Assembly (NCBI GenBank): GCA_035541795.1
Contig: DATKMR010000014.1
Span: 214,029 to 278,028, forward strand
DNA from: Bacteroidales bacterium
Lineage (GTDB): Bacteria > Bacteroidota > Bacteroidia > Bacteroidales > VadinHA17
Direction of reading: 5' to 3'
DNA: 64,000 nucleotides
Shown: piece by piece, positions 1-64,000 of the stretch
How positions within the stretch are numbered: position 1 is the first letter of the stretch
Layout: every line of letters starts with the position of its first letter
Program-made: the position numbers and the translations under genes
Notes under the pieces: generated by a model
What the model was told of the DNA's origin: nothing
The model's database searches: none
The model's input: only the letters and a program-made list of their open reading frames with translations

Positions 1-1063
1 TCCTGAAATATCCCGGGGTAAAAATTAATTGTGAAAGTCCGAGAGAATAACCAGTGAATGATGTGTTCGAAAACCACAGCATATTGTCTCCCTCCGGACA
101 AACAAACTTCAGAAACTGAACAGTTGATTCAGGTATCCTTATTACGGAATCCTGATCAGGTTTAATAATAAACAGTCCTCCATCAATATTCCCCCAGCAT
201 ATCATTTTATTCCTGTCAAAATCATTCAGCGGGATTCTTCCCCTGAACTCGCTGAAAACTCCGTTACCTTTATCAAAGCAGAAGAGCCCGATATTGGAAA
301 AGAGCCAGATGTTAAATTTCCTGTCGAAGCGGATTTTGTGCCATTCGGTATGTTCATAGTTCCTGACAATTTTTCCGTGAGGCATTGGCGTGGTCATTAC
401 GGGATATAGTCCTGCAGATGTCACGGTTTTCTTGGCGTCATTTAAAATATACCTGGTCATAGGATTGCCCGAGATCCAGAATACTGAGTCATTTTCAAAG
501 GAGAGATCATACACATAACCCTTTATTACTGCCCGTTGATTTTCATTGAATATTCCCCGGAACCTCGTATAAACCCCGTCGGATGGTGTATATCTCCAGA
601 AAACAGTGTCGTAGAATATCCAGACATTGCCTTTCTGATCGCTGCATACGCTGGCATATGATCCTATCTTTTCACCGTTTATTGACCTGATTGTGGAGAA
701 TGTATTTGCGGGCTTGTTGAAACGCGCTATTTTACCGTTGTCGGTCAGTATCCACAGATCATCATTCCTATCCAGGATAATCTTTCCGACCGAAAAATAG
801 GGCAGTGAAGTGGAATCTCCCGGAACGTGGTGATAATTCCTGAATTCGTACCCGTCATACCTGCTTAGCCCGTCAAATGTGCTCAGCCAGAGAAAGCCCG
901 ACCGGTCCCTGGCTATATCCCTCACGCTGTTGTGCGGCAGTCCGTTGTCAATATTGAAATTTCTTATCGTATAATTCTGGGCGTGAATAATACCGGTTTC
1001 AGCAAAAAGCATCGACTGAACAAGCAGCAAAGAGATTATCAGGCTATGATAAGTCGTTCTCAT
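1..1063 (-). CDS. Sensor protein N-terminal part with two-component-regulator beta-propeller repeats (3' end lies beyond the window start)
   Basis: Absent from the ORF track because the window edge cuts it. My minus-strand translation from the ATG (complement of 1061-1063) gives MRTTYHSLIISLLLVQSMLFAETGIIHAQNYTIRNFNIDNGLPHNSVRDIARDRSGFLWLSTFDGLSRYDGYEFRNYHHVPGD. That is a signal peptide plus the GLPxN / G.LW..T..GL.RYDG repeat of Y_Y_Y-type sensor propellers. The frame stayed open where I spot-checked (610-660). Confidence 0.7.
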   Translation of the reverse strand, partial: MRTTYHSLIISLLLVQSMLFAETGIIHAQNYTIRNFNIDNGLPHNSVRDIARDRSGFLWLSTFDGLSRYDGYEFRNYHHVPGDSTSLPYFSVGKIILDRNDDLWILTDNGKIARFNKPANTFSTIRSINGEKIGSYASVCSDQKGNVWIFYDTVFWRYTPSDGVYTRFRGIFNENQRAVIKGYVYDLSFENDSVFWISGNPMTRYILNDAKKTVTSAGLYPVMTTPMPHGKIVRNYEHTEWHKIRFDRKFNIWLFSNIGLFCFDKGNGVFSEFRGRIPLNDFDRNKMICWGNIDGGLFIIKPDQDSVIRIPESTVQFLKFVCPEGDNMLWFSNTSFTGYSLGLSQLIFTPGYFR

Positions 1064-1140
1064 GAAATACAGTTAGAGATCGGCAAAAAAGCTATTTTTG
1101 AATTTTGAAAATAAAGTAAACTAAAATTTGGGAAAGCAGG

Positions 1141-3159
1141 ATGGATTTCAAACTGGTTTCTGATTTTCAACCGACTGGGGATCAGCCTGAGGCAATTAAG
1201 CAGCTGGTTGAGGGTCTTGACAGCGGCCTTCCTTACCAGACTCTTCTGGGGGTAACCGGTTCGGGCAAGACTTTCACAATAGCAAATGTGATTGAAAAGG
1301 TTCAGAGACCCGTTCTTGTACTCAGTCACAATAAGACTCTTGCTGCACAGCTTTATGGTGAGTTCAGGCAGTTTTTTCCCGAAAACGCTGTTGAATATTT
1401 TGTTTCATATTACGATTATTACCAGCCTGAAGCATACCTGCCTGTTACAGATACATATATAGAGAAAGATCTCTCAATAAATGAGGAGATAGAGAAACTG
1501 AGGCTTAGTGCTTCATCGTCTCTGCTTTCGGGGAGAAAGGATGTAATTGTTGTTTCTTCAGTTTCATGCCTTTACGGTATTGGCAATCCTGACGATTTTC
1601 ATTCAAACACAGTCGGGGTAAAGGTCGGCCAGGTTATTGGCCGTAATCTTTTCCTGCGAAAACTTGTCGATAGTCTCTACTCGAGGAATGAGATAGATTT
1701 CAGGCATGGAACATTCAGGGTCAGGGGAGATACAGTGGATATCTACCCTGCATATGCGGATATTGCCGTCAGGATAGTTTTTTTCGGTGATGAGATTGAG
1801 GAAATTTATTCATTCGATCCTGAGGGAGGTTCAATGATCAGCAAGCTGGATAATTACATCATTTATCCGGCAAATATTTTTGTAACTACAAGGGACAGGA
1901 TAAACCAGGCCATTGCGTATATCCAGGACGACCTCGTGCGACAGATTACTTATTTTAACGATATCGGAAAGAAGGAGGAGGCCAGGAGGCTGGAACAGAG
2001 AGTGCAGTATGATCTTGAAATGATCAAGGAGCTTGGTTACTGTAGCGGGATAGAGAATTATTCAAGGTACTTTGACGGCAGGAAAGCAGGTACCAGGCCG
2101 TTTTGCCTGATCGATTACTTTCCTGATGATTTTATAACAGTCATCGATGAAAGCCATGTTAGCATGCCACAGATCAGGGCAATGTTCGGGGGCGATCACT
2201 CAAGGAAGCAGACCCTGGTGGAATACGGATTCAGGCTTCCTGCTGCTCTTGATAACAGGCCACTGAGGCTTGAGGAGTTTGAATCCCTGACGGGACAGGT
2301 AATATTCGTCAGTGCCACACCTGCCGATTACGAGCTCGGGAAGAGCGAAGGAGTTTTTGTCGATCAGGTCATAAGACCCACGGGATTGCTTGATCCGCCG
2401 GTGGAAGTGAGGCCCAGCCTCAACCAGGTTGACGACCTTATGGCGGAGATCAGGAAACGGTCGGCAAGGAAGGAAAGGACACTCGTGACAACACTTACGA
2501 AGAGGATGGCAGAGGAGCTGACCACATACCTGTCGAGGTTCAATATCAGCTGCAGGTACATCCATTCCGACATAGACACCCTCGAAAGGATTGAAATTAT
2601 GGAGGGCCTCCGCGAAGGAGCCTTTGACGTGCTGATAGGCGTCAATCTTCTCAGGGAAGGACTTGACCTGCCGGAGGTTTCGCTTGTTGCCATACTGGAT
2701 GCAGATAAGGAAGGCTTTCTCAGGTCTTCAAGATCCCTTACCCAGACTGCAGGACGGGCAGCAAGAAACCTCAACGGGCTGGTAATAATGTACGCGGATA
2801 CAATTACCGGTAGCATGCAGCAGACTATTGATGAGACAGAAAGACGCCGCGAGAAACAGCTGAAGTATAATATTGAAATGGGAATTACCCCTTCCCAGAT
2901 TGTGAAGAAAACAGGTTCAATGCTCAGAGGGCTGAGCAGTCAGGGTGTAAAGATCAAAGCATATATAGAGCCTGAAAAACCTGATATTGCAGCTGATCCC
3001 GTTATCAGGTACATGGATCGTGAAGCACTGGAGAAAGCAGCGGAGAAAACAAGGAAGGCAATGGAAAAAGCTGCATCAGAGCTTAATTTCATCGAAGCCG
3101 CACGCTACAGGGATGAACTTGCTGAACTGCAGAAAATGATCAGGTCGAAATCGGACTAA
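1141..3159 (+). CDS. uvrB: Excinuclease ABC subunit B
   Basis: 672 aa. Walker A GVTGSGKT, helicase motifs (DESH, TPADYE) and the C-terminal UVR motif (FIEAARYRDELAELQ) are typical of UvrB. Confidence 0.97.
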   Translation: MDFKLVSDFQPTGDQPEAIKQLVEGLDSGLPYQTLLGVTGSGKTFTIANVIEKVQRPVLVLSHNKTLAAQLYGEFRQFFPENAVEYFVSYYDYYQPEAYLPVTDTYIEKDLSINEEIEKLRLSASSSLLSGRKDVIVVSSVSCLYGIGNPDDFHSNTVGVKVGQVIGRNLFLRKLVDSLYSRNEIDFRHGTFRVRGDTVDIYPAYADIAVRIVFFGDEIEEIYSFDPEGGSMISKLDNYIIYPANIFVTTRDRINQAIAYIQDDLVRQITYFNDIGKKEEARRLEQRVQYDLEMIKELGYCSGIENYSRYFDGRKAGTRPFCLIDYFPDDFITVIDESHVSMPQIRAMFGGDHSRKQTLVEYGFRLPAALDNRPLRLEEFESLTGQVIFVSATPADYELGKSEGVFVDQVIRPTGLLDPPVEVRPSLNQVDDLMAEIRKRSARKERTLVTTLTKRMAEELTTYLSRFNISCRYIHSDIDTLERIEIMEGLREGAFDVLIGVNLLREGLDLPEVSLVAILDADKEGFLRSSRSLTQTAGRAARNLNGLVIMYADTITGSMQQTIDETERRREKQLKYNIEMGITPSQIVKKTGSMLRGLSSQGVKIKAYIEPEKPDIAADPVIRYMDREALEKAAEKTRKAMEKAASELNFIEAARYRDELAELQKMIRSKSD

Positions 3160-4307
3160 GGGACCAGCATGTTAACATAATCCCCGATTGCGAGACATGA
3201 TGTAAGACCCGGTGATTCAATTCCGACCAGGTTTATGAATCCGGGCAGGCCTCTTTCGCTTTCCTCCCTGATGTAGAAATCCCTGATTGAGCCACCCTGC
3301 TTCTGAAGCTTGGGTCTTATACCCGCCATATCTGGATAAATGTCGTCCGGTTCAAGAAATGGTAAAAACTTCCTCGCCGAAGCATAGAACGAGTCCCTTT
3401 TCGTGGCGTCGACGGAATAATCTTCATGATTTGTATCAAGCCATGTAACATCGGGTCCCAGCTTTACACCGCCTCCCATGTCGACCGTAACATGCACGCC
3501 TATATGTTCAAGGTTCTTGTGAGGTACAGGATAAACCAGCCTTTTTAAGAGCTTGCTTTTTGGGGGCCTTACCCTGAAATACTCGCCTTTGCAGTATGTT
3601 ATTGAAAGCGTTTCATCATCAATGCCCGCCATTTTTGAGATTTCACCCGAAAACAAACCGGCTGAATTGATAAGCACAGATGTGGAAAATGTATAATCCT
3701 TCCCGTCAGAATCTGTCAAAGTCACCTCGTATCCTTCGGTAACTTTCCTGATACCTTTCACTTTACTGCCATATACTATATTGCCACCGGTGTTCAGGAC
3801 ATTTGCCTCAAGCTGCTTCATAAGTGAGTGTGAATCAATAATTCCTGTTGAAGGGGACCATATGGCTTTTACTGCAAAGATTGACGGTTCCAGCTTCCCG
3901 ATTTCAGCAGCACCGAGGATGCTCAGGTCCTCCACACCGTTTCGCGCTGCCGAGATCATTATATCATCCAGGTCATTAATCTCCTCCCTGGTCGTTGCAA
4001 CCACAAGCTTACCACAGTTGCTGAACGGAATATCGTATTTCCTGCAAAAATCGTACAGGAGAACTTTCCCTCTGACACATAGCATTGATTTCAGGCTCTC
4101 GGCAGGATAGTAGAGCCCTGCATGTATTACCTCGCTGTTACGGCTGCTTGTTCCCTGGCCAAACCTGAGGTTTTTCTCAATGAGAAAGAGAGAACTGGTC
4201 CTGGTGCTTAATCTTTCAGCAATTGCCAGGCCGACAACACCTGCTCCTATGATTGTAATTTCAGCATCCATATGACAAAAAGAATCACGAACTGCTTTCA
4301 AAAGCAA
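3156..4307 (-). CDS. FAD-dependent oxidoreductase, L-2-hydroxyglutarate oxidase (LhgO/YgaF)-like
   Basis: Has the dinucleotide fold IIGAGVVGLA. SRNSEVIHAGLYYPAESLK...NCGKLVVAT matches the LhgO pattern as I remember it. The true start may be the MDAEI codon at 4271. The stop overlaps the uvrB stop by 4 nt (convergent genes). Confidence 0.8.
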   Translation of the reverse strand: MLLKAVRDSFCHMDAEITIIGAGVVGLAIAERLSTRTSSLFLIEKNLRFGQGTSSRNSEVIHAGLYYPAESLKSMLCVRGKVLLYDFCRKYDIPFSNCGKLVVATTREEINDLDDIMISAARNGVEDLSILGAAEIGKLEPSIFAVKAIWSPSTGIIDSHSLMKQLEANVLNTGGNIVYGSKVKGIRKVTEGYEVTLTDSDGKDYTFSTSVLINSAGLFSGEISKMAGIDDETLSITYCKGEYFRVRPPKSKLLKRLVYPVPHKNLEHIGVHVTVDMGGGVKLGPDVTWLDTNHEDYSVDATKRDSFYASARKFLPFLEPDDIYPDMAGIRPKLQKQGGSIRDFYIREESERGLPGFINLVGIESPGLTSCLAIGDYVNMLVP

Positions 4308-4351
4308 TCCGGCCCAAAAATAGGAGAAAAATCTATGACAGGGAAGCAGGG

Positions 4352-4591
4352 TTAATCTTTACTGCACTTGCACCTGTAAATATAGATAAACAGGGCAATC
4401 GCCAGCAGGAAGAAGGTATTGGCTGTAATGAAGAAATTAACGATATGCGTGAACCCGAAAAGGTTCTTCCCCAACAACAGTGAAATCAGAGCCAGCAGTA
4501 TAATCAGACAGCCACCTCCCAGCGACAGCCAGGCAACCCAAGTCAATGTTTTCATAATCTGAGGTTTTGTTATATTTACCAAAGTTACCAT
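4352..4591 (-). CDS. Small membrane protein, unknown function
   Basis: 79 aa with two hydrophobic helices and no recognisable motif. Confidence 0.4.
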   Translation of the reverse strand: MVTLVNITKPQIMKTLTWVAWLSLGGGCLIILLALISLLLGKNLFGFTHIVNFFITANTFFLLAIALFIYIYRCKCSKD

Positions 4592-4733
4592 TAATATTTC
4601 CCAAAGTCAATATGTTAATCTTTGTTAAGAACAGTGAATTTTTATATTGCCGGTTCTATATTTACTATCCGGAAACAGCCCTATTTTTAACGGACAGTTT
4701 TTAATTTTGCGATCAACCATATTTAATACGACT

Positions 4734-5603
4734 ATGAAAAACCAGCGAATATTTGCAATTGTACTGCTATTTGGATTAGGCCTGGCCTGTTACGGCCAGC
4801 AGGCACGGTTTAAAATATCTCTTGCCGAATGGTCTCTGCATCGTGCATTGATGAAAAAGGAAATATCAAATCTGGATTTTCCACGGATCGCGAAAAAGGA
4901 TTTCAATCTTGATGCAGTTGAATATGTATCAATTTTTTTTGCTGGAAGGGGGCAGGATTCCCTATACCTTTCCCAGCTAAAAGATTCCTGCGGAAAGTAC
5001 GGTGTTAAGAGTCTGCTGATAATGGTCGACGGCGAAGGAAACCTTGCAGATACATCCGCGGAAAGAAGGCAAAAGGCAGTCGAGAACCACTACAAATGGG
5101 TGAAAGCAGCTAAATTCCTGGGTTGCCATTCCATAAGGGTCAACGCGGCGGGGAGAGGTACTCCGGAACAGATGAAAGCCGCTGTAATAGAATCTCTTTC
5201 AAAGCTTTCCAGGTATGCCGGTGAATATAATATTAATGTTATTGTAGAGAATCACGGAGGCAATTCTTCTGTTGGGACCTGGCTTTCGGATGTGATGAAA
5301 AAAGTAAACATGCCAAATTGCGGCACCTTGCCCGATCTCGGGAACTTCTACGAATATGACAGGTACCAGGGTGTTACAGATATGATGCCATTTGCAAAGG
5401 GCGTCAGCGGGAAGACACACAATTTTGACGATAACGGCAATGAAACCCAGATCGATTATTCAAGGATGATCAGGATTGTGGCAGATGCCGGTTATAAAGG
5501 GTACATAGATGTGGAATACGAAGGGGATAAGCTGAGTGAGTATGACGGAATCAGGGCTTCGATTGCGCTTGTGCGGAAAGCTGTTGAACCTTACAATAAA
5601 TAA
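4734..5603 (+). CDS. Secreted sugar phosphate isomerase/epimerase (xylose isomerase-like TIM barrel)
   Basis: The track ORF starts at TTG 4647. ATG 4734 gives the signal peptide MKNQRIFAIVLLFGLGLACYGQ. The LAEWSLH, HSIRVN and VIVENHGG pattern is typical of AP-endonuclease-2/xylose-isomerase-like TIM barrels. Confidence 0.8.
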   Translation: MKNQRIFAIVLLFGLGLACYGQQARFKISLAEWSLHRALMKKEISNLDFPRIAKKDFNLDAVEYVSIFFAGRGQDSLYLSQLKDSCGKYGVKSLLIMVDGEGNLADTSAERRQKAVENHYKWVKAAKFLGCHSIRVNAAGRGTPEQMKAAVIESLSKLSRYAGEYNINVIVENHGGNSSVGTWLSDVMKKVNMPNCGTLPDLGNFYEYDRYQGVTDMMPFAKGVSGKTHNFDDNGNETQIDYSRMIRIVADAGYKGYIDVEYEGDKLSEYDGIRASIALVRKAVEPYNK

Positions 5604-5794
5604 GCGGTAATTTGGGGAAAGAATTTAAAGGTAAATGATTAGTTATGGCAGGAGTAAAGATATTTTTCTTTAAGGTTCTTATTTGGTTCATACTGGCAAT
5701 ACTGGCAGTAAGCGCATTAATTCGCGTGATCAAGAAGTGGAGTTAAGCTGAAAGTATGCCGATTTAGTTATCTTTGTCTTCTTATTGCTTGAAA

Positions 5795-6133
5795 ATGAAG
5801 ACCAGAACTGACCCTGGTAAAAACGGGTTCCTTATTACGGCACTGATAATGATGCTCATTTCGATGTGTATAGAAGGAGCCTGGATATGGGTTTTCTATT
5901 TCAGCAATCTCAATACCGCTGAAAAGAAATCTGACTTTTTCCTGAGCCTTTTTCCAGACTTCCTTCAGAAGGTATCTTCGCTTACAATTACAGAATTTCT
6001 GCTTGCTGCCTTGGCTTTCATATTTTCAGCCTTAAGCATTAAAAAGGTTCGAAGAAGCTTCAGATGGATGGCAATTATCTGCATGGTTATCTGCCTTGCT
6101 CTGGCGGGTCTTTCTATTTTCAGGCTTGCCTGA
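5795..6133 (+). CDS. Membrane protein, unknown function
   Basis: Three to four hydrophobic helices. ATG 5795 is preferred over TTG 5774. Confidence 0.4.
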   Translation: MKTRTDPGKNGFLITALIMMLISMCIEGAWIWVFYFSNLNTAEKKSDFFLSLFPDFLQKVSSLTITEFLLAALAFIFSALSIKKVRRSFRWMAIICMVICLALAGLSIFRLA

Positions 6134-6172
6134 ACTTATTATACTCAAAACCCATCAAATCAGTAAATTGCA

Positions 6173-6613
6173 ATGAGAAAGTTTATCCTTTTTATTTCCC
6201 TGATAGCTTCATTCCTGGTTTTTGGCTGTAGTTACGGACGTCATCCACAGGGCGCCTGGCAGCTGATCCGGTCGGAAAGCATCAGGGATGGCAAAACGAC
6301 CATCACCTTTCCCGGAAAGATGAAAGGGAGCGAGTTTAAATTCTGGTCGGAGAAGAATTTTATGTTTGTCGGAAGATGGGTGCAGGATTCTGTTACCACT
6401 GACAACTACGGTTTTGGTGCATACACTCTGAACGGAAAAGCTTATGAGGAAACCGTAATCCAGCATTTCAGGAAGGAATACCAGGGTCAGAAAATCCGAA
6501 TGACGCTTGAACTGGTGAACGATACTATTATCCAGGTATATCATCCCTGCGATTCAGCCGGAAGGCCCGTAACAGAAATTTCATCGGTCGAGAAATATGT
6601 CAGGATCAGGTAA
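6173..6613 (+). CDS. Lipoprotein, unknown function
   Basis: Lipoprotein signal MRKFILFISLIASFLVFGCS. The rest is beta-rich. Confidence 0.55.
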   Translation: MRKFILFISLIASFLVFGCSYGRHPQGAWQLIRSESIRDGKTTITFPGKMKGSEFKFWSEKNFMFVGRWVQDSVTTDNYGFGAYTLNGKAYEETVIQHFRKEYQGQKIRMTLELVNDTIIQVYHPCDSAGRPVTEISSVEKYVRIR

Positions 6614-7874
6614 TAAAAATTCCCCGGCAGTCAGGATTTTCGTCTCAATAGTAATTCTTTTCCTTGCGACGCATGTTTTATCTGCAAAGAAACCATCGGT
6701 CGGGGATAACAATAAAAAGCTTATTGCCCAGGTCGACAGCATTCTTGACAGCCAGGTAAAAAAGGACCTGATACCAGGTGCGGTGATTCTCATTAAAAAG
6801 AATGGTAAAACTATTTACAGGCATGCGTATGGTTTTGCCCAGAAGTACGACTTTGAACACAAGCTGCTGAAAACACCCGAGGTGATGTCTGTCGGTCACC
6901 TGTTTGATATTGCATCGCTGACTAAAGTGGTTGGTACAACTACCTCCATGATGCTCCTGGCCGACAGGGGAATGATAAATGTCAACGACCCCGTATGTAA
7001 ATACATCATCTCATTCGATACTCCTGAAAAGAGGAGCATTACCATCAGGAACCTGCTCACCCATACGGCAGGGCTTTATGAATGGTACCCTTTGTACTAT
7101 TTCGCATCAAACAGGAAGGAAAGCTACGATCTTATTCACAGGCTCCCGCTGAAGTTTCCGGTAGGTGAGCAGAGAAGGTACAGCGATCTTGGATTTGTTC
7201 TGCTGGGAGAGATTATCGAAAAGGTCTCCGGTATGCCCCTTGAGAAATTCATGAAAGAAAATATCTTCCAGCCGCTGAATATGGGACAAACCACTTTCAA
7301 CCCGCTGCTCGCGGGCGGTTTTAAGAAGATTGCCGCGACTTCACCGGGGAACCCGTACGAGAAAAGAATGGTGACCGATAATACACTGGGATATTCTGTA
7401 ACTGAGGCTGACCCAGGAAAATGGAACGGCTGGAGGAACTATGTCCTGAGAGGTGAAGTTAATGATGGCAACGCCTGGTACGCCAACGGTGGCATTTCAG
7501 GAGCAGCCGGACTATTTTCGACCGCAGGTGATATTCAGAAGGTAGTCGATATGCTATTAAATAACGGCAAGGCAGGTTCAAAACAATTTATCTCAGAAAA
7601 AACAATCAGGTCATTTCTTACCATGGATCGTTTCGGTAATGGCCTTGGCTGGATGATGGATCCTTCAAACTCATTCATGAAGGATGCCCCGGAAGGTTCC
7701 TTCGGGCATACAGGATTTACGGGCACCAGCATAGCCGTGGTTCCTGAAGCAGGGATTTCTGTGATTCTTCTTATTAACCGCCAGAATACGGGACTGCAGG
7801 GGAATGGTGAGTATTATAACGTGAATCCTGTCAGGCTGGCTGTATTCAAGGCAATAATGAAAAATCTTGACTGA
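6597..7874 (+). CDS. Serine hydrolase, beta-lactamase/transpeptidase-like family
   Basis: Signal peptide, SxxK motif (ASLTKVV), a YSD motif in the YxN position (RRYSDLGF) and HTGFTG near the C-terminus, as in class C beta-lactamase-related esterases. Confidence 0.85.
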   Translation: MSGSGNKNSPAVRIFVSIVILFLATHVLSAKKPSVGDNNKKLIAQVDSILDSQVKKDLIPGAVILIKKNGKTIYRHAYGFAQKYDFEHKLLKTPEVMSVGHLFDIASLTKVVGTTTSMMLLADRGMINVNDPVCKYIISFDTPEKRSITIRNLLTHTAGLYEWYPLYYFASNRKESYDLIHRLPLKFPVGEQRRYSDLGFVLLGEIIEKVSGMPLEKFMKENIFQPLNMGQTTFNPLLAGGFKKIAATSPGNPYEKRMVTDNTLGYSVTEADPGKWNGWRNYVLRGEVNDGNAWYANGGISGAAGLFSTAGDIQKVVDMLLNNGKAGSKQFISEKTIRSFLTMDRFGNGLGWMMDPSNSFMKDAPEGSFGHTGFTGTSIAVVPEAGISVILLINRQNTGLQGNGEYYNVNPVRLAVFKAIMKNLD

Positions 7875-8006
7875 TCCTTGATTTTTGAAAATTTTGTTTT
7901 TTTTAAATTCATGTAAGGTCTGGTTTGATTCCAGATCAATTCTTTATTTCTAACTTAGCTTCAGCATGGAACAAGAGTATATTTTTCAAATCAAATAATC
8001 AATAAA

Positions 8007-8912
8007 ATGAAAACCTCCAGAAGAACTTTTCTAAGATCCGGTGCCATGGCTGCAATTGGTGCCGCATTGTTACCAAAGGATCTCTTTTCGGCCCTTCCGC
8101 AGAAAGCCCTGGTGGGCATACAGTTGTATTCAATCCGCGACAATATGACGATGGACCCTCTCGACTCGCTTAAAAAAATTGCCGCAATGGGATACAAGGT
8201 AGTTGAACATGCAGGTTATGATAAGCGTAAGTTCTATGGTTACAGCCGTGAAGAGTTCAGGAAAATTCTCCAGGACCTCGGCCTGGTCATGTATAGCGGA
8301 CATGTTGGTTTCGGAAGCTATGTGTGGGATACTGCGAAAAAAGATTTTATTGACGACTGGAAATACACGGTCGAAGATGCAGCATTCATGGGCCAGAAAT
8401 TTGTGATTACCCCCGAGCTGGAAGACAAGGCCATGAGAGATTACGATACCCTGATGAAGGTTATTGAACTATGGAACAAAACAGGTGAAATGACCCACAA
8501 ATATGGTATGAAGTTCGGTTACCACGACGATTTCTTCGAGGATATTGTGCTTAAAAATATGAAGATATATGATATCATAATGAAGAATACCGATCCTGCC
8601 AAGACTATGCAGCAATTTGATATCGCCAACCTTTATAATGCTGCCGGGACGAACCCGGTCGATATAATAAAAAGATACCCGGGAAGGTTTGAATCGCTTC
8701 ATGTTAAGGATGTTCTGAAGGAGAAAAACAAGGATGGTCAGCACGACAGCACAGTGCTCGGGAAGGGTGTTCTCGACATTAATAATGTTGTGGACGAGGC
8801 CATTAAGAACGGTGCATGGCTCCTGATAATCGAGCAGGAATCATACCAGAATGAGACGCCTTTGGATTGCGTAAAGGACGATCTTGCAGCAATGAGAAAG
8901 TGGGGATACTGA
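8007..8912 (+). CDS. Tat-exported sugar phosphate isomerase/epimerase (TIM barrel)
   Basis: Twin-arginine leader MKTSRRTFLRSGAMAAIGAALL, followed by a xylose-isomerase-like TIM barrel pattern (GIQLYS, HVKD, IIEQE). Confidence 0.8.
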   Translation: MKTSRRTFLRSGAMAAIGAALLPKDLFSALPQKALVGIQLYSIRDNMTMDPLDSLKKIAAMGYKVVEHAGYDKRKFYGYSREEFRKILQDLGLVMYSGHVGFGSYVWDTAKKDFIDDWKYTVEDAAFMGQKFVITPELEDKAMRDYDTLMKVIELWNKTGEMTHKYGMKFGYHDDFFEDIVLKNMKIYDIIMKNTDPAKTMQQFDIANLYNAAGTNPVDIIKRYPGRFESLHVKDVLKEKNKDGQHDSTVLGKGVLDINNVVDEAIKNGAWLLIIEQESYQNETPLDCVKDDLAAMRKWGY

Positions 8913-8957
8913 TTATCGACAGGAAATACCGGCTTACATAATTAAAAAAGGTACTGC

Positions 8958-10565
8958 ATGAAGGGGAATCATGCGTATATAATTGCACTGACTTTAGTTG
9001 CAACTCTTGGTGGATTACTGTTCGGCTACGACACCGCGGTTGTAAACGGTGCTGAAAAATCGCTGGTCGGGCTGTACATATCACCGATCCTGAATGAACC
9101 GGGCCACGATTATACAATAGAACTTATCAGTCAGTACAAGATAATATTGACTCTTGTAGTTTACCTGGTCTTCCTGGTAATATCGGGCCAGTTAGTACGT
9201 CTGCTGGGTGTTAACAAAGGTGGGGTATCCTCACTTGTTTTGATTGGCCTGGTCACTCTCTGGGCAGTAATGTTCCTCAGGAAATCCCTGGCTTTTGAAG
9301 GTGATGCGCTTAAGGATACTGCGGATATAATAAAGGGATTCGTGATTTCAAGCGCCCTCATTGGATGCATTATTGGCGGGGCGCTTGCCGGGTTCATCTC
9401 GAAATCTTTTGGAAGGAAGAAAGGACTGATGATTGCAGCTGCAGCATTCCTCATTTCAGCCATTGGTGCATGGAAGCCGGAGTCTTTGAATCTCTTTCCG
9501 GTACTGCCGGTATATTCGTTCTTCTTTTACAGGGTCATTGGCGGTATCGGTGTGGGTATCGCATCGATGATTTCCCCGATGTATATTGCTGAAATTGCAC
9601 CGGCATCAATGAGGGGCAAGCTTGTTTCGTGGAACCAGTTTGCAATAATCCTGGGAATGCTCGTGATCTACTTTGTCAATTATTTCATAGCACGCCGTGG
9701 CGATAGCGCCTGGCTTTTAAATGAGGGATGGAGATGGATGTTCCTCTCTGGTGCGATTCCCGCAGGAATTTTTTTAATTCTGCTCTTTTTTGTTCCTGAA
9801 ACACCCAGGTTTCTTGTGATGAAAGGACGTGACGACAAAGCACTTGCAATACTGAAAAGAATTGCCGGAGAAGCAGGCGGAAATGATATTCTTGAAGAGA
9901 TAAAAGGGACAATTCATGAGAAAAGTGCCCCCTGGCTCTCATTTGGATTTTTCGTGATACTGATCGGGATACTGCTTTCCGTATTTCAGCAGTTAGTCGG
10001 GATAAATGTGGTCCTGTACTATGCCGGTAATATCTTCAGGAATATGGGCGCTTCAACTGATTCTTCACTGCTGCAGACGATCATTGTAGGAGCTGTTAAC
10101 CTTACTTTCACCGTGGTTGCGATACTCACAGTTGACAGGATTGGAAGAAAGCCACTTATGATTATTGGAGCATCAGGCATGGCGCTGAGCATGATGGCAC
10201 TTGGTTTTTCATTTTATGCTCACCACGAAGGTGTGTCGGCATTGATTTTTATGCTGTTGTATGTTGCTTTCTTTGCGATGAGCTGGGGTCCCGTTACCTG
10301 GGTGTTACTTTCAGAAATATTTCCCAACAGTATCAGGGGGGCAATGTCTATTGCCGTGGCAGCACAGTGGGTCGCCGACTGGCTTGTATCCTTTACCTTT
10401 CCGGTCCTAAACGATAATCAAATGCTTACTGCCAGGTTCAACCATGGCTTTTCATACTGGCTCTATGGCATAATGGGAATTGTGGCCGCACTCCTGGTAT
10501 GGAAGCTGGTACCTGAAACCAAGGGAAAGACCCTCGAGGAAATGGAACGTCTGTGGAAAAGGTGA
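8958..10565 (+). CDS. MFS sugar porter family transporter
   Basis: Sugar-porter signatures GRKKGLMIAA, PETPRFL and PETKGKTLEEME, with about 12 TM helices and a long insertion after TM1. Confidence 0.9.
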   Translation: MKGNHAYIIALTLVATLGGLLFGYDTAVVNGAEKSLVGLYISPILNEPGHDYTIELISQYKIILTLVVYLVFLVISGQLVRLLGVNKGGVSSLVLIGLVTLWAVMFLRKSLAFEGDALKDTADIIKGFVISSALIGCIIGGALAGFISKSFGRKKGLMIAAAAFLISAIGAWKPESLNLFPVLPVYSFFFYRVIGGIGVGIASMISPMYIAEIAPASMRGKLVSWNQFAIILGMLVIYFVNYFIARRGDSAWLLNEGWRWMFLSGAIPAGIFLILLFFVPETPRFLVMKGRDDKALAILKRIAGEAGGNDILEEIKGTIHEKSAPWLSFGFFVILIGILLSVFQQLVGINVVLYYAGNIFRNMGASTDSSLLQTIIVGAVNLTFTVVAILTVDRIGRKPLMIIGASGMALSMMALGFSFYAHHEGVSALIFMLLYVAFFAMSWGPVTWVLLSEIFPNSIRGAMSIAVAAQWVADWLVSFTFPVLNDNQMLTARFNHGFSYWLYGIMGIVAALLVWKLVPETKGKTLEEMERLWKR

Positions 10566-10586
10566 GTATGGGATATCAGATGATTT

Positions 10587-11303
10587 TTACCCTCTCTTTT
10601 TGATCTCCTCGAGTAACCCGGGTTTTAATAGTATGATGTCTTTGTCGTGAAGTTCAATGATGCCGTCTTTTTCAAACGCTTTAAGCAGCTTTACCGCGCT
10701 CTCCATTGAAATTCCTGCAAAATCGGCAATGTCTTTTCTGCTTAGGTACTGGAATAAACTCTCATGTGATTTATTCAAACTATCTATATACAGCAAAGTC
10801 TCAGCAAGCCTTCCGTTCATCTGCCTGAAGAGCAATTTTCCCACCGTGTCAAGAAGGTTGGTGTTTTGCTCGCAGTATTTCCTGATTATTCCGTACGCGA
10901 ACATTGCATTCTGCTTGACAAGCGTCGCTATTGCATCTTTCTCAATAAGGTAGGCCTGGCAATCAGTCATGGCAACAGAGGAATAATTGAAAATATTAGT
11001 GTTAAATACGGCCGAGAGCCCAACAAACTCACCGGGAATGATAATCTTCAGATTAAAGTCCCTGTTCCCTTCCCCTTCAAGATACTGCCTTGCATATCCA
11101 TTGATAACAAATAAGATATAGGATGCAAAAGCTCCCTGCTTAGTAAGATTCTCACCTTTTCTGAAAAGGACCTGAGTTTTACTTCCCTTTACAAGATCCG
11201 CCTCTTCGTGTTGCAGATTCTGAAAGCACGGTGCTTTTATATCACAAAAAAAATCGTTATCTGCTTCCAGTATGGTCCTCATATATTCTGAATAATCCGA
11301 CAA
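10587..11303 (-). CDS. Crp/Fnr family transcriptional regulator
   Basis: 238 aa with an N-terminal cNMP-binding-like beta-barrel (FRKGENL...GE) and a C-terminal HTH (RKDIADFAGISMESAVKLLKAFEKDGII). Confidence 0.85.
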   Translation of the reverse strand: MSDYSEYMRTILEADNDFFCDIKAPCFQNLQHEEADLVKGSKTQVLFRKGENLTKQGAFASYILFVINGYARQYLEGEGNRDFNLKIIIPGEFVGLSAVFNTNIFNYSSVAMTDCQAYLIEKDAIATLVKQNAMFAYGIIRKYCEQNTNLLDTVGKLLFRQMNGRLAETLLYIDSLNKSHESLFQYLSRKDIADFAGISMESAVKLLKAFEKDGIIELHDKDIILLKPGLLEEIKKRG

Positions 11304-11428
11304 ATTTAATCTAAATCAATAAAAAAGTTGTTCTTTTTCAACCAGTCAATTATCATACATGAACAAGGAACCAGTAAATGCGCCGGATTTTGTATTTATT
11401 TTTGCTGCATAATTTTAAACTGAACAAA

Positions 11429-11785
11429 ATGTTGTACACAAATCTAAATCATCTGGAATCGGCATCTGATCATCAGAAGGCTGTTAACCAGAACGAAAAT
11501 GTAATGGTTATATGCGGAAGAATGGGTCCAATGTGCATACCTGTCTATGGCATTGCTGAAGAACTTGAAAAAGAATATAACCATGTCAAATTCTTCGATA
11601 TGGAATTTGATAATCCTGAATCTCATGTTATACGCAACCTTCCAGAAGTAAGAAACTTCATGGGTATTCCTTTTACAATTTACTATAAGAATGGCAAAGT
11701 AGTAAAAGCCACCTCAAGCATCCAGACGAAAGAGCAGGTAAGGACAATCCTCGATAAGGAGTTCTCTGCAACTGTGAATGTATAA
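11429..11785 (+). CDS. Thioredoxin-fold protein with an atypical active-site region
   Basis: Trx-like layout (VMVICGRMGPMCIPV....GIPFTIYYKNGK), but CGRMGPMC replaces WCGPC. ATG 11429 is preferred over the upstream start. The 3' end overlaps the next gene by 8 nt. Confidence 0.65.
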   Translation: MLYTNLNHLESASDHQKAVNQNENVMVICGRMGPMCIPVYGIAEELEKEYNHVKFFDMEFDNPESHVIRNLPEVRNFMGIPFTIYYKNGKVVKATSSIQTKEQVRTILDKEFSATVNV

Positions 11786-12749
11786 TGAAAAGGAGAAAAT
11801 GGATCATTTTGATGCTGTAATAATAGGCGCAGGACCGGCAGGTCTTACTGCAGGTATTTATCTCTCCAGGGCCAGGATGAAGACTCTCATTCTCGATGAA
11901 GGGATAACGGGAGGACAGATGGTGCTGACCCATGAGATTGCCAACTATCCAGGTGTTGAAAGCATCAGCGGGTTCCAGCTTGCCGGAATAATGAAAAAAC
12001 AGGCACTGGGATTCGGGTGTGAACTCAGGTCAAATATTTCAATAATTAGGATTGATCTTGAAAATAAAAGAAAGAAGATATCCCTCACAGACGGTTCTCA
12101 ATACTCGGCAGATTCGGTAATACTGGCTCCGGGCGGACGGCCAAGAACACTTGGTGTACCGGGTGAAAATGAGCTGAAAGGAAAGGGAATATCATATTGT
12201 GCCACCTGCGACGGCGATTTTTTTACCGGCAAGGAGATCATTGTGGTCGGCGGAGGAAATTCTGCACTTGAAGAAGCTGTATCGCTGACAAAATATGCGT
12301 CCAAAGTAACGGTTGTCCATCAGTTTGATCGCTTCCAGGCATTTGAGCACGCAATTGAAGAAGCCAGGAGCAATGCCAGGATAGATTTTATAATGGAATC
12401 AACTGTAGCAGGTTTTCATGGCTTTGAGAAGCTGGAAATGGCTGAAATCAAAAATCTCAGGACTGGAGAGATAACAAACAGGAGAATTGATGGCACATTT
12501 ATTTTCATCGGCTATATCCCCAACACGGAGTTCCTGGAAGGAATCATCAAACTGAACAGGAGAGGTGAAATTCCAGTCAGCGGGTCAGTGCAGACGGCCG
12601 TTGAAGGAGTTTATGCAGCTGGTGATTGTACAGCAAAACAGTACAGGCAGGTTACAACGGCTGTGGCGGACGGGACAATTGCAGCGCTTGCTGCATCAGA
12701 ATATGTCAACCAGATTAAAACATCGAGTAAAAAACTGATGGAGGCTTAA
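11778..12749 (+). CDS. Thioredoxin reductase-like flavoprotein (low-Mr TrxR family), probably not NADPH-dependent
   Basis: GAGPAG FAD motif, redox-active CATCDG and GGGNSALEEA. The HRRDxFRA NADPH 2'-phosphate motif reads HQFDRFQA here (encoded at 12318-12341). The true start may be MDHFDAV at 11799. Confidence 0.85.
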   Translation: MYNEKEKMDHFDAVIIGAGPAGLTAGIYLSRARMKTLILDEGITGGQMVLTHEIANYPGVESISGFQLAGIMKKQALGFGCELRSNISIIRIDLENKRKKISLTDGSQYSADSVILAPGGRPRTLGVPGENELKGKGISYCATCDGDFFTGKEIIVVGGGNSALEEAVSLTKYASKVTVVHQFDRFQAFEHAIEEARSNARIDFIMESTVAGFHGFEKLEMAEIKNLRTGEITNRRIDGTFIFIGYIPNTEFLEGIIKLNRRGEIPVSGSVQTAVEGVYAAGDCTAKQYRQVTTAVADGTIAALAASEYVNQIKTSSKKLMEA

Positions 12750-12750
12750 T

Positions 12751-13167
12751 ATGAAGATTACTTATATTATCGCAATTGTGGTGGTGTTTTTCGCCGGATA
12801 TTTCATTTACTCTTTCAGGAAAATGAAGAATATCCCCATGGTTGAGAACAGCGACAGGATATTGGAACTGACTGACAAGAATTTCCAGCTCCAGGTTAAG
12901 AGTAATATCACACTTGTCGATTTCTGGGCATCCTGGTGTGTACCATGCAAAATGATGGCACCGGTGCTGAATGAAGTTGCAGATGAAGTACCTGGTAATG
13001 TCAAGGTATGCAAGGTCAATGTTGAACAGTACCGGTCCCTGGCATCGAAATATTCGATTAGGGGAATCCCTACAATTGTTCTGTTCAGTGACGGGAAAGA
13101 AGTTGACAGGATAGTAGGTGTGAAAACCAAGGATTTTATCATTAACAGAATCAATAAAGTAAAATGA
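12751..13167 (+). CDS. Membrane-anchored thioredoxin
   Basis: An N-terminal TM helix (IIAIVVVFFAGYFIYSF) followed by a canonical Trx domain with WCVPC and GIPT. The stop overlaps the next start (ATGA at 13164-13167). Confidence 0.85.
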   Translation: MKITYIIAIVVVFFAGYFIYSFRKMKNIPMVENSDRILELTDKNFQLQVKSNITLVDFWASWCVPCKMMAPVLNEVADEVPGNVKVCKVNVEQYRSLASKYSIRGIPTIVLFSDGKEVDRIVGVKTKDFIINRINKVK

Positions 13168-14180
13168 CTGCAATTCTGATAGGTTTAGCATTTGGATCAA
13201 TACTCCGGTACGCGAAACTTAACCGTTTTGATACTATCAGCGGCCTGGCAATTCTCGGGGACCTCACGGTGGCAAAGGCATTAGCTGCAGCAGTCGGACT
13301 GGGAGCCATACTCGTGGCAGTTGAGACTGTTACCGGGCTTGGTTCATTCCATCTTAAACCCGTCATCCTTGGTGGATTGGTAATTGGAGGGATTGTATTT
13401 GGTACCGGGATGGCAATTCTGGGATATTGCCCGGGAACAATGGCTGTTTCTCTGGGTGAGGGATCAATAGATGCCCTGGCTGGCATAGCCGGAGGATTGG
13501 CAGGCGGGCTTGTTTACACGCTTTCATTCCCGGTTATTAAGAGCCTTGCAAACCCTGACCTGGGAAGCATTTCACTATTCAGCCTTCTGGGAAACAGCAG
13601 GCCTCTCTATTTGATAGCAACCCTGATCATCGGATCCTTGTTTATTGTGCTTGCTTTCAGATTGAAAGGCAGGGTGAACAATTCCGGGAAGAGATGGCTA
13701 TATGCTGGAATAGCCCTTGCAGCATTAAATGTGTTTGTTAATCTTTCATTTGTGGCTAACCATTTTATAGGTGCTTCAACTGCTTATCCAATGGTTGCCG
13801 ATTTTGTGACCGGTTTTACAGGTAATCCCTATTTTGAAAAGATAAAAGAACCCGGAACATGGGAACTGGAATTCCTTGGAGGAGCATTTCTTTCAGGACT
13901 TATTCTTTCAATTTCCAGTAAAGAATTCAGGATAACCACACTCCACAGTAACTGGATCAGGTTCAAAGGAAAGTCACCCCTGAACAGAATTTTATGGTCA
14001 TTTGCAGGTGGATTCCTGTTGCTCTTCGGCGCCAGGATGGCAGGTGGGTGCACAAGCGGACATATACTTTCAGGTGGGATGCAGCTTTCAGTCAGCAGCC
14101 TGGTATTCACAGTTTTTGTCTTTACTGGACTTGTTTTAACCGGGAAACTATTTTATAATCAGAAAGATGTAATTAAATAA
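13164..14180 (+). CDS. YeeE/YedE family sulfur-compound transporter (full-length, two-repeat form)
   Basis: 338 aa polytopic protein with the conserved Cys-containing motifs GYCPGT and GGCTSGH typical of YeeE/YedE. Confidence 0.85.
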   Translation: MTAILIGLAFGSILRYAKLNRFDTISGLAILGDLTVAKALAAAVGLGAILVAVETVTGLGSFHLKPVILGGLVIGGIVFGTGMAILGYCPGTMAVSLGEGSIDALAGIAGGLAGGLVYTLSFPVIKSLANPDLGSISLFSLLGNSRPLYLIATLIIGSLFIVLAFRLKGRVNNSGKRWLYAGIALAALNVFVNLSFVANHFIGASTAYPMVADFVTGFTGNPYFEKIKEPGTWELEFLGGAFLSGLILSISSKEFRITTLHSNWIRFKGKSPLNRILWSFAGGFLLLFGARMAGGCTSGHILSGGMQLSVSSLVFTVFVFTGLVLTGKLFYNQKDVIK

Positions 14181-14208
14181 TAATTCAACTTACTAAAAAA
14201 TCGAAATT

Positions 14209-14418
14209 ATGAAAAAGAACATGGGCAATCTCGACAGGATTCTGAGAGTTGTAGTTGCAATCGTAATTGCAGTTTTATTCTTCACAAAGGTTATAAGCGG
14301 AACATTGGGGATTATTCTCATGGTTATCGGAGGAGTATTCCTGCTAACAAGTATAATCAGCGTATGTCCCTTATATTACCCGTTTGGGATTAATACAAAA
14401 AAGAAAGAGGGAGCGTAG
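14209..14418 (+). CDS. DUF2892 (YgaP-like 2-TM) protein
   Basis: 69 aa. MGNLDRILRVVVA...two TM helices...CPLYYPFGINT matches the DUF2892 pattern as I remember it. Confidence 0.7.
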   Translation: MKKNMGNLDRILRVVVAIVIAVLFFTKVISGTLGIILMVIGGVFLLTSIISVCPLYYPFGINTKKKEGA

Positions 14419-14498
14419 CGGATTCTGTTGTAAATAAATTAAAAATGAGCCATCTGCTTGATATTGAATGAAAAAAGCGGATGTGATCTTGAATAACT

Positions 14499-14535
14499 GC
14501 TCCCGGTGATTTCAGCGATACCGGGAGCTTTTATT
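14499..14535 (+). terminator. Rho-independent terminator after the trx-yeeE-DUF2892 operon
   Basis: A 9-bp perfect stem GCTCCCGGT (14499-14507) / ACCGGGAGC (14520-14528) followed by TTTTATT. Confidence 0.65.
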
Positions 14536-14598
14536 GCTCTGCCAATTTAAAGACCGTGCATTTATCTTGTATTCATCTGTTGTGATACGCCTTGTAAT

Positions 14599-14623
14599 AT
14601 GAACATTTGTTCATTATATTTGT
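14599..14623 (+). promoter_or_regulatory. Operator palindrome ATGAACA-TT-TGTTCAT fused to a TATATTTG -7 box (promoter of the DUF134-nifX-arsR operon)
   Basis: ATGAACATTTGTTCATTATATTTGT lies 14 nt upstream of ATG 14637. A 24/25 identical copy lies on the minus strand at 17924-17948. TATATTTG fits the Bacteroides -7 consensus TAnnTTTG. Confidence 0.55.
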
Positions 14624-14636
14624 CAAAAATATTCGT

Positions 14637-15032
14637 ATGTCCCGGAATAAAAAGGACAGGTTGGTTCAGAAGGCGCCTAGTTTTTTCGGATTTAAGCCAC
14701 TTGGTCTCCAGGGTAAGCAATCAGAGGCGGTGATTCTTGGATTTGAGGAATACGAAGCCTTGAATCTGTGTGATTATGAGCTTCTAAAGCAGGCCGAAGC
14801 TGCCCTTTTGATGAATATCTCCAGACCCACCTTTACAAGAATTTATGAAAGTGCCAGGCGAAAAGTCGCAAGGGCCCTGGTTGAAGGAAAGCCCATTCGG
14901 TTTGCAAACGGGAACTCGTCAGTTGCTGAATGGTACATCTGTAACAGCTGTCGCATCAGTTTTACTCTGGCAGGGAAGGGAACACTTTGTTGTCCGGTTT
15001 GCAAATCCGGTGATATAATTCTTAACACATGA
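14637..15032 (+). CDS. DUF134 family putative DNA-binding protein with a C-terminal CxxC...CxxC zinc ribbon
   Basis: KAPSFFGFKPLG....VILGFEEYEALNLCDYELLKQAEAALLMNISRPTFTRIYESARRKVARALVEGK matches the DUF134 (sigma-70 region-4-like HTH) pattern. The tail reads CNSC...CCPVC. ATG 14637 is preferred over TTG 14607. Confidence 0.75.
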   Translation: MSRNKKDRLVQKAPSFFGFKPLGLQGKQSEAVILGFEEYEALNLCDYELLKQAEAALLMNISRPTFTRIYESARRKVARALVEGKPIRFANGNSSVAEWYICNSCRISFTLAGKGTLCCPVCKSGDIILNT

Positions 15033-15036
15033 TGTG

Positions 15037-15348
15037 ATGATTGTTGCAATTGCAGCCTCCGAAAACCACAAGAAATCCGTAATCGATTTGCATTTTGGAA
15101 GATGTGAATGGTATTGCCTTTTTAATTCAATCACAGGTGATCTAGAATTTATTGAGAATTCATTCAGATTTAAAAAGGATCAGGCTGGCCTTGATGCCGC
15201 TAAAATGCTTATAGCCAGGGGAGCTGGTATAATTGTGGCTGGACGTTTCGGGGCTAAGGTCATGGAAGTCCTTCGTGAAAACAACATTCAGATGGTTGTT
15301 CCGCAAACACGGCAGGATATTTCGAAGTTCTTAAATTCATTCAGATGA
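15037..15348 (+). CDS. NifB/NifX-type (dinitrogenase FeMo-cofactor-binding domain) protein
   Basis: IVAIAAS.....VIDLHFGRCEWYCLF...GAGIIVAGRFGAKV is typical of the small NifX/NifB C-terminal domain family. The start is GTG 15034 or ATG 15037. Confidence 0.75.
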   Translation: MIVAIAASENHKKSVIDLHFGRCEWYCLFNSITGDLEFIENSFRFKKDQAGLDAAKMLIARGAGIIVAGRFGAKVMEVLRENNIQMVVPQTRQDISKFLNSFR

Positions 15349-15686
15349 ATCAGTTAACAGAAAATTCTTATCCCAATTCTTTACCGGAAGTGAATGAATA
15401 CGAGAAATTCAGCGAAACACTCAAGGCACTATCTCATCCGGTAAGGTTGAAAATAATGCAGCTGCTGCTGAGCGACAAGATTTGTGTCAACGAAATTGTA
15501 AAAAGGCTGGACGTACCTCAATCAATTATCTCCCAGCATCTTTCAATTCTAAGAAACAGGGGGATATTAGTCAGGCAAAAAAAGGGTACCAGAACATGGT
15601 ACATGATCAGTGATGACCTGGCAATGGTAATTACAAATTTTCTGAACGGGAGGGATGAATCACGTTATAAACTGAAAAGTTACTGA
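15345..15686 (+). CDS. ArsR/SmtB family transcriptional regulator
   Basis: Winged HTH LKALSHPVRLKIMQLLLSDKICVNEIVKRLDVPQSIISQHLSILRNRGIL. It has a single Cys and no alpha-5 His/Asp metal-site pattern. The start overlaps the preceding stop (ATGA). Confidence 0.85.
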   Translation: MNQLTENSYPNSLPEVNEYEKFSETLKALSHPVRLKIMQLLLSDKICVNEIVKRLDVPQSIISQHLSILRNRGILVRQKKGTRTWYMISDDLAMVITNFLNGRDESRYKLKSY

Positions 15687-15690
15687 ATTC

Positions 15691-17466
15691 TCAGTGTGCC
15701 GGATCCGGTAACGTGGTCATCAGACCGGCTTTATCCCTTACCAGCTTAATTATTCCAGCGATTATTAGCTCCTCGTTTTCTGCGGAAATATCAAAAATAT
15801 ATACATTTCCGGTATTCCATTTCCTGGTAACACGGTCTAAAAGCTTCTTTCTGACAACCCACAGCTGAGTAACCGTCGAATATAAACATAATCTCTCTAT
15901 TGCATGATACCATCCTTTCCCGCTAAGCTCAAGCGGGCCAATCTCATCAATTACAATAAGCTGCTTATCCTTTGAGTTTTCAGGGTCAAGAATATGGGAG
16001 CCTGTATTTATGGTTTCGGGATTGAAAGAATATTTTCCTGTTTTTATACCATAACCTCTGCCTTCTGTTGAGCATAATTCGTATTGCTCAGCAGTATCGA
16101 TGTCATATAGCCTGAATCCAACCCTTCCCTTATCATTGTTTACTCCCGGTGACAAAAATCCTCCAACCCGGAAATTTTCTTCTTTCAGGCGCAAAACTGT
16201 CTTGTTGGCCAGTGTTGTCTTCCCCTGGTGGATCTCTCCGGTTATAATAATAATTTCCGGCCTTTTAAAGTGTTCCTTTTTAAATAAGTCAAGCAGGATA
16301 TCAGCCTTGCTGAGAAGACCCTTTAAAGAACTGCGAGAAATGCCGGAAGCGCTATTTTCTTTCCGTTCAGATAAACTGGACAGGAGAAAAGGGAGTGCGG
16401 AAAATGCAAGATCCAGCGACTGGTAAACCGATTCTAACCCATTGCGAAATAATATCGATTTGATTACCGGGTTCTTTAGTTCAATGCTGATGGCTGAGAA
16501 TCCAAGAACAAGGATTACCGCCCTGGCATTCATCTTTAAACCAACCAGTAACCCTGGCATACTGAAATATTCCCCGGTGGAAACTCCTTCCCATAAAAAT
16601 GCCGCGCAGAATGTAATTATTATAAAACTCAGCCAGAATTTAATCTTCAGCAGTCTTCTTATTGACCTGCTGTATTTTAAATAGCTGAAAAGAACATAGC
16701 AAATTCCTGCAAGTACAGCCGCGATTGTAAGATCTGAATTGATTAGGGTAAGTGTTCCTGTAATAAATAAGATATTTACTGTCAGCAGGATAAGTGAGTA
16801 CTTTTCGCCTGGAGCCGGGCCCTTCTTTATCCTGTTCCCTGACTGGAAGTTAAAGTCCAATTCCTGATCCCGACTGGAATCTTCTTTTGAGAATCCCCTT
16901 CCTGAGAGATAACCTGAAATAGCGCCGGCAATTCCTATAGCCGAATAGAACAGGACAATGATCAGCAAAACCATTAAAGGACTTACGCCGCGGATACTGA
17001 TCTGTTTTGAAACAAAATGATAGAGGTCAGTAACTATCTTCACCAGGTCGAAGCCGTACAGAATTAGCAGGTTGACTGTTTTTTGAATCAGTGTGCTCAG
17101 TACTGCAAAGATGCCGCCAATGATATAACCGAGAAGGTTCCTGCCAAAGATAAATATGAAAACCTGCATCAGGATTGCCTCTGCAAGTATGCCAATCATT
17201 GGCCCAAGGATTATTGCACTCGGCGATACAGCTTTCATCATGGCACATATAAGCCCTGACCTCCAGACAAGACCAGGTTCTTTCCAAACCTGAAGAAATG
17301 AAACGATCAGCCATACACTAATGAATGACAGAATCAAACCTGTAAAAGGGATTTTCAGGTTATGCAGGAAACTTCCCAGGACAATCTCCACCGAGGCCCA
17401 GATTGATCCTGTAACAGCCGATTTAAGCCATATTTCTTTTAAAGGTCTTGATGGTACAAGCTGCAT
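15691..17466 (-). CDS. Fusion protein: polytopic membrane domain (about 400 aa) plus C-terminal P-loop NTPase (THEP1/DUF2478-like)
   Basis: About 10 hydrophobic helices, then IIIITGEIHQGKTT (Walker A) and LIVIDEIGPLE (Walker B). The size and order resemble the NTPase_1/DUF2478 family as I remember it. Confidence 0.7.
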   Translation of the reverse strand: MQLVPSRPLKEIWLKSAVTGSIWASVEIVLGSFLHNLKIPFTGLILSFISVWLIVSFLQVWKEPGLVWRSGLICAMMKAVSPSAIILGPMIGILAEAILMQVFIFIFGRNLLGYIIGGIFAVLSTLIQKTVNLLILYGFDLVKIVTDLYHFVSKQISIRGVSPLMVLLIIVLFYSAIGIAGAISGYLSGRGFSKEDSSRDQELDFNFQSGNRIKKGPAPGEKYSLILLTVNILFITGTLTLINSDLTIAAVLAGICYVLFSYLKYSRSIRRLLKIKFWLSFIIITFCAAFLWEGVSTGEYFSMPGLLVGLKMNARAVILVLGFSAISIELKNPVIKSILFRNGLESVYQSLDLAFSALPFLLSSLSERKENSASGISRSSLKGLLSKADILLDLFKKEHFKRPEIIIITGEIHQGKTTLANKTVLRLKEENFRVGGFLSPGVNNDKGRVGFRLYDIDTAEQYELCSTEGRGYGIKTGKYSFNPETINTGSHILDPENSKDKQLIVIDEIGPLELSGKGWYHAIERLCLYSTVTQLWVVRKKLLDRVTRKWNTGNVYIFDISAENEELIIAGIIKLVRDKAGLMTTLPDPAH

Positions 17467-17489
17467 TCAGAATCAGAGTCAATTATTGT

Positions 17490-17873
17490 TTAACCGTGAT
17501 GACATGTATGTTCTCCGGGTGAATGGGAATGGTGATGATCGCATGTACTTCCGCTGTCTTCAACCGAGCCTTCGATGTATTTTCTGACTACTTCTTCCGC
17601 CCTGCCGGAACAGCCTTTTATGACTTCAATACCATTATTATTCAGAACATTGACTGCACCGACACCTATTCCGCCGGCAAGCATTACACTGACTCCAAAA
17701 GAAGCAAGCCGGGGTGCAATATCAGATTTACATCCGCATCCGGCGGGCGATTTAATCGTATTTACTTCCACAATCTCATTGGTTTCGGAGAGCGAATATA
17801 CTGCATAGGAATCACAATGACCGAAATGCGTATCCACCAGTTTGTCGTAGGTTACGGGAACTGCTATTTTCAT
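17490..17873 (-). CDS. NifB/NifX-type domain protein with a His/Cys-rich C-terminal tail
   Basis: MKIAVPV....HFGHCDSYAVY...GVSVMLAGGIGVGAV is the NifX-like core. The tail reads CDHHHSHSPGEHTCHHG. Confidence 0.75.
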   Translation of the reverse strand: MKIAVPVTYDKLVDTHFGHCDSYAVYSLSETNEIVEVNTIKSPAGCGCKSDIAPRLASFGVSVMLAGGIGVGAVNVLNNNGIEVIKGCSGRAEEVVRKYIEGSVEDSGSTCDHHHSHSPGEHTCHHG

Positions 17874-17923
17874 AACTTATTATAATTTGAATAAAACTGT
17901 TTAATACAAGAACAAAATCCGAT

Positions 17924-17948
17924 ACAAATATAATGAACATATGTTCAT
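17924..17948 (-). promoter_or_regulatory. Second copy of the operator plus -7 box module (promoter of the nifX-His / membrane-NTPase operon)
   Basis: The minus strand reads ATGAACATATGTTCATTATATTTGT, with a perfect 16-bp palindrome ATGAACATATGTTCAT at 17933-17948. It lies 50 nt upstream of the start at 17873. Confidence 0.55.
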
Positions 17949-18066
17949 AATGTTTGCGCAAAATATGTTCTTTATCATTTGCCTTATCCTGACAAACCTA
18001 TGGCATTTTAAGAATTAGAGCTTAAATTGCCTCCACCTGTCATAACTGTGACTACATGCACTTAAT

Positions 18067-18086
18067 AATGTGATATGTATCACATT
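18067..18086 (+). promoter_or_regulatory. Perfect CRP/FNR-type palindrome AATGTGATA-TG-TATCACATT (TGTGA-N6-TCACA)
   Basis: Read directly: TGTGA at 18069-18073 and TCACA at 18080-18084. A TACATTTG (-7-like) box follows at 18106-18113. The molybdoenzyme start is at 18268. Confidence 0.45.
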
Positions 18087-18267
18087 CTGAAACTATCCCA
18101 ATAAATACATTTGAATCAAGTATAAAACAAGTTTCCCTTGATGTGACATAATTATTTCTGGTCAGTTAATATATTGATTTATAATGCATAAACTGACAAC
18201 TTGATGTTGCACGGTAAACCTGGCAGAAATTTAAATTTCAAAATACCTGAAAAGTTTCAGAAAAACG

Positions 18268-20505
18268 ATGACAAACAGGAGACAATTTATTAAGATTTCG
18301 GTGGCCGGAGCAGGATTTATGGCAACAGGTGCCGGTACAATGAAGGCCATGGAATTGATCTCTCAGCCGGGGAATACCGGCAGCCTGAATCTTGATCTAA
18401 AGAGAACCCCTACCTATTGTGAGGTTTGTTTCTGGAAATGCGCTGGCTGGGTATATAAAAAATCCAACGGAAAAATCTGGAAGATAATTGGGAATGACCA
18501 GGACCAGCATTGTAACGGCAGGCTGTGCCCGAGGGGAACCGGAGGTGTCGGAATGTATAATGATAACGAGAGATTAAGGACACCGCTGCTAAGGACAGCA
18601 GAAAGGGGAAAACAAATTTTCAGGGAAGCAACCTGGGATGAAGCTTTTGACTACATCGCGGGAAGGATGAAGGAAATATCAGTAAAATACGGGCCATCTT
18701 CAATGGCTCTGTTCACTCATGGTTCCGGGAGCTCATATTTTACAACACTTCTTAAAGCTTATGGCTCCGAGAATATTGCGGAACCATCTTATGCCCAGTG
18801 CAGGGGACCGAGGGATGATGCCTTTTTTGCAACCTTTGGCGAGGAAGCCTATTCTCCTGAAATAACTGACATAAGGAATACAAAGTGCCTTGTTCTCATT
18901 GGGTCACACATAGGAGAAAATATGCATAACGGTCAGATACAGGAAATGTCCGATGCCATTGATAACGGAGCTACGATAATTACTGTTGACCCAAGATTTT
19001 CAACTGCTGCAGGCAAATCGAAGTACTGGCTGCCGATTAAGCCATCGACAGACATCGCGCTGCTGCTGGCCTGGATGCACGAGATTATATATAATGAATA
19101 CTACGATAAAAAGTATGTGGATAAATATTGCACGGGGTTTGATCAGTTAAGGGAACATGTGAAAAATTTCACTGCTGAGTGGGCTTATGGAATAACAACA
19201 ATCAGTCCCGACAAAATCAAACGTACAGCCAAAGAAATGGCAAGCGCAGCACCTGCAGTCATAGTTCATCCGGGACGCCATGTAACCTGGTATGGCGATG
19301 ATACCCAGAGAATCAGGGCTATTGCAATACTAAATGCCTTACTGGGTTCGTGGGGTCGAAGGGGGGGATTCTACAGGCCATCAAAAGCATCGGTGCCAGG
19401 ATATAAATTGCCTGGATTTCCAAAACCATCCAGGACATGGCAGGATGCTTTTCCCGGCAAGTTTCCGATAGCCAGTTCGCCGGTTTCAAATGTGCTCATC
19501 GATGCCTCGATCCCGGAAAATAATCCGGGTTATCTGGTAAAGGGATGGATTGTAAACGGCACTAACCTTATCTCGACTATTCCTAACCAGGCAAATACAA
19601 TAAAAGCTATTCAGAATCTGGAACTACTGGTTGCAATTGACACAATGCCCATGGAGATAACTGGTTGGGCTGATGTTGTATTACCTGAATGCACATATCT
19701 TGAAAGGTATGACAGCCTGAGAATCAGCCCGCACAGGAAACCTTCCATCGCTTTAAGAATGCAATCGACTGAACCTTTGAATCAAACCAGGCCGGGTTAC
19801 TGGATTGCCAGGCAATTATCATTGAAGCTTGGGCTTGAAAGCTATTTTCCGTTTGAAAAACAGGAAGATTTGCTCGACTGGCAGTTAAAACAGGTTAAGT
19901 CATCGCTTGAGGAAATGCAAAGTCTTGGGGTTAAAAACTTTGAAAGGGAAGCCGATGACCTGTACTTTGCAGAGGATGAAAATGTGCAATTTCCTACTGA
20001 TTCAGGCAGGATAGAGCTGTTCTCAAAATCTCTTGAAGCCGCAGGTTTTGATGCAATGCCAAAATATACTGCTCATGAGGAGCCACAGGACGGCTATTAC
20101 AGGCTTATCTATGGCAGGGCACCAATGCATACTTTCAGCAGAACATCAAATAACCCCAATCTCACGGACCTTATGCATGAGAACAGCGTCTGGATTAACC
20201 CAAAAGTCGCGAAGGAATGGAGTCTTGTCACTGGACAGTATATATGGCTTAAGAATCAGGATGGAGTCACTACCGATTTTCCAATAAAAGTGAGGGTCAC
20301 TGAAAGAATTAGGTGGGATTCGGTTTATATGGTCCATGGATTCGGGCATAAGCAAAAACAAATGAAGAGATGCTTCGGAAAGGGGGCGAGCGATACACAA
20401 ATGATAACAAAAGTTCTTTACGATCCGCTGATGGGCGGAACCGGAATGAGATCGAATTTTGTAACGTTTGTAACAGAGAATGCAGGGAAGGAGGTATCAT
20501 TATGA
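18268..20505 (+). CDS. Tat-exported molybdopterin (bis-MGD) oxidoreductase catalytic subunit, PsrA/PhsA-like
   Basis: Tat leader MTNRRQFIKISVAGAGFMATGAG, an N-terminal FeS motif CEVCFWKC...C....C, and DMSO-reductase-family length and motifs. The stop overlaps the next start (ATGA 20502-20505). Confidence 0.9.
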   Translation: MTNRRQFIKISVAGAGFMATGAGTMKAMELISQPGNTGSLNLDLKRTPTYCEVCFWKCAGWVYKKSNGKIWKIIGNDQDQHCNGRLCPRGTGGVGMYNDNERLRTPLLRTAERGKQIFREATWDEAFDYIAGRMKEISVKYGPSSMALFTHGSGSSYFTTLLKAYGSENIAEPSYAQCRGPRDDAFFATFGEEAYSPEITDIRNTKCLVLIGSHIGENMHNGQIQEMSDAIDNGATIITVDPRFSTAAGKSKYWLPIKPSTDIALLLAWMHEIIYNEYYDKKYVDKYCTGFDQLREHVKNFTAEWAYGITTISPDKIKRTAKEMASAAPAVIVHPGRHVTWYGDDTQRIRAIAILNALLGSWGRRGGFYRPSKASVPGYKLPGFPKPSRTWQDAFPGKFPIASSPVSNVLIDASIPENNPGYLVKGWIVNGTNLISTIPNQANTIKAIQNLELLVAIDTMPMEITGWADVVLPECTYLERYDSLRISPHRKPSIALRMQSTEPLNQTRPGYWIARQLSLKLGLESYFPFEKQEDLLDWQLKQVKSSLEEMQSLGVKNFEREADDLYFAEDENVQFPTDSGRIELFSKSLEAAGFDAMPKYTAHEEPQDGYYRLIYGRAPMHTFSRTSNNPNLTDLMHENSVWINPKVAKEWSLVTGQYIWLKNQDGVTTDFPIKVRVTERIRWDSVYMVHGFGHKQKQMKRCFGKGASDTQMITKVLYDPLMGGTGMRSNFVTFVTENAGKEVSL

Positions 20506-21035
20506 GATATGCAATGGCAGTTGATACCAGGAAATGTGTGGGATGCAGCGATTGTGTTGTAGCCTGCCAGACTGAAAACAATGTACCATCAGGATTCAGC
20601 CGCGACTGGGTGGTGGAGAGGCTTAACGGGACGTATCCCCAGCTTGAAATTGAATTAAGATCGGAAAGATGCAACCATTGTAATAATGCTCCTTGTGTCC
20701 GTTGCTGCCCGACGGGAGCAAGTCATTTTGCTGAAGGTGGAATTATTCTCGTTAATCATTCAAAATGCATCGGCTGTGGAGCTTGTATTTCTGCCTGCCC
20801 TTATGATGCAAGGTACCCGCATCCCGATGGCTATGTCGATAAATGCACATTCTGTAACCATCGCCTTAAAAATGGGCTTAGCACCGCATGCGCTGATGTT
20901 TGTCCGACAAAATGCATCTACTTTGGCGATTTGGATGACCCTAACAGTTCAGTAACCATGATCCTGAAGCGGAGGAAGTATAAGACACTTATTCCTGAAG
21001 CAGGTACAGATCCGAGACTCTATTTTCTCATTTAA
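20502..21035 (+). CDS. 4Fe-4S ferredoxin-type electron-transfer subunit, PsrB/PhsB-like
   Basis: Four Cys clusters (CVGCSDCVVAC, CNHCNNAPCVRCC, CIGCGACISAC, CTFC....C..VC). I take the start at MRYAMAVD; the track's upstream extension from 20370 overlaps psrA. Confidence 0.9.
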   Translation: MRYAMAVDTRKCVGCSDCVVACQTENNVPSGFSRDWVVERLNGTYPQLEIELRSERCNHCNNAPCVRCCPTGASHFAEGGIILVNHSKCIGCGACISACPYDARYPHPDGYVDKCTFCNHRLKNGLSTACADVCPTKCIYFGDLDDPNSSVTMILKRRKYKTLIPEAGTDPRLYFLI

Positions 21036-21056
21036 AACTCCATAATACGGAATAAC

Positions 21057-21998
21057 ATGAACGAAGAATTAATAGTCAGTGGCAGAAATAACCTGATGGT
21101 GGACCCGCACCTTAACATCTGGCACTGGCCAATTCCTCTCTATCTCTTTCTCGGTGGAATGGCTGCTGGGATACTGGCAATAGCAGCCATATATTATATC
21201 AGGGGAAGAGAGGAGGATTACAAAGCTGCTGTGAGGATTACTCCGATGCTGGCTCCTTTTCTGCTTGTTCTCGGACTGCTTGCATTGTTTCTGGACCTCA
21301 GGCACAAAGCCTATTTCTGGCAATTGTATGTGAATATTAAGCTGCAGTCACCCATGTCGTGGGGTGCCTGGGTACTGATGGTAATCACCCCCGTCTCATT
21401 TATATGGGCAGCGTTGCACATAAGGGAACTGTTCCCAAGATGGGACTGGAAATACAGTGTGCTTTACTCTGTCGAAAAGTTCTTCATCAGGTATAAGAAA
21501 ATACTGGCCTGGGTTATGCTGATTTACGCATTAGTACTAGGTATCTATACAGGAATTTTGTTATCAGCATTCAATGCACGGCCGTTCTGGAACACTTCAA
21601 TTCTGGGGCCCTTATTCCTGGCATCCGGACTTTCGGCAGGTGCCGCTGCAACCCTGATAATATCAAAAAATACTGATGAAAGAAAACAGTTCGCGAGGAT
21701 AGACCTCGTACTGATAGGGATTGAATTATTCCTGATCATTCACATGTTTATGGGATTCCTGGCAAGTACACAGGTTCAGATTGATGCGGCTAACATGTTC
21801 CTCGGTGGCCCTTATACTACAGTGTTCTGGATATTTGTTGTTATCATGGGAATGCTAATCCCTGCATTGCTTGAAGTTCTGGAATTAAGGAAATACCACA
21901 TTCCTGCTATTTTGCCGGCAATACTTGTAATCTTCGGCAGTTTCATGCTGAGATTCATTATAGTATTTGCAGGTCAGGCAAGCCGGTGGCTATATTGA
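21057..21998 (+). CDS. NrfD/PsrC-type quinol-interacting membrane subunit
   Basis: 313 aa with about 8 TM helices, in the typical position after the A and B subunits. Confidence 0.85.
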   Translation: MNEELIVSGRNNLMVDPHLNIWHWPIPLYLFLGGMAAGILAIAAIYYIRGREEDYKAAVRITPMLAPFLLVLGLLALFLDLRHKAYFWQLYVNIKLQSPMSWGAWVLMVITPVSFIWAALHIRELFPRWDWKYSVLYSVEKFFIRYKKILAWVMLIYALVLGIYTGILLSAFNARPFWNTSILGPLFLASGLSAGAAATLIISKNTDERKQFARIDLVLIGIELFLIIHMFMGFLASTQVQIDAANMFLGGPYTTVFWIFVVIMGMLIPALLEVLELRKYHIPAILPAILVIFGSFMLRFIIVFAGQASRWLY

Positions 21999-22039
21999 AA
22001 ATCACTGATCGGGAAAATTATTTTATAATAAACCTAAAT

Positions 22040-22561
22040 ATGGAAGTTAAGAAAATAAAATACCTTAATCCCTATGTAGGAGGGGTATTATTAGGTCTGG
22101 TCTTGCTGGCTGCCAATTTTGTTTCGGGCAGAGGGCTTGGGGCAAGCGGTGCAATTAAAAGCGTGGTTGTAACCACCATGACGACGGTAGCTCCGCATGC
22201 GGGAGAAAACTCGGGATTTGTCAGGGAATTCCACCAGTCCCATCAGGGAAACCCGATGAAAACCTGGCTGGTATTCGAAATGCTTGGAGTTCTTGTTGGT
22301 GGATTTCTTTCAGGGACATTAGCAGGAAGACTTAAATTCAAAGTTGAGCATTCACCGAAAATAACCTCAGGAAGAAGGCTTGTCCTTGCTCTGGGAGGCG
22401 GTGTTCTATTTGGATTCGGATCCCAGCTGGGGAGAGGCTGTACCAGCGGATCAGCCCTCAGCGGAATGGCAGTGCTTTCACTTGGGGGATTTATTACAAT
22501 GATGGCAATATTCGGCACGGCCTTTGCCTTCGCATATTTCTTCAGAAAAAACTGGATTTAA
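22040..22561 (+). CDS. YeeE/YedE family protein (half-size, first of a split pair)
   Basis: GRGCTSGSALSG motif and 4 TM helices. ATG 22040 is preferred over the upstream start. Confidence 0.8.
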   Translation: MEVKKIKYLNPYVGGVLLGLVLLAANFVSGRGLGASGAIKSVVVTTMTTVAPHAGENSGFVREFHQSHQGNPMKTWLVFEMLGVLVGGFLSGTLAGRLKFKVEHSPKITSGRRLVLALGGGVLFGFGSQLGRGCTSGSALSGMAVLSLGGFITMMAIFGTAFAFAYFFRKNWI

Positions 22562-22574
22562 AAATAAATTGAAT

Positions 22575-23165
22575 ATGGGACCACTAGTTGCAAATGATAT
22601 AATATCAGAAAACACGAACCTGTTTCTGGCTTTTATTATAGGTATCGGGTTTGGTTTTGTTCTTGAGCAAAGCGGATTTTCTTCCAGTAAAAAGCTGGCC
22701 GGGGTTTTTTATGGATATGATACGGTAGTATTAAAAGTGTTCTTTACAGCTGCAATTACAGGAATGTTAGGTTTGCTTTTTTTCAGCCTCTTCGGTTGGA
22801 TTGACCTTAGCTCGGTTTACATCAACCCGACGTACCTGCCTTCTGCCATCCTTGGCGGCGTTATTATGGGGTTAGGCTTTATAATGGGTGGCTATTGCCC
22901 CGGCACAAGTTTTTGTGGAGCATCAATCGGTAAAATAGATGCCCTGGTTTTCATCGGGGGACTCTTTATCGGTGTATTTATCTTTGGTTTGGGATATAAA
23001 CTCTGGGAAGGCATCTATATGGCAAAGTTCATGGGCTCACCTAAAGTAAGTTCAGTTCTGGGTTTGTCCGACGGACTTTTTGCACTCCTGCTGATTATCG
23101 TTGCCCTGGTAATGTTCAGGGTCGCAGAGTGGGCTGAAAAAAAATACCCTGTTGAAGATTATTAG
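22575..23165 (+). CDS. YeeE/YedE family protein (half-size, second of a split pair)
   Basis: GGYCPGTSFCG motif and polytopic topology. ATG 22575 is preferred. Confidence 0.8.
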   Translation: MGPLVANDIISENTNLFLAFIIGIGFGFVLEQSGFSSSKKLAGVFYGYDTVVLKVFFTAAITGMLGLLFFSLFGWIDLSSVYINPTYLPSAILGGVIMGLGFIMGGYCPGTSFCGASIGKIDALVFIGGLFIGVFIFGLGYKLWEGIYMAKFMGSPKVSSVLGLSDGLFALLLIIVALVMFRVAEWAEKKYPVEDY

Positions 23166-23182
23166 AATTTAAAAATCATACT

Positions 23183-23806
23183 ATGAAACCACGTACATTA
23201 CTGGCATTATTTCTGATCCCTCTTGGACTTGTGATTGCTGCCGTGCCGCAGAATACAACCAGGCCTTATAAGCTGACTGCAGACCAGCTTCTTTCAGAAG
23301 TTAAAACCAGGACTCAGTATATTGCGCCTGAAACCGTTGCCGATATGCTTGTAAAGAAGGATCCGACTCTCAGGTTGGTTGATGTCAGGAGCCAGGATGA
23401 ATTTGAGAAATTCAGCCTTCCCGGGGCGGTTAATGTTCCTATACCTGACTTGTTAAATGACAAGTATACTGAGATTCTGAATCAGGATTCAAAGATGAAC
23501 GTCTTTTACTCCAACGGTACGATTACTGCAAATGAGGCATGGATGGTGACCCGTCAGTTGGGATATAAGAATAACTTTGTACTTGAAGGCGGACTCAACT
23601 ACTGGTTTGATGCAATTATGAATCCTCAGAAACCTGTATCTACAAGTGCGGATGAGGAGTTTGCAAAGTATGATTTCAGAAAGAGTGCCGGACAGGCCCT
23701 GGGCGGAGGAGGTGTGATTCAGGCTGAAAAGACACAGCCCGGTGCTGCTTCAAAGCCGACTGTAACGGCCGGGCCTAAGAAAAAGAAGGTAGCAGGCGGA
23801 TGTTGA
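23183..23806 (+). CDS. Membrane/periplasm-targeted rhodanese-homology-domain protein lacking the active-site Cys, with a Gly/Pro/Lys-rich tail ending in GGC
   Basis: N-terminal hydrophobic signal or anchor. The rhodanese pattern LVDVRSQDEFEKFSLPGAVNVP....VFYSNGTITANEAW...LEGGLNYW has Ser where the catalytic Cys sits. The only Cys in the protein is its last residue. Confidence 0.75.
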   Translation: MKPRTLLALFLIPLGLVIAAVPQNTTRPYKLTADQLLSEVKTRTQYIAPETVADMLVKKDPTLRLVDVRSQDEFEKFSLPGAVNVPIPDLLNDKYTEILNQDSKMNVFYSNGTITANEAWMVTRQLGYKNNFVLEGGLNYWFDAIMNPQKPVSTSADEEFAKYDFRKSAGQALGGGGVIQAEKTQPGAASKPTVTAGPKKKKVAGGC

Positions 23807-23819
23807 ATCAGAGATTCAT

Positions 23820-24410
23820 ATGTACGAGAACTTTTCAGGAATTATTCTGGCGGGCGGAGAAAACAAGAGATTTGACGGCATAATCAAATCTCTTTCTTAT
23901 ATTGATGGCAAACAGATTGTTAAAAGGATTATTCTGGTGTTGGAGCAATTGTTTCCTGAAATAATCATAGTAACAAATTTACCCGGGGAGTTCAGGGAAT
24001 TTTCCCGGTTTAAAATCGTAAGTGATAAGATCATTGGTAAGGGCCCTTTGGGTGGAATACACGCGGGTCTGGAGGCTGCTGCAAATGAGCTTTGTTTCGT
24101 TATTGCAGGTGACATGCCTTTCCCCGACAGGGATATCATTAAGGGTATGATAGATGAATTCTCTGATTCAGAACCTGAGTTGCTCATCCCGAAATTAGGA
24201 TCGGGAATTGAACCTTTGCACTCTATTTGGCAGCGTAAGATCAATCAGAAGCTAGAATCTTTCCTGCTTTCAGGAGACAGGAATGCAGTGCGGGATTTTA
24301 TAAAAACGGCGGATATTAAATATTATGAAATTCAGGAATCCGAATCAGCCAGAATTGCTTTTACCAATATCAATTACCTGAAAGATATTGTTTCACCGCA
24401 TAAATTTTAA
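23820..24410 (+). CDS. mobA: Molybdenum cofactor guanylyltransferase
   Basis: GIILAGGENKRF..., GPLGGIHAGL and AGDMPF motifs are typical of MobA. Confidence 0.8.
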   Translation: MYENFSGIILAGGENKRFDGIIKSLSYIDGKQIVKRIILVLEQLFPEIIIVTNLPGEFREFSRFKIVSDKIIGKGPLGGIHAGLEAAANELCFVIAGDMPFPDRDIIKGMIDEFSDSEPELLIPKLGSGIEPLHSIWQRKINQKLESFLLSGDRNAVRDFIKTADIKYYEIQESESARIAFTNINYLKDIVSPHKF

Positions 24411-24420
24411 ATGTTACTGA

Positions 24421-24450
24421 AGCCCGTAATCATTAACGGGTTCGTTTTTT
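24421..24450 (+). terminator. Probable intrinsic terminator after mobA
   Basis: Stem AGCCCGT / ACGGGTT (includes one G-T pair) followed by CGTTTTTT. Confidence 0.45.
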
Positions 24451-24483
24451 CAGGGATTGTTCTTCTTTTGCTAACTTTCGGCC

Positions 24484-25161
24484 ATGAAAAACGAATGCGG
24501 TGTTTGTACAATAAAGTCCAAGGCAGCGTCTAAACTGAATCCTGAAGAGACAGACAAACTTTCCATCAATTGTGCCCTGGTAAAGTTTGCAAAAGGGGAT
24601 TCGCTTATCAAACAGGGGACCTTTTCGACAAATGTTGCATACCTGAGAAGCGGGCTTGTAAAAATACATATCAGCGGACCCTATCATGAACAGATCGTCA
24701 GGATTGACAAGGCTCCCACATATCTGGGTTTACCCACGACCTTTGGAGACAAGATAAACCAGTACTCTGTAACGGTTATCGAGGAGGCTGAAGTTTGTTT
24801 CATTGATGTTGATGTATTCAGGTCTTTGCTCAGGACAAATCACGAGTTTTCTTACGAGATAATGCTTGAGTTATGCAGGAATGAACTTGAAGTGTTTAGC
24901 AGGTGTGCATGCAGGACTCAGAAGCAGATAAGGGGAAAAATGGCAGATCTCCTTCTCGAAATGGCCGATCGGATATATAAATCTGACAGGTTCAGGCTGC
25001 CACTCACACAGGAGGAGATTGGCAATCTCGTTGACTCCAGCAGGGAAAGCATAAGCAGGGTGCTCTCGGAATTTGACAGGGATAAGATCATTAAGATTCA
25101 GGGAAAGAAGATCGAGATTTTAAACAGAAAATCACTCTCCCTGATCAGCGCAAACGGCTAA
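24484..25161 (+). CDS. Crp/Fnr family transcriptional regulator (Cys-rich)
   Basis: cNMP-binding-like barrel plus C-terminal HTH (QEEIGNLVDSSRESISRVLSEFDRDKII). It has an N-terminal CGVC and further Cys residues (SRCAC). Confidence 0.85.
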   Translation: MKNECGVCTIKSKAASKLNPEETDKLSINCALVKFAKGDSLIKQGTFSTNVAYLRSGLVKIHISGPYHEQIVRIDKAPTYLGLPTTFGDKINQYSVTVIEEAEVCFIDVDVFRSLLRTNHEFSYEIMLELCRNELEVFSRCACRTQKQIRGKMADLLLEMADRIYKSDRFRLPLTQEEIGNLVDSSRESISRVLSEFDRDKIIKIQGKKIEILNRKSLSLISANG

Positions 25162-25485
25162 GAATTATTCAGGGAAGATCATTTTTAATATGCTGGTTCA
25201 TCGGATTTTTTTATCCGTAGGGCTGTAACTGCGTTACAAAGTGTCACTACCAAATGTCGTGGGATATATAATAAAATCCTAAATTTTCAGACAGAAAAAC
25301 TTGACTTTGATTCTTCCCTGTCTTAATTTTATAGGTGCAATCCAATGTCTAAAATAATGTCTGTCAAAGGAGATCGTGGTTCAGCCATGGAGCATTTTAT
25401 TGAACATTACCTTACCCTTAGTTTTTGATATTGACAAGAAGGGGGTACTGTCTTTAAGGAAGGTAAAACATTTTTCATAATAGTC

Positions 25486-25704
25486 ATGAGCATGAATAAT
25501 AATTCTTATCGTGGTGTTGTTAAAACAAAGCAACAGATGGCGGATGAATTTGGTATCTGCAGGAAGACTTTCAACAGGTTAATGCTGAAAAAGAACATCA
25601 GGCTGGAAAGGGGGTTGATATACCCCCGCGACCAGAGGAGTATCTACGAGGCACTTGGCTCACCCGGCGATCAGGGCAAGATCTCTGCAACTCCTAAATT
25701 GTAG
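25486..25704 (+). CDS. Small HTH-like protein, DUF4248-like (typical of Bacteroidota mobile or phage-derived regions)
   Basis: 72 aa. KQQMADEFGICRKTFNRLMLKK......YPRDQRSIYEALGSP resembles the DUF4248 pattern as I remember it. It is an isolated ORF in a 1.26 kb otherwise non-coding stretch. Confidence 0.4.
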   Translation: MSMNNNSYRGVVKTKQQMADEFGICRKTFNRLMLKKNIRLERGLIYPRDQRSIYEALGSPGDQGKISATPKL

Positions 25705-26424
25705 CATCGGAACGTTCCGGACCTCATTTCTGGCAAAACAGCGCTCCTGATGCAAAAATCCATTGGAATATCTCCAGCGGGGGAGGTGTATAACTTAAAG
25801 TCCCCTGGGATTCCAGTAGGTTAGTAGCTTTTAGAGGTTCCTGCCGAAGCTAGTAATCCTTTATTCTACAACTATTTCACTGCTGAGGGAATCTGAACTG
25901 AGAATTCCCGAAAGGCAATCCAGCCTCACTCATTATTTAAAATTGTCAATTTGACAAATCGCTTCCCGCACACAAAACCGGAATAGTCGTCTTCGTCAGA
26001 CCAAATCGGCGGGCATGAAGTTTGGGTTAATTGGCTTTGCCGGGCTCACCGCCAAGGGCGGTTCGGTTCACTGGTGCTTGCACCGGAAAGGAGTCCAGAG
26101 CTTCCGCGAGAGCTGTAGCCACTCTGCGGAAGCTCTGCTCTAGGGTTCAAACCTGTTGATTGCCTGGGTTTGATTTATTATTACGAAAATAAAACATGCA
26201 ATGGGAATTTTTGGGAACAAATGGGAATTCTTTGAACTGGTTTTATTAAGCTATTTCTTGTTCGAGCTTAAAAATCTGAAGGTTAGTAAACATAATGGTT
26301 CATTAACCAAATTGACACGGTTGACTTTAAATGTTTCATGGTTTATTTTTGTTAATGTCAAGTCTTGAATGTCTTAGGTCAATATTCGCTTCCATTTCAA
26401 TATAATTCCTTTCGTATATTAACT

Positions 26425-27477
26425 ATGTCACAAAAGATTAAGATTGCCACCTATAACTGCGAGAATCTTTTCAGCAGATCAAGGATTTTCAAGGAAGATG
26501 ATCCGAAAGCCAGAAAACTGTTAGAAGCAGTAGAAAAGCTTGAAGAGGAGCTTAAAAAGCCTGTTTTTGATCAGGCTGAAATCTCGAGCCTTAAAGCTCA
26601 GCTAAAAGGTTATGCAACCATTATTGATGTCCGTGAAAAGCATACTAAAAAGGGGACAGGATCCAAAAATTGGGTCGGATGGATTGAATTTGAAATGGAA
26701 CCTGCCGATACAAAATCTGTAAGAAACCTTGCAAAGGTGATTTCTGAAATCGATGCTGATATAATTTGTCTTATTGAGGTTGAAAACAGGACGCTGCTTC
26801 AAAGGTTCCATGATGAAATTCTCTACAGAGATTTTCTCAAGCCTATCGGGAAGCTGCCGTATAAGCATATAATGCTGATTGATGGTAATGATCCTCGTGG
26901 CATAGATGTAAGCCTGATGTCGAGACACCCTATCATGAATATGAAAAGCTATATTGATGATACTACTGATTACCTGGGGAAGACCGTAAAGACCTTTTCA
27001 AGAGACTGCCTTCATATTCAGTTAGATATTAAAGCTGTCAAGCCTCTCAATATTTTCATAAATCATTTGAAATCACAGGGTTATTCAGGAGGTCAGGATC
27101 CAGGGGGGGACATACGAAGGAAAGGTCAGGCAAAGCGTGTAGCCGAAATAATAAATGAATTGGATCTGAAAAATGATTATATAATTGTTGCCGGTGACAT
27201 GAACAGCGATCATTCCAGTGACTCGCTTGCCCCACTCATTATGAACGATGAACTTCATAACCTCAACCTTATGCTGCCTGAGAATGAACGTGGAACTTAT
27301 GGAACCGGCAAAGAGCAACTCGACTATCTGATTGTAACAGAACCCTTGAAAGCAAGATGCAGGAATCTTCAAATAAACAGAAGCGGCATTTATACGAAGC
27401 CTGGAGTTGGAGGGATAAGTAATATTACAGAAGCAGCATCCGATCACGCTGCAGTGGTGGCTGAGTTTGATTTCTAA
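26425..27477 (+). CDS. Endonuclease/exonuclease/phosphatase (EEP) superfamily hydrolase
   Basis: EEP catalytic motifs appear in order: IATYNCENLF, DIICLIEVEN, AGDMNSD and the C-terminal SDHAAV. ATG 26425 is preferred over TTG 26365. No signal peptide. Confidence 0.8.
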   Translation: MSQKIKIATYNCENLFSRSRIFKEDDPKARKLLEAVEKLEEELKKPVFDQAEISSLKAQLKGYATIIDVREKHTKKGTGSKNWVGWIEFEMEPADTKSVRNLAKVISEIDADIICLIEVENRTLLQRFHDEILYRDFLKPIGKLPYKHIMLIDGNDPRGIDVSLMSRHPIMNMKSYIDDTTDYLGKTVKTFSRDCLHIQLDIKAVKPLNIFINHLKSQGYSGGQDPGGDIRRKGQAKRVAEIINELDLKNDYIIVAGDMNSDHSSDSLAPLIMNDELHNLNLMLPENERGTYGTGKEQLDYLIVTEPLKARCRNLQINRSGIYTKPGVGGISNITEAASDHAAVVAEFDF

Positions 27478-27664
27478 ACCATTGTAAGTCAAATATATAA
27501 ATTACGTTATTATTTAATATATCTTATTTAAGAGGTTGAAGTATTAAATACAGGTTTTCAATCACACGCACGGGGTAGATTAATAGGACTTATCCTCAAT
27601 GGTCTTAAAATGGAACTCTCTTTTATAGTAAAAGTGTCTGAAATATAATTAAATACGAAATACC

Positions 27665-28660
27665 ATGACCGGACTTGGATTTCTTGATCTTGTGATTGGA
27701 CTGATCTTTATCTATCTGATCTTCAGTATAGCTTGTTCTACATTCTGGGAAATAATTATCAGTTTTTCAAATCTCCGAGGACGGATGCTGTCCAAGTGGA
27801 TTACGGACACATTCGGGAAGGGTGAGAACGACCTTGGCAAACGAATTGAAGATCACCAGCTGATAAGCGGATTAACGAAGAAGAATGGATTAAAACCTTC
27901 ATATATTTCTTCGAGTGTCTTCACAGATGTCCTCCTGGATCTGATCAACTTCGATGGGCATGAGTCTGCTACTTTGAGCTTTAATTCGGAAATATTACGA
28001 AGTAAGATAATAGCGTCTGACTTACTGAAAGGGAAAGACGATTTAAAGAGGATTTTACTCCAGTACCTTTCGGACACTAATGGCAAGATTGACCAGTTCA
28101 AGATAAAAATAGCAAGATGGTATGATGAAGCTCAGGAGAGACTGATTGGCTCATATAAGAAAAAACTTCAGTTGTGGATCTTTATAATTTCCATCGTACT
28201 GGTTGGTGCAACAAATACGGATACTTTCACCATCTGTTCTTATTTGTATAACAATGATACTGCACGGCAGGCAATTGCCAATAAAGCTTCATTATTTGTA
28301 CAGGATACATCTGTTGTCAGGTTGGTTTCGGCAATTGATACAATGAAGATTTCAGCCTCCGCTAAATTGAGTCAGGATGAATCTGTTAAGAAAATATCCA
28401 GGAACTTTGAGACTTTGAAGAATCTTGATAAAGAACTGAGGAAGGCCGATCTTCCTATAGGATGGAAAGATGTGAAGCTTGAAAACTTCTGGGATTACAT
28501 AAAGAAAATTGGAGGACTTCTCATAACCGCCCTGGCTGTATCGATGGGATCACCATTCTGGTTTGATTTACTCGGTAAGCTTGTTAATCTGAGAGCCGCC
28601 GGGAATAAGCCAAAGTCGGTACTTGATGAAAAAAAAGTGAAAAAGGAAAAAAATAGTTAA
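27665..28660 (+). CDS. Three-TM membrane protein of unknown function
   Basis: Hydrophobic segments lie at about aa 5-33, 168-186 and 283-303 (GGLLITALAVSMGSPFWFDLL). Long charged helical loops separate them, and the tail is Lys-rich. The patatin gene follows after 21 nt. Confidence 0.6.
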   Translation: MTGLGFLDLVIGLIFIYLIFSIACSTFWEIIISFSNLRGRMLSKWITDTFGKGENDLGKRIEDHQLISGLTKKNGLKPSYISSSVFTDVLLDLINFDGHESATLSFNSEILRSKIIASDLLKGKDDLKRILLQYLSDTNGKIDQFKIKIARWYDEAQERLIGSYKKKLQLWIFIISIVLVGATNTDTFTICSYLYNNDTARQAIANKASLFVQDTSVVRLVSAIDTMKISASAKLSQDESVKKISRNFETLKNLDKELRKADLPIGWKDVKLENFWDYIKKIGGLLITALAVSMGSPFWFDLLGKLVNLRAAGNKPKSVLDEKKVKKEKNS

Positions 28661-28681
28661 TCGCATTTTAACCACTATATA

Positions 28682-29686
28682 ATGGCAGCCAGAAATTTCA
28701 GGAACCTTGTTTTTGAAGGTGGTGGTGTGAAAGGAATCGCCTATGGGGGCGCCCTGGATGTTCTAAACGAAATGGGGATACTCAACAAGATTGAACGTGT
28801 CGGAGGTACATCCGCAGGAGCAATAAATGCGGCGCTTCTGGCGACAGGACATTCAACAACAGAGATTTCTGAAATTATTTCAAATACTGATTTTTCGGCT
28901 TTCGCTGATGGAGGGTCGATTTTTACAAAGATCCCCAGGTTGTTGAAGAGATACGGAATAAACAAAGGTGATGTATTCAGCAGGTTTATAAGGGACAAAA
29001 TAGGGGAAAAGACACAAAATCCTGATTTGACATTCAATCAACTAAGTAAACGAGTTGAGGAAGGTGAACCGGGTCTCAGAAATTTGTACATAATAACGAC
29101 AGACCTTACCAGGCAAAAACCTGTGATCTTCTCTCATGAAGGAAGTGAAAATTCTGATACACCTATTTGGCTTGCTGTAAGGATGTCTATGGGCATCCCC
29201 ATTTATTTCCAATCTGTCTTTTACAAGAATTCCGTACTCGTTGACGGGGGGGTATCCTACAACTATGCCGTGAACATTTTTGACAATAAAAAGTACCTTT
29301 CAAACCAGCAGAACGGGAAATATGATTTTTATCCCGATGATAAAATCAAGGTCTTCAATTATGAAACTCTCGGGTTCAGACTCGACAGCCGGCAGGTCAT
29401 TAAATACAGCCATGATAACTGGGCAATACCACCAGAAAAAATAGAGAACATAAAACAGTTTTCAGGGGCTCTTCTGAACTTTATGATGGAGATGGCAAAC
29501 AAGTCCCATTTGCTGCCGGAAGATTGGAACAGGACTGTTTTTATAGACACTCTTGATGTACGCACCACCGATTTTCATATTAACAGGGAAAGGATCAATG
29601 CCTTGATCCGGAGCGGAAGGAATTGCACAAAACTGTATTTTGACTGGAGGGAAAAAGAGCCAATATGGAATGTTTATCCTGAATAA
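28682..29686 (+). CDS. Patatin-like phospholipase
   Basis: Oxyanion motif GGGVKG, nucleophile elbow GTSAG and catalytic-Asp motif VDGG. No signal peptide. Confidence 0.9.
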   Translation: MAARNFRNLVFEGGGVKGIAYGGALDVLNEMGILNKIERVGGTSAGAINAALLATGHSTTEISEIISNTDFSAFADGGSIFTKIPRLLKRYGINKGDVFSRFIRDKIGEKTQNPDLTFNQLSKRVEEGEPGLRNLYIITTDLTRQKPVIFSHEGSENSDTPIWLAVRMSMGIPIYFQSVFYKNSVLVDGGVSYNYAVNIFDNKKYLSNQQNGKYDFYPDDKIKVFNYETLGFRLDSRQVIKYSHDNWAIPPEKIENIKQFSGALLNFMMEMANKSHLLPEDWNRTVFIDTLDVRTTDFHINRERINALIRSGRNCTKLYFDWREKEPIWNVYPE

Positions 29687-29783
29687 TAACCGAAACAGGT
29701 AAAGCAGGAGACTCTTTACAATTATTAGTTTTTATCATCCCATATATAGAAAATTTATTTCAAACCAATTAAAAAAGATTACA

Positions 29784-30164
29784 ATGCAAAAGGCATATTT
29801 TAACCCTGAAGGTGAGCCATTAAAGATGCAGGTTGTATATAAAAATGGCGTAATTGACGCGGTTTACAACATTACTCTTTCAGAGAAAGAAAGTAACAGT
29901 GTCGTTGAAGATTTCGACGGGAATAATTTAAATCCGGAAGATGATGTTTACGCTCTCCCGGGACCAGTAGTCGATAACGATGGAAGACTAATAATCCTGA
30001 CTAACAAGTTTTACGGCCTTGACCTGGAGAAGAGCAATAAATATGAAATAGCTCTCGAAATATTTCAGGGAGGAACTCTGATCAGCACCAACACTGATTC
30101 CGGGAGTATTACGGGTAATGCGCAAAATTCCCTCCTTATTACGAAACTACTTAAACAACCATAA
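29784..30164 (+). CDS. Hypothetical protein (beta-rich, no signal peptide)
   Basis: 126 aa ORF with no recognisable motif. Its stop lies 1 nt before the next start. Confidence 0.45.
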   Translation: MQKAYFNPEGEPLKMQVVYKNGVIDAVYNITLSEKESNSVVEDFDGNNLNPEDDVYALPGPVVDNDGRLIILTNKFYGLDLEKSNKYEIALEIFQGGTLISTNTDSGSITGNAQNSLLITKLLKQP

Positions 30165-30165
30165 T

Positions 30166-31266
30166 ATGAAAAGAAGCCTGATCCTGATTATTTTCATTCT
30201 GTCTTTTAAATGTCATGCTCAGACATCTCTCCAGGAGCCTGATAGCCTTCTCAGGAAATTCAAACTGGACTTCGCACTCCCAGATGTACCAGCATTTAAA
30301 TCGCTGGAAAACGAACCTAGCAAAATCCTTCGACCCTCAACTCCGGAGGCTTTTTCAGCTTTGGTTTCGGAGTTTTTCACTGGCAATGAACTGATACTTC
30401 CAAAGTCACTTGGCATCGAAGTATCTCCCTTGCTTATTGCAGGCTCTAACAAGCTGACATTAAATAGTTTCAAGAAACACCCGGTTCTTTATAGTACCAG
30501 GATATCATTCGGCTCTTACAGAAACTCAGACAGGATTTCCACAAGTTCGGTTGGCATAAGGCTTACCATTATTGACAAGGGTGACGCCAAAAACGACAAT
30601 AAATTTCTTGGTAACCTGACAAGTTTATTGAGTAACAGCTTAAAATCAGAGATCAAAATCAGGAATGAGTATCTGAAAGAAATGAAGTACACGTTCGAGC
30701 AATGGGCAACGGACACTGTGATTAAAGCAGAGGTTGATAGTGTAGTTAGCACCAGGTACACTAAACCTGGTGATCTTGACAAAAAGATCGAAAGGCTTAA
30801 GGAAGACTACAAGAAAGAGAATTGGAATTCTCAGAAATTGGATTTCGCTTTTGCTCTTACAGGTTACTCGAAGGATTCCCTTGTAAAGAGTCTGAAGTAC
30901 AAGTCGACGGCATTCTGGTTAACTTGGGCTTTACCGGTGAAGAAATTCGGACAGTTGCTTCTGGGAAGTCATGTGTTCACATATAAAGATTCAGCGGATA
31001 ATAAGTTCTATACTGATTTCTATTTAAACAGCCGCCTTTATGTAGGATCGAACCGGCTAAAAGGCTTCGCTGAGCTTCAATATGCCATGCAGCAAAAAGA
31101 TAATATCAAAAAAGTTTTATTTGATTTAGGCGCTGAGATAAACATAAGTAATGGTATCTGGCTGGATTTTTACTCGGGAGTAGATAAAAAACTGCCAAAT
31201 GAGAATCCGGTTCTTAGTACATCTTTCAGGCTGAGGTTTACATTACCGGAGAGTTTTAAATACTAA
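30166..31266 (+). CDS. Secreted protein, possibly outer-membrane beta-barrel-like, unknown function
   Basis: Signal peptide MKRSLILIIFILSFKCHAQ. The termini alternate hydrophobic and polar residues, the middle is charged and helical, and the C-terminus ends ...FRLRFTLPESFKY (aromatic terminal residue). Confidence 0.55.
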   Translation: MKRSLILIIFILSFKCHAQTSLQEPDSLLRKFKLDFALPDVPAFKSLENEPSKILRPSTPEAFSALVSEFFTGNELILPKSLGIEVSPLLIAGSNKLTLNSFKKHPVLYSTRISFGSYRNSDRISTSSVGIRLTIIDKGDAKNDNKFLGNLTSLLSNSLKSEIKIRNEYLKEMKYTFEQWATDTVIKAEVDSVVSTRYTKPGDLDKKIERLKEDYKKENWNSQKLDFAFALTGYSKDSLVKSLKYKSTAFWLTWALPVKKFGQLLLGSHVFTYKDSADNKFYTDFYLNSRLYVGSNRLKGFAELQYAMQQKDNIKKVLFDLGAEINISNGIWLDFYSGVDKKLPNENPVLSTSFRLRFTLPESFKY

Positions 31267-31331
31267 ATCTATCCGAACAAATGTCATTAAGGATGAAATT
31301 TCTAAAATGAAATTCTAAAAGTCAGATAAAT

Positions 31332-32252
31332 ATGATATTGCAGGTAGACGATATCCAGTCATTAAACGATTTTATCGAGCAAATAGGCTCAATTAGCAAA
31401 TACCTGGTTCAGGAATTCAGCGGAGAACTATATCACTATACAAATCTGGAGGCTTTAATTGGGATAGTTCAAAAACATGATCTCTGGCTTACGAACTCAA
31501 GATTTTCTAATGATGAAACTGAATTGAATCACGGTTATGAGATCGCCAGGGAAGTTATCAATAGGCACAAACAAACTAAGACATCTACTGAGATGGCACG
31601 ATATTATGGTCTCGTGGAGTCTCTGCTAAGGAACCCCCCGCAAGGTGTATATATCTGTTGTTTCTGTGAAAGGAATAATTTACTTAGTCAGTGGCGCAGC
31701 TATGGTGAAAATGGTACCGGTGTCAGTATCGGTTTCAATCCTACAGGATTTCAAAGATTCACAGGGCCAGATCTTTCTACGGAACAATACGGATTAATGC
31801 GTCTTTGGAAAGTGTATTACGATGATCAGGTTAAAGAAAAGATCGTTGCACAGGCTTTGGAATTGATTCCTGAGATGCACAAAGGAAAATCGATTGAGTT
31901 GCAGGCCCAAAAAGCAGCTGAAGCAATTCATTTCTTTCTACCAACATTTAAAAACAAGGATTTTGTTGATGAAGATGAACGCCGTTTGATCTTCACACCT
32001 TCAAAAAATTGCAGTGTTAAGCCTTTATACAGGTACAGGAGACAAATGCTAGTTCCTTATTTTAGTCTTAATTCGCTTGTAAATCAGAACAATCAAAACA
32101 ATCAGAACCCATGCAGATTACCAATAAAAAGTGTCATGGTGGGTCCGAGCGAAAGGAAACAGATTAATAAGGAAAGCATTGAATTACTGATGCACAATAA
32201 CAATTATGGAGATGCAGATATCGAAGTATCTGATACCCCATACCGGGGGTAA
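31332..32252 (+). CDS. DUF2971-like protein
   Basis: LYHYTNLEALIGIVQKHDLWLTNSRFSNDETE resembles the DUF2971 N-terminal signature as I remember it. It contains an NQNNQNNQN low-complexity stretch. Confidence 0.6.
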   Translation: MILQVDDIQSLNDFIEQIGSISKYLVQEFSGELYHYTNLEALIGIVQKHDLWLTNSRFSNDETELNHGYEIAREVINRHKQTKTSTEMARYYGLVESLLRNPPQGVYICCFCERNNLLSQWRSYGENGTGVSIGFNPTGFQRFTGPDLSTEQYGLMRLWKVYYDDQVKEKIVAQALELIPEMHKGKSIELQAQKAAEAIHFFLPTFKNKDFVDEDERRLIFTPSKNCSVKPLYRYRRQMLVPYFSLNSLVNQNNQNNQNPCRLPIKSVMVGPSERKQINKESIELLMHNNNYGDADIEVSDTPYRG

Positions 32253-32455
32253 AATAACTGCAATACTTTGCCCGGTGCTTTCCGACGTATTAAGCAACTT
32301 TGATTTATGATCCGTTTAATTATGGAAATATTTAGTAAATATTTTACTGAACTGAGAATGTCCTGATCATACTGATGTGTTTGGTTCTGAAATACCAAAT
32401 CGCGGATGAAGTGACAGGAATCAATTCCAGATAAAAGTGTCTTAAATCTCTTATA

Positions 32456-33781
32456 ATGTCTGATACGAACAAAAGAATAGTCGACCCCGTTATCATGGTA
32501 CCGGGAATCACTGCAACATATCTGCTGGATGAATATCCAGTTAGTCATGAACAGGTTTGGAATTTATTGAGCAATAAGTTTGAAAGGGTAGCACTGCATC
32601 CAAATAATCTCAGATATGAAGCCCAGGAGCCGGCTCGTATTAGACCAGGACAGATATTTGAGATAGCTTATAAAGAGTTAATAGAAGAACTAAGGTATAA
32701 CTTAAAAGATAAGGAGGACCTGCCGATACCAGTGTATCCGTTTGGATATGACTGGAGAAAACCTTTGGAGGCGATTGAGGCGGAACTTGATGAATTTATT
32801 CAGGAGGTTATTGAGCGCACAGTGCTATTGAGGCATTATCATGATGCAGGTTATTATGAATCTCCAAAGGTAAATCTCATCGGACATTCTATGGGGGGCC
32901 TTGTTATAACAGGATATCTTATCAACAAAGGGAAAGATGCCCCTGTAAACAAAGTAGTTACTTTAGCTACTCCATTTAAAGGATCATTTGAGTCAGTTTT
33001 AAAACTTGCTACTGGAAACGCTGAACTTGGAACATCCTCGAATAGTTCCAGAGAAAGGGAAACTGCCAGGGTAACTCCATCATTATATTATCTGATTCCA
33101 TCATTCATCAAAGGTATCAGTTATGCTCAGGGAATTCCTCAATCACTCTTTGATCCAGGGGCATGGCAACCTTCAATTACGCTGTCTATAGCTGAGTTTA
33201 TAAGACTCAAAGGACTACCGGGCGACAATATTCAGGAAAAAGCTGCAAGTATATTCAAAAGTCTTCTTGACCGTGCAAAAGAACATAGTGAGAGAATAGG
33301 ATCTTTTAAACTTGAAGATGCAGGTCTTGATGTGCATAGCTGGCTAGCAGTTATCGGCGTTAATGTCAAAACACGTGTTAAATTAAATATAGTAAAGACA
33401 AATGGCAGTGCTGATTTTGATATCAGACCTGGTGACCGTCTTGACAATTGGACCGAAACGGATAAAATTCAACAAAGACTGACCGGAGACGGGACAGTAC
33501 CCTTCGAAGGAGCCGTACCTCCATTTCTTAATGAAGAAAATCTGGTTTGCATTACCCCGGATGATTATGGATACTGGGAGCTGAAAGATAAAGCTCTTTC
33601 AGCTATTGGAGGATTTCATGGAATACTTCCTAATATGAACATGATCCATCGTCTCATAGTCAGGTTTCTAAAAGACCTGGACGATATAAGAGGAAATACC
33701 TGGGGTTCCAGGGCTCCAGGTGCAGAAAAATGGAACCCTCCTCTTAAACTGACTGAGTGGGAAATAGATCGTAAAAGGTAA
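32456..33781 (+). CDS. Alpha/beta-hydrolase lipase, LCAT-like
   Basis: VIMVPGITATYL, the YDWR motif (PFGYDWRKP) and the nucleophile elbow GHSMGG are arranged as in lecithin:cholesterol acyltransferase-type lipases. No signal peptide. Confidence 0.75.
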   Translation: MSDTNKRIVDPVIMVPGITATYLLDEYPVSHEQVWNLLSNKFERVALHPNNLRYEAQEPARIRPGQIFEIAYKELIEELRYNLKDKEDLPIPVYPFGYDWRKPLEAIEAELDEFIQEVIERTVLLRHYHDAGYYESPKVNLIGHSMGGLVITGYLINKGKDAPVNKVVTLATPFKGSFESVLKLATGNAELGTSSNSSRERETARVTPSLYYLIPSFIKGISYAQGIPQSLFDPGAWQPSITLSIAEFIRLKGLPGDNIQEKAASIFKSLLDRAKEHSERIGSFKLEDAGLDVHSWLAVIGVNVKTRVKLNIVKTNGSADFDIRPGDRLDNWTETDKIQQRLTGDGTVPFEGAVPPFLNEENLVCITPDDYGYWELKDKALSAIGGFHGILPNMNMIHRLIVRFLKDLDDIRGNTWGSRAPGAEKWNPPLKLTEWEIDRKR

Positions 33782-33914
33782 CTAAAGTCACTATGTATTA
33801 AGAGGTTAATCAATGGCATGGAAATGTTTTTATTTATGTTGTTAAAGGACTCAACTGAATTGGACATTAAATAAGTACTATGTAAATAATTGTGTTAAGG
33901 ATTTAAAACTTATT

Positions 33915-34727
33915 ATGGTCATGAAAGATTTTTTCAAGAAAATTGATGAGATATTGAACTATGCCGACTCAATAGTTCTGAGAAATGAAGCAAATGAGGT
34001 TTTTTTCAGGGGTGTTAACAGGCAATCTTATGGATTGTTACCCGGTTTAGCCAGGATTAAAGCAGATGGCCTTGATATTGTGGAGAACAGGATGTATTAT
34101 GATTTTGTTAATTATGGTGGCCACCTGACGCCGCAGAATAAGAATACCTGGGATATCCTTTTCCTGATGCAGCATCACGGTCTTCCGACCAGGCTTCTTG
34201 ACTGGACTGAGAGTCTGTTAACTGCACTGTACTTTGCTACCAAGGATACGGTTTTTACCGAAGATGCTGCAATTTGGGTACTGGATCCTTATGGGCTAAA
34301 TGAATTATATAGTGATAATGACAGCATTGACTACCTTGATGTTTCATACCCTGAAGGCTATTTCAGTTATTTTGTTGATGAAACATCTTCAGTGTACAGA
34401 AAATTTCCGAAGAGCATTATTGCAATAGGTGTCAATCCGCCTAATTCCAGGATAGTTGCTCAAAAGGGAGCATTTACATTCCATAATCCAAGAAGCATGC
34501 GCAAACCTCTTGAAGAATTTAAGGAACTTTCTAATAAGAATTACTTACAGAAATTTATAATTGAAAGATCTTTGTTCAATGATGCAAGAAAGTTCCTGAT
34601 GTACTCCAATATGAATGAATTTTCCATGTTTCCTGATTTGGATGGTTTGGCTAGGTATATAAACATGAATGAACGTTTTAATATTCAAGAGTATTATAAA
34701 CCTGTTCAAGAAAAAAAAAGTAAGTGA
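33915..34727 (+). CDS. FRG domain protein
   Basis: VFFRGVNRQSYGLLPGLAR and LMQHHGLPTRLLDWTESLLTALYFA match the FRG domain signature. Confidence 0.75.
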   Translation: MVMKDFFKKIDEILNYADSIVLRNEANEVFFRGVNRQSYGLLPGLARIKADGLDIVENRMYYDFVNYGGHLTPQNKNTWDILFLMQHHGLPTRLLDWTESLLTALYFATKDTVFTEDAAIWVLDPYGLNELYSDNDSIDYLDVSYPEGYFSYFVDETSSVYRKFPKSIIAIGVNPPNSRIVAQKGAFTFHNPRSMRKPLEEFKELSNKNYLQKFIIERSLFNDARKFLMYSNMNEFSMFPDLDGLARYINMNERFNIQEYYKPVQEKKSK

Positions 34728-34890
34728 TTAGTTTAGCTGAGCCAGAATAGTGGATTTAAATAAAAGGTTTGAATTTGTATCCGGATTATCCGATGACTTG
34801 TCACAAACTTTCAGAGCTACAGATCCAGGTATAGCTACAATATTCATCAGGTAACCCTTTATTCTTATGAGGCGTCAAAGTTTTAAAAAT

Positions 34891-35667
34891 CTATTTAGGA
34901 TACATCTTTCTGATATATAGCATGTCGCTGCGAGATAATTTATCATTTTCTTGCGTTCCAACACCGCTCATCAAAAGTTCCGCCGGGAAGGAGTAGAGCA
35001 TAATAGATTTGGGATCGAATTTTGTCGCATTTAGCTGATCCAGGGAATATTTCTGTATCACATTCTGATATGTATCATCCCTTGACCAGTTGTTGGGTGG
35101 ACCTGCAAAGAACTTGTAAACCGCCTCTTCATTCCATTTCAGCCCACCCTTCGGATTCTGATGTTCATGAATGCATCCGAGAGCATGGCCAAACTCATGC
35201 AGAACAACCCGGTTGTACTCCTCATCCGCAGTGTTGTCGGTAAGCCATCCAAAATTCATCGTGGGCTTGTTTTTCGGGATATTGATATTATCAGTTCCTA
35301 TATAGGACCAGGAACCGGGATCCGATTCAAAAGAAATACGGATGTCGGACCTGGCTTGAGCGGAATTGAAACTGAACCCAATGTTTGCATATTTCAGCCA
35401 CCCGGATGCATGAGCAATCGTTTTATTCCTCTGGATCTTGCTACCATCGAGAAAACAGATATTCAATACCCTCCCCGTTGACCACATTTTCCCCGTAATG
35501 AGCGCCATCTTCTGTGGACTGACAGACATACCTGGCAGCCTTGTCAGAACAGGCTTGTTCCTCTTGTCTTCATAAATTGCCCGGTTCATTGCTTCGATCT
35601 TATTATCTCCGGCAATTACCCTGTCAAAGCAAAAATGAATGTGCCTGGAATCAATTTTCATTTCCAT
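34891..35667 (-). CDS. Astacin-like (M12) zinc metalloprotease without a signal peptide
   Basis: Extended zinc motif HEFGHALGCIHEH and a Met-turn SIMLY. The N-terminus MEMKIDSRHIHFCFDR is not hydrophobic. Confidence 0.8.
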   Translation of the reverse strand: MEMKIDSRHIHFCFDRVIAGDNKIEAMNRAIYEDKRNKPVLTRLPGMSVSPQKMALITGKMWSTGRVLNICFLDGSKIQRNKTIAHASGWLKYANIGFSFNSAQARSDIRISFESDPGSWSYIGTDNINIPKNKPTMNFGWLTDNTADEEYNRVVLHEFGHALGCIHEHQNPKGGLKWNEEAVYKFFAGPPNNWSRDDTYQNVIQKYSLDQLNATKFDPKSIMLYSFPAELLMSGVGTQENDKLSRSDMLYIRKMYPK

Positions 35668-35961
35668 TTTTGAAAATTTAGAAAATTATAACAAAAAGTA
35701 TAAAAATCGGACTTTAGAAGGATTATGTATTGTCTCAACCAGCAAACTGAATCAAATTTACACTATAGTAAACTGAAAGTCAAGATAAAAAGGATAAAAA
35801 AAATGATTTCCATGCCTGATTTGACTATTTTATTAATATCTGATTATCATCTGACAGTCTGTGAGAAACCGGGGTTTTTGAAATGACCAGAGTTTTCTTT
35901 ACGGACTGACTAATCAGGAATAGAATTATCGGAGACCACCAGGAAAAACGAGATTTACCAG

Positions 35962-35990
35962 GAATAAAAAAGGGTGATGAATTCACCCTC
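35962..35990 (-). terminator. Rho-independent terminator downstream of tRNA-Pro
   Basis: On the minus strand, stem AGGGTGA / TCACCCT with a 5-nt loop, followed by TTTTTATT. Confidence 0.7.
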
Positions 35991-35995
35991 TTTTG

Positions 35996-36069
35996 TCGGG
36001 GTGATCCGACTTGAACGGACGACCCCTTGCACCCCATGCAAGTGCGCTAGCCAACTGCGCCACACCCCG
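35996..36069 (-). tRNA. tRNA-Pro (anticodon GGG)
   Basis: Hand-folded 74-nt cloverleaf from the minus strand: acceptor CGGGGTG/CACCCCG, D stem GCGC/GCGC, anticodon stem CTTGC/GCAAG with loop AT-GGG-GT, T arm GTCCG-TTCAAGT-CGGAT, discriminator A. No encoded CCA. Confidence 0.9.
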
Positions 36070-36251
36070 GTTGCCGGTACTGATCCTGAACACGACCGGC
36101 TAACTTGAAACGAAATGTTATCGTTTAAGTCCCCGCAAAAATAGTCAACAAATCCGATTCTGCAAAAACTGAATGTTTGCTTTCCAAACTTTCATCCGGA
36201 AATATTAATTTCCTACTTTTGATTCACAGAAAATCTAATATCCTACATTCT

Positions 36252-37451
36252 ATGAGCAAGACATTTTCCCGCAGAAAATTCTTCAACATCGTCGGCATCA
36301 GCACTGCCTTGCTGGCTGTAAGATCTTTAACTTCTAAAATATTCAGCAAAAGCCTCTCGACTCCTCCCCCTGAAAATCCTCAACAGGTAAAATCACCGGC
36401 AAAACCCTCTACTAATATTGCCGATGCACTTAAGGTCCCCAGATCAACAATTTCAATGCCCGGATTATTTCCAGGCAAGGTGGTTAATGTAACAAATTCA
36501 AAGTCAGTCAACGGCAATATCCCTTCCGAGACCGAGGCATATAAAATGATAGCAAAAGCCATGTCGGAACTGACCGGAGAATCCAGCCTCAAAAAGGCAT
36601 GGCAAATGTTCGTAAAACCGGGTGAGAAAATAGGGCTTAAAGTAAACCCTGTTGCGGGCAGGGAACTTGCAACAAGTCATGCAGTGGTTAAATCGGTGGT
36701 AAAGCAGCTTCTCTCAGCAGGAATTAAAAAAGAGGATATTGTAATCTGGGACAGGAGGGGACCCGATCTGGCTGATTGCGGGTTTAATAATGAAAATTAT
36801 CCCGGAATCAGGATAGCGGGTACCGAGGTAAAGGATGAGAAAGGTTCATTTTACGATGGTGAAGGAAAACTGTACGGCGAAAGGAACATTGACAAGGACT
36901 GGTATTATTTTGCCGATGTCGAGGAGAACTATGATTCTGAAACTCTCCCATATATGATAAATACAGGGAAATATTCATACTATTCAAAGATCGTGACAAA
37001 AGATGTAGATAAGATCATAAATATTCCGATCCTTAAAAACGCCGGTGCCTCAATTACCAATGCAATGAAGAACCTTGCATTCGGAGCAATCAGCAATACC
37101 AGCAGGCTCCATGCCTCTCTCTGGCATGAAACCTGCGCTGAAGTCTGTGCATTTGCCCCGATCCGCGACAAAGTGGTTCTGAATATCTGCGACGGACTGA
37201 GAGGTTGCTTCAACGGGGGTCCTGCAGCGAACCCCCAGTTTATATGTAATTATAACCTTCTCCTGGTCTCATCCGACCCGGTGGCTCTCGACAGGATCGC
37301 TTATGAGATTATAGCTGATAAAAGAATTGCCGAAGGCCTTCAGAAAAACAAATCACCCCAGGCATATTCTTTCCTGAAGAACGCTTCAGATCTGAACCTG
37401 GGAGTTTCAGAAATTGAAAAAATCAGTGTCAGAACAATAACCATGGGGTAA
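36252..37451 (+). CDS. Tat-signal DUF362 domain protein
   Basis: Leader MSKTFSRRKFFNIVGISTALLAV, then the DUF362-like pattern (KIGLKVNPVAG...IVIWDR). ATG 36252 is preferred over TTG 36177. Confidence 0.7.
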   Translation: MSKTFSRRKFFNIVGISTALLAVRSLTSKIFSKSLSTPPPENPQQVKSPAKPSTNIADALKVPRSTISMPGLFPGKVVNVTNSKSVNGNIPSETEAYKMIAKAMSELTGESSLKKAWQMFVKPGEKIGLKVNPVAGRELATSHAVVKSVVKQLLSAGIKKEDIVIWDRRGPDLADCGFNNENYPGIRIAGTEVKDEKGSFYDGEGKLYGERNIDKDWYYFADVEENYDSETLPYMINTGKYSYYSKIVTKDVDKIINIPILKNAGASITNAMKNLAFGAISNTSRLHASLWHETCAEVCAFAPIRDKVVLNICDGLRGCFNGGPAANPQFICNYNLLLVSSDPVALDRIAYEIIADKRIAEGLQKNKSPQAYSFLKNASDLNLGVSEIEKISVRTITMG

Positions 37452-37550
37452 GTGTTTAGAGAGTTAAAGTGATTAGTGAAATGAGGATAATGTAAAATTG
37501 AACGGGGAAAACGGTGTGTTACTACGAGTGAAGGCCCTCTTTCTATTCTT

Positions 37551-38435
37551 ATGCTATTTATGACTAGAATCTTTTTCTTCCTGTTTTTTATCATTGTACC
37601 GGTGAAAGTGGTTGCACAGGATAAGATCCCATCTCTTTCGGATAAGGACATTAAAGGTCTTAAGATTCAAAGAGTCAGGTCTTTTACCGGCGAGTCGCTT
37701 TACGGTTATATTGATGGCGGTGCTGACCTTTATCTCGAATATGGATTTTCAGAACTTAGTGTCACCGACCTGACAGTGAAGAGAAGCAGGCTGAAAACGG
37801 AAATATGGAAAATGACGGGCCCGGAACCGGCCTTCGGAATATTTTCAGTTTCCAGGTTTCGTTGCCCTTTCAAACCTGCCTTTACCGGTATGGCGTGCCA
37901 GAATAAGCACCAGGTCCAGTTTTGCCGGGGAAGGTTCTACGTGAATGTGATAAGTGAGGGGGAAAGCAAGGCTGACAGCTCTGCCATGTACGATGTATCC
38001 AGCTTAATTGCAGGCAGGCTGGCTGACGAAAGACCAGATCTTTCCGAATACCTTGCTGATCCTGACCAGCAAAAAATTCCTGAAGAATCAGTTCTTGTGA
38101 CGGGCAGGATCGGTATAAATAACGGTGCGACAGATTTTGAACCGTTCTTCAGAGGTACAAGCGGTTTCAGGGCATTGATATTCAAGGATAACGGGAATAC
38201 GATCGTCTCGGTGATTTTCAGGGACGGGCAGTCCCTTGATAAATTTATGAGAATTCATTCCTGGACGGTACTGCCTGAAGTCGGAAAATCGACCGTTATG
38301 CCTTCGGGGGAGAAGGTCATGCGAAAAAGCCTTCTCCACCTTGTTATTGAGATAAAGGAGGCATCGTCTTTTGATTTGAAAATGGAAGTGGAAAATAGTA
38401 GCAGGCAGATTCTGCCTTTAGTGACTACTGAATAG
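37551..38435 (+). CDS. Secreted hypothetical protein
   Basis: Signal peptide MLFMTRIFFFLFFIIVPVKVVAQ. It contains LYGYIDGGADLYLEYGF. No confident family assignment. Confidence 0.5.
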   Translation: MLFMTRIFFFLFFIIVPVKVVAQDKIPSLSDKDIKGLKIQRVRSFTGESLYGYIDGGADLYLEYGFSELSVTDLTVKRSRLKTEIWKMTGPEPAFGIFSVSRFRCPFKPAFTGMACQNKHQVQFCRGRFYVNVISEGESKADSSAMYDVSSLIAGRLADERPDLSEYLADPDQQKIPEESVLVTGRIGINNGATDFEPFFRGTSGFRALIFKDNGNTIVSVIFRDGQSLDKFMRIHSWTVLPEVGKSTVMPSGEKVMRKSLLHLVIEIKEASSFDLKMEVENSSRQILPLVTTE

Positions 38436-38467
38436 TATATTTGCACAATTAAACATCAAATTGGACC

Positions 38468-39463
38468 ATGGAAATATTTAAACCAATGGACCTGAACAAG
38501 GATCCAAAAAAAGTGAATATTGAAAACACAGAAAGATTAAAATGTCTGATAATAGGCTCAGGCCCGGCAGGTTATACCGCAGCAATTTATGCTGCCAGGG
38601 CTAACCTGGGGCCGGTACTTTACACTGGGTTGCAGATGGGGGGACAGCTTACCACCACAACTGAGGTGGACAATTTTCCAGGATACCCCGATGGTGTTAC
38701 CGGTCCGGAGATGATGGAACAGCTGAAAAGACAGGCTGAACGATTCGGGGCCGAGATCAGGTTTGGCATTGCTACCGCTGTCGACTTTTCGGGGCATCCT
38801 CATAAGGTAACCATTGATGACACGATTGTTATTCTGGCAGATGCGGTTATAATTGCAACTGGGGCCACTGCAAAATACCTTGGCATCCCGGGTGAGACGA
38901 ATTATGCAGGAATGGGAGTTTCGGCATGTGCTACCTGCGACGGATTTTTTTACAGGGGGAAGGATGTTGCTGTTGTAGGCGGAGGTGATACTGCTGCTGA
39001 AGAAGCTACCTATCTTGCAGGATTATGCAGGAAAGTTTATCTGATTGTAAGAAGGGATGTTCTCAGGGCATCAAAGGCAATGCAGGAAAGAGTTAAAAAG
39101 ACCGAAAATATAGAGGTGATCTGGGAACACCAGGTAGTCGACCTGTATGGTGAAAATGGTGTCGAGGGGGCAATCCTTGTAAGCAGGAAAGGAACACCAC
39201 AGGAGAAAGAGGTTAAGATAAATATTGATGGCTTTTTCCTTGCCATAGGACATAAACCGAATTCTGAAGTTTTTAAAAAATACCTTGAAACCGATGAGGT
39301 AGGATATATCAAAACGACTCCCGGGTCATCGCGGACCAAAGTTCCCGGGGTATTTGCAGCAGGGGATGTCCAGGATCCAGTTTACAGGCAGGCAGTAACA
39401 GCTGCCGGATCGGGATGCATGGCAGCGATCGACGCAGAAAGATACCTCTCGGAGCTTCATTGA
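38468..39463 (+). CDS. trxB: Thioredoxin-disulfide reductase (canonical, NADPH-type)
   Basis: GSGPAG, CATCDG, GGGDTAAEEA and an intact VRRDVLRA NADPH motif. Confidence 0.9.
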   Translation: MEIFKPMDLNKDPKKVNIENTERLKCLIIGSGPAGYTAAIYAARANLGPVLYTGLQMGGQLTTTTEVDNFPGYPDGVTGPEMMEQLKRQAERFGAEIRFGIATAVDFSGHPHKVTIDDTIVILADAVIIATGATAKYLGIPGETNYAGMGVSACATCDGFFYRGKDVAVVGGGDTAAEEATYLAGLCRKVYLIVRRDVLRASKAMQERVKKTENIEVIWEHQVVDLYGENGVEGAILVSRKGTPQEKEVKINIDGFFLAIGHKPNSEVFKKYLETDEVGYIKTTPGSSRTKVPGVFAAGDVQDPVYRQAVTAAGSGCMAAIDAERYLSELH

Positions 39464-39494
39464 AAAATTCCTCAAACCAACTCATACATTCAAA

Positions 39495-39881
39495 ATGAAA
39501 ACGTTCAAAAAGACATTCATGATCAGCGCCGAGCCGGCAGATGTATATGCGGCACTGACGAACCCTTATACAATTGAACTCTGGTCGGGGTACCCTGCAA
39601 TAATGTCGGAAGAACCAGGGTCTGAATTCTCACTCTGGGAAGGAGATATAACAGGGAAGAACATTGAATTTGTCAGGGACAAGAAGGTTGTTCAGCAATG
39701 GTATTTCGGAGAGCAGGAAGCAAAATCAATAGTGACTATTGTAATTCAACCTGAAAACGGGAAATCATCAGTAACCGTTGAGCATACAAACATACCTGAT
39801 GAAGAGTATGATGGATTTGCTGAAGGCTGGAAGGATTTTTACTTTGATGCCATTAACAGCTTTTTTAACCCTAACTTCTGA
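39495..39881 (+). CDS. SRPBCC/Aha1-like (START-fold) protein
   Basis: 128 aa. ADVYAALTNPYTIELWSG... is typical of activator-of-Hsp90-ATPase-homologue-like SRPBCC proteins. Confidence 0.65.
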   Translation: MKTFKKTFMISAEPADVYAALTNPYTIELWSGYPAIMSEEPGSEFSLWEGDITGKNIEFVRDKKVVQQWYFGEQEAKSIVTIVIQPENGKSSVTVEHTNIPDEEYDGFAEGWKDFYFDAINSFFNPNF

Positions 39882-39883
39882 TT

Positions 39884-40558
39884 TCAGTTCAGGTTTATAA
39901 AGTTCTGCCTTCGCATCAGGCTTTCATCCATAATACTGAATATATCCTCAGTACATGCCAGGATAAGGGATGCAATTCCCTTGTACGATTTTGTAATCGC
40001 CTGTGCCTGAACCTTTCTGTTCCATTCGGGCAGCCATGAAAGGAGGTGGAGGCTGATGAAGCGTTTTATCTCATTCCTCATTTCAATATTGCACACCTCA
40101 TCATCCATCTCAAAGTATTTTTGAATCATCAGGGTCAGAAAAAGGAGCTCGACACCTAGATGATCATCCGGAAAATGGTTTTTAAACTTTGATTCCCAGC
40201 CATAGGAGCTGTAAAACTGAGTTGCCCTGTCTTTGCCGACCGACGTGGCTTCCCTTATTCTTGATTCCACCGGAGGTGCGGTAAGAGATCCGCCTTCTGC
40301 GAACATGGATCCGAAATCAGCCATCATCATCTCATAACTGCTTCCAGGATCATCTACAGATTCCCTCAATGCCGATGCTGCAAACATGAACCTGGGGTTG
40401 CCGCTGGTTACAGGCAGTTTCTTCAGTATTTCCTGTTTCCAGAAATCCTGTATACATTCAGTGGACGGATCCCACATTATCATTGTACCTGAAAAGTAGA
40501 GCAGCATATTGTATGCCTTCAGAATATTCTTTTCTTCTGTTTTCAGGCTGTTATCCAT
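39884..40558 (-). CDS. TorD/DmsD-like redox-enzyme maturation chaperone (tentative)
   Basis: All-helical 224 aa protein with the PDDHLGVELLFL motif characteristic of TorD-family chaperones. Confidence 0.55.
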   Translation of the reverse strand: MDNSLKTEEKNILKAYNMLLYFSGTMIMWDPSTECIQDFWKQEILKKLPVTSGNPRFMFAASALRESVDDPGSSYEMMMADFGSMFAEGGSLTAPPVESRIREATSVGKDRATQFYSSYGWESKFKNHFPDDHLGVELLFLTLMIQKYFEMDDEVCNIEMRNEIKRFISLHLLSWLPEWNRKVQAQAITKSYKGIASLILACTEDIFSIMDESLMRRQNFINLN

Positions 40559-40671
40559 TGGAGTCAGTTACCGCTTTAATAAATTGATGTCAGCCGCTTA
40601 CCCGCGGCAGGTTCAACGTATAATTAACTTCTGAAAAAGAAAATTGTTCGGGGGAACAGATAAAATATCAT

Positions 40672-40699
40672 AAAAAAAGCCGCATCATATGACGCGGCT
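40672..40699 (-). terminator. Probable intrinsic terminator after the alpha-oxoamine synthase gene
   Basis: The minus strand reads AGCCGCGTCATATGATGCGGCT followed by TTTTTTT. The stem is imperfect, with one mismatch. Confidence 0.5.
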
Positions 40700-40718
40700 C
40701 AGATATGTATTAATCCCG

Positions 40719-41996
40719 TTATTTTGAAAAATCCGCCATTTCGTGGGGGTAGACATCATTATCAACCTTATACTTGAGTTCGGAAAATGCTTTGATAGTA
40801 TATGCGACATCCTCCAGACTATGAGATGATGTGGGTATTATCCTGAGCATCACAACATCCCTTGGCACAACAGGGTAAATAACAACAGAACAGAAAATTC
40901 CATAGTTTTCCCTGAGGTCGTAAATAAGCTGGGTAACCTGCTCCAGCTGGCATTTCATAAACACCGGAGTTACAGGTGATTCAGTCTTGCCAAGATCGAG
41001 CCCGGCTTCCTTAAGTCCTTTCTGCAGAGCCCTGACTATCGTCCACAGCTTTTCCCTGTATTCGGGATGTTCCTTTATCAGTTCAAGCCTTTTGATAGCA
41101 CCGATTGTCATCGCCATCGGAAGAGATTTGGCATAAATCTGCGAACGAAGGTTAAACCTGAGGTAGGTTACCACCTCTTTCGTACTCGCAACAAATGCAC
41201 CAATCCCTGCCATTGATTTTGCGAATGTCGCAAAATATACATCTATGTCGTCCTGCACACCGAAATGTTCACCGGTTCCCGCACCTGTTTTCCCCATCGT
41301 TCCGAAGCCATGAGCATCATCAACCAGGAAGCGGAATTTGTACTTCTTCTTGAGAGCTGCAATTTTATCCAGTTTTCCAAGATCGCCTGCCATTCCGAAA
41401 ACACCTTCGGTAATTACAAGGATGCCGCCTCCTGTCTCCTCGACAATTTTTGTAGCTCTCTGAAGCTGTTTTTCGCAGCTTTCGATGTCGTTATGCGGAT
41501 AAACGAACCTTTTGCCGATATGCAGCCTGAGTCCGTCCATTATGCAAGCATGTGATTCCGAATCATATACTATAACATCGTGTCGATCGACAAGAGCATC
41601 GATGATTGATACCATTCCCTGGTACCCGAAGTTCATAAGATAGGCAGCCTCCTTATTCACAAATTCAGCGGCCATTTTTTCAAACTTCTCGTGAGTCGTA
41701 GTTTGTCCCGACATCATTCTTGCTCCCATAGGGTACGCGAGACCGTACTGAGCAGCCGCTTCAGCATCTGCTTTTCTGACTTCCGGGTTATTGGCTAATC
41801 CAAGATAGTTATTGAGACTCCAGGTAAGGACCTCCTTACCCCTGAATTTCATCCGGGGGGCTATCTCACCCTCAAGTTTTGGAAACATGAAGTAGCCGTC
41901 GGCTACACCAGAATACTGACCAAGAGCGCCTTTGGTAGAATTGATTTTATTAAAGATATCCATGATTGATTGTCTGTTTATTTTAAACTGCGACAA
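40719..41996 (-). CDS. PLP-dependent alpha-oxoamine synthase (KBL / 8-amino-7-oxononanoate synthase / serine palmitoyltransferase family)
   Basis: WSLNNYLGLANNPEV, DDAHGFG and the FAKS PLP-lysine region are typical of the AONS/SPT family. Confidence 0.85.
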   Translation of the reverse strand: MSQFKINRQSIMDIFNKINSTKGALGQYSGVADGYFMFPKLEGEIAPRMKFRGKEVLTWSLNNYLGLANNPEVRKADAEAAAQYGLAYPMGARMMSGQTTTHEKFEKMAAEFVNKEAAYLMNFGYQGMVSIIDALVDRHDVIVYDSESHACIMDGLRLHIGKRFVYPHNDIESCEKQLQRATKIVEETGGGILVITEGVFGMAGDLGKLDKIAALKKKYKFRFLVDDAHGFGTMGKTGAGTGEHFGVQDDIDVYFATFAKSMAGIGAFVASTKEVVTYLRFNLRSQIYAKSLPMAMTIGAIKRLELIKEHPEYREKLWTIVRALQKGLKEAGLDLGKTESPVTPVFMKCQLEQVTQLIYDLRENYGIFCSVVIYPVVPRDVVMLRIIPTSSHSLEDVAYTIKAFSELKYKVDNDVYPHEMADFSK

Positions 41997-42139
41997 AAGT
42001 AAGGATAATCAGTTATATCCTGATAAGATTTTATACCTAATTTGCCCGATACAGCCTGAGGGGGCAATAGCCGGATAAAATTTGCGTTTTTATATCATGA
42101 TTAAAAAAAATTAAGTACTTTTGCGCAACATTTTTTGAT

Positions 42140-42958
42140 ATGAAGATCAGATACATAATATTCCTGGTACTAGCGCTTATACTTGTTTCCTGCAGCCAGT
42201 ACAGCAAGCTTCTTAAGAGCACTGATTACGAACTTAAGAAGAATAAAGCAAAGGAGTATTTTGAGAATGGTGATTTTTCCAGGGTCACGCAGCTTCTTGA
42301 ACAGATCATACCCAGATACAGGGCCACGGATGAAGCTGAGGATCTTACCTGGATGAGCGCACAAAGCTATTATGGCATGAAGGACTTCATGATGGCCGGT
42401 GCCGAATTCAGGAATTATGCAAACCTTTACCCTTATGGCAAGCATGATGAGGAGGCTAACTTCCTTGCTGCCATGTGCGATTATTATCAGTCGCCCAGGC
42501 CCGAGCTGGACCAGGCAAGCACCACCAGCGCGATAGAATCTTTTTCACTTTTCATAAGTAAATATCCTTCCAGCCAGAGAGCCGTTGAAGCTAAAAATTA
42601 TGTTAAGGAGATGAAAGATAAGCTCTCGGAGAAATCGTACCTCAGCGCGAGACTTTATTACAGGATGGACCAGTATAAGGCTGCAGTAACGGCATTGTCG
42701 AACAGCCTGAAGGAATTTCCTGAGACTAAATTCAGGCATGAGATGATGTTCCTGAAGCTGAATTCACTTTACCTTTATGCTGTAAACAGCATACCTTCAA
42801 AGCAGACAGAACGGTTCCAGTCAGCTCTCGACGATTATTACTCCTTCATTGAAGAATTTCCCAAAACGTCCTATTCAAAGGATCTTGCTAGAATATACCA
42901 GGCCACGACAAAGGCTCTGAAAATCAATATTGATCAAACTCAAACAAATAGCAAATAA
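42140..42958 (+). CDS. bamD: Outer membrane protein assembly factor BamD (TPR lipoprotein)
   Basis: Lipoprotein signal LALILVSCS and TPR-like repeats, in the conserved position upstream of rpoZ-coaBC in Bacteroidota. Confidence 0.8.
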   Translation: MKIRYIIFLVLALILVSCSQYSKLLKSTDYELKKNKAKEYFENGDFSRVTQLLEQIIPRYRATDEAEDLTWMSAQSYYGMKDFMMAGAEFRNYANLYPYGKHDEEANFLAAMCDYYQSPRPELDQASTTSAIESFSLFISKYPSSQRAVEAKNYVKEMKDKLSEKSYLSARLYYRMDQYKAAVTALSNSLKEFPETKFRHEMMFLKLNSLYLYAVNSIPSKQTERFQSALDDYYSFIEEFPKTSYSKDLARIYQATTKALKINIDQTQTNSK

Positions 42959-42960
42959 TA

Positions 42961-43296
42961 ATGGACTATAGAAAAACAAATGCACCGGTAACAACCATTA
43001 CGCGTAACCTTGAGACCCTCAACACGGGAACTGAGAATGTGTACGAGACCGTTATCGTTGTATCGAGAAGGGCCAACCAGATTTCGGTGGAAATGAAGCA
43101 GGAACTGAACAAAAAGCTTGAGGAGTTTGCATCATATACCGACAACCTGGAAGAGGTGTTTGAGAACCGAGAACAGATAGAAATATCTAAATTCTATGAG
43201 AGGCTGCCGAAGCCTACTCTTATAGCATTGCAGGAATTCGAAGAGTCAAAGATATTCTTCAGGAATCCTGACAAAACTGCAAAACCGAAGAGCTAG
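42961..43296 (+). CDS. rpoZ: DNA-directed RNA polymerase omega subunit-like protein
   Basis: NVYETVIVVSRRANQI resembles the omega NRYxLVxxAAxRARQL motif, and the synteny fits. Confidence 0.65.
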   Translation: MDYRKTNAPVTTITRNLETLNTGTENVYETVIVVSRRANQISVEMKQELNKKLEEFASYTDNLEEVFENREQIEISKFYERLPKPTLIALQEFEESKIFFRNPDKTAKPKS

Positions 43297-43304
43297 TAGC
43301 CAAT

Positions 43305-43856
43305 ATGCTTAATGGCCGGAAAATACTTGTTGGTGTTACCGGGGGTATTGCTGCCTACAAAACAGCTACGGTAATCAGGCTTCTTGTTAAGGATGGTGCG
43401 GAAGTCAGGGTGGTGATGACATCCCATGCCAGGGAGTTTATAACACCACTGACACTTGCAACATTATCGAAAAACCCGGTCCTGACCGAGTTCTTCAGCC
43501 CGGAAAACGGGAGCTGGAACAGCCACATTGACCTTGGCATCTGGGCTGATCTTCTCCTGATAGCTCCGGCTACTGCAAATACAATAGCAAAAATGTCAGC
43601 CGGCATCGCCGATAACCTGCTTCTTACAACTTATCTTTCAGCACGGTGCCCGGTAATGATCGCCCCATCGATGGACACCGATATGCTTAACCATCCTGCG
43701 ACAATAAAAAACATTGAGGCCATCAGATCGTTCGGGAATATTATCCTGGATCCTGAGAGCGGCGAGCTTGCAAGCGGGCTTTCGGGTAAGGGAAGGATGG
43801 TTGAACCGGAAGAAATAGTTAAAGAGATTGATAAGCTCTTCTCAAAAAAGATCTGA
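43305..43856 (+). CDS. coaBC: Phosphopantothenoylcysteine decarboxylase (CoaC half of CoaBC), ORF terminated by a frameshift
   Basis: Flavoprotein motifs GVTGGIAAYK and PAMN-like APSMD. It ends at ...DKLFSKKI* immediately after an A6 run (43844-43849). Confidence 0.8.
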   Translation: MLNGRKILVGVTGGIAAYKTATVIRLLVKDGAEVRVVMTSHAREFITPLTLATLSKNPVLTEFFSPENGSWNSHIDLGIWADLLLIAPATANTIAKMSAGIADNLLLTTYLSARCPVMIAPSMDTDMLNHPATIKNIEAIRSFGNIILDPESGELASGLSGKGRMVEPEEIVKEIDKLFSKKI

Positions 43857-44511
43857 TTCCCTGAAAGGAAAGCACCTTCTCATTAATGCTGGTCCTACAA
43901 GGGAAAACATCGATCCGGTAAGATTCATCAGCAATCATTCCTCCGGTAAGATGGGCATTGCAATTGCACAGGAAGCTTCGGGGATGGGAGCAGAAGTGAC
44001 TCTTGTCCTGGGTCCGGTCAGCATTGTTCCGGAGGGAAAAAACATCAATGTAATCAATGTGGTGACTGCAGCGGAGATGGCTTCGGAATGCATCAGAATA
44101 TTCCCCTGCTGTGATATTGCCATCCTGGCGGCCGCGGTTGCTGACTTCACACCTGAGAATTACTCTCCCGTAAAGGTGAAGAAGAGCGGTGAGGGCCTGG
44201 TAATAAGGCTTAAACCGACAGTGGATATTGCGATTGAACTTGGCATGATGAAGAGGACAGATCAGCTGATTGCGGGATTTGCGCTTGAAACGGATAATGA
44301 GCTTGAGAATGCCCGTAAAAAGATGCTTCGTAAAAACATGGATATCATTGTTTTAAATTCTCTCAGGGATGAAGGAGCCGGTTTTGGCCACGATACTAAC
44401 ATCATCACAATAATCGACAAATACAATAATATTGATAAATTTGGGTTAAAATCCAAGCAGGAAGCTGCAGCTGATATACTTGGGAAAATCATAAGGATGA
44501 CAATGAAATAA
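43828..44511 (+). CDS. coaBC: Phosphopantothenate-cysteine ligase (CoaB half of CoaBC), in the +1 frame relative to the CoaC half
   Basis: LKGKHLLINAGPTRENIDPVRFISNHSSGKMG is the canonical CoaB N-terminus. The ORF opens at TTG 43828 and overlaps the CoaC ORF by 29 nt. Confidence 0.8.
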   Translation: MISSSQKRSDSLKGKHLLINAGPTRENIDPVRFISNHSSGKMGIAIAQEASGMGAEVTLVLGPVSIVPEGKNINVINVVTAAEMASECIRIFPCCDIAILAAAVADFTPENYSPVKVKKSGEGLVIRLKPTVDIAIELGMMKRTDQLIAGFALETDNELENARKKMLRKNMDIIVLNSLRDEGAGFGHDTNIITIIDKYNNIDKFGLKSKQEAAADILGKIIRMTMK

Positions 44512-44518
44512 CCGGGCA

Positions 44519-45451
44519 ATGAGGCTTATCAGGAATTATAAATATTGTTTGATTTCCTTGCTGATATTGACCAGCAGCAAGGCATACCCACAGGAGCTTC
44601 TTTGCAACGTTCAGATATCAGCACAGAAAATTCAGGGGTCCAACCGCCAGATATTCATCTCAATGCAAAAGGATGTTTATGATTTCATGAACGGGATGGT
44701 CTGGTCAAATATGGTGGTAAGCTATGCTGAAAAAATCGAATGCAACATCCTTATAAATCTTACAGACCAGCTGTCGGCCGATGAGTTTAAGGGGACTATC
44801 CAGATACAGCTTAAGCGGCCGGTCTTCAATACCACTTACAACTCAACCCTTCTTAATTTCATTGATAATAGCTTCCAGTTCAGGTATGTTGAATTCCAGC
44901 CACTTGAATTTGATCCAAACGTTCACAGGTCAAACCTTGTTTCAGTACTGGCCTATTACGCGTATATGATACTCGGTTTCGACGGCGATTCCTTCTCTCC
45001 TGAAGGTGGTACGCCATTCTTCCAGATTGCTGAAAAAATTGTCAATAATGCACAAAATGCCCCTGAACAGGGATGGAAGCCATATGACGGTTCGAGGAAC
45101 CGTAACAGGTACTGGCTGGTTAAGAATATCCTAAACAAGGAATATGCCGGGGTGCGCCAGTTCATTTATGATTACCATCTCAATGGCCTCGACAAAATGG
45201 AATCAAAAGTAACCGAAGCCAGAACCAATATTGTGGAAAGCCTGAGGCTTCTCCAGGATGTTTACAGGAAAAAACCCGACCCTTTCCTTTATTTCTTCCA
45301 GATCGTTCTGGATGCAAAGAGCGATGAAATAGTCAATATATTCACAGAAGCTTTCCCCGAGGAGAAAGGAAGAGTAGTCCAGATACTCACTGAGATAGAT
45401 CCTGCCAACAAGGTAAAATACTCTAAGATTACAGGCAGTTCTCTCCCATAG
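44519..45451 (+). CDS. DUF4835 family protein
   Basis: Signal peptide. It sits between coaBC and recN, as I recall for the Bacteroidota DUF4835 family. Confidence 0.6.
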   Translation: MRLIRNYKYCLISLLILTSSKAYPQELLCNVQISAQKIQGSNRQIFISMQKDVYDFMNGMVWSNMVVSYAEKIECNILINLTDQLSADEFKGTIQIQLKRPVFNTTYNSTLLNFIDNSFQFRYVEFQPLEFDPNVHRSNLVSVLAYYAYMILGFDGDSFSPEGGTPFFQIAEKIVNNAQNAPEQGWKPYDGSRNRNRYWLVKNILNKEYAGVRQFIYDYHLNGLDKMESKVTEARTNIVESLRLLQDVYRKKPDPFLYFFQIVLDAKSDEIVNIFTEAFPEEKGRVVQILTEIDPANKVKYSKITGSSLP

Positions 45452-45461
45452 CAGTTAATTT

Positions 45462-47126
45462 ATGCTTACCCGACTCTACGTTCAGAACTATGCACTTATC
45501 AGGGAGCTCGATATTCCCCTGCAGGAAAACCTTACTGTTATAACTGGCGAGACCGGGGCGGGTAAATCAATTCTCCTTGGAGCACTTTCGCTTGTGCTGG
45601 GAGCAAGGGCCGATACTAATGTACTGCTCGACAAATCACTTAAATGCGTAGTTGAGGGAACCTTCCTTATAAAAGAATATGACCTGAAGGGATTTTTCAA
45701 GGCAAACGAACTTGATTATGATCATGTGTCAATTATCAGGCGTGAGATCAATCCTGCAGGAAAGTCCAGGGCATTCATTAACGATACTCCCGTGAACCTA
45801 AATATCCTGAAGGATCTTGGCGAAAGGCTTATCGACATACATTCGCAGCACCAGACGCTTATGCTGAGTGAAAACACGTTCCAGATGAGCGTTATTGATT
45901 CTTTTGCAGGGAACATGAAGCTGCTTGGAGAGTACAAAGCTTTGTACAGTAACTATAAAAGCCTGAAGAAGGAGTACGAGGAGCTGCTTGAAAAATCTGA
46001 CCGCAATAAGGCGGACCTGGAGTACTACAAGGCCCAGCTCATTCAGCTTGAGGAGGCCAGGCTGAAGGCGGGAGAACAGGATGAGCTTGAAAGGGAACAG
46101 GAAGTTCTTGAGCACACCGAGGAGATAAAGTCATCGCTAGAAAGCGCAGGAAATCTGCTCGCTTCGGATGATGCAGCGATTCTGAACCAGATCAGGGATG
46201 TCAAATCCAGTATTTCCAAAATCAAAGATTACCTGCCGGAGGCGGAATCGCTTCTTACCAGGATAGATTCGGCATATATTGAGCTCGATGATATTTCAAC
46301 CGGGCTTTCCAGAATATCTTCAAGAATTGAAGCTGACCCTGAAAGGCTGAAAATCGTCGGTGCAAGGCTTGATCTGATCTATTCTCTTGCCCAGAAGCAC
46401 AGGGTCAAAACAACCGACGAATTAATTGCGAAGAAACAGGAACTGGAGAGGCTGGTCAACGGAATAGCATCATCTGATGAACGGATGGAGGAGCTTAACT
46501 CACTTATTGAGAAGGAGCTGAAAGTTATGTCGGTGGTGGCAAACCAGGTCAGTGAAAGACGCGGAAAAATAGTTCCGGAGGTGGAGGAAAAGATTTCAGG
46601 AATGCTCAGGCAGCTTGGAATGCCAAATGCCAGGTTCAGGGTGGAGCTGACCAGGCTCCAGGATTTCTCAGCAACGGGAATTGACAAAGCCGACCTGCTT
46701 TTTTCTGCCAATAAGCAGGTACCTCCTGAGAACCTGGCAAAAGTAGCCTCAGGTGGCGAACTCTCGCGCGTGATGCTGAGTCTTAAATCGCTCCTGGCCA
46801 GGAACCTTAACCTGCCGACAATTATATTTGATGAGATCGATTCAGGCGTCTCAGGTGAAGTCGCTGATAAGGTCGGCCAGATACTGTCTGAAATGGGAAA
46901 ATATATGCAGGTGATAAATATTACACATCTTCCTCAGGTGGCAGCAAGAGGCAGGGAACACCTTCATGTATACAAGGATGATACCCGCAGTTCAACAATT
47001 ACCCGCATTAAATTGTTAACACCTGATGAGAGAATACTTGAAATAGCAAGATTATTAAGCGGAAGCGAAATAACCGAGACCTCAAAAAGGAATGCAAAGG
47101 AGCTGCTCGAAGCAGCAACAGAATAG
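45462..47126 (+). CDS. recN: DNA repair protein RecN
   Basis: Walker A GETGAGKS, a long coiled coil, the SMC signature ASGGELSR and Walker B IIFDEID. Confidence 0.92.
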   Translation: MLTRLYVQNYALIRELDIPLQENLTVITGETGAGKSILLGALSLVLGARADTNVLLDKSLKCVVEGTFLIKEYDLKGFFKANELDYDHVSIIRREINPAGKSRAFINDTPVNLNILKDLGERLIDIHSQHQTLMLSENTFQMSVIDSFAGNMKLLGEYKALYSNYKSLKKEYEELLEKSDRNKADLEYYKAQLIQLEEARLKAGEQDELEREQEVLEHTEEIKSSLESAGNLLASDDAAILNQIRDVKSSISKIKDYLPEAESLLTRIDSAYIELDDISTGLSRISSRIEADPERLKIVGARLDLIYSLAQKHRVKTTDELIAKKQELERLVNGIASSDERMEELNSLIEKELKVMSVVANQVSERRGKIVPEVEEKISGMLRQLGMPNARFRVELTRLQDFSATGIDKADLLFSANKQVPPENLAKVASGGELSRVMLSLKSLLARNLNLPTIIFDEIDSGVSGEVADKVGQILSEMGKYMQVINITHLPQVAARGREHLHVYKDDTRSSTITRIKLLTPDERILEIARLLSGSEITETSKRNAKELLEAATE

Positions 47127-47171
47127 CTCTTTTCACATTCAGGTCTGCCTGAAAATTAATTTGGACTAAAT

Positions 47172-48002
47172 ATGAAAGAAGGTTTGTTAAAAGGTAAGAA
47201 AGGAATCATTTTCGGTGCTTTGAACGAAAAATCAATAGCATGGCAGGTGGCTATAAAGGCCCATGAGCATGGAGCGGAACTTGTACTTACCAATTCACCG
47301 GTGGCACTCAGGATGGGTACCATAAAGGAACTTGCAGATTTTACGGGCAGTACAGTAATTCCTGCAGATGCCACGAGGATGGAAGATATCGAGAATCTCC
47401 TTTCTGAAAGCATGAGGATTTTTGGAGGCAAATTTGATTTTATCCTTCACTCGATAGGTATGTCACCCAACGTCAGAAAGGGGATACCTTACGAAGAGAC
47501 AAATTACGAGAATATGCTGAAGACATTCGATATCTCGGCACTAAGCTTTCACAGGGTCCTGCAGACAGCCTACAAGCTTGATGCCCTGAAAGAGTGGGGA
47601 TCGGTTGTTGCCCTATCTTATGTAGCCGCACAGAGAACCCTGTTCGGATACAACGATATGGGAGATGCAAAAGCATTGCTCGAATCGATCGCAAGATCTT
47701 TCGGATATATATATGGAAGGGAAAAGAGAGTCAGGATTAATACTATCTCCCAATCACCTACACTCACAACTGCAGGAAGCGGGATTTTCGGCTTTGATTC
47801 ACTTTACGACTTCTCAGACAGGATGTCACCCCTTGGGAACGCCTCAGCAGAGGAATGCGCAGATTATTGCGTTGCCCTCTTTTCAGATCTGACCCGGAAG
47901 GTCACCATGCAGAATCTTTTCCACGACGGTGGTTTTTCCAGCATGGGTATGAGCCTCAGGGCAATTGAGCAATACCGGAAAAGCTTCGAGGAATGCCCCT
48001 GA
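47172..48002 (+). CDS. fabI: Enoyl-[acyl-carrier-protein] reductase (NADH), FabI type
   Basis: GKKGIIFGALNEKSIAW and the SDR-type FabI layout with Y...Y..MGDAKA. Confidence 0.88.
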   Translation: MKEGLLKGKKGIIFGALNEKSIAWQVAIKAHEHGAELVLTNSPVALRMGTIKELADFTGSTVIPADATRMEDIENLLSESMRIFGGKFDFILHSIGMSPNVRKGIPYEETNYENMLKTFDISALSFHRVLQTAYKLDALKEWGSVVALSYVAAQRTLFGYNDMGDAKALLESIARSFGYIYGREKRVRINTISQSPTLTTAGSGIFGFDSLYDFSDRMSPLGNASAEECADYCVALFSDLTRKVTMQNLFHDGGFSSMGMSLRAIEQYRKSFEECP

Positions 48003-48032
48003 CAGGACAATAAGTATAAATACCTATTTTTC

Positions 48033-48067
48033 AGGCGACTTACCTCTGTGTGGTCGCCTTTTTTTTA
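48033..48067 (+). terminator. Rho-independent terminator after fabI
   Basis: Stem AGGCGAC (48033-48039) / GTCGCCT (48053-48059) followed by a T8 run. Confidence 0.75.
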
Positions 48068-48096
48068 TTTTTGATATCTAGCAAAAACTGCATATC

Positions 48097-49371
48097 ATGA
48101 TAAAGATTATCCTGCTGATTGCCTTTTACGTGCTCTTCCCGCTGCTGATTATTTTTATTTGCAAGAAATGGTCATTCTTCAGGAAGATAGGGACAATCGT
48201 TCTTGCCTATGGCTTTGGACTTGTTCTGGGAAGTTCAGGAATCTTCCCCGAAGGAAGTACACAATACAAAATTGCTTTGCAGGGCAGATCTGCTATTCCG
48301 TCAGCTGAGATGCAGACCCTGGTGGCAGGCGGAAAGCTGCCGCAGGATGATGTATTTGTAAACCAGATTGCCACGGTCCAGGATCTTATTCCTTCAGTAG
48401 CTGTTCCGCTTGCATTTCCGCTTCTCCTTTTCTCCCTGAACCTGAAGCGATGGCTGCGTTTTGCCAAAAAAGGTTTCATATCAGTTATTCTTGCACTGGT
48501 TGCAGGCGTCGTTATGGTTACGCTCGGATTCTTTATTTGGAAGGATTCCATCCCTGAAAGCTGGAAGCTTGCAGGGATGTTCGAAGGTATCTATGCAGGC
48601 GGGACACCGAATTTCGTTGCAATAAAAATGGCACTGAATGTTGATCCCAACCTGTTCATTATTGTGAGTACTTATGATGTGGTAGTCGGTGCCTTCCTTG
48701 TTCTGTTCTTTATAACTGTTGCTCCGAAGTTCTTCAGACTGATATTGCCGGCTTACAAGTACGAGAAGAATGTCGCTTTTTCTGATGATGAGATAAAAAA
48801 GGAGACTGACGACCTTGAGGATTTCAGCGGGTTCTTTTCAAAGGGTCGTTTACTTCCACTGGCAGGAGCTCTTGGTCTTTCCTTCGTGATAGTGGCAATA
48901 GGACTGGGACTTACATTCCTTTTTCCAAAGGTCCCGATGATGGTAGTCGTGATTCTCTCGATAACAACGCTCGGAATTCTTGCTTCTTTTATTCCTAAGG
49001 TTAACAGGATAGAAAAGACCTTTCAGCTCGGCATGTACCTTATACTGGTATTTTCTCTTACCGTGGCTTCAATGGCAAATATTAAATCAATGTTCGGAGT
49101 GGGAATGCTTAGCCTGATAATGTTCATCACATGGTGTTATTTCGGATCGATGCTTTTTCACCTGCTCCTTGCTAAAATATTCAGGATCGATGCTGATAAC
49201 TTTCTTATAACATCAGCAGCATTTGTTTTTTCACCGCCATTCGTTCCCCTTGTTGCAAATGCACTGAAGAACAGAGAACTGATCGTAACAGGAATAACAG
49301 GAGGAATCTTAGGCTACGTTCTTGGCAACTACATGGGCGTTGCCCTTGCATATTTCCTGAAAGGATTCTAG
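48097..49371 (+). CDS. DUF819-like polytopic membrane protein
   Basis: 424 aa with about 12 TM helices. The family call is from memory of the DUF819 N-terminal pattern. Confidence 0.6.
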   Translation: MIKIILLIAFYVLFPLLIIFICKKWSFFRKIGTIVLAYGFGLVLGSSGIFPEGSTQYKIALQGRSAIPSAEMQTLVAGGKLPQDDVFVNQIATVQDLIPSVAVPLAFPLLLFSLNLKRWLRFAKKGFISVILALVAGVVMVTLGFFIWKDSIPESWKLAGMFEGIYAGGTPNFVAIKMALNVDPNLFIIVSTYDVVVGAFLVLFFITVAPKFFRLILPAYKYEKNVAFSDDEIKKETDDLEDFSGFFSKGRLLPLAGALGLSFVIVAIGLGLTFLFPKVPMMVVVILSITTLGILASFIPKVNRIEKTFQLGMYLILVFSLTVASMANIKSMFGVGMLSLIMFITWCYFGSMLFHLLLAKIFRIDADNFLITSAAFVFSPPFVPLVANALKNRELIVTGITGGILGYVLGNYMGVALAYFLKGF

Positions 49372-50756
49372 AACAGGTAATTCAAACCTATATAGAGACC
49401 TTTATCGCCATCCTGGCTATTGAAAGCCTTCCCGAAGTCGACAGCTATTATGAAGTTTTCGTTCATTACAATCCTCAGGCCCAGACCGGCACTTACATGA
49501 AGTTTCTCCGCACCATTGTTGAAGAACTGGCTTTCAGTATATCCGGCAGGCATTTCAGATGATGATGGTAAATTGAATTTAATCTTGTCCGTCACCATTC
49601 CGAAATCCGAAAACGCATTTATACCCAGGTACCAGTTCTGGTTTATAAACCTGAATCTGGCGGCTTTCCACCTTAACTCGGCATTACCATAAAATATTCC
49701 GTCTCCCACAATCCTGTTCCTCAGTATGCCACGAAGGTTCTTTGACCCACCCAATCCTTCAGAATATGCTCCCCTGAGTACTGAAACTATGACCTGCGTC
49801 TGATAATAAAATGGGACCGTACCAAAAATGGTCTGCTGGTACCCGAGCCTGTACGCAAATGACAGATCGTTGGGGATGATTGTAAAATATTGCCTGTGAG
49901 TAAAATAGAATTTTCCAAAGGAGGCCGCACTTCCAATGAATTTGGTGGATACTTCAATTCCACCTTCTGTCCATATTCCTTTCATCGGATTCGGACGGTT
50001 ATCCCTTGAATCGTAAGCCAACCCGGCCTTGATGGTATTTATAAGCCCCCCTTTGGCATCTGATTTTGGAATGATATCCCAGTTCTGGTAAAGCTGGTAG
50101 AGAGATAATGTGTCACCATTGTTTATATTCCAGGGAAGCTTGTCGGAGGCACTTTTGCCTTTATTGAATTTTGCCACATCAACAGTATCAACATTAAACT
50201 TCTGAATTGCGAAACCGGCGTTCCAGAAAAGATGCTCGCCTGAAAGCTTTCCTGAAAAATCATTCTTAAACCTGAAAAGGTTCCTTTTCTGCTTATAGAA
50301 CATCCTGGTAAGGTAATCTGCACCACTATTTACAGTTTTATCGGTCCAGCCTTTATTGTAAACAGCGTCATAACCATTGAACCCATAAAAGTCACAGGCA
50401 TCATCCGGCAGATAGGCAAGATCTGTTGCAAGCCTTACCCCCGGTATGAGTGTAGGCGACTCGTAATTAAACCTGAAAATGCCGCTTCCTTTTGTATAAT
50501 GCGATACCTCAAAATAGAACTTATGATAGTAATCGGGAAACAGATCACCCTTGCCATAATAATAGAGATCTATCAATCCGCCGTACTGGAAACCCATATC
50601 GGTATCAAAGGCAATTGCCGGCAGGATTCCGAAATTCCAGCCGGTTTTTGCCTTCTTCCCGGCATCTTTTTTATCCTTTGTACTATCCTGTTTTACCTGT
50701 GCGTTCGCCGTGATGACAAAACATGCCATCAGCATGAGAATCAGCTGTCTTTTCAT
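49368..50756 (-). CDS. Outer-membrane beta-barrel protein (Omp85 / surface-antigen-like, no obvious POTRA)
   Basis: Signal peptide, alternating beta-strand pattern throughout, and the C-terminal GLYIGLNYLF. Confidence 0.55.
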   Translation of the reverse strand: MKRQLILMLMACFVITANAQVKQDSTKDKKDAGKKAKTGWNFGILPAIAFDTDMGFQYGGLIDLYYYGKGDLFPDYYHKFYFEVSHYTKGSGIFRFNYESPTLIPGVRLATDLAYLPDDACDFYGFNGYDAVYNKGWTDKTVNSGADYLTRMFYKQKRNLFRFKNDFSGKLSGEHLFWNAGFAIQKFNVDTVDVAKFNKGKSASDKLPWNINNGDTLSLYQLYQNWDIIPKSDAKGGLINTIKAGLAYDSRDNRPNPMKGIWTEGGIEVSTKFIGSAASFGKFYFTHRQYFTIIPNDLSFAYRLGYQQTIFGTVPFYYQTQVIVSVLRGAYSEGLGGSKNLRGILRNRIVGDGIFYGNAELRWKAARFRFINQNWYLGINAFSDFGMVTDKIKFNLPSSSEMPAGYTESQFFNNGAEKLHVSAGLGLRIVMNENFIIAVDFGKAFNSQDGDKGLYIGLNYLF

Positions 50757-50858
50757 AGGTCAAGGTTTAAGTTTGGTCAGCTAAAGATAAAGAAAAATGG
50801 AAAGAGCAAAGTATTTTTTTTATAATTGCTACCTTAGGGGTCCCGAAAAACTCCGCCT

Positions 50859-52103
50859 ATGCGCATCCTCATAAAAAATATCTCCGGATTAATGCAGACC
50901 CTCGGGAAAGAAGTAAAAATGCTTTCAGGAAAGGATATGTCGGTATTGAGCTATCTGCCTGACAGCTATTTACTTATTGAGGATGGTTTGATAGCCGGTT
51001 TTGGCGTGATGGACTCCATTCCGGATGAAGCCGGGCCAGGTAAAATAATTGATGCTTCGGGACGGTTTGTCTTTCCTTCATTCTGTGATTCTCATACCCA
51101 TATTGTCTATGCCGGCAGCCGTGAAGCTGAATTTGCCGATAAAATAAAGGGACTGTCTTATGCTGAAATAGCCAGGCGTGGTGGTGGCATACTGAACTCG
51201 GCAAAGTTGTTGCACAATACACCCGATGAAGATATTTACCACCAGGCAATGGGGAGGATCAATGAAATTATAAGCAAGGGTACAGGGGCGATTGAGATAA
51301 AGAGCGGATACGGCCTCAACACCGAAGATGAGCTTAGAATGCTCAGGATCATAAGGAAGATTCGTGAGAATACACCGGCTGAGGTAAAAGCAACATTCCT
51401 TGGGGCTCATGCTCTTCCACAAGAATTCAGAGATGACCGTGATGGTTATATTGAGCTGGTTATTAATGAGATGATACCTGCTGTTGCATCGGAGGAACTT
51501 GCCGATTTTATCGATGTTTTCTGCGATACAGGATTCTTTACTGTGGAGGAGACTGAAAGGATACTGATGGCAGGAATTAAATACGGACTAAGAGCCAGGA
51601 TCCATGCAAATGAGCTTGGATTTTCAGGTGGTGTACAGGCCGGGGTAAGATATGATGCGTTGTCGGTGGATCATCTTGAATGCTCGGGAGAGGATGAGAT
51701 CAATGCACTTTTAGGATCATCAACCATCCCTACCATACTGCCGGGGTCGGCTTTCTTCCTGGGCCTGCCTGAAGCTCCGGTGAGGAAGATGATTGATGCA
51801 GGATTGCCTGTTGCAATGGCCTCCGACTATAATCCCGGGTCGTCCCCGTCGGGAGATATGAAGTTTATTATGTCGCTTGGCTGTATCAGGCACAGGATGA
51901 CACCGGAAGAGGCACTGAATGCCGTAACGATCAATTCGGCTGCTGCCATGGGTATTTCGGAAACACACGGATCGATTACAAGAGGGAAGGTGGCTAACCT
52001 GTTTATTACAAAGAAAATTCCCTCCTATGAATTCATGCCATACGCGTTCGGCTCGGACCTGATTGATACCGTTATTCTGAAAGGCAGGATAATAGAAATT
52101 TAA
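50859..52103 (+). CDS. hutI: Imidazolonepropionase
   Basis: Amidohydrolase motifs CDSHTHIVYAGSRE, HANE and ASDYNPGS are typical of HutI. Confidence 0.9.
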   Translation: MRILIKNISGLMQTLGKEVKMLSGKDMSVLSYLPDSYLLIEDGLIAGFGVMDSIPDEAGPGKIIDASGRFVFPSFCDSHTHIVYAGSREAEFADKIKGLSYAEIARRGGGILNSAKLLHNTPDEDIYHQAMGRINEIISKGTGAIEIKSGYGLNTEDELRMLRIIRKIRENTPAEVKATFLGAHALPQEFRDDRDGYIELVINEMIPAVASEELADFIDVFCDTGFFTVEETERILMAGIKYGLRARIHANELGFSGGVQAGVRYDALSVDHLECSGEDEINALLGSSTIPTILPGSAFFLGLPEAPVRKMIDAGLPVAMASDYNPGSSPSGDMKFIMSLGCIRHRMTPEEALNAVTINSAAAMGISETHGSITRGKVANLFITKKIPSYEFMPYAFGSDLIDTVILKGRIIEI

Positions 52104-52178
52104 GTGACAGAGAAAAAACGGGTTATTGCCAGTACGGCGATGTACAAAATGCAAAGCAGTAAGTTTTATAAATAATAT

Positions 52179-53870
52179 ATGGAGAGGAAGATTATAGAGT
52201 GCGTACCCAATTTCAGCGAGGGACGGGACATGGAGATTATCAGGCAGATCACCGCTGCAATCGAATCGGTTAAGGGTGTCAGGCTGCTGGATGTTGACCC
52301 GGGAAAGGACACTAACCGGACTGTTGTAACATTTGTCGGGACACCGGAGGAAGTGTGTGAAGCAGCTTTCATGTCAGTAAAAAAGGCATCTGAGCTTATA
52401 GATATGTCGAAGCATCACGGGGAACATCCAAGGATGGGTGCAACGGATGTGCTTCCCCTGGTTCCGGTTGCCGGGATAACCATGGAAGAGACTGTTGTTT
52501 ATGCACGTAGTCTGGCTAAAAGAATCGGCGAACAGCTATCTATTCCCGTGTACTGTTATGAGAGTGCGGCACTTGAAGAGAAACGCAGGAATCTTGCCAG
52601 TTGCAGATCGGGTGAATATGAAGGACTTAAGAAGAAGCTTGCCGACCCGGAGTGGAAACCCGATTTCGGCCCGGCGTTGTTTAATGAGAGGGCAGGGGCT
52701 ACTGCAGTAGGAGCAAGGGATTTCCTGGTAGCCTTTAATGTGAACCTTAACACCACCTCTACGCGAAGGGCAAATGCCATTGCCTATGATGTAAGGGAAA
52801 AGGGCAGGCCGCTCCGGGAAGGAGATACTGTAACCGGCAAAATTGTCAAGAACGAAAAAGGTGAGCAGGTTATGATTCCGGGAACCCTCAAGTCGGTAAA
52901 AGCCATAGGCTGGTATATTGAAGAGTACGGTATAGCTCAGATTTCGATGAACCTCACAAATATTTCAGTTACACCTGTCCACATCGCATTCGATGAGGTG
53001 TGCAGGAAAGCAGGAGAAAGGGGAGTGAGGGTTACCGGTTCAGAACTGGTAGGGCTCATACCGCTCAAGGCGATGCTCGACTCAGGCAAATACTTCCTGC
53101 GAAAACAGGAAAGGTCTCTCGGTGTATCTGATGATGAGCTGATTAAAATAGCTGTAAGATCGTTGGGACTTAATGACATTCACCCGTTCAAACCAGAGGA
53201 GAAAATAATTGAATATGTCATGGCAGATAAGAGTAAAAAGTTGCTGACTGACATGAGTCTTAAGGACTTCATGAACGAGACTGCTTCGGAATCACCGGCT
53301 CCCGGAGGTGGTTCAGTATCGTCGTATATCGGGGCACTGGGTGCCTCACTTGGAACAATGGTGGCCAACCTTTCATCGCATAAGCGGGGATGGGATGGAA
53401 GGTGGGAAGAATTCTCAATCTGGGCCGAGAAAGGCAAAGAAATTCAAAATACCCTACTTGCACTGGTCGATGAAGATACCCTGGCCTTCAACAGGATAAT
53501 AGAAGCTTTCGGGCTGCCAAAGAAGACCGGAGAAGAAAAGCTGTTACGTGATAAATCCATTCGTGAGGCGACTATTGAAGCAATTAATGTTCCATTGAAG
53601 GTAATGGAAACAGCTTTCATGGGTTTTGATGTCGTGCGTGCCATGGCAGAATCGGGTAACCCCAATTCAGTAAGCGATGCAGGCGTGGGAGCCCTGGCAT
53701 TAATGGCATGCGTGCGCGGTGCCTGCCTGAATGTAAAGATTAATTCAGGCACACTCGAAGACAAAGTTTACGCCTCCGAAATTGTCAAGAAAGCTGTAAA
53801 CCTGGAAAAGAAATCGGTAGAGGTGGGAGAGGAGATACTGCTGAATGTGAACCGGAAGATTTCGAAATAA
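52179..53870 (+). CDS. ftcD: Bifunctional glutamate formimidoyltransferase / formimidoyltetrahydrofolate cyclodeaminase
   Basis: The N-terminal ECVPNFSEGR hallmark, followed by a C-terminal cyclodeaminase domain (PAPGGGSVS). Confidence 0.9.
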   Translation: MERKIIECVPNFSEGRDMEIIRQITAAIESVKGVRLLDVDPGKDTNRTVVTFVGTPEEVCEAAFMSVKKASELIDMSKHHGEHPRMGATDVLPLVPVAGITMEETVVYARSLAKRIGEQLSIPVYCYESAALEEKRRNLASCRSGEYEGLKKKLADPEWKPDFGPALFNERAGATAVGARDFLVAFNVNLNTTSTRRANAIAYDVREKGRPLREGDTVTGKIVKNEKGEQVMIPGTLKSVKAIGWYIEEYGIAQISMNLTNISVTPVHIAFDEVCRKAGERGVRVTGSELVGLIPLKAMLDSGKYFLRKQERSLGVSDDELIKIAVRSLGLNDIHPFKPEEKIIEYVMADKSKKLLTDMSLKDFMNETASESPAPGGGSVSSYIGALGASLGTMVANLSSHKRGWDGRWEEFSIWAEKGKEIQNTLLALVDEDTLAFNRIIEAFGLPKKTGEEKLLRDKSIREATIEAINVPLKVMETAFMGFDVVRAMAESGNPNSVSDAGVGALALMACVRGACLNVKINSGTLEDKVYASEIVKKAVNLEKKSVEVGEEILLNVNRKISK

Positions 53871-53902
53871 TCGCGTGGCAGCACATCAGTTAACCTTGCA
53901 AT

Positions 53903-54664
53903 TTATTTAATCCTCTTTATCAGCCTGAGGTGATGTGAGTATTTGCCTGTTTCGGGCTTGAATATTCCCTGGTGGTCGAGGTTGTCGATCCGAACTCTTC
54001 CTGAAGCATGGATGACAAGTCCTTCCGAAAAAACCATTCCCACATGCGTTATAATTCCTCTCTCATTATCAAAAAATACAAGGTCGCCGGGCCGTGCATC
54101 ATTAATCATATTCACTGAATCTCCAATTTCAGCCTGTTGAGCGCTGTTACGGGGAATAGCAATACCATGAATCTTAAAGACCAGCTGAGTCAGTCCCGAA
54201 CAATCAATTCCCGAAGGGATTCTTCCTCCCCAGATATAAGGGCTGTTTATGAAACGGAGTGCAGTATCGGTCAGGCTCTCGTTTGCCGACACATAGCTTT
54301 TATTGAAGTCGTCTGACGCATGGAAAATATTCTCCCCGGCCATAAATGTAAACGACGTGAAATCAGGATCATAGATTTCCGATCCGGGTTCCAGTACCAT
54401 CCTGCTCTTGTCTTTTTTAAAGCATGGAAGGGCCTTGTTTATTACGTAGCTCCGGCTTCCTGATTTTTCAGGGCAGTGCTGTAAATGGTCGAGGTCCAGC
54501 CAGCCTGTAAACTTGTCGAACTCAGTTTCAATTTTTATCCACTTGCCCGCCTCGCCAACGATAGCGTACTTTTCACCGAAAACGATTTGGCTGAGCATCT
54601 CTGCCCTGTGCGAAGGGCCCGACCTGAGCGGTACAAAGACATTCTCACAAATATATTTTGACAT
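53903..54664 (-). CDS. NlpC/P60 (C40) peptidase with an N-terminal SH3-like domain
   Basis: YIWGGRIPSGIDCSGL (catalytic Cys) and ITHVGM (His). Confidence 0.85.
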   Translation of the reverse strand: MSKYICENVFVPLRSGPSHRAEMLSQIVFGEKYAIVGEAGKWIKIETEFDKFTGWLDLDHLQHCPEKSGSRSYVINKALPCFKKDKSRMVLEPGSEIYDPDFTSFTFMAGENIFHASDDFNKSYVSANESLTDTALRFINSPYIWGGRIPSGIDCSGLTQLVFKIHGIAIPRNSAQQAEIGDSVNMINDARPGDLVFFDNERGIITHVGMVFSEGLVIHASGRVRIDNLDHQGIFKPETGKYSHHLRLIKRIK

Positions 54665-54726
54665 CTGGTGACGATTTTACAACACGAATTTACACAAAGT
54701 TAGCTTACAGATATCATGATAAAGCC

Positions 54727-55374
54727 TTACCTCATGTCGTTAATTTCTGCTCCCTTGTACTTAACCTGATCAAAGATAAAGTCAGCCGCCACAGGTTTCT
54801 GCTTTATGCTGTAGTAATCGATAACAAGAACGATGGAAGTCCCGTCTTTCCGCCTGTATTCTGCACCTGCAAGTGCTGAGTCTGTTTTGCTGATGGCCAG
54901 CCTGATCCTTACCAGGTCCGACTTGATGTCTTCGGGATAAAGATCTATCACATATGTTTTGCCGTTATCTTCAATTAACCTCGACTTATAACCCTTTTTA
55001 TACAGCGTGAAAATGGAGGATGGTCTGGTAGTAAATGAATCGTCTTTCTTACCGGGCCGTGTGATGGTTACTTCTTTCTCCCTGATTAGATAGCTCCATG
55101 AAGTTGTGCCGTTGAACCATGTTATGTTATCAGGTAATTCCAGCCTGTACTGATCTCTGGCCATGAGAAGGTTTCCCTTTGAGGTGTCGCTTTTCTGACT
55201 TTGCTGGTCAATGTTTATGAGTCTGAAATTAATCGCAACGGAAGGTGCCGAGGTAGCTGTTCTTGAGAAATTATCAAGGATCTTTACAGCCTGAGGATCA
55301 GTCTGTGCGTTGCATTCAGAGAAACCTGATGCCAGGGGTAAAAGGCACAGGAGTGCTGATAAGAATATCTTCAT
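54727..55374 (-). CDS. LolA-like outer-membrane lipoprotein carrier protein
   Basis: Signal peptide, a LolA-like beta pattern, and the usual position downstream of ftsK. Confidence 0.65.
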   Translation of the reverse strand: MKIFLSALLCLLPLASGFSECNAQTDPQAVKILDNFSRTATSAPSVAINFRLINIDQQSQKSDTSKGNLLMARDQYRLELPDNITWFNGTTSWSYLIREKEVTITRPGKKDDSFTTRPSSIFTLYKKGYKSRLIEDNGKTYVIDLYPEDIKSDLVRIRLAISKTDSALAGAEYRRKDGTSIVLVIDYYSIKQKPVAADFIFDQVKYKGAEINDMR

Positions 55375-55383
55375 AAGATTGTT

Positions 55384-57888
55384 TTACTCAAGTCTCTTCA
55401 AAATCTGTTCCAGAACTGTCAGATCCGAAACAAGAACATCCCGGGCTTTGCTGCCCTCGAAGGGTCCTACCACTCCGGCTGCTTCCAGCTGATCGATTAT
55501 CCTTCCGGCCCTGTTATAACCTATAGACAGCTTTCTCTGTATCAGGGAAGTGGAACCCTGCTGGTGCTGAACAACCAACCTGGCCGCTTCATCGAACATG
55601 GAGTCACGTTTCTTCAGGTCAATATCCTGCAGCCCCGTTTCGCTGTCGTCGATGTATTCAGGAAGATGCATCGCATCGGGATAACCCTGCTGTGACCCAA
55701 TGAACTCTGTCAGTTCCTCAATCTCAGGGGTATCGATGAAGGCACACTGGACCCTGACAGGTTCATTTCCTGATGAGACGAGCATATCGCCACGTCCTAC
55801 AAGCCTGTCGGCCCCTGTCGCATCGAGTATTGTTCTGGAGTCGACTGAAGAGAATACCCTGAATGCTATCCTCGTGGGGAAATTAGCCTTTATGAATCCT
55901 GTAATGATGTTTGTAGAGGGCCTCTGTGTTGAAATAATGAGATGTATTCCGATAGCCCTTGCAAGTTGGGCTAACCTCCCTATCGGCCCTTCAATCTCCC
56001 TTCCTGCAGTCATAATCAGATCAGCGAACTCATCAATGATAAGAACGATGTATGGCATAAACTTATGACCCTTTTCAGGATTGAGCCTACGGGCTATGAA
56101 TTTTTCATTGTACTCCTTTATATGCCTTGCCTGGGCCATCTTGAGGAGTTCCAGCCTGTTATCCATCTCGATGCAAAGGGAATTCAGTGTATTAATGACC
56201 TTCTGGGTATCGGTAATGATTGCATCCTCATCACCCGGCAGTTTTGCAAGGAAATGACGCTCAATCTTCATATAAAGCGGCAGCTCGACTCTCTTGGGGT
56301 CTATCAGAACGAATTTAACTTCGGCCGGGTGCTTCTTGTACAGGATAGATGTAATGATGGTGTTTATACCGACCGATTTCCCCTGTCCTGTTGCCCCTGC
56401 AACCAGGAGGTGAGGCATCTTGGTGAGATCGACAATAAAAGGATCATTGGTAATGGTTCGTCCCAGCGCAAGCGCAAGGTCGAATTTCGTCTCCTGGAAA
56501 GCCTTTGAGGTCACCAGCGATCTCATTGAAACCGTTTCAGGCTTTTTATTCGGAACTTCAATTCCAACTGTCCCCCGCCCCGGTATTGGTGCAATGATTC
56601 TTATGCCAAGCGCAGAAAGGTTCAGGGCAATGTCATTCTCCAGAGCCTTGATTTTTGCAATCTTGACACCTCTTTCCGGCACTATCTCATAAAGAGTTAC
56701 GGTGGGTCCGACAGTCGCTGAAATCTGCCTGATAGGAATCTTATGGTCGCCCAGCGTTTTTATGATGTTTTCCTTGTTCTCAATTACTTCGGCATTATCG
56801 AAGGAGCTTTCACTCCTGTGGTCGGCAAGAATAGATACCGGTGGAAACTTATACCGGGGAAGATCAAGCCTGGGGTCGTAGTTCTCCATTATCTTCCGGA
56901 CCTCCTCATCGGGAAGAATATCGTTTGCCTCGGCTTTTGTAATATTAATTGGTATTCCGGAGCCTTCCGTCACAACCTGAACACCTTCGTTTTCAAAATC
57001 GTGAATTATTCCTTTTGCCTCAGGTGTCTCTTCACCCGGAAGAATACCTTCCTCAAGTTCAGCCCTGTTCCTGGTATCGATAACCTGGAAATGAATCTCC
57101 TCATCCTGTCCGGGAAGCTCACCTTCATTTTCATTTTCTTCTTCCCCTTCCTGCTCTTCCGCAATTTCCCCGGTTTCCTCCAGTACCGATTCGCCGGGAT
57201 CCGCTGGTTTTTCCTTCTTTTTCAGGAATGAAGGTATCCGCAGCCTGAAGAAAGCCGGGCTCACACCAAGCGCGAAAATCAGGTAGGCTACGGTGATAAG
57301 CACAAGGATCACCGCGGTGCCTATCTTTCCCATGAAGGCATTCGCCCACTGTGTTACAAGGTAGCCATGGGCTCCGCCGGGTCCGCTGCCAAGATAGCCG
57401 TTCGACTTTCCAAAGACAAAGCCGAGAATGAGCGACAATATAATGGTAGCGAACGTGAATCTGAATATGCTTCTCCATACCTTTATTTTAGGAAAATTCA
57501 GCATGAAAAGGCCAATAGAGGCAACAATGACGGGAATAAAAAAAGCACCAAAGCCGAAGCCTTTGTCGACCAGGATCATCGCAAACCAGGCTCCGCTTTT
57601 GCCTGACCAGTTTTTTACCTGGACATCGGCTCCTGAAATTACCTGTGAGCTGTCGAGACTGAGATCGGTTTTCCACCAGAAAAGGTAGGCAATCAATGCA
57701 ATAACCAGGTAAATTGCAAAGCCGGTAAGAAGCACCCCGAAGATGAATTTTATTCTCTCATCGGTAAGGAAGGACTTTTTTTCAGGTTTTGCCTTCTTTG
57801 GTTTTTTTCCGGGCTCCGCTTTCCCAGGTTCATCCTTTCTGGATTCCTTCTGTTCTTCTTTCTTAGGTTCTTCCTTGCTCTTCTTCAT
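55384..57888 (-). CDS. ftsK: DNA translocase FtsK
   Basis: N-terminal TM helices, Walker A GATGQGKS, Walker B LIIDEFADL and a C-terminal gamma winged helix (LIQRKLSIGYNRAGRIIDQLE). Confidence 0.93.
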   Translation of the reverse strand: MKKSKEEPKKEEQKESRKDEPGKAEPGKKPKKAKPEKKSFLTDERIKFIFGVLLTGFAIYLVIALIAYLFWWKTDLSLDSSQVISGADVQVKNWSGKSGAWFAMILVDKGFGFGAFFIPVIVASIGLFMLNFPKIKVWRSIFRFTFATIILSLILGFVFGKSNGYLGSGPGGAHGYLVTQWANAFMGKIGTAVILVLITVAYLIFALGVSPAFFRLRIPSFLKKKEKPADPGESVLEETGEIAEEQEGEEENENEGELPGQDEEIHFQVIDTRNRAELEEGILPGEETPEAKGIIHDFENEGVQVVTEGSGIPINITKAEANDILPDEEVRKIMENYDPRLDLPRYKFPPVSILADHRSESSFDNAEVIENKENIIKTLGDHKIPIRQISATVGPTVTLYEIVPERGVKIAKIKALENDIALNLSALGIRIIAPIPGRGTVGIEVPNKKPETVSMRSLVTSKAFQETKFDLALALGRTITNDPFIVDLTKMPHLLVAGATGQGKSVGINTIITSILYKKHPAEVKFVLIDPKRVELPLYMKIERHFLAKLPGDEDAIITDTQKVINTLNSLCIEMDNRLELLKMAQARHIKEYNEKFIARRLNPEKGHKFMPYIVLIIDEFADLIMTAGREIEGPIGRLAQLARAIGIHLIISTQRPSTNIITGFIKANFPTRIAFRVFSSVDSRTILDATGADRLVGRGDMLVSSGNEPVRVQCAFIDTPEIEELTEFIGSQQGYPDAMHLPEYIDDSETGLQDIDLKKRDSMFDEAARLVVQHQQGSTSLIQRKLSIGYNRAGRIIDQLEAAGVVGPFEGSKARDVLVSDLTVLEQILKRLE

Positions 57889-57982
57889 TTTAAAAAGGTA
57901 GATGCCCGGTCATTAACCCGGGTCTTTAAAAAACGACCTAAAGGTAATAAATTTATGATGAAGAATAAGAAGCGGATAAAGA

Positions 57983-58669
57983 CTAAAGGTTTACCATATC
58001 GGTAATAATCTTGTCCATATCCTTCTTGGAAACTGGCCTGAATCTCGGCCTTCTTTCAAATGCCTTGTCGGGAATATCTTTCTTATAAACGGTTTCCGCT
58101 TCAAACTTCATCTCAGAGCTGCCAAGGATATAATAGAAGCTTAGCAATACACCATCAATCGCGCTGTAAGGATTATTGGCATTGGAATTTGATACTTTTA
58201 TCTCCTCGGTATACCAGATGCTGTATTTCTTGTTCCTGTCGGACGGAAAAGTTACTTCCGCATTCTTGCAGTTATAACCGCAAATGATAGTTGTTTTATC
58301 AGTCTTGGTTATCTCCATCCCGTCCATTGAACTGAACCCGGGGTCAATCTCACCCTCTCCGCCTGGGTAGTAGTATCTTGCCCCCAGCATGCTTACATAA
58401 GTGTCAAATATCTTGGAATCCGGATTTGATATGTTCATTATTCCCTGACCGCCGATAGGTGAAAGAATTTCAAAAAGTATCTTGTCATCCTTGAATGATA
58501 CCACGAGGTTACGTGGCTTCAGTTCTGCTGACATTGTCCCTGCACTTTTGATATAATCAATAGAAAAATGGATTTCTCCCTGATTAATATATTTACCTCC
58601 CCTTTCGCGGCATGATATTACAGTAACCAGAACAAGGGCTGCAGTAAAGGACAATCTGAATAATCTCAC
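57983..58669 (-). CDS. Lipoprotein, unknown function
   Basis: Lipobox LVTVISC. No recognised motif. Confidence 0.5.
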   Translation of the reverse strand: MRLFRLSFTAALVLVTVISCRERGGKYINQGEIHFSIDYIKSAGTMSAELKPRNLVVSFKDDKILFEILSPIGGQGIMNISNPDSKIFDTYVSMLGARYYYPGGEGEIDPGFSSMDGMEITKTDKTTIICGYNCKNAEVTFPSDRNKKYSIWYTEEIKVSNSNANNPYSAIDGVLLSFYYILGSSEMKFEAETVYKKDIPDKAFERRPRFRPVSKKDMDKIITDMVNL

Positions 58670-58841
58670 TTACCTGTGTGTTTGAGTTCCTCAAAAATAG
58701 TAATTTTTTTTTACTACCTGCAAATAACATGACTTTTACCACCAGATGCCCAGAAAAGAGCCGGTTACAGCTAATCTTAATTTTGCCTGCCGGGTATGGA
58801 TTTCCATTTATTTAATAGATTTGCTGTTTGCAAATTTTCAA

Positions 58842-59801
58842 ATGGAAAAGAAACTGGCAGTGGTCGCCCTGGGAGGTAATGCACTCCTCAGGGGTGAACA
58901 GGCAGGCACAATCGAGGAGCAGGAACAAAATACTGCAGACACCCTCGAAAACCTGATATTTCTTCTGAGAGAAGGCTATGATCTTGTTATTACCCATGGG
59001 AACGGTCCCCAGGTTGGAAATATCCTGATGCGAAACGATGCAGGTGAACAACTGTACAACATAGCACAGATGCCGATTGATATTTGCGTCGCCGATTCGC
59101 AGGGGGGAATCGGGTATATGATAGAAAGGATGTTCAGGAATATCCTGAATAAACACGATATCGATAAGAATGTAGTATGTATCATTACCCAGGTTGTTGT
59201 AAACAAAGATGACCCTGCCTTCACGGACCCGCAGAAGCGAATCGGAAAAATATACAATGCTACACAGGCAAAGGAGCTGGCTGAGAAGAAAGGCTGGATT
59301 TTCAGGGAGGAGGTAAAGGTCGACGGAGGCTTCCGGCGTGTAGTACCATCTCCTCAACCTGTCGGTATACTGAATGAGAATATTATAAAGGACCTGGCCA
59401 GGAATGGTAATATTGTGATAGCGGCAGGCGGAGGGGGTGTCCCGGTATTTATTGACGAAAATAACGATGTCAGAACCACTGAAGCTGTGGTTGATAAGGA
59501 CCTTGCTTCGTCGTTGCTCGCCACCAGGATCGGCGCTGATGAATTCTATATTCTTACGGATGTGCCATACATTTATATCAATTTCAAGAAGCCTGACCAG
59601 GAAATAAAAGAGTTTCTCAATTACAATGATGCACTGGGCTACCTTAACGAAGGCCAGTTTGCCAAAGGAAGCATGGCTCCCAAAATACAGGCTTGCCTGA
59701 ATTTCATTAAAGCTGGTGGGAGAAAGAGCGTCATCACAGAGGCTTTTAAGCTTGCCGATAAGAAATACGGATCAAAAATTACGATGGAATACGAAGATTA
59801 A
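58842..59801 (+). CDS. arcC: Carbamate kinase
   Basis: [22 protein letters not shown] and [12 protein letters not shown] 58842 is preferred over the upstream extension. Confidence 0.9.
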
Positions 59802-59823
59802 CAGTGAACAAACATTTAGTGAT

Positions 59824-60822
59824 ATGAAAGCAAATCTTAAGAACAGGAATTTCCTTAAACTGCTCGATTTTACACCCGACGAGATCCGGTACCTTCTCGA
59901 TCTTGCAGCCAGTCTGAAGAAAGATAAATATAACGGCAGGGAAAAAATGTACCTGAAAGGCCGTAACATAGCCCTTATATTCGAGAAATCATCAACCAGG
60001 ACAAGATGTGCTTTTGAGGTGGCTGCCTTTGATCAGGGTGCTCACGTTACCTACCTTGGTCCTTCAGGTTCTCAGATAGGCCAGAAAGAATCGATGAAGG
60101 ATACGGCCAGGGTACTGGGCAGGATGTACGACGGTATAGAGTACCGGGGTTATGGACAGGAAATTGTTGAAGAGCTTGGGAAATATGCCGGTGTCCCGGT
60201 CTGGAATGGTCTTACCAACGAGTTCCATCCCACCCAGATTCTTGCCGATTTCCTGACTATGACTGAACACACTACCAAGCCTCTCGATAAGGTCAGTTTT
60301 TGCTACATGGGCGATGCCCGGTACAACATGGGCAATTCGCTGATGGTAGGAGCTGCAAAAATGGGAATGGATTTCAGGTCGGCTGCACCGAAGGAATACC
60401 AGCCATCCCCTGAGCTTGTTGAAATTTGCAGGAAGATAGCAGGGGAAACCGGGGCAAGGATTACAATTACAGACAATGTCGATGAGGCAGTTAAAGGTGT
60501 GGATTTCCTTTATACCGACGTCTGGGTTTCCATGGGTGAACCCGATTCAGTATGGGAAGAGAGGATCAGGCTGCTTAAACCTTACCAGGTTAACGGAGAG
60601 GTGATCCGGAAAACCGGCAACCCGGATGTGAAATTCCTGCATTGCCTTCCTGCCTTTCATAACCGCGAAACAAAGGTAGGTGAGGATATCTTCAGGAAAT
60701 TCGGGCTCGATGGAATGGAAGTGACTGAGGAGGTATTTGAATCGGAGAGATCCATCGTCTTCGACGAAGCTGAAAACAGGATGCATACCATTAAGGCTGT
60801 GATGGTAGCCACGCTGGGGTAG
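59824..60822 (+). CDS. argF: Ornithine carbamoyltransferase
   Basis: STRTR, HPTQ, DVWVSMG and HCLP motifs. Adjacency to arcC suggests a catabolic role. Confidence 0.92.
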
Positions 60823-60835
60823 TTAAGACAAAAGT

Positions 60836-61315
60836 CTAAACAATTAAGGCCCTGACGAAATAGAAGGTCATTATAAAGGAAGCTGCAAGCTTTAAGCCTA
60901 TCCCTGCCAGGAATCCAATAAGGCTTCCGAGCCCGGCTTTAAGAGCGTAGTTTGTATCATCTCGGAAGATCATTTCGCCGACAAACGCTCCGATAAGAGG
61001 GCCGGCAATAATACCTGCCGGACCGAAGAAAAGCCCTACAATAAGCCCTACCGTGGCTCCTCTGGTTCCATATTTAGAACCTCCGAATTTCTTTGTACCC
61101 CAGACGGGAACCAGGTAATCGAGGATGGAAACAGCTAAAGCAATTGATGCAAATGTTATCAGTGTAGCCCCTGTAAAATGACCGAACCTTGTGAAATGCA
61201 GAGCTAGGAGCCCGAGGAAGTTTAACGGCGGGCCCGGCAGTACCGGCACGAGGCAGCCAATAATCCCGAGGATCGTAAGAATGATTCCAAGTGTAAGAAG
61301 TACGTAGTCGGTCAT
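60836..61315 (-). CDS. DUF456-like membrane protein
   Basis: 159 aa with 4 TM helices and Gly-rich helices (GLFFGPAGIIAGPLIGAFVGE). Confidence 0.6.
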   Translation of the reverse strand: MTDYVLLTLGIILTILGIIGCLVPVLPGPPLNFLGLLALHFTRFGHFTGATLITFASIALAVSILDYLVPVWGTKKFGGSKYGTRGATVGLIVGLFFGPAGIIAGPLIGAFVGEMIFRDDTNYALKAGLGSLIGFLAGIGLKLAASFIMTFYFVRALIV

Positions 61316-61382
61316 GTCAAATGCAAAAGGAAATCAGATATGTTCTGAAACCGAAAATTTTTAGCCTTACCGTAAAGTTATG

Positions 61383-61778
61383 CTATTCTTTCCCCAGGTC
61401 GTCAAAATCGACGTTGGTGAATTCTTTAGTAGCTGCTACGGGAATTTCCTCCTCCTCAACCAGGGACTCTTTCTTAATGCTTTCACTTTCAGGGAGATCC
61501 CTTCCATTGCCAATGTAATTCACAGCTTCCCGTAATCCATCGGCAAACTTATCAAAATCCTCCTTGTAAAGGAAGATCTTGTGCTTTTCATAAAATACTT
61601 TACCCTCCTTGCCCATCCGTTTTTTACTTTCAGTGATGGTAAGGTAGTAATCCTCTCTTCTTGTGGCTTTTACATCGAAAAAATAGGTTCTTTTTCCAGC
61701 TCTGACAACCTTGGTGAAAATTTCATCCTTCCCGGTTTTCTCATCTTTTTCGACTATTGCTCCGGTTTCTTCTTCCAT
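61383..61778 (-). CDS. PUR-alpha-like nucleic-acid-binding protein (DUF3276)
   Basis: VVRAGKRTYFFDVKATRREDYYLTITESKK is typical of DUF3276/PUR repeats. Confidence 0.7.
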   Translation of the reverse strand: MEEETGAIVEKDEKTGKDEIFTKVVRAGKRTYFFDVKATRREDYYLTITESKKRMGKEGKVFYEKHKIFLYKEDFDKFADGLREAVNYIGNGRDLPESESIKKESLVEEEEIPVAATKEFTNVDFDDLGKE

Positions 61779-61935
61779 AACTTATCTCATTAGATCCCTT
61801 TATCACATCAAATGTAACAATATTTTTATCAAATCAAAATACTGAAAGCCAATCGTCCTGATATTTTGCAATGTTGTTTTGACGATAAAGGAAAAAGAGT
61901 ATTTTTGCACCGTTAAAAATGGAAGTTCTTTTTAA

Positions 61936-62901
61936 ATGATAAGCAGGAGATTATTACGCGTAAAGGCATTGCTTGCCCTTTATGCATTTAACAGGAGAGA
62001 TGACAATGATCTGGTTCAGGCTGAAAAGGAATTAATGTTCAGCATTTCAAGAACGTACGACTTATACCACCTGGTCCTGCTTCTGGTCATTGACCTTGCC
62101 GATATTGCCAGGGAGAAAATCGACCTCGCTCTCAGGAAGAAGATGCCTACACGCGAGGATCTTAACCCCAACAGGAGATTTGCCGATAATACGGTGATAA
62201 ACCAGCTTCGCGAGAACAGCGACCTGAACAGTTTTGTCTCATCGAAGAAACTTTCCTGGGCAAACAGCCAGGAGGTGGCAAAGGCAATCTACAACAAGAT
62301 GATTGCATGGGATACATACATCGAGTATATGAAATCGCCGAAGAGCTCATACCCGGCCGATAAGAAATTTATTGTTAGCCTGGTCACGGATTTCCTGGTT
62401 TCTTCCGATGACCTTATTACCGGGCTCGAGGAGCAGAGCATTTTCTGGAATGATGACCTCGACTATGTCGGCGCGATGATTGAAAAAACACTCCGGAAAT
62501 TCAAAAGCGAGGAAATCTCTGAATCAAGGCTCATGCCCCTTTATAAGAGCGATGACGATGAGAGATTTGTCAAGACACTCTTCAGAAAGGCGGTTCTCGG
62601 CTCAAAGGACTGTTCCGATATGATAGACAGGAATACCACAAACTGGGAAATTGAAAGGATAGCCCTGATGGATATCCTGGTAATGCAGCTCGCGATCACT
62701 GAAATTGTCGAATTCCAGGAGATCCCGGTGAAAGTTACACTGAATGAATATATTGAAATTGCAAAATACTACTGCACTTCAAAAAGCAGTACTTTTGTCA
62801 ACGGGATCCTCGACAAGGTGGTAAGGGAGATGCGCGATAACGGGAAATTCAAGAAGACAGGGCGCGGCCTCGTCGGGGACCTGGAAAAAGATGATGAATG
62901 A
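61936..62901 (+). CDS. nusB: Transcription antitermination factor NusB (long Bacteroidota form)
   Basis: The N-terminal RRLLRVKALLALYAF and the C-terminal NusB fold motif (FVNGILDKV). Confidence 0.8.
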   Translation: MISRRLLRVKALLALYAFNRRDDNDLVQAEKELMFSISRTYDLYHLVLLLVIDLADIAREKIDLALRKKMPTREDLNPNRRFADNTVINQLRENSDLNSFVSSKKLSWANSQEVAKAIYNKMIAWDTYIEYMKSPKSSYPADKKFIVSLVTDFLVSSDDLITGLEEQSIFWNDDLDYVGAMIEKTLRKFKSEEISESRLMPLYKSDDDERFVKTLFRKAVLGSKDCSDMIDRNTTNWEIERIALMDILVMQLAITEIVEFQEIPVKVTLNEYIEIAKYYCTSKSSTFVNGILDKVVREMRDNGKFKKTGRGLVGDLEKDDE

Positions 62902-63352
62902 TTTTACCTATAGGATGAAAAGGCTGTTGCCTTTGCCCGGAATGCTTACCATGTTCCTGCTTTTTGCATTATTTTCATGCACAGGTAAGGGTACCGGGAA
63001 CAGCAGCAGGAATCTCTCGCCCGGTGATACCGCGAGCATTGCATTCACCGAATATGAACATGATTTCGGAAAAGTTTTGCAGGGTGAAAAAGTTGCCTGT
63101 GTATTTGCCTACGAGAGTAAGGGCACGGCGCCGCTTGTAGTTTATTCAGCCTCGACAAGCTGCGGCTGTACCGTAACGAAGTACAGCACAAAGCCACTGG
63201 CACCGGGTAAAAAGGGTACAATGGAGGTGGAATTCGATACATCCGGAAGAAACGGGAGGCAGTCAAAGACTATCACAATCAGGTCGAATGCGACCCATCC
63301 GGTCATATTACTTAAAATTACTTGCGAGGTGACTGAAAACAATAATAACTAA
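62891..63352 (+). CDS. DUF1573 domain protein
   Basis: Lipoprotein-like signal, and the FDFG-like HDFGKV...GCGCT pattern of DUF1573. Confidence 0.7.
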   Translation: MMNDFTYRMKRLLPLPGMLTMFLLFALFSCTGKGTGNSSRNLSPGDTASIAFTEYEHDFGKVLQGEKVACVFAYESKGTAPLVVYSASTSCGCTVTKYSTKPLAPGKKGTMEVEFDTSGRNGRQSKTITIRSNATHPVILLKITCEVTENNNN

Positions 63353-63365
63353 ATACAGACAAAAA

Positions 63366-63695
63366 ATGGGTAATTTAAACTATGTTCTTTTAATGGCACC
63401 ACAAACCGGTTCCACCGGTTCAGCGAATCCGCTTATTTCTCTTCTGCCGATCATACTTGTATTTGTGGTTTTCTATTTCTTTATGATCAGGCCGCAAATG
63501 AAGAAACAGAAAGAGCTTAACACCTACAGGAATGCACTCTCCAAGGGTGACAAAATTGTTACCACGGGTGGAATTTACGGAAGGGTTGCAGAAGTAAAGG
63601 ATAATATTGTCATTATGGATGTTGGCGGCGATGTCAAACTCAAGGTCGACAAAAGTGCCGTTCTGAAAGACTCATCCGATATCGATCAGAAATAA
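63366..63695 (+). CDS. yajC: Preprotein translocase subunit YajC
   Basis: A single TM followed by FFMIRPQMKKQKE...GDKIVTTGGIYG. Confidence 0.88.
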   Translation: MGNLNYVLLMAPQTGSTGSANPLISLLPIILVFVVFYFFMIRPQMKKQKELNTYRNALSKGDKIVTTGGIYGRVAEVKDNIVIMDVGGDVKLKVDKSAVLKDSSDIDQK

Positions 63696-63705
63696 ATGCG
63701 CTGAA

Positions 63706-64000
63706 GTGGAAGGGAAAGAAAGTGCCGGCAAAAGCTTCCTCGGGAAAAGTTTTCGTTTCCTGAGAAAGGATGTGGCCATCTTTGCCTTCTTTCTCTTACT
63801 CTCATTTTTTTTCTGGTACCTTAATTCTCTCAGAAAAGAATTTGAGATTGATCTCAGATACCCGGTAAAGTACCTGGGTTCGCCGGGAAGAGTTTCGGAA
63901 GATAACCTGCCTGATAAGCTGATATTCAGCATTAAAGGACCTGGCTACACAATCATCAAGCTTAAGCTTTCGGGAAACAGGTCACCGCTGACCATCGATT
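63706..64000 (+). CDS. YbbR-like domain protein, N-terminal part (continues beyond the window end)
   Basis: My translation from GTG 63706 gives MEGKESAGKSFLGKSFRFLRKDVAIFAFFLLLSFFFWYLNSLRKEFEIDLRYPVKY...IKGPGYTIIKLKLSG. That is a TM anchor plus a YbbR-repeat-like sequence, open to the window edge. The start codon is uncertain. Confidence 0.5.
   Translation, partial: MEGKESAGKSFLGKSFRFLRKDVAIFAFFLLLSFFFWYLNSLRKEFEIDLRYPVKYLGSPGRVSEDNLPDKLIFSIKGPGYTIIKLKLSGNRSPLTID

Follow-up and report, generated by a model that had tools for sequence, protein, structure and literature searches.

The window, the stretch of 64,000 nucleotides of a Bacteroidales genome analysed here, encodes besides its housekeeping thioredoxin reductase (trxB) a paralogous TrxR-like flavoprotein, flanked by an atypical thioredoxin-fold protein (aTrx) on its 5' side and by a membrane-anchored thioredoxin (tmTrx) on its 3' side. 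This raises the question from which donor the second reductase would take its electrons, and what its two partners would do with them. The original prediction had been a dedicated thioredoxin relay, fed by a low-potential reductant and coupled to a YeeE-type sulfur or selenium transporter. A dedicated relay was recovered, as a three-gene module under its own regulator. The best explanation of the region is a self-contained second thioredoxin system, although as a joint claim, regulator included, we consider it slightly less than evenly probable.

The module, its regulator and its promoter

The aTrx–TrxR-like–tmTrx operon was found at about 200 related loci, usually beside a divergent gene for a Crp/Fnr-type regulator, with relatives of the reductase in 188 stretches from species-representative genomes. 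Among 82 loci, aTrx lies 5' of the reductase in 78 and tmTrx 3' of it in 58, and the divergent regulator adjoins the module in 53. The module is real and widely conserved but unstudied, and is typical of anaerobic Bacteroidales and Ignavibacteria; a literature search with the motif strings of aTrx (GRMGPMC) and of the reductase (HQFDHF) found no paper. Anaerobes are known to have diversified the electron donor of their thioredoxin systems (NADPH, NADH, ferredoxin, F420), and the reductase classifications in the literature examined are limited to Clostridia, Deltaproteobacteria, cyanobacteria and archaea, to which the module adds a second system of Bacteroidales and Ignavibacteria. Since the cultured Alkaliflexus imshenetskii DSM 15055 carries the module, the predictions made here are testable. 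A horizontally acquired island was considered and rejected, GC content and skew being unremarkable around 10-25 kb.

Table 1. Coordinates of the genes, motifs and putative regulatory elements in the window
Feature	Position	Strand	Description
Crp/Fnr-family regulator	10587..11303	-	divergent from the operon; cNMP_binding and HTH_Crp_2 domains
FNR/CRP-like box TTAATCTAAATCAA	11306..11319	.	1 mismatch to TTGAT-N4-ATCAA
Second, weaker box TTGTTCTTTTTCAA	11328..11341	.	22 bp 3' of the first box; putative function
Bacteroidetes-type -7 promoter element TAATTTTA	11410..11417	+	TAnnTTTG-like
aTrx	11429..11785	+	118 aa; thioredoxin fold, unnamed family
C29-G-R-M-G-P-M-C36 of aTrx	11513-11536	+	residues 29-36
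TrxR-like flavoprotein	11778..12749	+	323 aa; first 8 nt shared with the end of aTrx
CATC of the TrxR-like enzyme	12198-12209	+	residues 141-144; redox-active dithiol
GGGNSALEEA of the TrxR-like enzyme	12249-12278	+	residues 158-167; pyrophosphate loop
HQFDRFQA of the TrxR-like enzyme	12318-12341	+	residues 181-188; at the HRRxxxR position
tmTrx	12751..13167	+	overlaps the YeeE start (ATGA, 13164-13167)
Hydrophobic anchor of tmTrx	12757-12816	+	N-terminal residues 3-22
WCVPC of tmTrx	12934-12948	+	residues 62-66
YeeE/YedE-family membrane protein	13164..14180	+	Pfam Sulf_transp 97 bits, cut-off 27
DUF2892 (YgaP-like transmembrane) small membrane protein	14209..14418	+	PF11127 81.5 bits
Housekeeping trxB (comparator)	38468..39463	+	CATC, GGGDTAAEEA; VRRDVLRA at 39047-39070

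The regulator probably starts at the ATG at 11282, which corresponds to Met8 of the reading frame in the window, where its relatives begin. Its cysteines are conserved to different degrees: Cys26 in 100% of the sequences, Cys20 in 96%, a fourth cysteine near residue 144 in 94% and the third in 69%. FNR/CRP-like boxes with at most one mismatch occur in 24 of 49 orthologous intergenic regions, as against 2.2% of shuffles, and at a fixed spacing (median 126 nt 5' of the aTrx ATG). The second box is based on an element GTTG-N8-TTCAA(C/T) that is conserved across the aligned upstream regions. The putative promoter resembles TAnnTTTG, which we take to be the Bacteroidetes -7 consensus; TAATTTTG is present in 25 of the 49 intergenic regions, mostly 31-38 nt 5' of the start codon where the distance is listed. 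A generic scan for sigma-70 promoters and terminators, which does not cover Bacteroidetes promoters, gave counts no higher than the shuffled expectation, and an Rfam scan returned no RNA family match. The regulator, with three or four conserved cysteines, would then control the divergent promoter that bears the FNR-like boxes.

The TrxR-like enzyme and its electron donor

The TrxR-like enzyme shares with the NADPH-dependent TrxB (TIGR01292; B. cereus 7AAW, D. radiodurans 2Q7V, E. coli 1TDE) the fold, both Rossmann motifs, the CATC dithiol, the thioredoxin-docking GKG and FF, and the FAD motifs. The latter, GAGPAG (residues 17-22) and GVYAAGD, are conserved throughout its family, and the redox-active GKGISYCATCDGDFF is 96.5% conserved. 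It is 36% identical to the housekeeping enzyme of the window (34-36% when E. coli TrxB is included) and scores 337.6 against TIGR01292, just below the cut-off of 343.45. Two things set it apart from TrxB: its gene lies as a rule between two dedicated thioredoxin-fold genes, at the frequencies given above, and every member of the family reads HQFxxFQ (consensus HQFDHFQA) where TrxB reads HRRxxxR. The latter had been noticed in the original prediction, which contrasted the VRRDVLRA of the housekeeping trxB with a paralogue that has lost all three arginines binding the NADPH 2'-phosphate, and both observations hold, as do its other statements on the sequence, the open reading frames included. In the alignment with E. 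coli TrxB (NC_000913) Q182, F183 and Q187 are found at R176, R177 and R181, and gap-free alignments with five solved NADPH-dependent reductases that also read HRRxxxR (VTIVHRRDTLRAQ, VTLIHRRDEFRAS, VTVVHRRDQLRAQ and others; the five best PDB matches) give the same placement. Arginines that are merely shifted can be rejected, as the alignments are gap-free and the sole basic residue nearby is at position 185 (Arg in the window, His in 70 of 83 relatives, and His, Arg or Lys in most members). None of 120 database homologues departs from the arginine-less motif, nor does any of the 83 sequences of the family alignment, the window included. This and the recurrence of the gene order in 78 of the 82 loci go beyond chance, and such a strict Gln, Phe and Gln at the arginine positions argues for a changed specificity rather than for drift. 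We infer that the enzyme descends from an NADPH-dependent reductase, of which the catalytic apparatus was kept and the three 2'-phosphate arginines were replaced. It would represent a natural specificity switch, in which the dinucleotide fold is retained and the phosphate clamp alone is lost.

Which donor would fit such an enzyme? A low-potential one had been predicted, since TrxR-like enzymes without these arginines are known to use ferredoxin or deazaflavin. That prediction left out the NADH alternative, represented by the reductase of T. acidophilum (TaTR), which lacks HRRxxxR and is NADH-dependent, and it fits poorly with the pyrophosphate loop: GGGNSALEEA has a column identity of 99.6% over the 83 family sequences and is part of the best-conserved 20-residue segment of the enzyme (97.5%, against a mean of 78%). 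The NAD(P)H-using TR1 and TR3 keep this loop, whereas the clostridial FFTR and DvTRi, which are independent of NAD(P)H, have been described as losing the GxGxxA pyrophosphate motif as well. With the loop kept and the three arginines replaced, NADH is therefore most likely the donor. NADH, or NADH in preference to NADPH, appears likelier than ferredoxin also because the enzyme is far closer to the NADPH reductases (E-values of about 1e-73 in a PDB search) than to the ferredoxin-dependent ones (3e-31 for FFTR 6GNA; 6e-28 for DvTRi 5NII), DTR 5J60 being intermediate (1.7e-53). A search with nothing but the NADPH-domain segment found NTRs and TrxR-type FNRs, and FFTR, TRi and DTR were absent from its matches. 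Moreover, VVHQFD aligns in register with VVEMFD, a part of the fold with which E. coli Lpd binds NADH. What speaks against NADH is that a His, as in NADPH enzymes, and not the Glu of AhpF and Lpd occupies the classical 'acidic' position of NADH enzymes.

Both a ferredoxin-type and an NADPH donor were weighed against NADH. As anaerobes, the hosts are rich in ferredoxin, and an enzyme independent of pyridine nucleotides and fed by a low-potential carrier such as ferredoxin or flavodoxin, like FFTR, DTR and DvTRi, would account for the absence of all three arginines and of a Glu at the NADH ribose position; in the case of TaTR, moreover, a donor predicted from sequence has been wrong before. Indeed FFTR (6GNA), DTR/FFTR (5J60/6XTF) and DvTRi (5NII) are likewise TrxB-derived paralogues without the arginine motif, occurring in anaerobes and often in trxA-trxB operons. 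They are nevertheless separated from the TrxR-like enzyme by motifs and by pairwise similarity, on which membership of FFTR, DTR or TRi was rejected: the enzyme has lost HRRxxxR only, TRi reads TQ/NGK instead of HQFD, and no Trp is conserved in the C-terminus of the family, ...YLHELKTKQKQLILA, unlike the DTR-type tail. In cyanobacterial FFTR a C-terminal Trp is placed on the flavin, and the motifs of the NADPH cavity differ. Since, in addition, the module has no conserved gene for ferredoxin or flavodoxin, and the enzyme that can take the place of the reductase (see below) is an NADH-type flavoprotein, we regard a low-potential donor as unlikely. An enzyme still essentially dependent on NADPH, in which a cluster of His181, His/Arg185 and His191 replaces the arginines and which differs from TrxB in its partners only, would agree with the intact dinucleotide fold, with His181, which is kept as in TrxB, and with the basic position 185. 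From the comparison of DvTRi with E. coli TrxB, however, a single remaining basic residue has been described as too little for the 2'-phosphate, whose binding takes seven salt bridges from three arginines, and the strict selection of Gln, Phe and Gln speaks against it too; it appears quite improbable, although residual use of NADPH is possible, most members having a basic residue or His at position 185.

Compared by description, the NADH-linked TaTR and the TR3 of D. vulgaris resemble the TrxR-like enzyme in lacking the 2'-phosphate motif, and TR3 keeps the pyrophosphate motif. TR3 and Trx3 of D. vulgaris likewise form a private pair with an atypical thioredoxin. Membership of TR3, which has been reported only from Deltaproteobacteria and Clostridia, is rejected by its published signatures (CxQ for G(R/K)G, Pro for the docking Phe, and a His in the VSY triplet), the enzyme having GKG, FF and ISY at these sites.

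The two thioredoxin-fold partners

The start of aTrx was placed at 11429, and not at an in-frame ATG upstream (11378), because 78 orthologues begin with MLYTNL. With a median identity of 82% it is the most conserved member of the module, and about 4,700 protein clusters (at 90% identity) belong to it. The original description of this partner as atypical, with CGRMGPMC, was borne out. It scores below the thioredoxin cut-offs (Pfam PF00085: 16.8 against 23.5; NCBIfam TIGR01068: 21.6 against 96.8) and no Pfam family is assigned to it; its AF2 model (pLDDT 87.4, falling to 76 across residues 31-40) matches solved thioredoxins, with Foldseek TM scores of 0.73-0.83 to the best of them. M32-G-P-M35 occupies the positions of the canonical C32-G-P-C35, between Cys29 and Cys36, and helix 2 has no CxxC at its N-terminal end. 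Of 78 sequences, 75 read CGRMGPMC or CCGRMGPMC here. As judged from these features, aTrx appears to be a new thioredoxin-fold family, with an active-site layout that we would call unprecedented. Domain fusions gave no functional hints; the long 'fusions' (e.g. of aTrx with a Crp fragment) look like chimeric assemblies or miscalled starts.

In the wider aTrx family His8, Glu10, Asp57 and Glu59 are invariant, residues 33-35 are variable, and Cys36 is often a Ser. Where a TrxR-like gene directly follows, both Cys29 and Cys36 are present in 125 of 126 aTrx proteins and Ser36 in none, whereas Ser36 is found in 8 of the 33 that lack such a gene (Fisher p = 1.6e-6, a value that ignores phylogeny). 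The CATC of the reductase would probably also reduce a Cys29-Cys36 disulfide of aTrx, its canonical CGPC having become MGPM. The exact position of M-G-P-M at C-G-P-C with a cysteine on both flanks, the four invariant residues and the extreme conservation could also be read differently, namely that aTrx is not a substrate but a carrier of a cofactor or metal, in which a Cys2Met2 site (C29, M32, M35, C36) and His8 bind a soft metal or an Fe-S cluster, and which donates electrons, or delivers a metal or metalloid, to the reductase. That residues 33-36 vary in the wider family, that relatives of aTrx also adjoin ordinary NAD(P)H flavoproteins, which need no protein donor, and that the Asp-x-x-x-Asn-Pro and cis-Pro present in aTrx are ordinary features of thioredoxins makes such a carrier highly improbable.

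The second partner, tmTrx, passes the thioredoxin cut-offs (TIGR01068: 116.6 against 96.8; PF00085: 107.2 against 23.5) and has, besides the WCVPC active site, the RGIPT cis-Pro loop, in agreement with its original description as a thioredoxin on a transmembrane helix. In 59 of 59 orthologues Lys/Arg residues are more numerous on the C-terminal flank of the anchor (mean 3.4) than on the N-terminal one (mean 0.15). Because of this bias the positive-inside rule predicts that the thioredoxin domain faces the cytoplasm, within reach of the reductase. A periplasmic tmTrx was rejected on the charge bias; DsbD/CcdA, of which none was found among the annotated recurrent neighbour families, also counts against it. 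The CATC dithiol of the TrxR-like enzyme would accordingly be expected to reduce the WCxPC of a tmTrx that is held by its helix at the cytoplasmic membrane face, a topology taken from the charges.

Neighbouring genes: possible links to sulfur handling and to stress

In 5 of 44 metagenome loci the order is Crp, aTrx, tmTrx and a CoADR with three rhodanese domains, and the slot contains no TrxR-like gene. The substitute matches Npsr (3NTD; 1e-134) and CoA-persulfide reductase (8A56; 1e-121) and carries VNVVEMMP, typical of NADH-type flavoproteins. Npsr-type enzymes and the related CoADR-rhodanese fusions belong to another flavoprotein class (a single Cys plus rhodanese) and are absent from the window; that they do the same job as the TrxR-like enzyme is suggested by the gene replacement alone. 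It appears that aTrx and tmTrx form a constant unit with an exchangeable reductase, for which an NADH-type persulfide reductase may substitute in some relatives. The module would therefore most likely serve to reduce disulfide or persulfide (sulfane-sulfur) species at the membrane, and the module is probably linked to sulfur handling. Genes of a sulfur type recur in the 82 loci (DUF302 in 25, DsrE-like in 11, DUF2892 in 11, SQR/NDH-2-like in 9, YeeE in 3).

The commonest accessory set is another one, however, consisting of OsmC (31 of 82 loci), a Trx-Grx fusion (26) and a Cpn10-like protein (23), with an ECF sigma factor in 14. The first three suggest peroxide or disulfide stress no less than they do sulfur. 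These genes, the FNR-like regulator with its conserved cysteines and boxes, and the rarity of YeeE within 7 kb would suit a stress-inducible thioredoxin system that counters peroxide and disulfide damage upon exposure to O2, through OsmC-type peroxidase, glutaredoxin-like and chaperone partners, the sulfur neighbours including YeeE being incidental. We hold this to be rather unlikely in view of the exchange of the reductase for an Npsr/CoA-persulfide-reductase-like enzyme, the recurrence of the sulfur-type genes and, in the window, the translational coupling to YeeE in a Phs/Psr-rhodanese island; the stress and sulfur readings are not mutually exclusive. A further-reaching form of the sulfur reading, doubtful as one joint claim, is that aTrx is a new class of redox protein, in which the reactive centre has shifted from CGPC to Cys29, with or without Cys36, beside the invariant N-terminal MLYTNLxHxE, and that aTrx and tmTrx form an unrecognised persulfide/polysulfide (sulfane-sulfur) reducing module at the cytoplasmic face in anaerobic Bacteroidota, powered interchangeably by an NADH-adapted TrxR or an Npsr-type persulfide reductase, and in some lineages docked on YeeE-type channels in place of a TusA-like partner. 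If the sulfur link holds, the module offers a testable route for persulfide reduction at the membrane in sulfide-exposed anaerobes, and suggests how YeeE-type channels may hand over their cargo without a TusA-like partner.

The predicted coupling to YeeE is real in so far as the stop of tmTrx overlaps the YeeE start, but this overlap was seen only in the organism of the window, and the YeeE gene is an occasional neighbour: among the 82 genome loci only those 3 have it within 7 kb, and among 44 metagenome loci 9 have it at any position in the locus. The coupling belongs to this lineage and not to the module. As for the predicted sulfur or selenium transport, the sulfur neighbours and the exchange for a persulfide reductase favour sulfur, whereas the selenium reading is unsupported: with a score of 53, the match to YedE/FdhT is weak (cut-off 350), and a tRNA scan found no Sec tRNA in the 64-kb window. 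In TsuA(YeeE)-TsuB(YeeD) and SoxT a gene for a YeeE-family channel likewise adjoins that of a small cytoplasmic thiol protein (TsuA requires TsuB, and next to soxT1A lies a DsbA-like thioredoxin), and here the two are probably co-translated. The partner in the window is a membrane-anchored thioredoxin instead of a TusA-like protein; none of the genes scanned from 10587 to 17466 has a TusA-like domain (TsuB/YeeD). The YeeE protein scores 69.7 against the TsuA equivalog (cut-off 400), and its alignment with YeeE of S. thermophila (6LEO) shows the equivalents of Cys91 and Cys293 (GYCPGT, GGCTSGH) but not that of Cys22, which leaves two of the three conserved cysteines. The window further contains genes for a PhsA-like enzyme, for a rhodanese and for split YeeE halves. 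In this genome, translational coupling would connect the module to a YeeE-like sulfur channel and to DUF2892, next to an island for a thiosulfate/polysulfide reductase of the Phs/Psr type. The DUF2892 gene, which is probably the last of the transcription unit, is also found in the flanks of 10 of the 44 metagenome loci.

Composition and conservation of the module

The four genes named in the original prediction, encoding an atypical thioredoxin-fold protein (aTrx), a thioredoxin reductase-like flavoprotein (TrxR-like), a membrane-anchored thioredoxin (tmTrx) and a YeeE/YedE-family protein, were found exactly as claimed. In the window they form an operon in that order, with a DUF2892 gene as the last member; the successive junctions are an 8-nt overlap, a 1-nt gap, a 4-nt overlap and 28 nt.

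Features of the operon and its surroundings in the window
Feature	Position	Strand	Remarks
Crp-family gene	10587-11303		called start probably too long; likelier ATG 11282 (family consensus MKTILE)
Intergenic region	11283-11428		element AAATCAATAAAAAAGTTG-N8-TTCAA(C/T) in 23/49 loci, nearly fixed distance from aTrx start
FNR-like box	11306-11319		TTAATCTAAATCAA
Second, weaker FNR-like box	11328-11341		common to orthologous intergenic regions
-7 element, TAnnTTTG type	11410-11417		common to orthologous intergenic regions
aTrx	11429-11785	+	118 aa; CGRMGPMC = residues 29-36; mechanically called ORF 11378-11785 probably too long (start 11429, not 11378)
TrxR-like flavoprotein	11778-12749	+	323 aa; CATC 141-144, GGGNSALEEA 158-167, HQFDRFQA 181-188
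tmTrx	12751-13167	+	N-terminal hydrophobic helix; WCVPC
tmTrx anchor and juxtamembrane stretch	12757-12840		after the anchor, (R/K)-x-(R/K)-M-K-N-(I/T)-P-x-V
YeeE/YedE-family protein	13164-14180	+	ATG overlaps tmTrx stop as ATGA
DUF134	14607-15032
NifX/NifB-like Nitro_FeMo-Co protein	15034-15348
ArsR/SmtB regulator	15345-15686
Membrane protein	15691-17466	-	591 aa; C-terminal THEP1-type NTPase
Second NifX-like protein	17490-17873	-	Cys/His-rich tail
Phs/Psr-type respiratory reductase operon	18268-21998		PhsA-like molybdopterin, 4Fe-4S and NrfD membrane subunits
Two half-size YeeE-family genes	21986-22561, 22524-23165		like PmpA/PmpB halves
Rhodanese	23183-23806		behind half-size YeeE genes
MobA	23820-24410		behind rhodanese
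Second Crp-family regulator	24484-25161		ends the 18268-25161 cluster
Housekeeping trxB	38468-39463	+	VRRDVLRA

Among 5.8 billion proteins searched, TrxR-like has thousands of homologues; the best 120 are 69-99% identical and belong to Bacteroidales or Bacteroidota wherever they are named. A relative of the reductase is encoded in 188 stretches of the one-genome-per-species contigs. Uncultured Bacteroidales account for nearly all of the 80 loci fetched from these, and Ignavibacteria for some; Alkaliflexus imshenetskii DSM 15055, Proteiniphilum and Draconibacterium are among the hosts. Two loci from a protein look-up brought the analysed set to 82. The aTrx gene lies immediately upstream of the reductase gene in 78 of the 82 (the exceptions include contig-end truncations), the tmTrx gene immediately downstream in 58, and a divergent Crp/Fnr-type regulator is present in 53. 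On these counts the conserved unit consists of the Crp gene and, on the opposite strand, aTrx, TrxR-like and tmTrx. A YeeE gene occurs within 7 kb in only 3/82 loci. The ATGA overlap is real, but the fusion of the module to YeeE is a trait of the window's lineage.

Scanning metagenomes with the N-terminus of aTrx as seed yielded 80 further loci, 44 of which have at least 1.5 kb downstream. These 44 contain a TrxR-like gene in 37 cases, tmTrx in 39, DUF2892 in 10 and YeeE somewhere in the locus in 9. A second, soluble thioredoxin (99 aa, WC[SGN]PC), absent from the window, often follows tmTrx (loci L109, L115, L130, L132, L153 and others), and the order TrxR-like, tmTrx, Trx was seen in 11/44.

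The divergent regulator combines a cNMP-binding domain with a Crp HTH domain. Its cysteines are conserved at positions 20 and 26 (C-x5-C; numbering of the window) and near 144, with a less strictly kept one near 115. The spacing between the first FNR-like box and the start codon is fixed, and the box is matched with at most one mismatch in 24 of 49 orthologous intergenic regions, versus 2% of shuffles. A redox- or oxygen-responsive switch by the Crp/Fnr-type regulator is plausible. Within the strongly conserved intergenic element lie two pairs of FNR-like half-sites, separated by about two helical turns.

The dinucleotide site and electron donor of the reductase

When aligned with the authentic E. 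coli sequences (trxB, ahpF and lpd served as references), Q182, F183 and Q187 of the paralogue fall on R176, R177 and R181 of TrxB. Neither this alignment nor those made by HMMER with five solved NADPH-dependent reductases contain a gap in the segment (e.g. VTVVHRRDQLRAQ versus VTVVHQFDRFQAF), so the three 2'-phosphate arginines are replaced and not displaced, as had been predicted; a mere shift is not seen. The motifs HQF-x-x-FQA, GGGNSA and CATC occur in 120/120 of the best homologues, and the substituted site is conserved at 96.7% in the family, a strictness that indicates a site in use. The most conserved 20 residues, 152-171 (KEIIVVGGGNSALEEAVSLT), reach a column identity of 97.5% against a mean of 78%. 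The protein also keeps the FAD motifs, the redox-active disulfide, the Trx-docking GKG and Phe-Phe, and the pyrophosphate loop. A pyrophosphate clamp that is kept and a phosphate clamp that is lost make up the pattern expected for NADH.

From the arginine loss a low-potential donor had originally been suggested. Ferredoxin or flavodoxin is a possible donor, but ranks below NADH, as the ferredoxin-dependent FFTR and the NAD(P)H-independent TRi lose the pyrophosphate motif that TrxR-like keeps. By published definition FFTR lacks both GxGxxA and HRRxxxR, and DvTRi has a degenerate GGGxxAxE, with TQ/NGK in place of HRRD; the pyrophosphate motif is kept in NADPH-type TR1 and in the NADH-preferring TR3 of D. 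vulgaris. The best PDB matches are likewise classical NADPH reductases (7AAW, 1e-73; 2Q7V, 2e-73), whereas clostridial FFTR (6GNA, 3e-31) and DvTRi (5NII, 6e-28) match far more weakly. The cyanobacterial FFTR, in which a C-terminal Trp lies on the flavin, is intermediate (5J60, 2e-53). A search with the dinucleotide-domain segment alone retrieved NTRs and TrxR-type FNRs, and no FFTR, DTR or TRi. Plain NADPH is unlikely in view of the Q/F/Q substitution, even if position 185, the sole nearby basic residue (Arg in the window, His in 70/83 relatives), speaks in its favour, being usually His, Lys or Arg in the family. The most likely donor would be NADH, or else NADH preferred over NADPH. This fits the T. 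acidophilum TR, likewise devoid of HRRxxxR, which was taken to be nucleotide-independent until its dependence on NADH was demonstrated. It also fits the register of VVH-QFD with VVE-MFD in the NADH-binding fold of E. coli lipoamide dehydrogenase. The NADH assignment calls for some caution, because the canonical acidic position, Glu in AhpF (LLEFAPEMKA) and Lpd, is His in TrxR-like, and because of the same residue 185.

TrxR-like probably acts as a thioredoxin reductase does, but measured against the NADPH equivalog (TIGR01292) it lacks the HRRxxxR motif and scores 337.6, with a cut-off of 343.45. Nor did it qualify as FFTR, DTR, TRi or TR3 on the criteria tested. The closest concept is TR3/Trx3 of D. 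vulgaris, likewise a private reductase-thioredoxin pair.

The two thioredoxin-fold partners

The description of the upstream partner as an atypical thioredoxin was borne out. No precomputed Pfam domain is recorded for aTrx, which stays below the thioredoxin cut-offs of Pfam and NCBIfam, and its AF2 model (22 family members, pLDDT 87.4) has a thioredoxin fold (Foldseek probability 1.0, TM 0.73-0.83 to the best-matching solved thioredoxins, ~20% identity). On the numbering of E. coli thioredoxin, which coincides with that of aTrx, G33-P34 are kept and Met32 and Met35 occupy both catalytic Cys positions (MGPM for CGPC); the cysteines are at 29 and 36, and the usual D-x-x-x-N-P and cis-Pro (GIP) remain. 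With a median identity to the window of 82% (reductase 68%, Crp 64%, tmTrx 55%), aTrx is the most conserved component of the module. Since only 188 clusters at E <= 1e-3 came out when 1.84 billion representatives were searched with a profile, the family is compact and distinct from ordinary thioredoxins.

Invariant in the wider family are the N-terminus MLYTNLxH(x)E, Cys29-Gly30, Met32, Asp57, Glu59 and two prolines; residues 33-35 vary and position 36 is often Ser. Directly before a TrxR-like gene, Cys29 and Cys36 are both present in 125 of 126 aTrx and Ser36 in none, whereas Ser36 is found in 8 of the 33 without a directly following TrxR-like gene (Fisher p = 1.6e-6, not phylogeny-corrected). 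Such tracking of the reductase by Cys36 would be expected if a dithiol-disulfide exchanger of the TrxR type reduces a Cys29-Cys36 disulfide in aTrx.

The downstream partner tmTrx is a bona fide thioredoxin by profile score. Its helix starts 0-6 residues from the N-terminus in 59/59 orthologues, and a conserved R-x-(R/K)-M-K-N-I-P stretch comes next; the N-terminal side of the helix carries 0.15 Lys/Arg on average and the C-terminal side 3.4. By the positive-inside rule, this bias predicts a cytoplasmic thioredoxin domain, about 40 residues from the membrane, where a cytoplasmic flavoenzyme could reach it for reduction. The juxtamembrane stretch is far better conserved than the rest of the N-terminal region, which suggests a docking or lipid-facing function.

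Exchange of the reductase and the sulfur context

In 5/44 metagenome loci the order is Crp, aTrx, tmTrx and a CoADR-type flavoprotein of 760-780 aa with three rhodanese domains (L096, L103, L105, L113, L151; also L089 and L137). Here tmTrx has the same anchor and juxtamembrane motif, and some aTrx carry Ser36. The best solved relatives of the enzyme are Npsr, an NADH-dependent persulfide reductase (3NTD, 1e-134), B. anthracis CoADR-RHD and a CoA-persulfide reductase (8A56, 1e-121), and it carries a Glu-type NADH signature, VNVVEMMP. As this enzyme fills the reductase slot, aTrx and tmTrx are the constant pair and the reductase is exchangeable with a persulfide reductase. The exchange is the strongest evidence that the module may handle sulfane sulfur, and it also fits an NADH-type input. 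Two short metagenome contigs show further arrangements: on L087 an aTrx-family gene has a canonical HRRD-type trxB immediately in front of it and a CoADR-like gene behind it, and on L086 the gene that comes next is CoADR/Nox-like. The family thus pairs with several flavoprotein disulfide reductases.

The combination of a Met-for-Cys Trx-fold partner, a tethered thioredoxin, an FNR-like regulator and a dual-reductase slot was not found described in the literature, and the interest lies more in aTrx and this exchangeable-reductase architecture than in the arginine loss.

Clustering of the neighbouring ORFs of the 82 loci, with annotated representatives, gave two themes: peroxide/disulfide stress (OsmC-like 31, Trx-Grx fusion 26, Cpn10-like 23) and sulfur handling (DUF302 25, DsrE-like 11, DUF2892 11, SQR/NDH-2-like flavoprotein 9, DUF1847 6). 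On the regulatory side, an ECF sigma factor is found in 14. The fusion, 192 aa with a Cys-poor Trx-like and a CSWC-glutaredoxin part, and the Cpn10/GroES-like protein of 95 aa recur as a pair behind tmTrx in many GTDB loci (e.g. L014, L018, L023, L026, L067).

The operon in the window itself sits in a sulfur-rich neighbourhood, made up of the Phs/Psr-type operon, the half-size YeeE genes, the rhodanese, MobA and the second Crp regulator. The PhsA-like subunit scores 478 bits, below the cut-off of 694. The two half-size YeeE-type proteins resemble the PmpA/PmpB halves known from the literature. The full-size YeeE aligns with S. thermophila YeeE and keeps equivalents of the indispensable Cys91 and Cys293, without Cys22; it scores far below the TsuA equivalog cut-off, and no TusA-like TsuB is adjacent to it. 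If synthesis keeps it in constant proportion to the channel, a thioredoxin held at the membrane could replace such a cytoplasmic acceptor; at the mouth of the channel, it would then reduce cargo bonded through S-S or an adduct on a cysteine. This proposed role of tmTrx fits the window's arrangement and is not general to the family. Members of the 14607-17873 cluster recur in the 44 metagenome loci (DUF134 in 8, NifX-like in 3-5, the NTPase in 3).

Follow-up and report, generated by a model that had tools for sequence, protein, structure and literature searches.

Two promoters in the window, by which we mean the whole 64,000-nucleotide stretch of Bacteroidales DNA that was analysed, carry a nearly identical 25-nt module in which a palindrome directly adjoins a -7 box, and this module is probably the operator of the DUF134 protein encoded immediately behind one of them. 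According to the proposed scheme, DUF134 (14637-15032) would repress both its own operon and an operon for a NifX-like protein with a Cys/His-rich tail (NifX-His) and a membrane NTPase through an operator located in the promoter spacer, with a metal–sulfur species as the likely signal. The region comprises the following features.

14492..14535, plus strand: terminator-like G+C-rich hairpin followed by a T-run (arms 14492-14507 and 14520-14535, 88% complementary)
14591..14594, plus strand: candidate -33 element (cTTG), 20 nt 5' of the module 1 -7 box, assigned from the family consensus
14599..14623, plus strand: module 1, palindrome ATGAACATTTGTTCAT (14599-14614) and -7 box TATATTTG (14615-22)
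14637..15032, plus strand: DUF134/UPF0251 protein, 131 aa (Pfam PF02001, 70.8 bits versus a cut-off of 27)
15037..15348, plus strand: NifX-like protein 1, second gene of the operon (match to the Nitro_FeMo-Co domain)
15345..15686, plus strand: ArsR/SmtB-family regulator, 113 aa, whose start overlaps the stop of the NifX-like gene
15691..17466, minus strand: 591-aa membrane protein ending in an NTPase_1/DUF2478 domain, second gene of the operon behind module 2
17490..17873, minus strand: NifX-His, first gene behind module 2
17924..17948, minus strand: module 2, palindrome ATGAACATATGTTCAT (17948-17933) and TATATTTG (17932-17925)

The plus strand at 14599-14623 reads ATGAACATTTGTTCATTATATTTGT and the minus strand at 17948-17924 reads ATGAACATATGTTCATTATATTTGT; these 25-nt modules are identical at 24 of 25 positions, the single mismatch falling at the dyad centre. 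Each consists of a 7-2-7 palindrome, ATGAACA-NN-TGTTCAT, abutting TATATTTG, and the palindrome of module 2 is a perfect 16-mer. Their left flanks are gtaata and aacatt. With up to three mismatches, the 25-mer was matched three times in the window, the third match being the opposite strand of module 2, versus none in 100 dinucleotide-preserving shuffles (chance expectation zero), and perfect TGAACAnnTGTTCA sites occur only twice in the 64 kb. A weight matrix trained on related loci (weakest training site 14.9, best of 20 shuffles 17.4) scored the two sites at 28.2 and 27.5 bits and the next-best window position at 5.8, thus revealing no further site. TAnnTTTG alone is not enriched (56 observed versus 52.6 expected), so the signal is the palindrome plus its fixed junction to the box. 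The sequence, the shuffles and the weight matrix all confirm the two palindrome-box modules described in the first-pass annotation, which had also given the gene content behind them as we find it (DUF134-nifX-arsR and nifX-His/membrane NTPase). The near-identity probably does not stem from a recent duplication; both modules appear to be near-consensus copies of a module conserved across the phylum.

The consensus of the Bacteroidota sigma-A -7 box is TAnnTTTG, which occupies positions -12 to -5 (PMC9723704), and TATATTTG fits it in both modules. The predicted transcription start of module 1, which lies 15 nt 5' of the DUF134 ATG at 14637, is at about 14627, so that the operator would span about -28 to -13, where repressor sites are typically found; that of module 2 is predicted at about 17920. 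Among 80 related Bacteroidota loci, 57 show a distance of exactly 15 nt from the first base of the palindrome to TAnnTTTG, with the palindrome filling the -33/-7 spacer, and these 57 loci yield the family consensus aaaatTTg.aTtaTGAACATaTGTTCATTAt.TTTG, with the -33 TTTG 20 nt from the -7 box. In Bacteroidota sigma-A promoters the -33 TTTG is expected some 19-21 nt before the -7 box; module 1 has cTTG at 20 nt, and module 2 has CAAA there and no TTTG. A second palindrome is located 26-31 bp away in 33 loci. Free-standing sites show the flank consensus aTTA-TGAACA / TGTTCA-TAAt, and in the fused sites the -7 box serves as the flank. The architecture common to the 57 loci supports the earlier suggestion that the palindromic operator overlaps the promoter. 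Upstream of promoter 1, the terminator-like hairpin at 14492..14535 divides it from a trxB-trx-yeeE-ygaP operon.

The 80 loci were chosen by their DUF134 homologues (45-65% identity), and this set is therefore conditioned on the protein. The palindrome was found within 150 nt upstream of DUF134 in 74 of them, and four of the remaining six have a perfect palindrome farther upstream (78 of 80 in total). Sites with at most one mismatch number 97 in the 150-nt regions upstream of DUF134 and six in the other ~790 kb. This distribution corresponds to the comparative-genomics pattern expected of an autoregulated repressor, a motif conserved upstream of the gene for its putative regulator and rare elsewhere. 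A relative lacking ArsR (L209/L004) retains the two-promoter layout with both modules, the second preceding a methyltransferase-OsmC-NifX-NTPase_1 operon orthologous to that of the window. The reading of the module as a general promoter element or a repeat arisen by chance, without any dedicated regulator, to which the chance-level frequency of TAnnTTTG might be thought to lend weight, is very improbable given the zero chance expectation of the 25-mer, its two sites in 64 kb and the fact that, of 103 good sites counted across 800 kb of related DNA, 97 precede DUF134. The shuffles, the weight-matrix scan of the window and the site counts in related loci refute it. The small specific regulon that had been anticipated is also supported, and the regulator appears, as expected, to be encoded in an operon under its own control, DUF134 being the first gene of its operon with the palindrome upstream in 74-78 of 80 loci.

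We also scanned metagenomes, independently of any protein, for TGAACAnnTGTTCAYTAnnTTTG; because this query includes the -7 box, only Bacteroidota are sampled. At least 124 modules were listed, in a set that holds redundant contigs and a few probable chance matches. Among these 124, DUF134 is the first downstream gene in 63 cases, the second in three and located elsewhere in the locus in 12. After de-duplication, DUF134 comes first in 35 of 87 contexts among the matches listed. The other first genes are mostly those for DUF5320 (17) or NifX-like proteins (9), and also include genes for TonB receptors (5), a ferredoxin, an ARMT1-like protein and a Cys/Met PLP enzyme.

The association between module and DUF134 is correlative, and the same pattern would arise if DUF134 operons were always controlled by a regulator encoded elsewhere. 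The window palindrome matches the Listeria PrfA box, TTAACA-NN-TGTTAA, in geometry. A widespread Bacteroidota factor, for example of the Crp/Fnr family, with DUF134 operons as its main targets is nevertheless an unlikely binder. In the window, a Crp-family gene lies on either side of the region (10587-11303 and 24484-25161), 11 of the 80 protein-chosen loci have Crp-like genes, and about 44% of the de-duplicated modules listed have no DUF134 in the retrieved DNA. However, among the matches listed, Crp-like genes were found in just two of 120 motif-defined loci, as against DUF134 near 78 of 124 modules, and about half of the modules directly precede the gene of one DNA-binding protein, the classic signature of autoregulation. 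Moreover, the location of the operator within the -33/-7 spacer does not correspond to a Crp-type activation position, and a separate perfect TGTGA-N6-TCACA site at 18069-18084 is available for a Crp-type factor.

DUF134 remains the favoured regulator and is a far better candidate than the ArsR/SmtB-family protein at 15345-15686, which the first-pass annotation had proposed as the binder. The premise of that proposal, that TGAACA/TGTTCA is the core of the SmtB/ArsR 12-2-12 operators, agrees with the literature, an example being AATACCTGAACA-GA-TGTTCAAGTATT (PMC8790569). The operators of SmtB, ZiaR, AztR, AzuR and CzrA share with the window element the 6-2-6 core, which is exactly the same, the overlap with the core promoter and the logic of an autoregulatory repressor (PMC8790569). 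The arsR gene is co-transcribed behind module 1, overlapping the NifX-like stop; a 55%-identical ArsR occurs in the same DUF134-NifX-ArsR order in another metagenome (P0122); and ArsR-like genes are divergent from DUF134 in three further loci (L039, L189 and L202). In contrast to the known SmtB/ArsR operators, the window element co-occurs with DUF134 rather than ArsR genes: ArsR-like ORFs were found in only 6 of 200 module-bearing loci, namely 3 of 80 protein-chosen and 3 of 120 motif-defined ones, the latter among the matches listed. The ArsR of L189 heads an ordinary ars operon (ArsR, thioredoxin-like protein, arsenate reductase, permease) with its own promoter. The clade of the window ArsR is rare, with 10 members in 5.8 billion proteins versus 643 for DUF134. 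Outside DUF134 operons, homologues of this ArsR are accompanied by another, AT-rich repeat and by no TGAACA palindrome; for P0125 and P0127, none lies within 5 kb. The L209/L004 locus keeps both modules with neither an ArsR gene nor a remnant of one. Furthermore, the outer 12-2-12 arms, AATAxx/xxTATT, are not conserved and are absent here, with the symmetric extension aTTA/TAAt adjoining the core instead, and the local protein has a single Cys and lacks both the alpha5 His/Asp metal site and the alpha3N ligands. Binding by this ArsR, whether alone or jointly with DUF134 at one common operator, is quite unlikely; the gene is a lineage-specific addition to the operon that is unneeded to explain the operator, although ArsR could act as a second binder because TGAACA-NN-TGTTCA is the SmtB/ArsR operator core.

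Two further known boxes resemble the element. The Cheo box, CGAACATATGTTCG, and the PrfA box, TTAACANNTGTTAA, are 14-bp palindromes with the same geometry, but they serve other regulators and regulons, and the PrfA box activates from -41.5, whereas the window element lies within the spacer. The core of the Gram-positive Cheo box is GAAC-N4-GTTC, and TGAACATATGTTCA contains GAACATATGTTC, from which the palindrome might be taken for an SOS (LexA) box. The chance of this is negligible and the reading effectively refuted: SOS repressors of Bacteroidetes use GGA-N5-TCC or CTAA-N5-TTAG (PMC8565304), and the genes downstream of the modules encode DUF134, NifX-like and DUF5320 proteins, with no repair or SOS gene among the matches listed.

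The DUF134 protein combines a basic N-terminal arm, a helix-turn-helix similar to sigma-70 region 4 and a C-terminal CxxC...CPxC ribbon. Its AF2 model is of moderate overall confidence (pLDDT 74, pTM 0.50), but the helix-turn-helix is confidently predicted (helices 36-83, pLDDT ~87-96). The top Foldseek matches of the model are sigma region 4 on -35 DNA and the operator-bound DNA-binding domain of DeoR, with EnfR also matched, and Pfam Sigma70_r4 matches one member of the family. Of the 80 homologues, 77 share an identical recognition helix, VSRPTFTRIYE, and the other three (L006, L039 and L073) each differ by a single conservative substitution, at its fifth or sixth residue; an invariant helix fits an invariant half-site. 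The NifX-like gene follows DUF134 in most related loci, and some family members are DUF134–NifX-His fusions whose genes have the same module upstream. In other Bacteroidota, the NifX domain found in fusion with DUF134 shares 51% identity with NifX-His of the window, a candidate sensor partner. L209, L004 and the P0122 locus also pair a NifX-like protein with a membrane NTPase_1 protein. The family has 3,303 cluster representatives (E ≤ 1e-3; clusters at 50% identity); we found no solved structure, no characterised member and no paper on DUF134 function.

In the proposed mechanism, each 25-mer would be a sigma-A promoter whose -33/-7 spacer is taken up by the DUF134 operator. A putative DUF134 dimer would contact ATGAACA-NN-TGTTCAT, from about -28 to -13, by its sigma-70 region-4-like helix-turn-helix and block RNA polymerase, so that its own operon (DUF134, NifX-like, ArsR) and the opposite-strand NifX-His/membrane-NTPase operon would both be repressed. 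Derepression would probably be triggered by a metal–sulfur species, sensed by the C-terminal four-Cys ribbon or via NifX-His.

Several characterised systems provide partial parallels. The best match for the DUF134 helix-turn-helix among operator-bound repressors is Bacillus subtilis DeoR of the SorC family (35% identity over 40 aa, rmsd 0.8-0.9 A), which, as proposed for DUF134, acts on a palindromic operator, but has a large sugar-phosphate-binding domain, neither a Cys4 ribbon nor a basic N-terminal arm, and an unrelated operator sequence. EnfR (TON_1525) of Thermococcus onnurineus, a Tfx-family protein, is a small dimeric repressor with a sigma-70 region-4-like helix-turn-helix, an N-terminal arm that helps DNA binding and a pseudo-palindromic site that overlaps a metalloenzyme-cluster promoter (PMC10570040). 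It differs in being archaeal, in its site, a 36-bp AT-rich repeat, and in having an alpha+beta 'note-head' domain in place of the Cys4 ribbon, and it has no detectable sequence relationship to DUF134. In gene content, the ORP clusters of Desulfovibrio vulgaris likewise combine anaerobe-specific Nitro_FeMo-Co ('Di-Nase') proteins with P-loop NTPases; ORP proteins bind Fe-S or Mo-Cu-S clusters, and their genes form two divergent co-regulated operons (PMC6345978). The NifX-like proteins of the window match the C-terminal domain of the MrpORP model. However, the NTPase of the window is of the NTPase_1/DUF2478 type with a membrane domain, whereas that of ORP is Mrp/NBP35, and control of the ORP operons lies with sigma-54 together with the enhancer-binding protein DVU2106 (PMC4641369), with no promoter-occluding palindrome.

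A broader generalisation can be offered tentatively, as a possibility that we consider rather doubtful as a whole: DUF134/UPF0251 proteins may be metal-sulfur-cluster-responsive repressors that in Bacteroidota read aTTATGAACAnnTGTTCATAAt in the promoter spacer and control genes for NifX-like, DUF5320, ferredoxin, NTPase and TonB-receptor proteins, with a NifX-like His/Cys-rich cofactor sensor either fused or separate under the same operator, a core-sharing SmtB-like ArsR having been recruited as a second input in the lineage of the window.

The resemblance to the SmtB core is a caution that such a likeness can mislead on the identity of the regulator even with a member of that family encoded next door. 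For DUF134/UPF0251, a family widespread in anaerobes, the analysis provides a DNA motif, a promoter architecture and a candidate regulon (NifX-like, DUF5320, ferredoxin, NTPase_1 and TonB-receptor genes), and the domain fusion ties the family to NifX-His proteins. These results bear on the role of non-nitrogenase NifX-like and orange-protein-type proteins in gut and sediment anaerobes.

Two near-identical 25-mers reported by the first-pass annotation were recovered in the window, which derives from an uncultured Bacteroidales; they agree at 24 of 25 positions, and their sole difference is the centre of the dyad. Each joins a palindromic operator to the Bacteroidota -7 box (TAnnTTTG), and the operon behind module 2 runs convergent with the operon behind module 1, as listed below.

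Modules, genes and flanking features (window positions)
Upstream of module 1: operon of trxB, trx, a YeeE-type sulfur transporter and a YgaP-like protein
14492-14535: terminator-like G+C-rich hairpin GCTCCCGGT / ACCGGGAGC, then TTTTATT, at the end of the trxB-trx-yeeE-ygaP operon
14599-14623, plus strand: module 1, 25-mer ATGAACATTTGTTCATTATATTTGT
14637-15032: DUF134 (UPF0251) protein, behind module 1
15037-15348: NifX-like protein, behind module 1
15345-15686: ArsR, behind module 1
17466-15691: membrane protein with an NTPase_1/DUF2478 domain, behind module 2
17873-17490: NifX-like protein with a Cys/His-rich tail (NifX-His), behind module 2
17948-17924, minus strand: module 2, 25-mer ATGAACATATGTTCATTATATTTGT
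Other side of module 2: PhsA-like molybdopterin oxidoreductase operon (4Fe-4S, NrfD, two YeeE halves, rhodanese and a MobA-like gene)

The 25-mer had no match with up to three mismatches in 100 dinucleotide-preserving shuffles of the window, which contains only two perfect TGAACAnnTGTTCA sites. With a weight matrix derived from related loci, modules 1 and 2 scored 28.2 and 27.5 bits, respectively, the next best site in the 64 kb scored 5.8, and neither further sites nor a second, degenerate operator were detected in the window. TAnnTTTG by itself occurs at chance frequency in the window, so the signal is the palindrome together with its fixed junction to the -7 box. The near-identity of the two copies is explained by each being a near-consensus instance of the module, and a recent duplication is not required. 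A mobile-element or plasmid origin was rejected, as the plasmid collection gave no match, and the region 14300-18400 had no Rfam match to a structured RNA or riboswitch at E <= 1. Module 2 is enclosed by a 32-bp near-palindrome, CAAATATAATGAACAT|ATGTTCATAATGTTTG (17925-17956, 88% complementary), so that on the plus strand the operator is also flanked by TAATGTTTG, which resembles a -7 box but has one extra base. This sequence faces phsA, about 310 nt away; it may act as a weak divergent promoter, or it may merely reflect the symmetry of the site.

The hairpin at 14492-14535 is likely the intrinsic terminator of the trxB-trx-yeeE-ygaP operon, which would make promoter 1 independent of that operon. 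Both operons predicted to be under DUF134 control are surrounded by a sulfur-metabolism island (parts 11778-14418 and 18268-25161), with thioredoxin reductase, thioredoxin, YeeE and YgaP-like genes on one side and PhsABC-like thiosulfate/polysulfide reductase, split YeeE, rhodanese, MobA-like and Crp genes on the other. A perfect CRP/FNR-type palindrome, TGTGA-TATGTA-TCACA (18069-18084), lies 22 nt upstream of the -7 box TACATTTG (18106-18113); the PhsA-like operon (ATG 18268) is predicted to start ~42 nt downstream of the palindrome's centre. Two Crp-family genes are found nearby (10587-11303, minus strand; 24484-25161, plus strand), and the site resembles those of class II activation and is independent of the DUF134 module.

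Conservation was assessed first in loci chosen by protein. The DUF134 alignment yielded 80 loci from species-representative genomes with 45–65% identity to the window protein, including Dysgonomonas, Parabacteroides, Bacteroides ihuae, Alistipes, Chitinophagaceae, Prolixibacteraceae and many uncultured genomes; this set is conditioned on the presence of DUF134. Cultured carriers of the gene are Dysgonomonas gadei ATCC BAA-286, D. capnocytophagoides DSM 22835, Bacteroides ihuae and Parabacteroides sp. Marseille-P3160 (loci L043, L033, L015 and L038). The element is conserved phylum-wide and specific in its placement. In nearly all 80 loci, one or two NifX-like genes come after DUF134 and ArsR is missing, and the palindrome occurs nearly everywhere within 120 nt upstream of DUF134. 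Sites with at most one mismatch number 97 in the 150 nt upstream of DUF134, compared with 6 in the other ~790 kb. A proximal palindrome is present in 74 of the 80 loci, and in four of the six exceptions a perfect copy is located at a greater distance upstream. The palindrome starts exactly 15 nt before TAnnTTTG in 57 loci, where the fused module has the consensus aaaatTTg.aTtaTGAACATaTGTTCATTAt.TTTG; the -33 TTTG and the -7 box of this consensus are 20 nt apart, and the operator thus fills the spacer. A second palindrome 26–31 bp from the first, upstream of the -33 or over the transcription start, was observed in 33 loci, and free-standing copies show the symmetric extension aTTA-TGAACAnnTGTTCA-TAAt. 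Among Bacteroides spp., three loci (L013, L015 and L207) have the operator within a near-perfect 38-bp palindrome, aggatttaattaTGAACA..TGTTCAtaattaaatcct, ~60 nt upstream of DUF134, covering the -33 region rather than the spacer.

A metagenome scan with TGAACAnnTGTTCAYTAnnTTTG gave a second, motif-chosen set of at least 120 loci with at least 124 modules, which is partly redundant and, owing to the -7 box in the query, restricted to Bacteroidota. Among the matches listed, DUF134 is the first downstream gene for 63 of the 124 modules, the second for 3, and present elsewhere in the locus for 12; after clustering of near-identical contexts it remains first in 35 of 87. Other first genes among these matches encode DUF5320 (17), NifX-like proteins (9), TonB-dependent receptors (5), and ferredoxin-like, ARMT1-like and Cys/Met PLP enzymes (3 each), with one case each of radical SAM, HdrC-like, ZIP, ArsM-like methyltransferase and cydA; a few of the listed matches resemble chance intragenic ones. 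DUF5320 (N-terminus MPRGD..GP.G..GYC), the second commonest first gene (17 of the 124 modules among the matches listed; e.g., L126, L120, L097, L117 and L125), represents another uncharacterised family in the same candidate regulon; in locus L189 its gene (5455-5697) lies between DUF134 and the NifX-like gene. The ArsM-like SAM methyltransferase (L168), with the Cys-rich N-terminus ECCLSCGG, has the module ~400 nt upstream, and the cytochrome bd subunit I gene cydA (L173) has it ~280 nt upstream.

The first-pass annotation had assigned the palindrome to the ArsR at 15345-15686, citing TGAACA/TGTTCA as the core of SmtB-type ArsR operators. That core is correctly stated: 12-2-12 SmtB/ArsR operators contain this 6-2-6 unit, e.g., AATACCTGAACA-GA-TGTTCAAGTATT (PMC8790569). 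This core is shared by the palindrome, and P0122, a relative of the window ArsR, is encoded in the same DUF134-NifX-ArsR operon, so ArsR could be an additional binder on the shared core, beside DUF134. However, the outer arms of the 12-2-12 operator are absent from the palindrome, and ArsR-like ORFs are confined to 3 of the 80 protein-chosen loci and, among the matches listed, 3 of the 120 motif-chosen ones; one of these ORFs lies at the head of an ordinary neighbouring ars operon. Among 5.8 billion proteins, the window ArsR has 10 relatives, compared with 643 for DUF134. Its closest homologues outside DUF134 operons, P0125 and P0127 (loci L203 and L205), adjoin a thioredoxin gene and have an AT-rich repeat upstream, without the TGAACA palindrome. 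This inverted repeat, tagaaatatatatttataatatattcta (~4930-4990 in both loci), may represent the operator that this ArsR clade actually uses; the clade retains one conserved Cys, located in helix alpha3.

Moreover, the two loci closest to the window in layout, L209 and L004, keep the module and lack ArsR or any remnant of it. They have DUF134 and a NifX-like gene behind a double operator, and a convergent NTPase_1/NifX operon behind a second fused module, TGAACCAATGTTCATTATATTTG. No ArsR pseudogene was found in the L209 gap. The uncalled stretch in place of the window ArsR (L209 6716-7360) holds a minus-strand fragment of an IS1595-like zinc-finger ORF, which suggests that genes are gained and lost where the convergent operons meet. 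In L209 and in the P0122 locus, the second operon begins with methyltransferase and OsmC genes. Linkage to Crp-family genes is poor as well (11 of 80 protein-chosen and, among the matches listed, 2 of 120 motif-chosen loci). A LexA/Cheo-box reading was discarded: in Bacteroidetes the SOS boxes read GGA-N5-TCC and CTAA-N5-TTAG (PMC8565304), which makes the resemblance to a Cheo box irrelevant.

From its linkage to the module, DUF134 rather than ArsR is probably the regulator of the palindrome. The sequence of its recognition helix, VSRPTFTRIYE, is the same in 77 of 80 homologues, and each of the remaining three departs from it by one conservative substitution. The AlphaFold model (mean pLDDT 74) comprises a disordered basic N-terminal arm (residues 1–26), confident helices (36–83) and a C-terminal beta-ribbon with an invariant CxxC...CPxC motif. 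By Foldseek, the helices resemble sigma-70 region 4 domains, some bound to -35 DNA, the operator-bound DeoR DNA-binding domain (35% identity over 40 residues) and EnfR, a dimeric repressor with a region-4-like helix-turn-helix (PMC10570040). EnfR was dismissed as a solved DUF134 member, as it belongs to the Tfx family. Searches for a solved DUF134 structure returned only marginal zinc-ribbon sequence matches (2gmg, TRIM2), and searches for functional literature on DUF134 (UPF0251, COG1342, PF02001) or DUF5320 returned nothing.

A class of ~270-residue proteins, all encoded behind the same module (L094, L102, L105, L106, L110, L113, L182 and other metagenome loci), fuses DUF134 and a zinc ribbon to a Nitro_FeMo-Co domain with a His-rich tail. 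The NifX part has 51% identity to the window NifX-His (17490-17873). The existence of such fusions suggests that NifX-His works with DUF134, plausibly as the part that senses the cofactor. The ORP system of Desulfovibrio contains NifX-like ('Di-Nase') domains that bind Fe-S or Mo-Cu-S clusters (PMC6345978); its regulation, by contrast, involves sigma-54 and DVU2106.

The Bacteroidota -7 box spans -12 to -5 (PMC9723704), which predicts transcription starts near 14627 and 17920 and places the operators at about -28 to -13, implying occlusion of RNA polymerase. We infer that DUF134 binds these operators and would repress the NifX-His/NTPase operon as well as its own, and that a metal-sulfur signal would cause it to release both. 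The first-pass annotation's reading of an operator joined to a promoter, and of a small regulon under autoregulation, is thereby retained, whereas ArsR gives way to DUF134, the gene that co-occurs with the module. The predicted system is an autoregulated repressor with a promoter-occluding operator; it gives the uncharacterised DUF134 family its first DNA motif, together with a candidate regulon and a partner that can be tested.

Follow-up and report, generated by a model that had tools for sequence, protein, structure and literature searches.

ECF transporters (YkoEDC with its S-component 5edl, CbiMNQO, and FolT/PdxU-EcfAA'T, 4huq and 4hzu) are the closest described relatives of the membrane protein reported here. 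Their S-component, the substrate-binding part, topples across the membrane; ECF systems for metals are known (for example, CbiMNQO and NikMNQO), and solitary S-components (for example, BioY) can function without an ECF module. A 591-amino-acid (aa) protein from a Bacteroidales bacterium resembles these transporters in its predicted six-helix S-component-like bundle, in the weak, co-linear similarity of its C-half to EcfT (TM1–TM4 and the 'ALRFIPTL' motif), and in having both a cytoplasmic P-loop NTPase partner and a link to cofactor or metal supply. It differs from them in that the S-like and T-like parts occupy one chain, a single THEP1-type domain replaces the two ABC ATPases (EcfA/EcfA'), the chain lacks the distal part of EcfT, where the coupling helices end in Ala-Arg-Gly motifs, no Pfam or NCBIfam ECF model is reached, and the lineage is Bacteroidota.

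The NTPase shares domain family, Walker A and B motifs and fold with THEP1 of Aquifex aeolicus (1ye8) and human NTPCR (2i3b). Known members of this family are small soluble proteins, and THEP1 enzymes have low, non-specific NTPase activity, whereas here, in nearly all informative loci, the domain shares a chain with a 10-TM protein or its gene adjoins the gene for one; we know of no physiological role for THEP1/NTPCR, from bacteria to humans. ModABC, TupABC and WtpABC may share a purpose with the new module (that is, Mo/W for molybdoenzymes), but the module lacks both a periplasmic binding protein and an ABC ATPase and does not resemble them in sequence. The cofactor handlers MobA/MobB, XdhC and TorD/NarJ are compared here as recurrent immediate neighbours, and a MobB-like adaptor role for THEP1 is an inference. 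By Pfam, the module's NTPase does not belong to the MobB family, although it could still be a functional analogue. To our knowledge, Moco maturation has no known membrane component.

The partner gene encodes a 127-aa protein that shares the Nitro_FeMo-Co domain (IPR003731) with NifX/NafY and IssA. It lacks the equivalog score of NifX and, in the annotated parts of the window, a nif context, its tail is short and Cys/His-rich whereas that of IssA is long, cationic, Gly- and aromatic-rich and disordered, and it carries extra HFGHC and GCGC motifs. Members of the IPR003731 family bind and transfer inorganic metal–sulfur species, and IssA stores Fe–S as thioferrate in sulfur-respiring Pyrococcus (PMC5524996).

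A conserved gene pair behind a shared operator

The two genes lie in a 64,000-nucleotide stretch of DNA, hereafter the window (Table 1). The original prediction, made without database searches, had placed a NifX-type protein with a His-rich tail 23 nt ahead of about ten TM helices fused to a THEP1-like, non-ABC P-loop NTPase, behind a shared operator and next to a molybdoenzyme and mobA; each of these claims was borne out, and the coordinates and minus strand of both open reading frames, with the 591-aa frame downstream, were verified. The genes form one operon that is kept among anaerobic Bacteroidota, with a NifX-like gene at most 300 nt upstream of the membrane module in 12 other loci. The NifX-like/membrane–THEP1 pair is conserved yet undescribed: an architecture that the original prediction could not assign to a transporter class is likewise absent from the family libraries searched, and the literature searched (DUF2478; THEP1 and molybdenum; THEP1 and transporter; fused ECF S/T; Moco uptake) gave no earlier description.

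An operator–promoter block stands about 52 nt ahead of the start codon of the NifX-like gene, and its 24 nt (ATGAACATNTGTTCATTATATTTG) recur without mismatch ahead of the DUF134/NifX-like/ArsR operon; none of 100 shuffles produced a match. A DNA-binding protein of this divergent regulon (DUF134 or ArsR) may repress the NifX-like/membrane operon through the shared palindrome. ArsR as sole ligand is weakened because locus L004 has the same palindrome (two copies of the TGAACAnnTGTTCA core) upstream of its DUF134–NifX operon and no ArsR gene there.

Table 1 Features of the window around the NifX-like/membrane–THEP1 gene pair
Feature	Position	Strand	Basis
Second operator–promoter copy	14599..14622	plus	exact 24-nt match
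DUF134 / NifX-like (104 aa) / ArsR operon, behind second operator copy	14637-15686		
Membrane/NTPase gene, 591 aa	17466-15691	minus	ORF + Pfam
aa 401-591 + stop, cytoplasmic THEP1/NTPCR-type P-loop NTPase	15691..16266	minus	PF03266, phmmer, Foldseek
aa 225-400, four TM helices followed by two amphipathic ones, probably a truncated homologue of EcfT (CbiQ family)	16267..16794	minus	hhalign, HMM, weak Pfam
aa 197-224, low-confidence, poorly conserved cytoplasmic linker between bundles	16795..16878	minus	pLDDT 52-64
aa 1-196, predicted six-TM bundle, ECF S-component-like fold	16879..17466	minus	AlphaFold model + Foldseek
NifX-domain gene, 127 aa	17873-17490	minus	ORF + Pfam
Operator–promoter block, palindrome ATGAACATATGTTCAT abutting Bacteroidetes-type -7 box TAtaTTTG	17925..17948	minus	sequence
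Psr/Phs-type molybdopterin oxidoreductase, Tat-signal	18268-20505	plus	identity confirmed
4Fe-4S subunit	20502-21035	plus	
NrfD anchor	21057-21998	plus	
Two YeeE/Sulf_transp halves	within 18268..24410 operon	plus	
Rhodanese	23183-23806	plus	
MobA	23820-24410	plus	

Architecture of the 591-aa protein

Secondary structure in the AlphaFold model and hydropathy point to 6 + 4 TM helices and two amphipathic helices that precede the NTPase, with the N terminus predicted inside and the NTPase cytosolic. Foldseek matched the membrane-only model (pLDDT 85, pTM 0.83) to the S-component 5edl (prob 1.00, TMt 0.56, rmsd 5.1 Å over 198 columns), the sole genuine PDB fold match of this predicted structure; the aligned query range was not reported, and the match was placed on the N-half by size and helix count. 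On the basis of the model, the N-half appears to have an S-component fold, at fold level only, as no sequence model was matched. The membrane part found no match in Pfam or NCBIfam searched with the whole protein, in Pfam searched with the halves at E ≤ 10, or in a profile search against PDB sequences. An MFS or other permease fold was also considered; the Foldseek matches with the best E-values were MFS proteins, but we regard them as noise because their TM scores were 0.13–0.21 and their rmsd about 20 Å. Invariant residues of the N-half are E27, H35 and E96 (nearly invariant: N36, K78, S81-P82-S83, P89 and M90) and those of the C-half are R315, F323 and P359; of these, E27, H35, E96 and R315 lie within the membrane, which hints at a polar route for the substrate. 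The linker between the halves varies in length and sequence and holds five K/R residues.

Similarity of the C-half to EcfT is weak, yet reproducible and co-linear. In hhalign, the C-half aligned with 122 real EcfT sequences at E 2.3e-4 (prob 44%, 119 columns), against 0.018–0.028 for controls, and 11 family members scored above the best reversed control with an EcfT HMM (best E 2.9e-4 versus 0.02), always in the C-half and in co-linear order. A synthetic consensus served only as bait for retrieving the real EcfT sequences, and no conclusion rests on it. Two of 76 members showed weak Pfam CbiQ (PF02361) matches, the best at E 0.0055, and the window's protein showed none. The alignment covers the first two-thirds of EcfT, ending near position 180 of 277; the Ala-Arg-Gly coupling-helix ends (AQxARG and AMEARG) have no counterpart in it, and the chain runs on into the NTPase. 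Judged by sequence similarity, the C-half is probably a truncated EcfT (CbiQ-family) homologue without the ATPase-docking region. The part of the original prediction that called the membrane domain merely 'permease-like' is refined by these results: it matches no library family, yet it looks like an ECF S-component joined to a truncated EcfT. The original prediction would have been refuted by a match to a well-characterised family whose NTPase partner was already established; the ECF likeness touches on this, but does not refute the finding because neither the ABC ATPases EcfA/A' nor the region that docks them is present, and THEP1 stands in their place.

Assignment of the NTPase is firmer. 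NTPase_1/THEP1 (PF03266) matches aa 406–571 (E 7e-28, 98 bits against a cut-off of 23.9), DUF2478 matches weakly (E 6e-6, Pfam), phmmer retrieves 1ye8 (E 2.8e-6) and 2i3b (E 5.7e-5), and Foldseek aligns the domain with 2i3b (TMt 0.69, prob 1.00). Both Walker A (GEIHQGKTT) and Walker B (VIDEIGPLE) are kept across 42 homologues, the invariant residues being G410, G415, K416, D507, E508, G510 and E513. The NCBIfam equivalog for the stand-alone NTPase, PRK13695, was not reached (100 bits against 156). An ABC-type ATPase is ruled out, the only PDB relatives being 1ye8 and 2i3b and the ABC matches noise.

Distribution, fusion and fission

The membrane domain was observed in at least 583 species genomes, nearly all of uncultured Bacteroidota; the homologue search gave 944 matches, with lengths of 574–596 aa in all 120 of the matches listed. 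This family has no domain model, and its members are labelled only 'nucleoside-triphosphatase' or 'hypothetical protein'. Membrane domain and NTPase form one gene in about 65–69 of 87 loci and separate adjoining genes in 10 of the 87 (NTPase immediately upstream in 6 and downstream in 4), so that fusion or immediate adjacency is observed in ~79 of 81 informative loci. Separate, unlinked genes in relatives would have pointed to an assembly artefact; the fusion is real, and the split forms remain adjacent. Artefact or chance fusion is excluded by hundreds of full-length homologues, by the identical protein on independent contigs (a protein of 100% identity is encoded on a Bacteroidales MAG contig of 529 kb) and by the adjoining split genes.

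This pattern bears on whether the NTPase could merely regulate, or sense for, a channel or a secondary (ion-coupled) carrier, or whether the membrane part is itself a sensor, in either case without ECF-type coupling. Loci L008 and L069 would fit such a reading, having full flanks and no NTPase nearby, as would the autonomy of BioY-type S-components and the feeble activity of THEP1 enzymes. We nevertheless consider it very improbable, because near-universal fusion or adjacency and invariant catalytic motifs argue for an obligatory, catalytically competent partner.

The NifX-like partner and metal–sulfur neighbours

The 127-aa protein matches Nitro_FeMo-Co (PF02579/IPR003731; E 5e-21, 75 bits against 26.3 in Pfam) without reaching the NifX equivalog TIGR02663 (20 bits against 112), and the annotated parts of the window (about 5.7–57 kb) hold no nif genes. 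Its C terminus (...CDHHHSHSPGEHTCHHG) is a Cys/His-rich tail of about 20 aa. Homologues are 60–67% identical across 10 loci, and both the tail pattern C-x2-H...GHxCxH and the HFGHC and GCGC motifs are conserved. We propose that the NifX-like protein is a cytoplasmic metal or cluster acceptor.

Such features raise the possibility that the cargo is another metal (Ni/Co/Zn/Fe) or an Fe–S, metal-sulfide or chalcogen species tied to sulfur respiration, either taken up or exported for detoxification, with the NifX-like protein as chaperone or store and the MobA link secondary, through regulation shared with the Psr operon. The conserved Cys/His motifs, the IssA thioferrate store, the ArsR/SmtB-family regulator within the regulon and the CbiMNQO and NikMNQO precedents would all suit this idea, as would the redox, sulfur and metal neighbours observed among the loci (thioredoxin, thioredoxin reductase, AhpC, OsmC, DsrE2/DsrC, rhodanese, YeeE, ArsR, cation-efflux and ArsP genes, and a TehB/ArsM-like methyltransferase). 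However, the tail is unlike the cationic Gly-rich tail of IssA, and the NifX/thioredoxin/methyltransferase context occurs only in the clade to which the window belongs (membrane domain 47–57% identical, versus 39–48% in MobA-linked loci). Translationally coupled MobA genes in distant fused and split clades, XdhC and TorD-like genes would also go unexplained, and we hold this reading to be possible but on the unlikely side. The recurrent methyltransferase, of ~210 aa, gave sub-threshold matches only (BioC, UbiG, the DVU_1556 family, TehB and ArsM).

Linkage to molybdoenzymes

Divergent from the gene pair in the window is the 18268..24410 operon of Psr/Phs type, which we consider functionally linked to the membrane module. 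Neighbourhood conservation, proposed earlier as a check, revealed NifX-like, MobA and Psr-type neighbours recurring across loci. In 12 loci, as in the window, a Psr-type operon is found no more than 8 kb from the module; the Psr-type gene set stands beside the module in L001, L008, L016, L042, L043, L065, L067 and L071, and in L008, L042, L043 and L071 the module is inside the operon and co-directional with it. MobA-like genes occur within 700 nt in 11 loci (tblastn; 14 neighbour positions in the Pfam census), in both fused and split clades; in L006 and L008 the MobA-like and membrane genes overlap. XdhC (3), TorD/NarJ-like (2), FmdE (3) and thioredoxin genes are further recurrent neighbours.

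Early steps of molybdenum metabolism were not linked in the regions probed. Escherichia coli MoaA–E, MoeA/B and ModA–C probes gave only generic radical-SAM and ABC similarity in the window and 91 loci; ModA and ModB found nothing in 1.23 Mb of flanks, and ModC matched generic ABC ATPases at 27–29% identity. From about 18 to 57 kb, the window is free of moa, moe and mod genes, which does not imply genome-wide absence. ABC_tran fell outside the 25 commonest families in both neighbour censuses, and an ABC ATPase lies near the module in few loci (for example, L007).

Linkage to late Moco handlers (MobA, XdhC and TorD-like) without Moa, Moe or Mod in the loci probed could instead mean that the protein is not a transporter, but a membrane platform for late Moco maturation or insertion, on which THEP1 would act as a MobB-like nucleotide-dependent adaptor of MobA and bis-MGD synthesis would be tethered near the Tat translocon that exports PsrA. 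Consistent with this notion, genes run in the order THEP1–MobA–membrane in L006 and L065, with MobA directly adjoining or overlapping, the adjacent MobA-like proteins lack a MobB domain (inferred because they are only 187–218 aa), and PsrA of the window bears the twin-arginine signal RRQFIK. Against it, an anchor has no need of ten TM helices in which intramembrane Glu, His and Arg residues never vary, or of an S-component-like fold, the 591-aa protein matches no Pfam MobB model at E ≤ 0.01, and most loci have no MobA nearby. We regard such a platform as unlikely.

A tentative model

We tentatively favour an ECF-derived system, driven or gated by THEP1, for uptake or hand-off of a metal or metal cofactor, while rating it somewhat short of an even chance. 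The membrane module would descend from an ECF importer, with an S-like bundle tied by a flexible cytoplasmic linker to a truncated EcfT-like scaffold that has lost the ABC-docking coupling-helix ends and leads, through two amphipathic helices, into the THEP1/NTPCR-type NTPase. Binding or hydrolysis of NTP may drive or gate uptake of a scarce metal or metal-cofactor species, which may then pass to cytoplasmic acceptors (that is, MobA and, in the window's clade, also the NifX-like protein with its Cys/His-rich tail). It would ultimately serve the Tat-exported Psr/Phs-type molybdoenzyme encoded nearby, and the cargo, under this model, is most likely Mo/W or a molybdopterin-type cofactor or precursor. 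Transport itself, its direction, the cargo, the coupling role of the NTPase and NTP hydrolysis are inferred, whereas the architecture, the fold and profile similarities, the pattern of fusion and fission, the conservation and the gene linkage on which the model builds are observed. The metal or cofactor role that the original prediction had called plausible is better supported by the recurrent, sometimes overlapping mobA genes and the Psr-type operons, although function is still unproven.

A more specific proposal, which we think distinctly unlikely, is a new class of primary transporter in which an ECF-derived S/T module powered by a THEP1/NTPCR NTPase imports Moco or a molybdopterin precursor for direct transfer to MobA. 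If true, this would be the first case of a Moco salvage system in bacteria and would assign THEP1/NTPCR a physiological role for the first time.

Should the favoured model hold, ECF S/T machinery could run on a motor other than an ABC dimer, which would bear on how 'toppling' is energized, and THEP1/NTPCR NTPases would gain their first cellular context. It opens the testable idea that anaerobes scavenge Mo/W or a ready-made pterin cofactor, and would supply a missing step in how abundant Bacteroidota of sediments, groundwater and bioreactors equip their sulfur-respiring molybdoenzymes.

The membrane–NTPase fusion

The minus-strand operon of a NifX-like gene and a membrane–NTPase fusion gene described in the original prediction is present, with both reading frames placed correctly, and the NTPase is THEP1-like as proposed, its sole relatives among solved structures being THEP1 (1ye8) and human NTPCR (2i3b), by sequence and by fold. 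Residues 406–571 of the 591-aa protein match NTPase_1/THEP1 in Pfam (E 7e-28), with DUF2478 as a weaker match on the protein; the NCBIfam match (PRK13695 NTPase) falls under the equivalog cut-off and is consistent with Pfam. For residues 1–400, no Pfam or NCBIfam model was found, even at E ≤ 10 with their N-half and C-half searched separately.

That the fusion is real was also borne out, and it is widespread. The full-length query retrieved 944 homologues; among the 120 listed, every length lies between 574 and 596 aa and identity is 51–57% (the query itself excluded). With the membrane part alone as query, 960 of 1.8 billion cluster representatives were retrieved, including fused (~570–590 aa) as well as stand-alone (~385–410 aa) forms, and when one genome per species was scanned, this domain turned up in at least 583 genomes, with few exceptions from uncultured Bacteroidota (Bacteroidales, Lentimicrobiaceae, Prolixibacteraceae, Salinivirgaceae, Saprospiraceae and Rikenellaceae). 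The window derives from a Bacteroidales MAG, and a 529-kb contig encodes a protein 100% identical to the fusion. In a census of 87 loci, the NTPase is fused to the membrane part in about 65–69, and is a separate gene upstream of the membrane gene in six and downstream in four; two loci with full flanks (L008 and L069) lack it within 7–8 kb, and six are too truncated to decide. Such fusion in some lineages and adjacency in either order elsewhere is classic evidence that membrane part and NTPase form a functional pair. Among homologues, neither the Walker A nor the Walker B residues vary.

The NifX-like partner belongs to Pfam family Nitro_FeMo-Co (E 5e-21) and is not a NifX equivalog (NCBIfam). 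Across the 10 loci compared it is 60–67% identical and conserves the tail C-x2-H...GHxCxH and the motifs HFGHC and GCGC. Published results for IssA show non-Nif members of the domain family binding inorganic Fe–S species in sulfur-respiring anaerobes (PMC5524996).

Features of the fusion protein, the window and homologous loci (L001, L003–L005) in other genomes
Feature	Position	Strand	Remarks
NifX-like ORF	17873-17490	minus	127 aa, C-terminus CDHHHSHSPGEHTCHHG
Fusion ORF	17466-15691	minus	591 aa, start 23 nt past end of NifX-like ORF
Six-helix bundle	aa 11-195		structure model
Cytoplasmic linker	aa 196-224		structure model; poorly conserved
Four further TM helices	aa 225-330		structure model
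Two amphipathic helices	aa 345-367, 379-399		structure model; running into NTPase
24-nt block	17925-17948, 14599-14622		identical copies; second before DUF134 operon
Core palindrome, twice	L004 15851-15895		upstream of DUF134-NifX
DUF134 gene	14637-15032		C-terminal CxxC...CxxC zinc-ribbon-like extension (CNSC...CPVC)
Psr operon	18268-24410	plus	Tat-signal Psr/Phs-type molybdopterin oxidoreductase, 4Fe-4S subunit, NrfD subunit, two YeeE halves, rhodanese, MobA
YeeE halves and rhodanese	21995-23806	plus	sulfur transporter as two genes (188 + 196 aa), same split in L001; rhodanese membrane-anchored, ends ...AGGC
TorD/NarJ-type chaperone gene	39884-40558	minus	part of chaperone cluster
Chaperone cluster	36177-40558		also DUF362, DUF6599, second thioredoxin-reductase-like flavoprotein, AHSA1; about 20 kb off Psr operon
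Crp/Fnr regulator genes	10587-11303, 24484-25161		first flanks thioredoxin operon; second closes Psr operon
Thioredoxin operon	11378-14180		118-135-aa unknown protein, thioredoxin reductase, thioredoxin, full-length YeeE/Sulf_transp (338 aa)
YgaP-like TM protein	14209-14418; L003 9785-9994; L004 16000-16203		67-69 aa
Sub-threshold NCBIfam matches	15345-15686, 23183-23806; L005 7101-7490; L003 6080-6733		models named for selenoprotein-containing systems
Fragmented thioredoxin and thioredoxin-reductase genes	L004 9724-11407		ORFs 39-150 aa, downstream of module
Low-GC stretch	about 26000-36000		0.38-0.39 vs 0.42-0.48 elsewhere

Ancestry of the membrane part

Residues 1–400 were modelled confidently from 48 sequences (pLDDT 85, pTM 0.83), and the way charges are distributed is consistent with both termini being cytoplasmic (N-in, C-in). 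In the PDB a single fold match is genuine, an ECF-transporter S-component (5edl; prob 1.00, TM 0.56, rmsd 5.1 Å), spanning all 197 residues of 5edl; as the search output lacks the aligned query range, assignment to the N-half is indirect, and rests on this half alone having six helices and the right size. MFS-fold entries ranked above 5edl were rejected as noise (TM about 0.15, rmsd about 20 Å). An invariant H35 and nearly invariant N36, S81-P82-S83 and P89-M90 are placed where TM1, TM3 and TM4 end on the outer side; E27, E96 and K78 are intramembrane.

For the C-half, every line of similarity to EcfT is sub-threshold on its own. CbiQ (EcfT family) is a weak Pfam match in 2 of 76 diverse members. 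Authentic EcfT sequences were collected from the protein database and the PDB with a synthetic consensus that served solely as bait. Against these, profile–profile comparison aligned the C-half co-linearly with EcfT positions 44–180 of 277 (E 2.3e-4, probability 44%; controls, 0.028 for reversed EcfT and 0.018 for the N-half), such that the family's most conserved motifs (KPxxW, GLxxGxxMxxRA and AFxALP) fall on EcfT's own, AFxALP on ALRFIPTL. With an EcfT HMM (120 database EcfTs plus two PDB fragments), 11 of 388 members score above the best reversed control (2.9e-4 vs 0.02), nearly always mapping EcfT ~15–40..115–177 onto family residues ~206–250..310–374. Taken together, and with an S-like fold in the same chain, these individually sub-threshold lines make ECF ancestry of the membrane part likely.

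Although ECF transporters would, by analogy, offer the most similar mode of working, the module lacks their defining ABC ATPases and docking motifs (the C-half has no counterpart of EcfT's ABC-ATPase-docking coupling-helix ends, that is, the Ala-Arg-Gly motifs), and its T-family (EcfT/CbiQ) similarity is confined to weak matches; given these absences, it is not a member of the ECF family. Its NTPase is a bona fide THEP1-family domain, in an unprecedented membrane context.

Genomic context

The molybdoenzyme and mobA expected beside the operon are there, in the divergent Psr operon; on its other side the module converges on a DUF134/NifX-like/ArsR operon. Across homologous loci, MobA-like genes lie within 700 nt of the module in 11 (tblastn) and at 14 neighbour positions in a Pfam census, and MobA models were the best match for all ten tested (E 1e-30 to 1e-42). 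In L006 and L008 the MobA-like gene and the membrane gene overlap. The orders found are THEP1-MobA-membrane, MobA-fusion and fusion-MobA, and MobA-like genes occur in split and fused clades alike. A Psr-type operon occurs within 8 kb in 12 loci and encloses the module in L008, L042, L043 and L071; XdhC (n=3), FmdE (n=3) and TorD/NarJ-like genes (n=2, plus one in the window) also recur. No MoaA/C/D/E, MoeA/B or ModA/B homologues were found in 1.23 Mb of flanks, so the genes tied to the module are those for late steps in cofactor handling and for the enzyme itself, rather than those for early synthesis or the regulation of Mo uptake. The window's TorD/NarJ-type chaperone may serve PsrA.

A second context, confined to the window's own clade, comprises the NifX-like gene (12 loci), a generic SAM methyltransferase (13 loci), DUF134, OsmC, thioredoxin and thioredoxin reductase. 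In three genomes the YgaP-like protein is encoded beside the module and the DUF134 and thioredoxin genes, and the window's 10–25 kb looks like one sulfur/redox regulon. The sub-threshold NCBIfam models (TsoR regulator, TsoB rhodanese/DsbD, OsmC-related (seleno)protein, MduS methyltransferase and DVU_1551/1556 families) give only hints of an unresolved sulfur/selenium-related gene set around the module. The broken L004 genes are either pseudogenes or assembly frameshifts. The low-GC stretch (patatin, DUF2971, FRG, an LCAT/PGAP1-like lipase, an astacin-like protein and several ORFs without family) could represent a defence-type island or one gained by horizontal transfer.

Regulation

Some 52 nt ahead of the start codon of the NifX-like gene, a perfect palindrome, ATGAACATATGTTCAT, directly adjoins a Bacteroidetes-type -7 box, TAtaTTTG. 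The predicted shared operator was found as an identical 24-nt operator–promoter block (palindrome TGAACAnnTGTTCA plus -7 box; 0/100 shuffles matched), which ties together the NifX/fusion and DUF134-NifX-ArsR operons. As L004 carries the palindrome without an ArsR gene nearby, DUF134 (a family of unknown function) is at least as good a repressor candidate as ArsR, and may be the cognate repressor. The first CxxC pair of the DUF134 protein weakly matches an IS1/IS1595 Zn-binding domain (NCBIfam). The convergent fusion (minus, stop ends 15691) and ArsR (plus, ends 15686) genes are 4 nt apart, leaving no space for terminators, so antisense read-through or operon interference is possible.

Proposed mechanism

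The ECF importer mode of working is well established, and by analogy cargo binding at the outer face would fall to the S-like bundle, which would then topple against the T-like scaffold, a movement that the ~28-residue flexible linker would permit. The amphipathic helices (345–399) might stand in for EcfT's coupling helices and relay nucleotide-dependent changes from the THEP1 domain, and cargo would be handed on to MobA and, in the window's clade, also to its NifX-like partner. What the cargo is remains the least secure part of this scheme. On a rough split, a role related to Mo/W or a pterin cofactor is a tentative proposal somewhat short of an even chance, one for another metal or metal–sulfur species is rather unlikely, and a non-transport role is comparably doubtful. 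No description of a THEP1–membrane architecture was found in the literature searched or in family libraries. A THEP1-powered cofactor-salvage importer remains a minority reading; if true, it would be categorically new.
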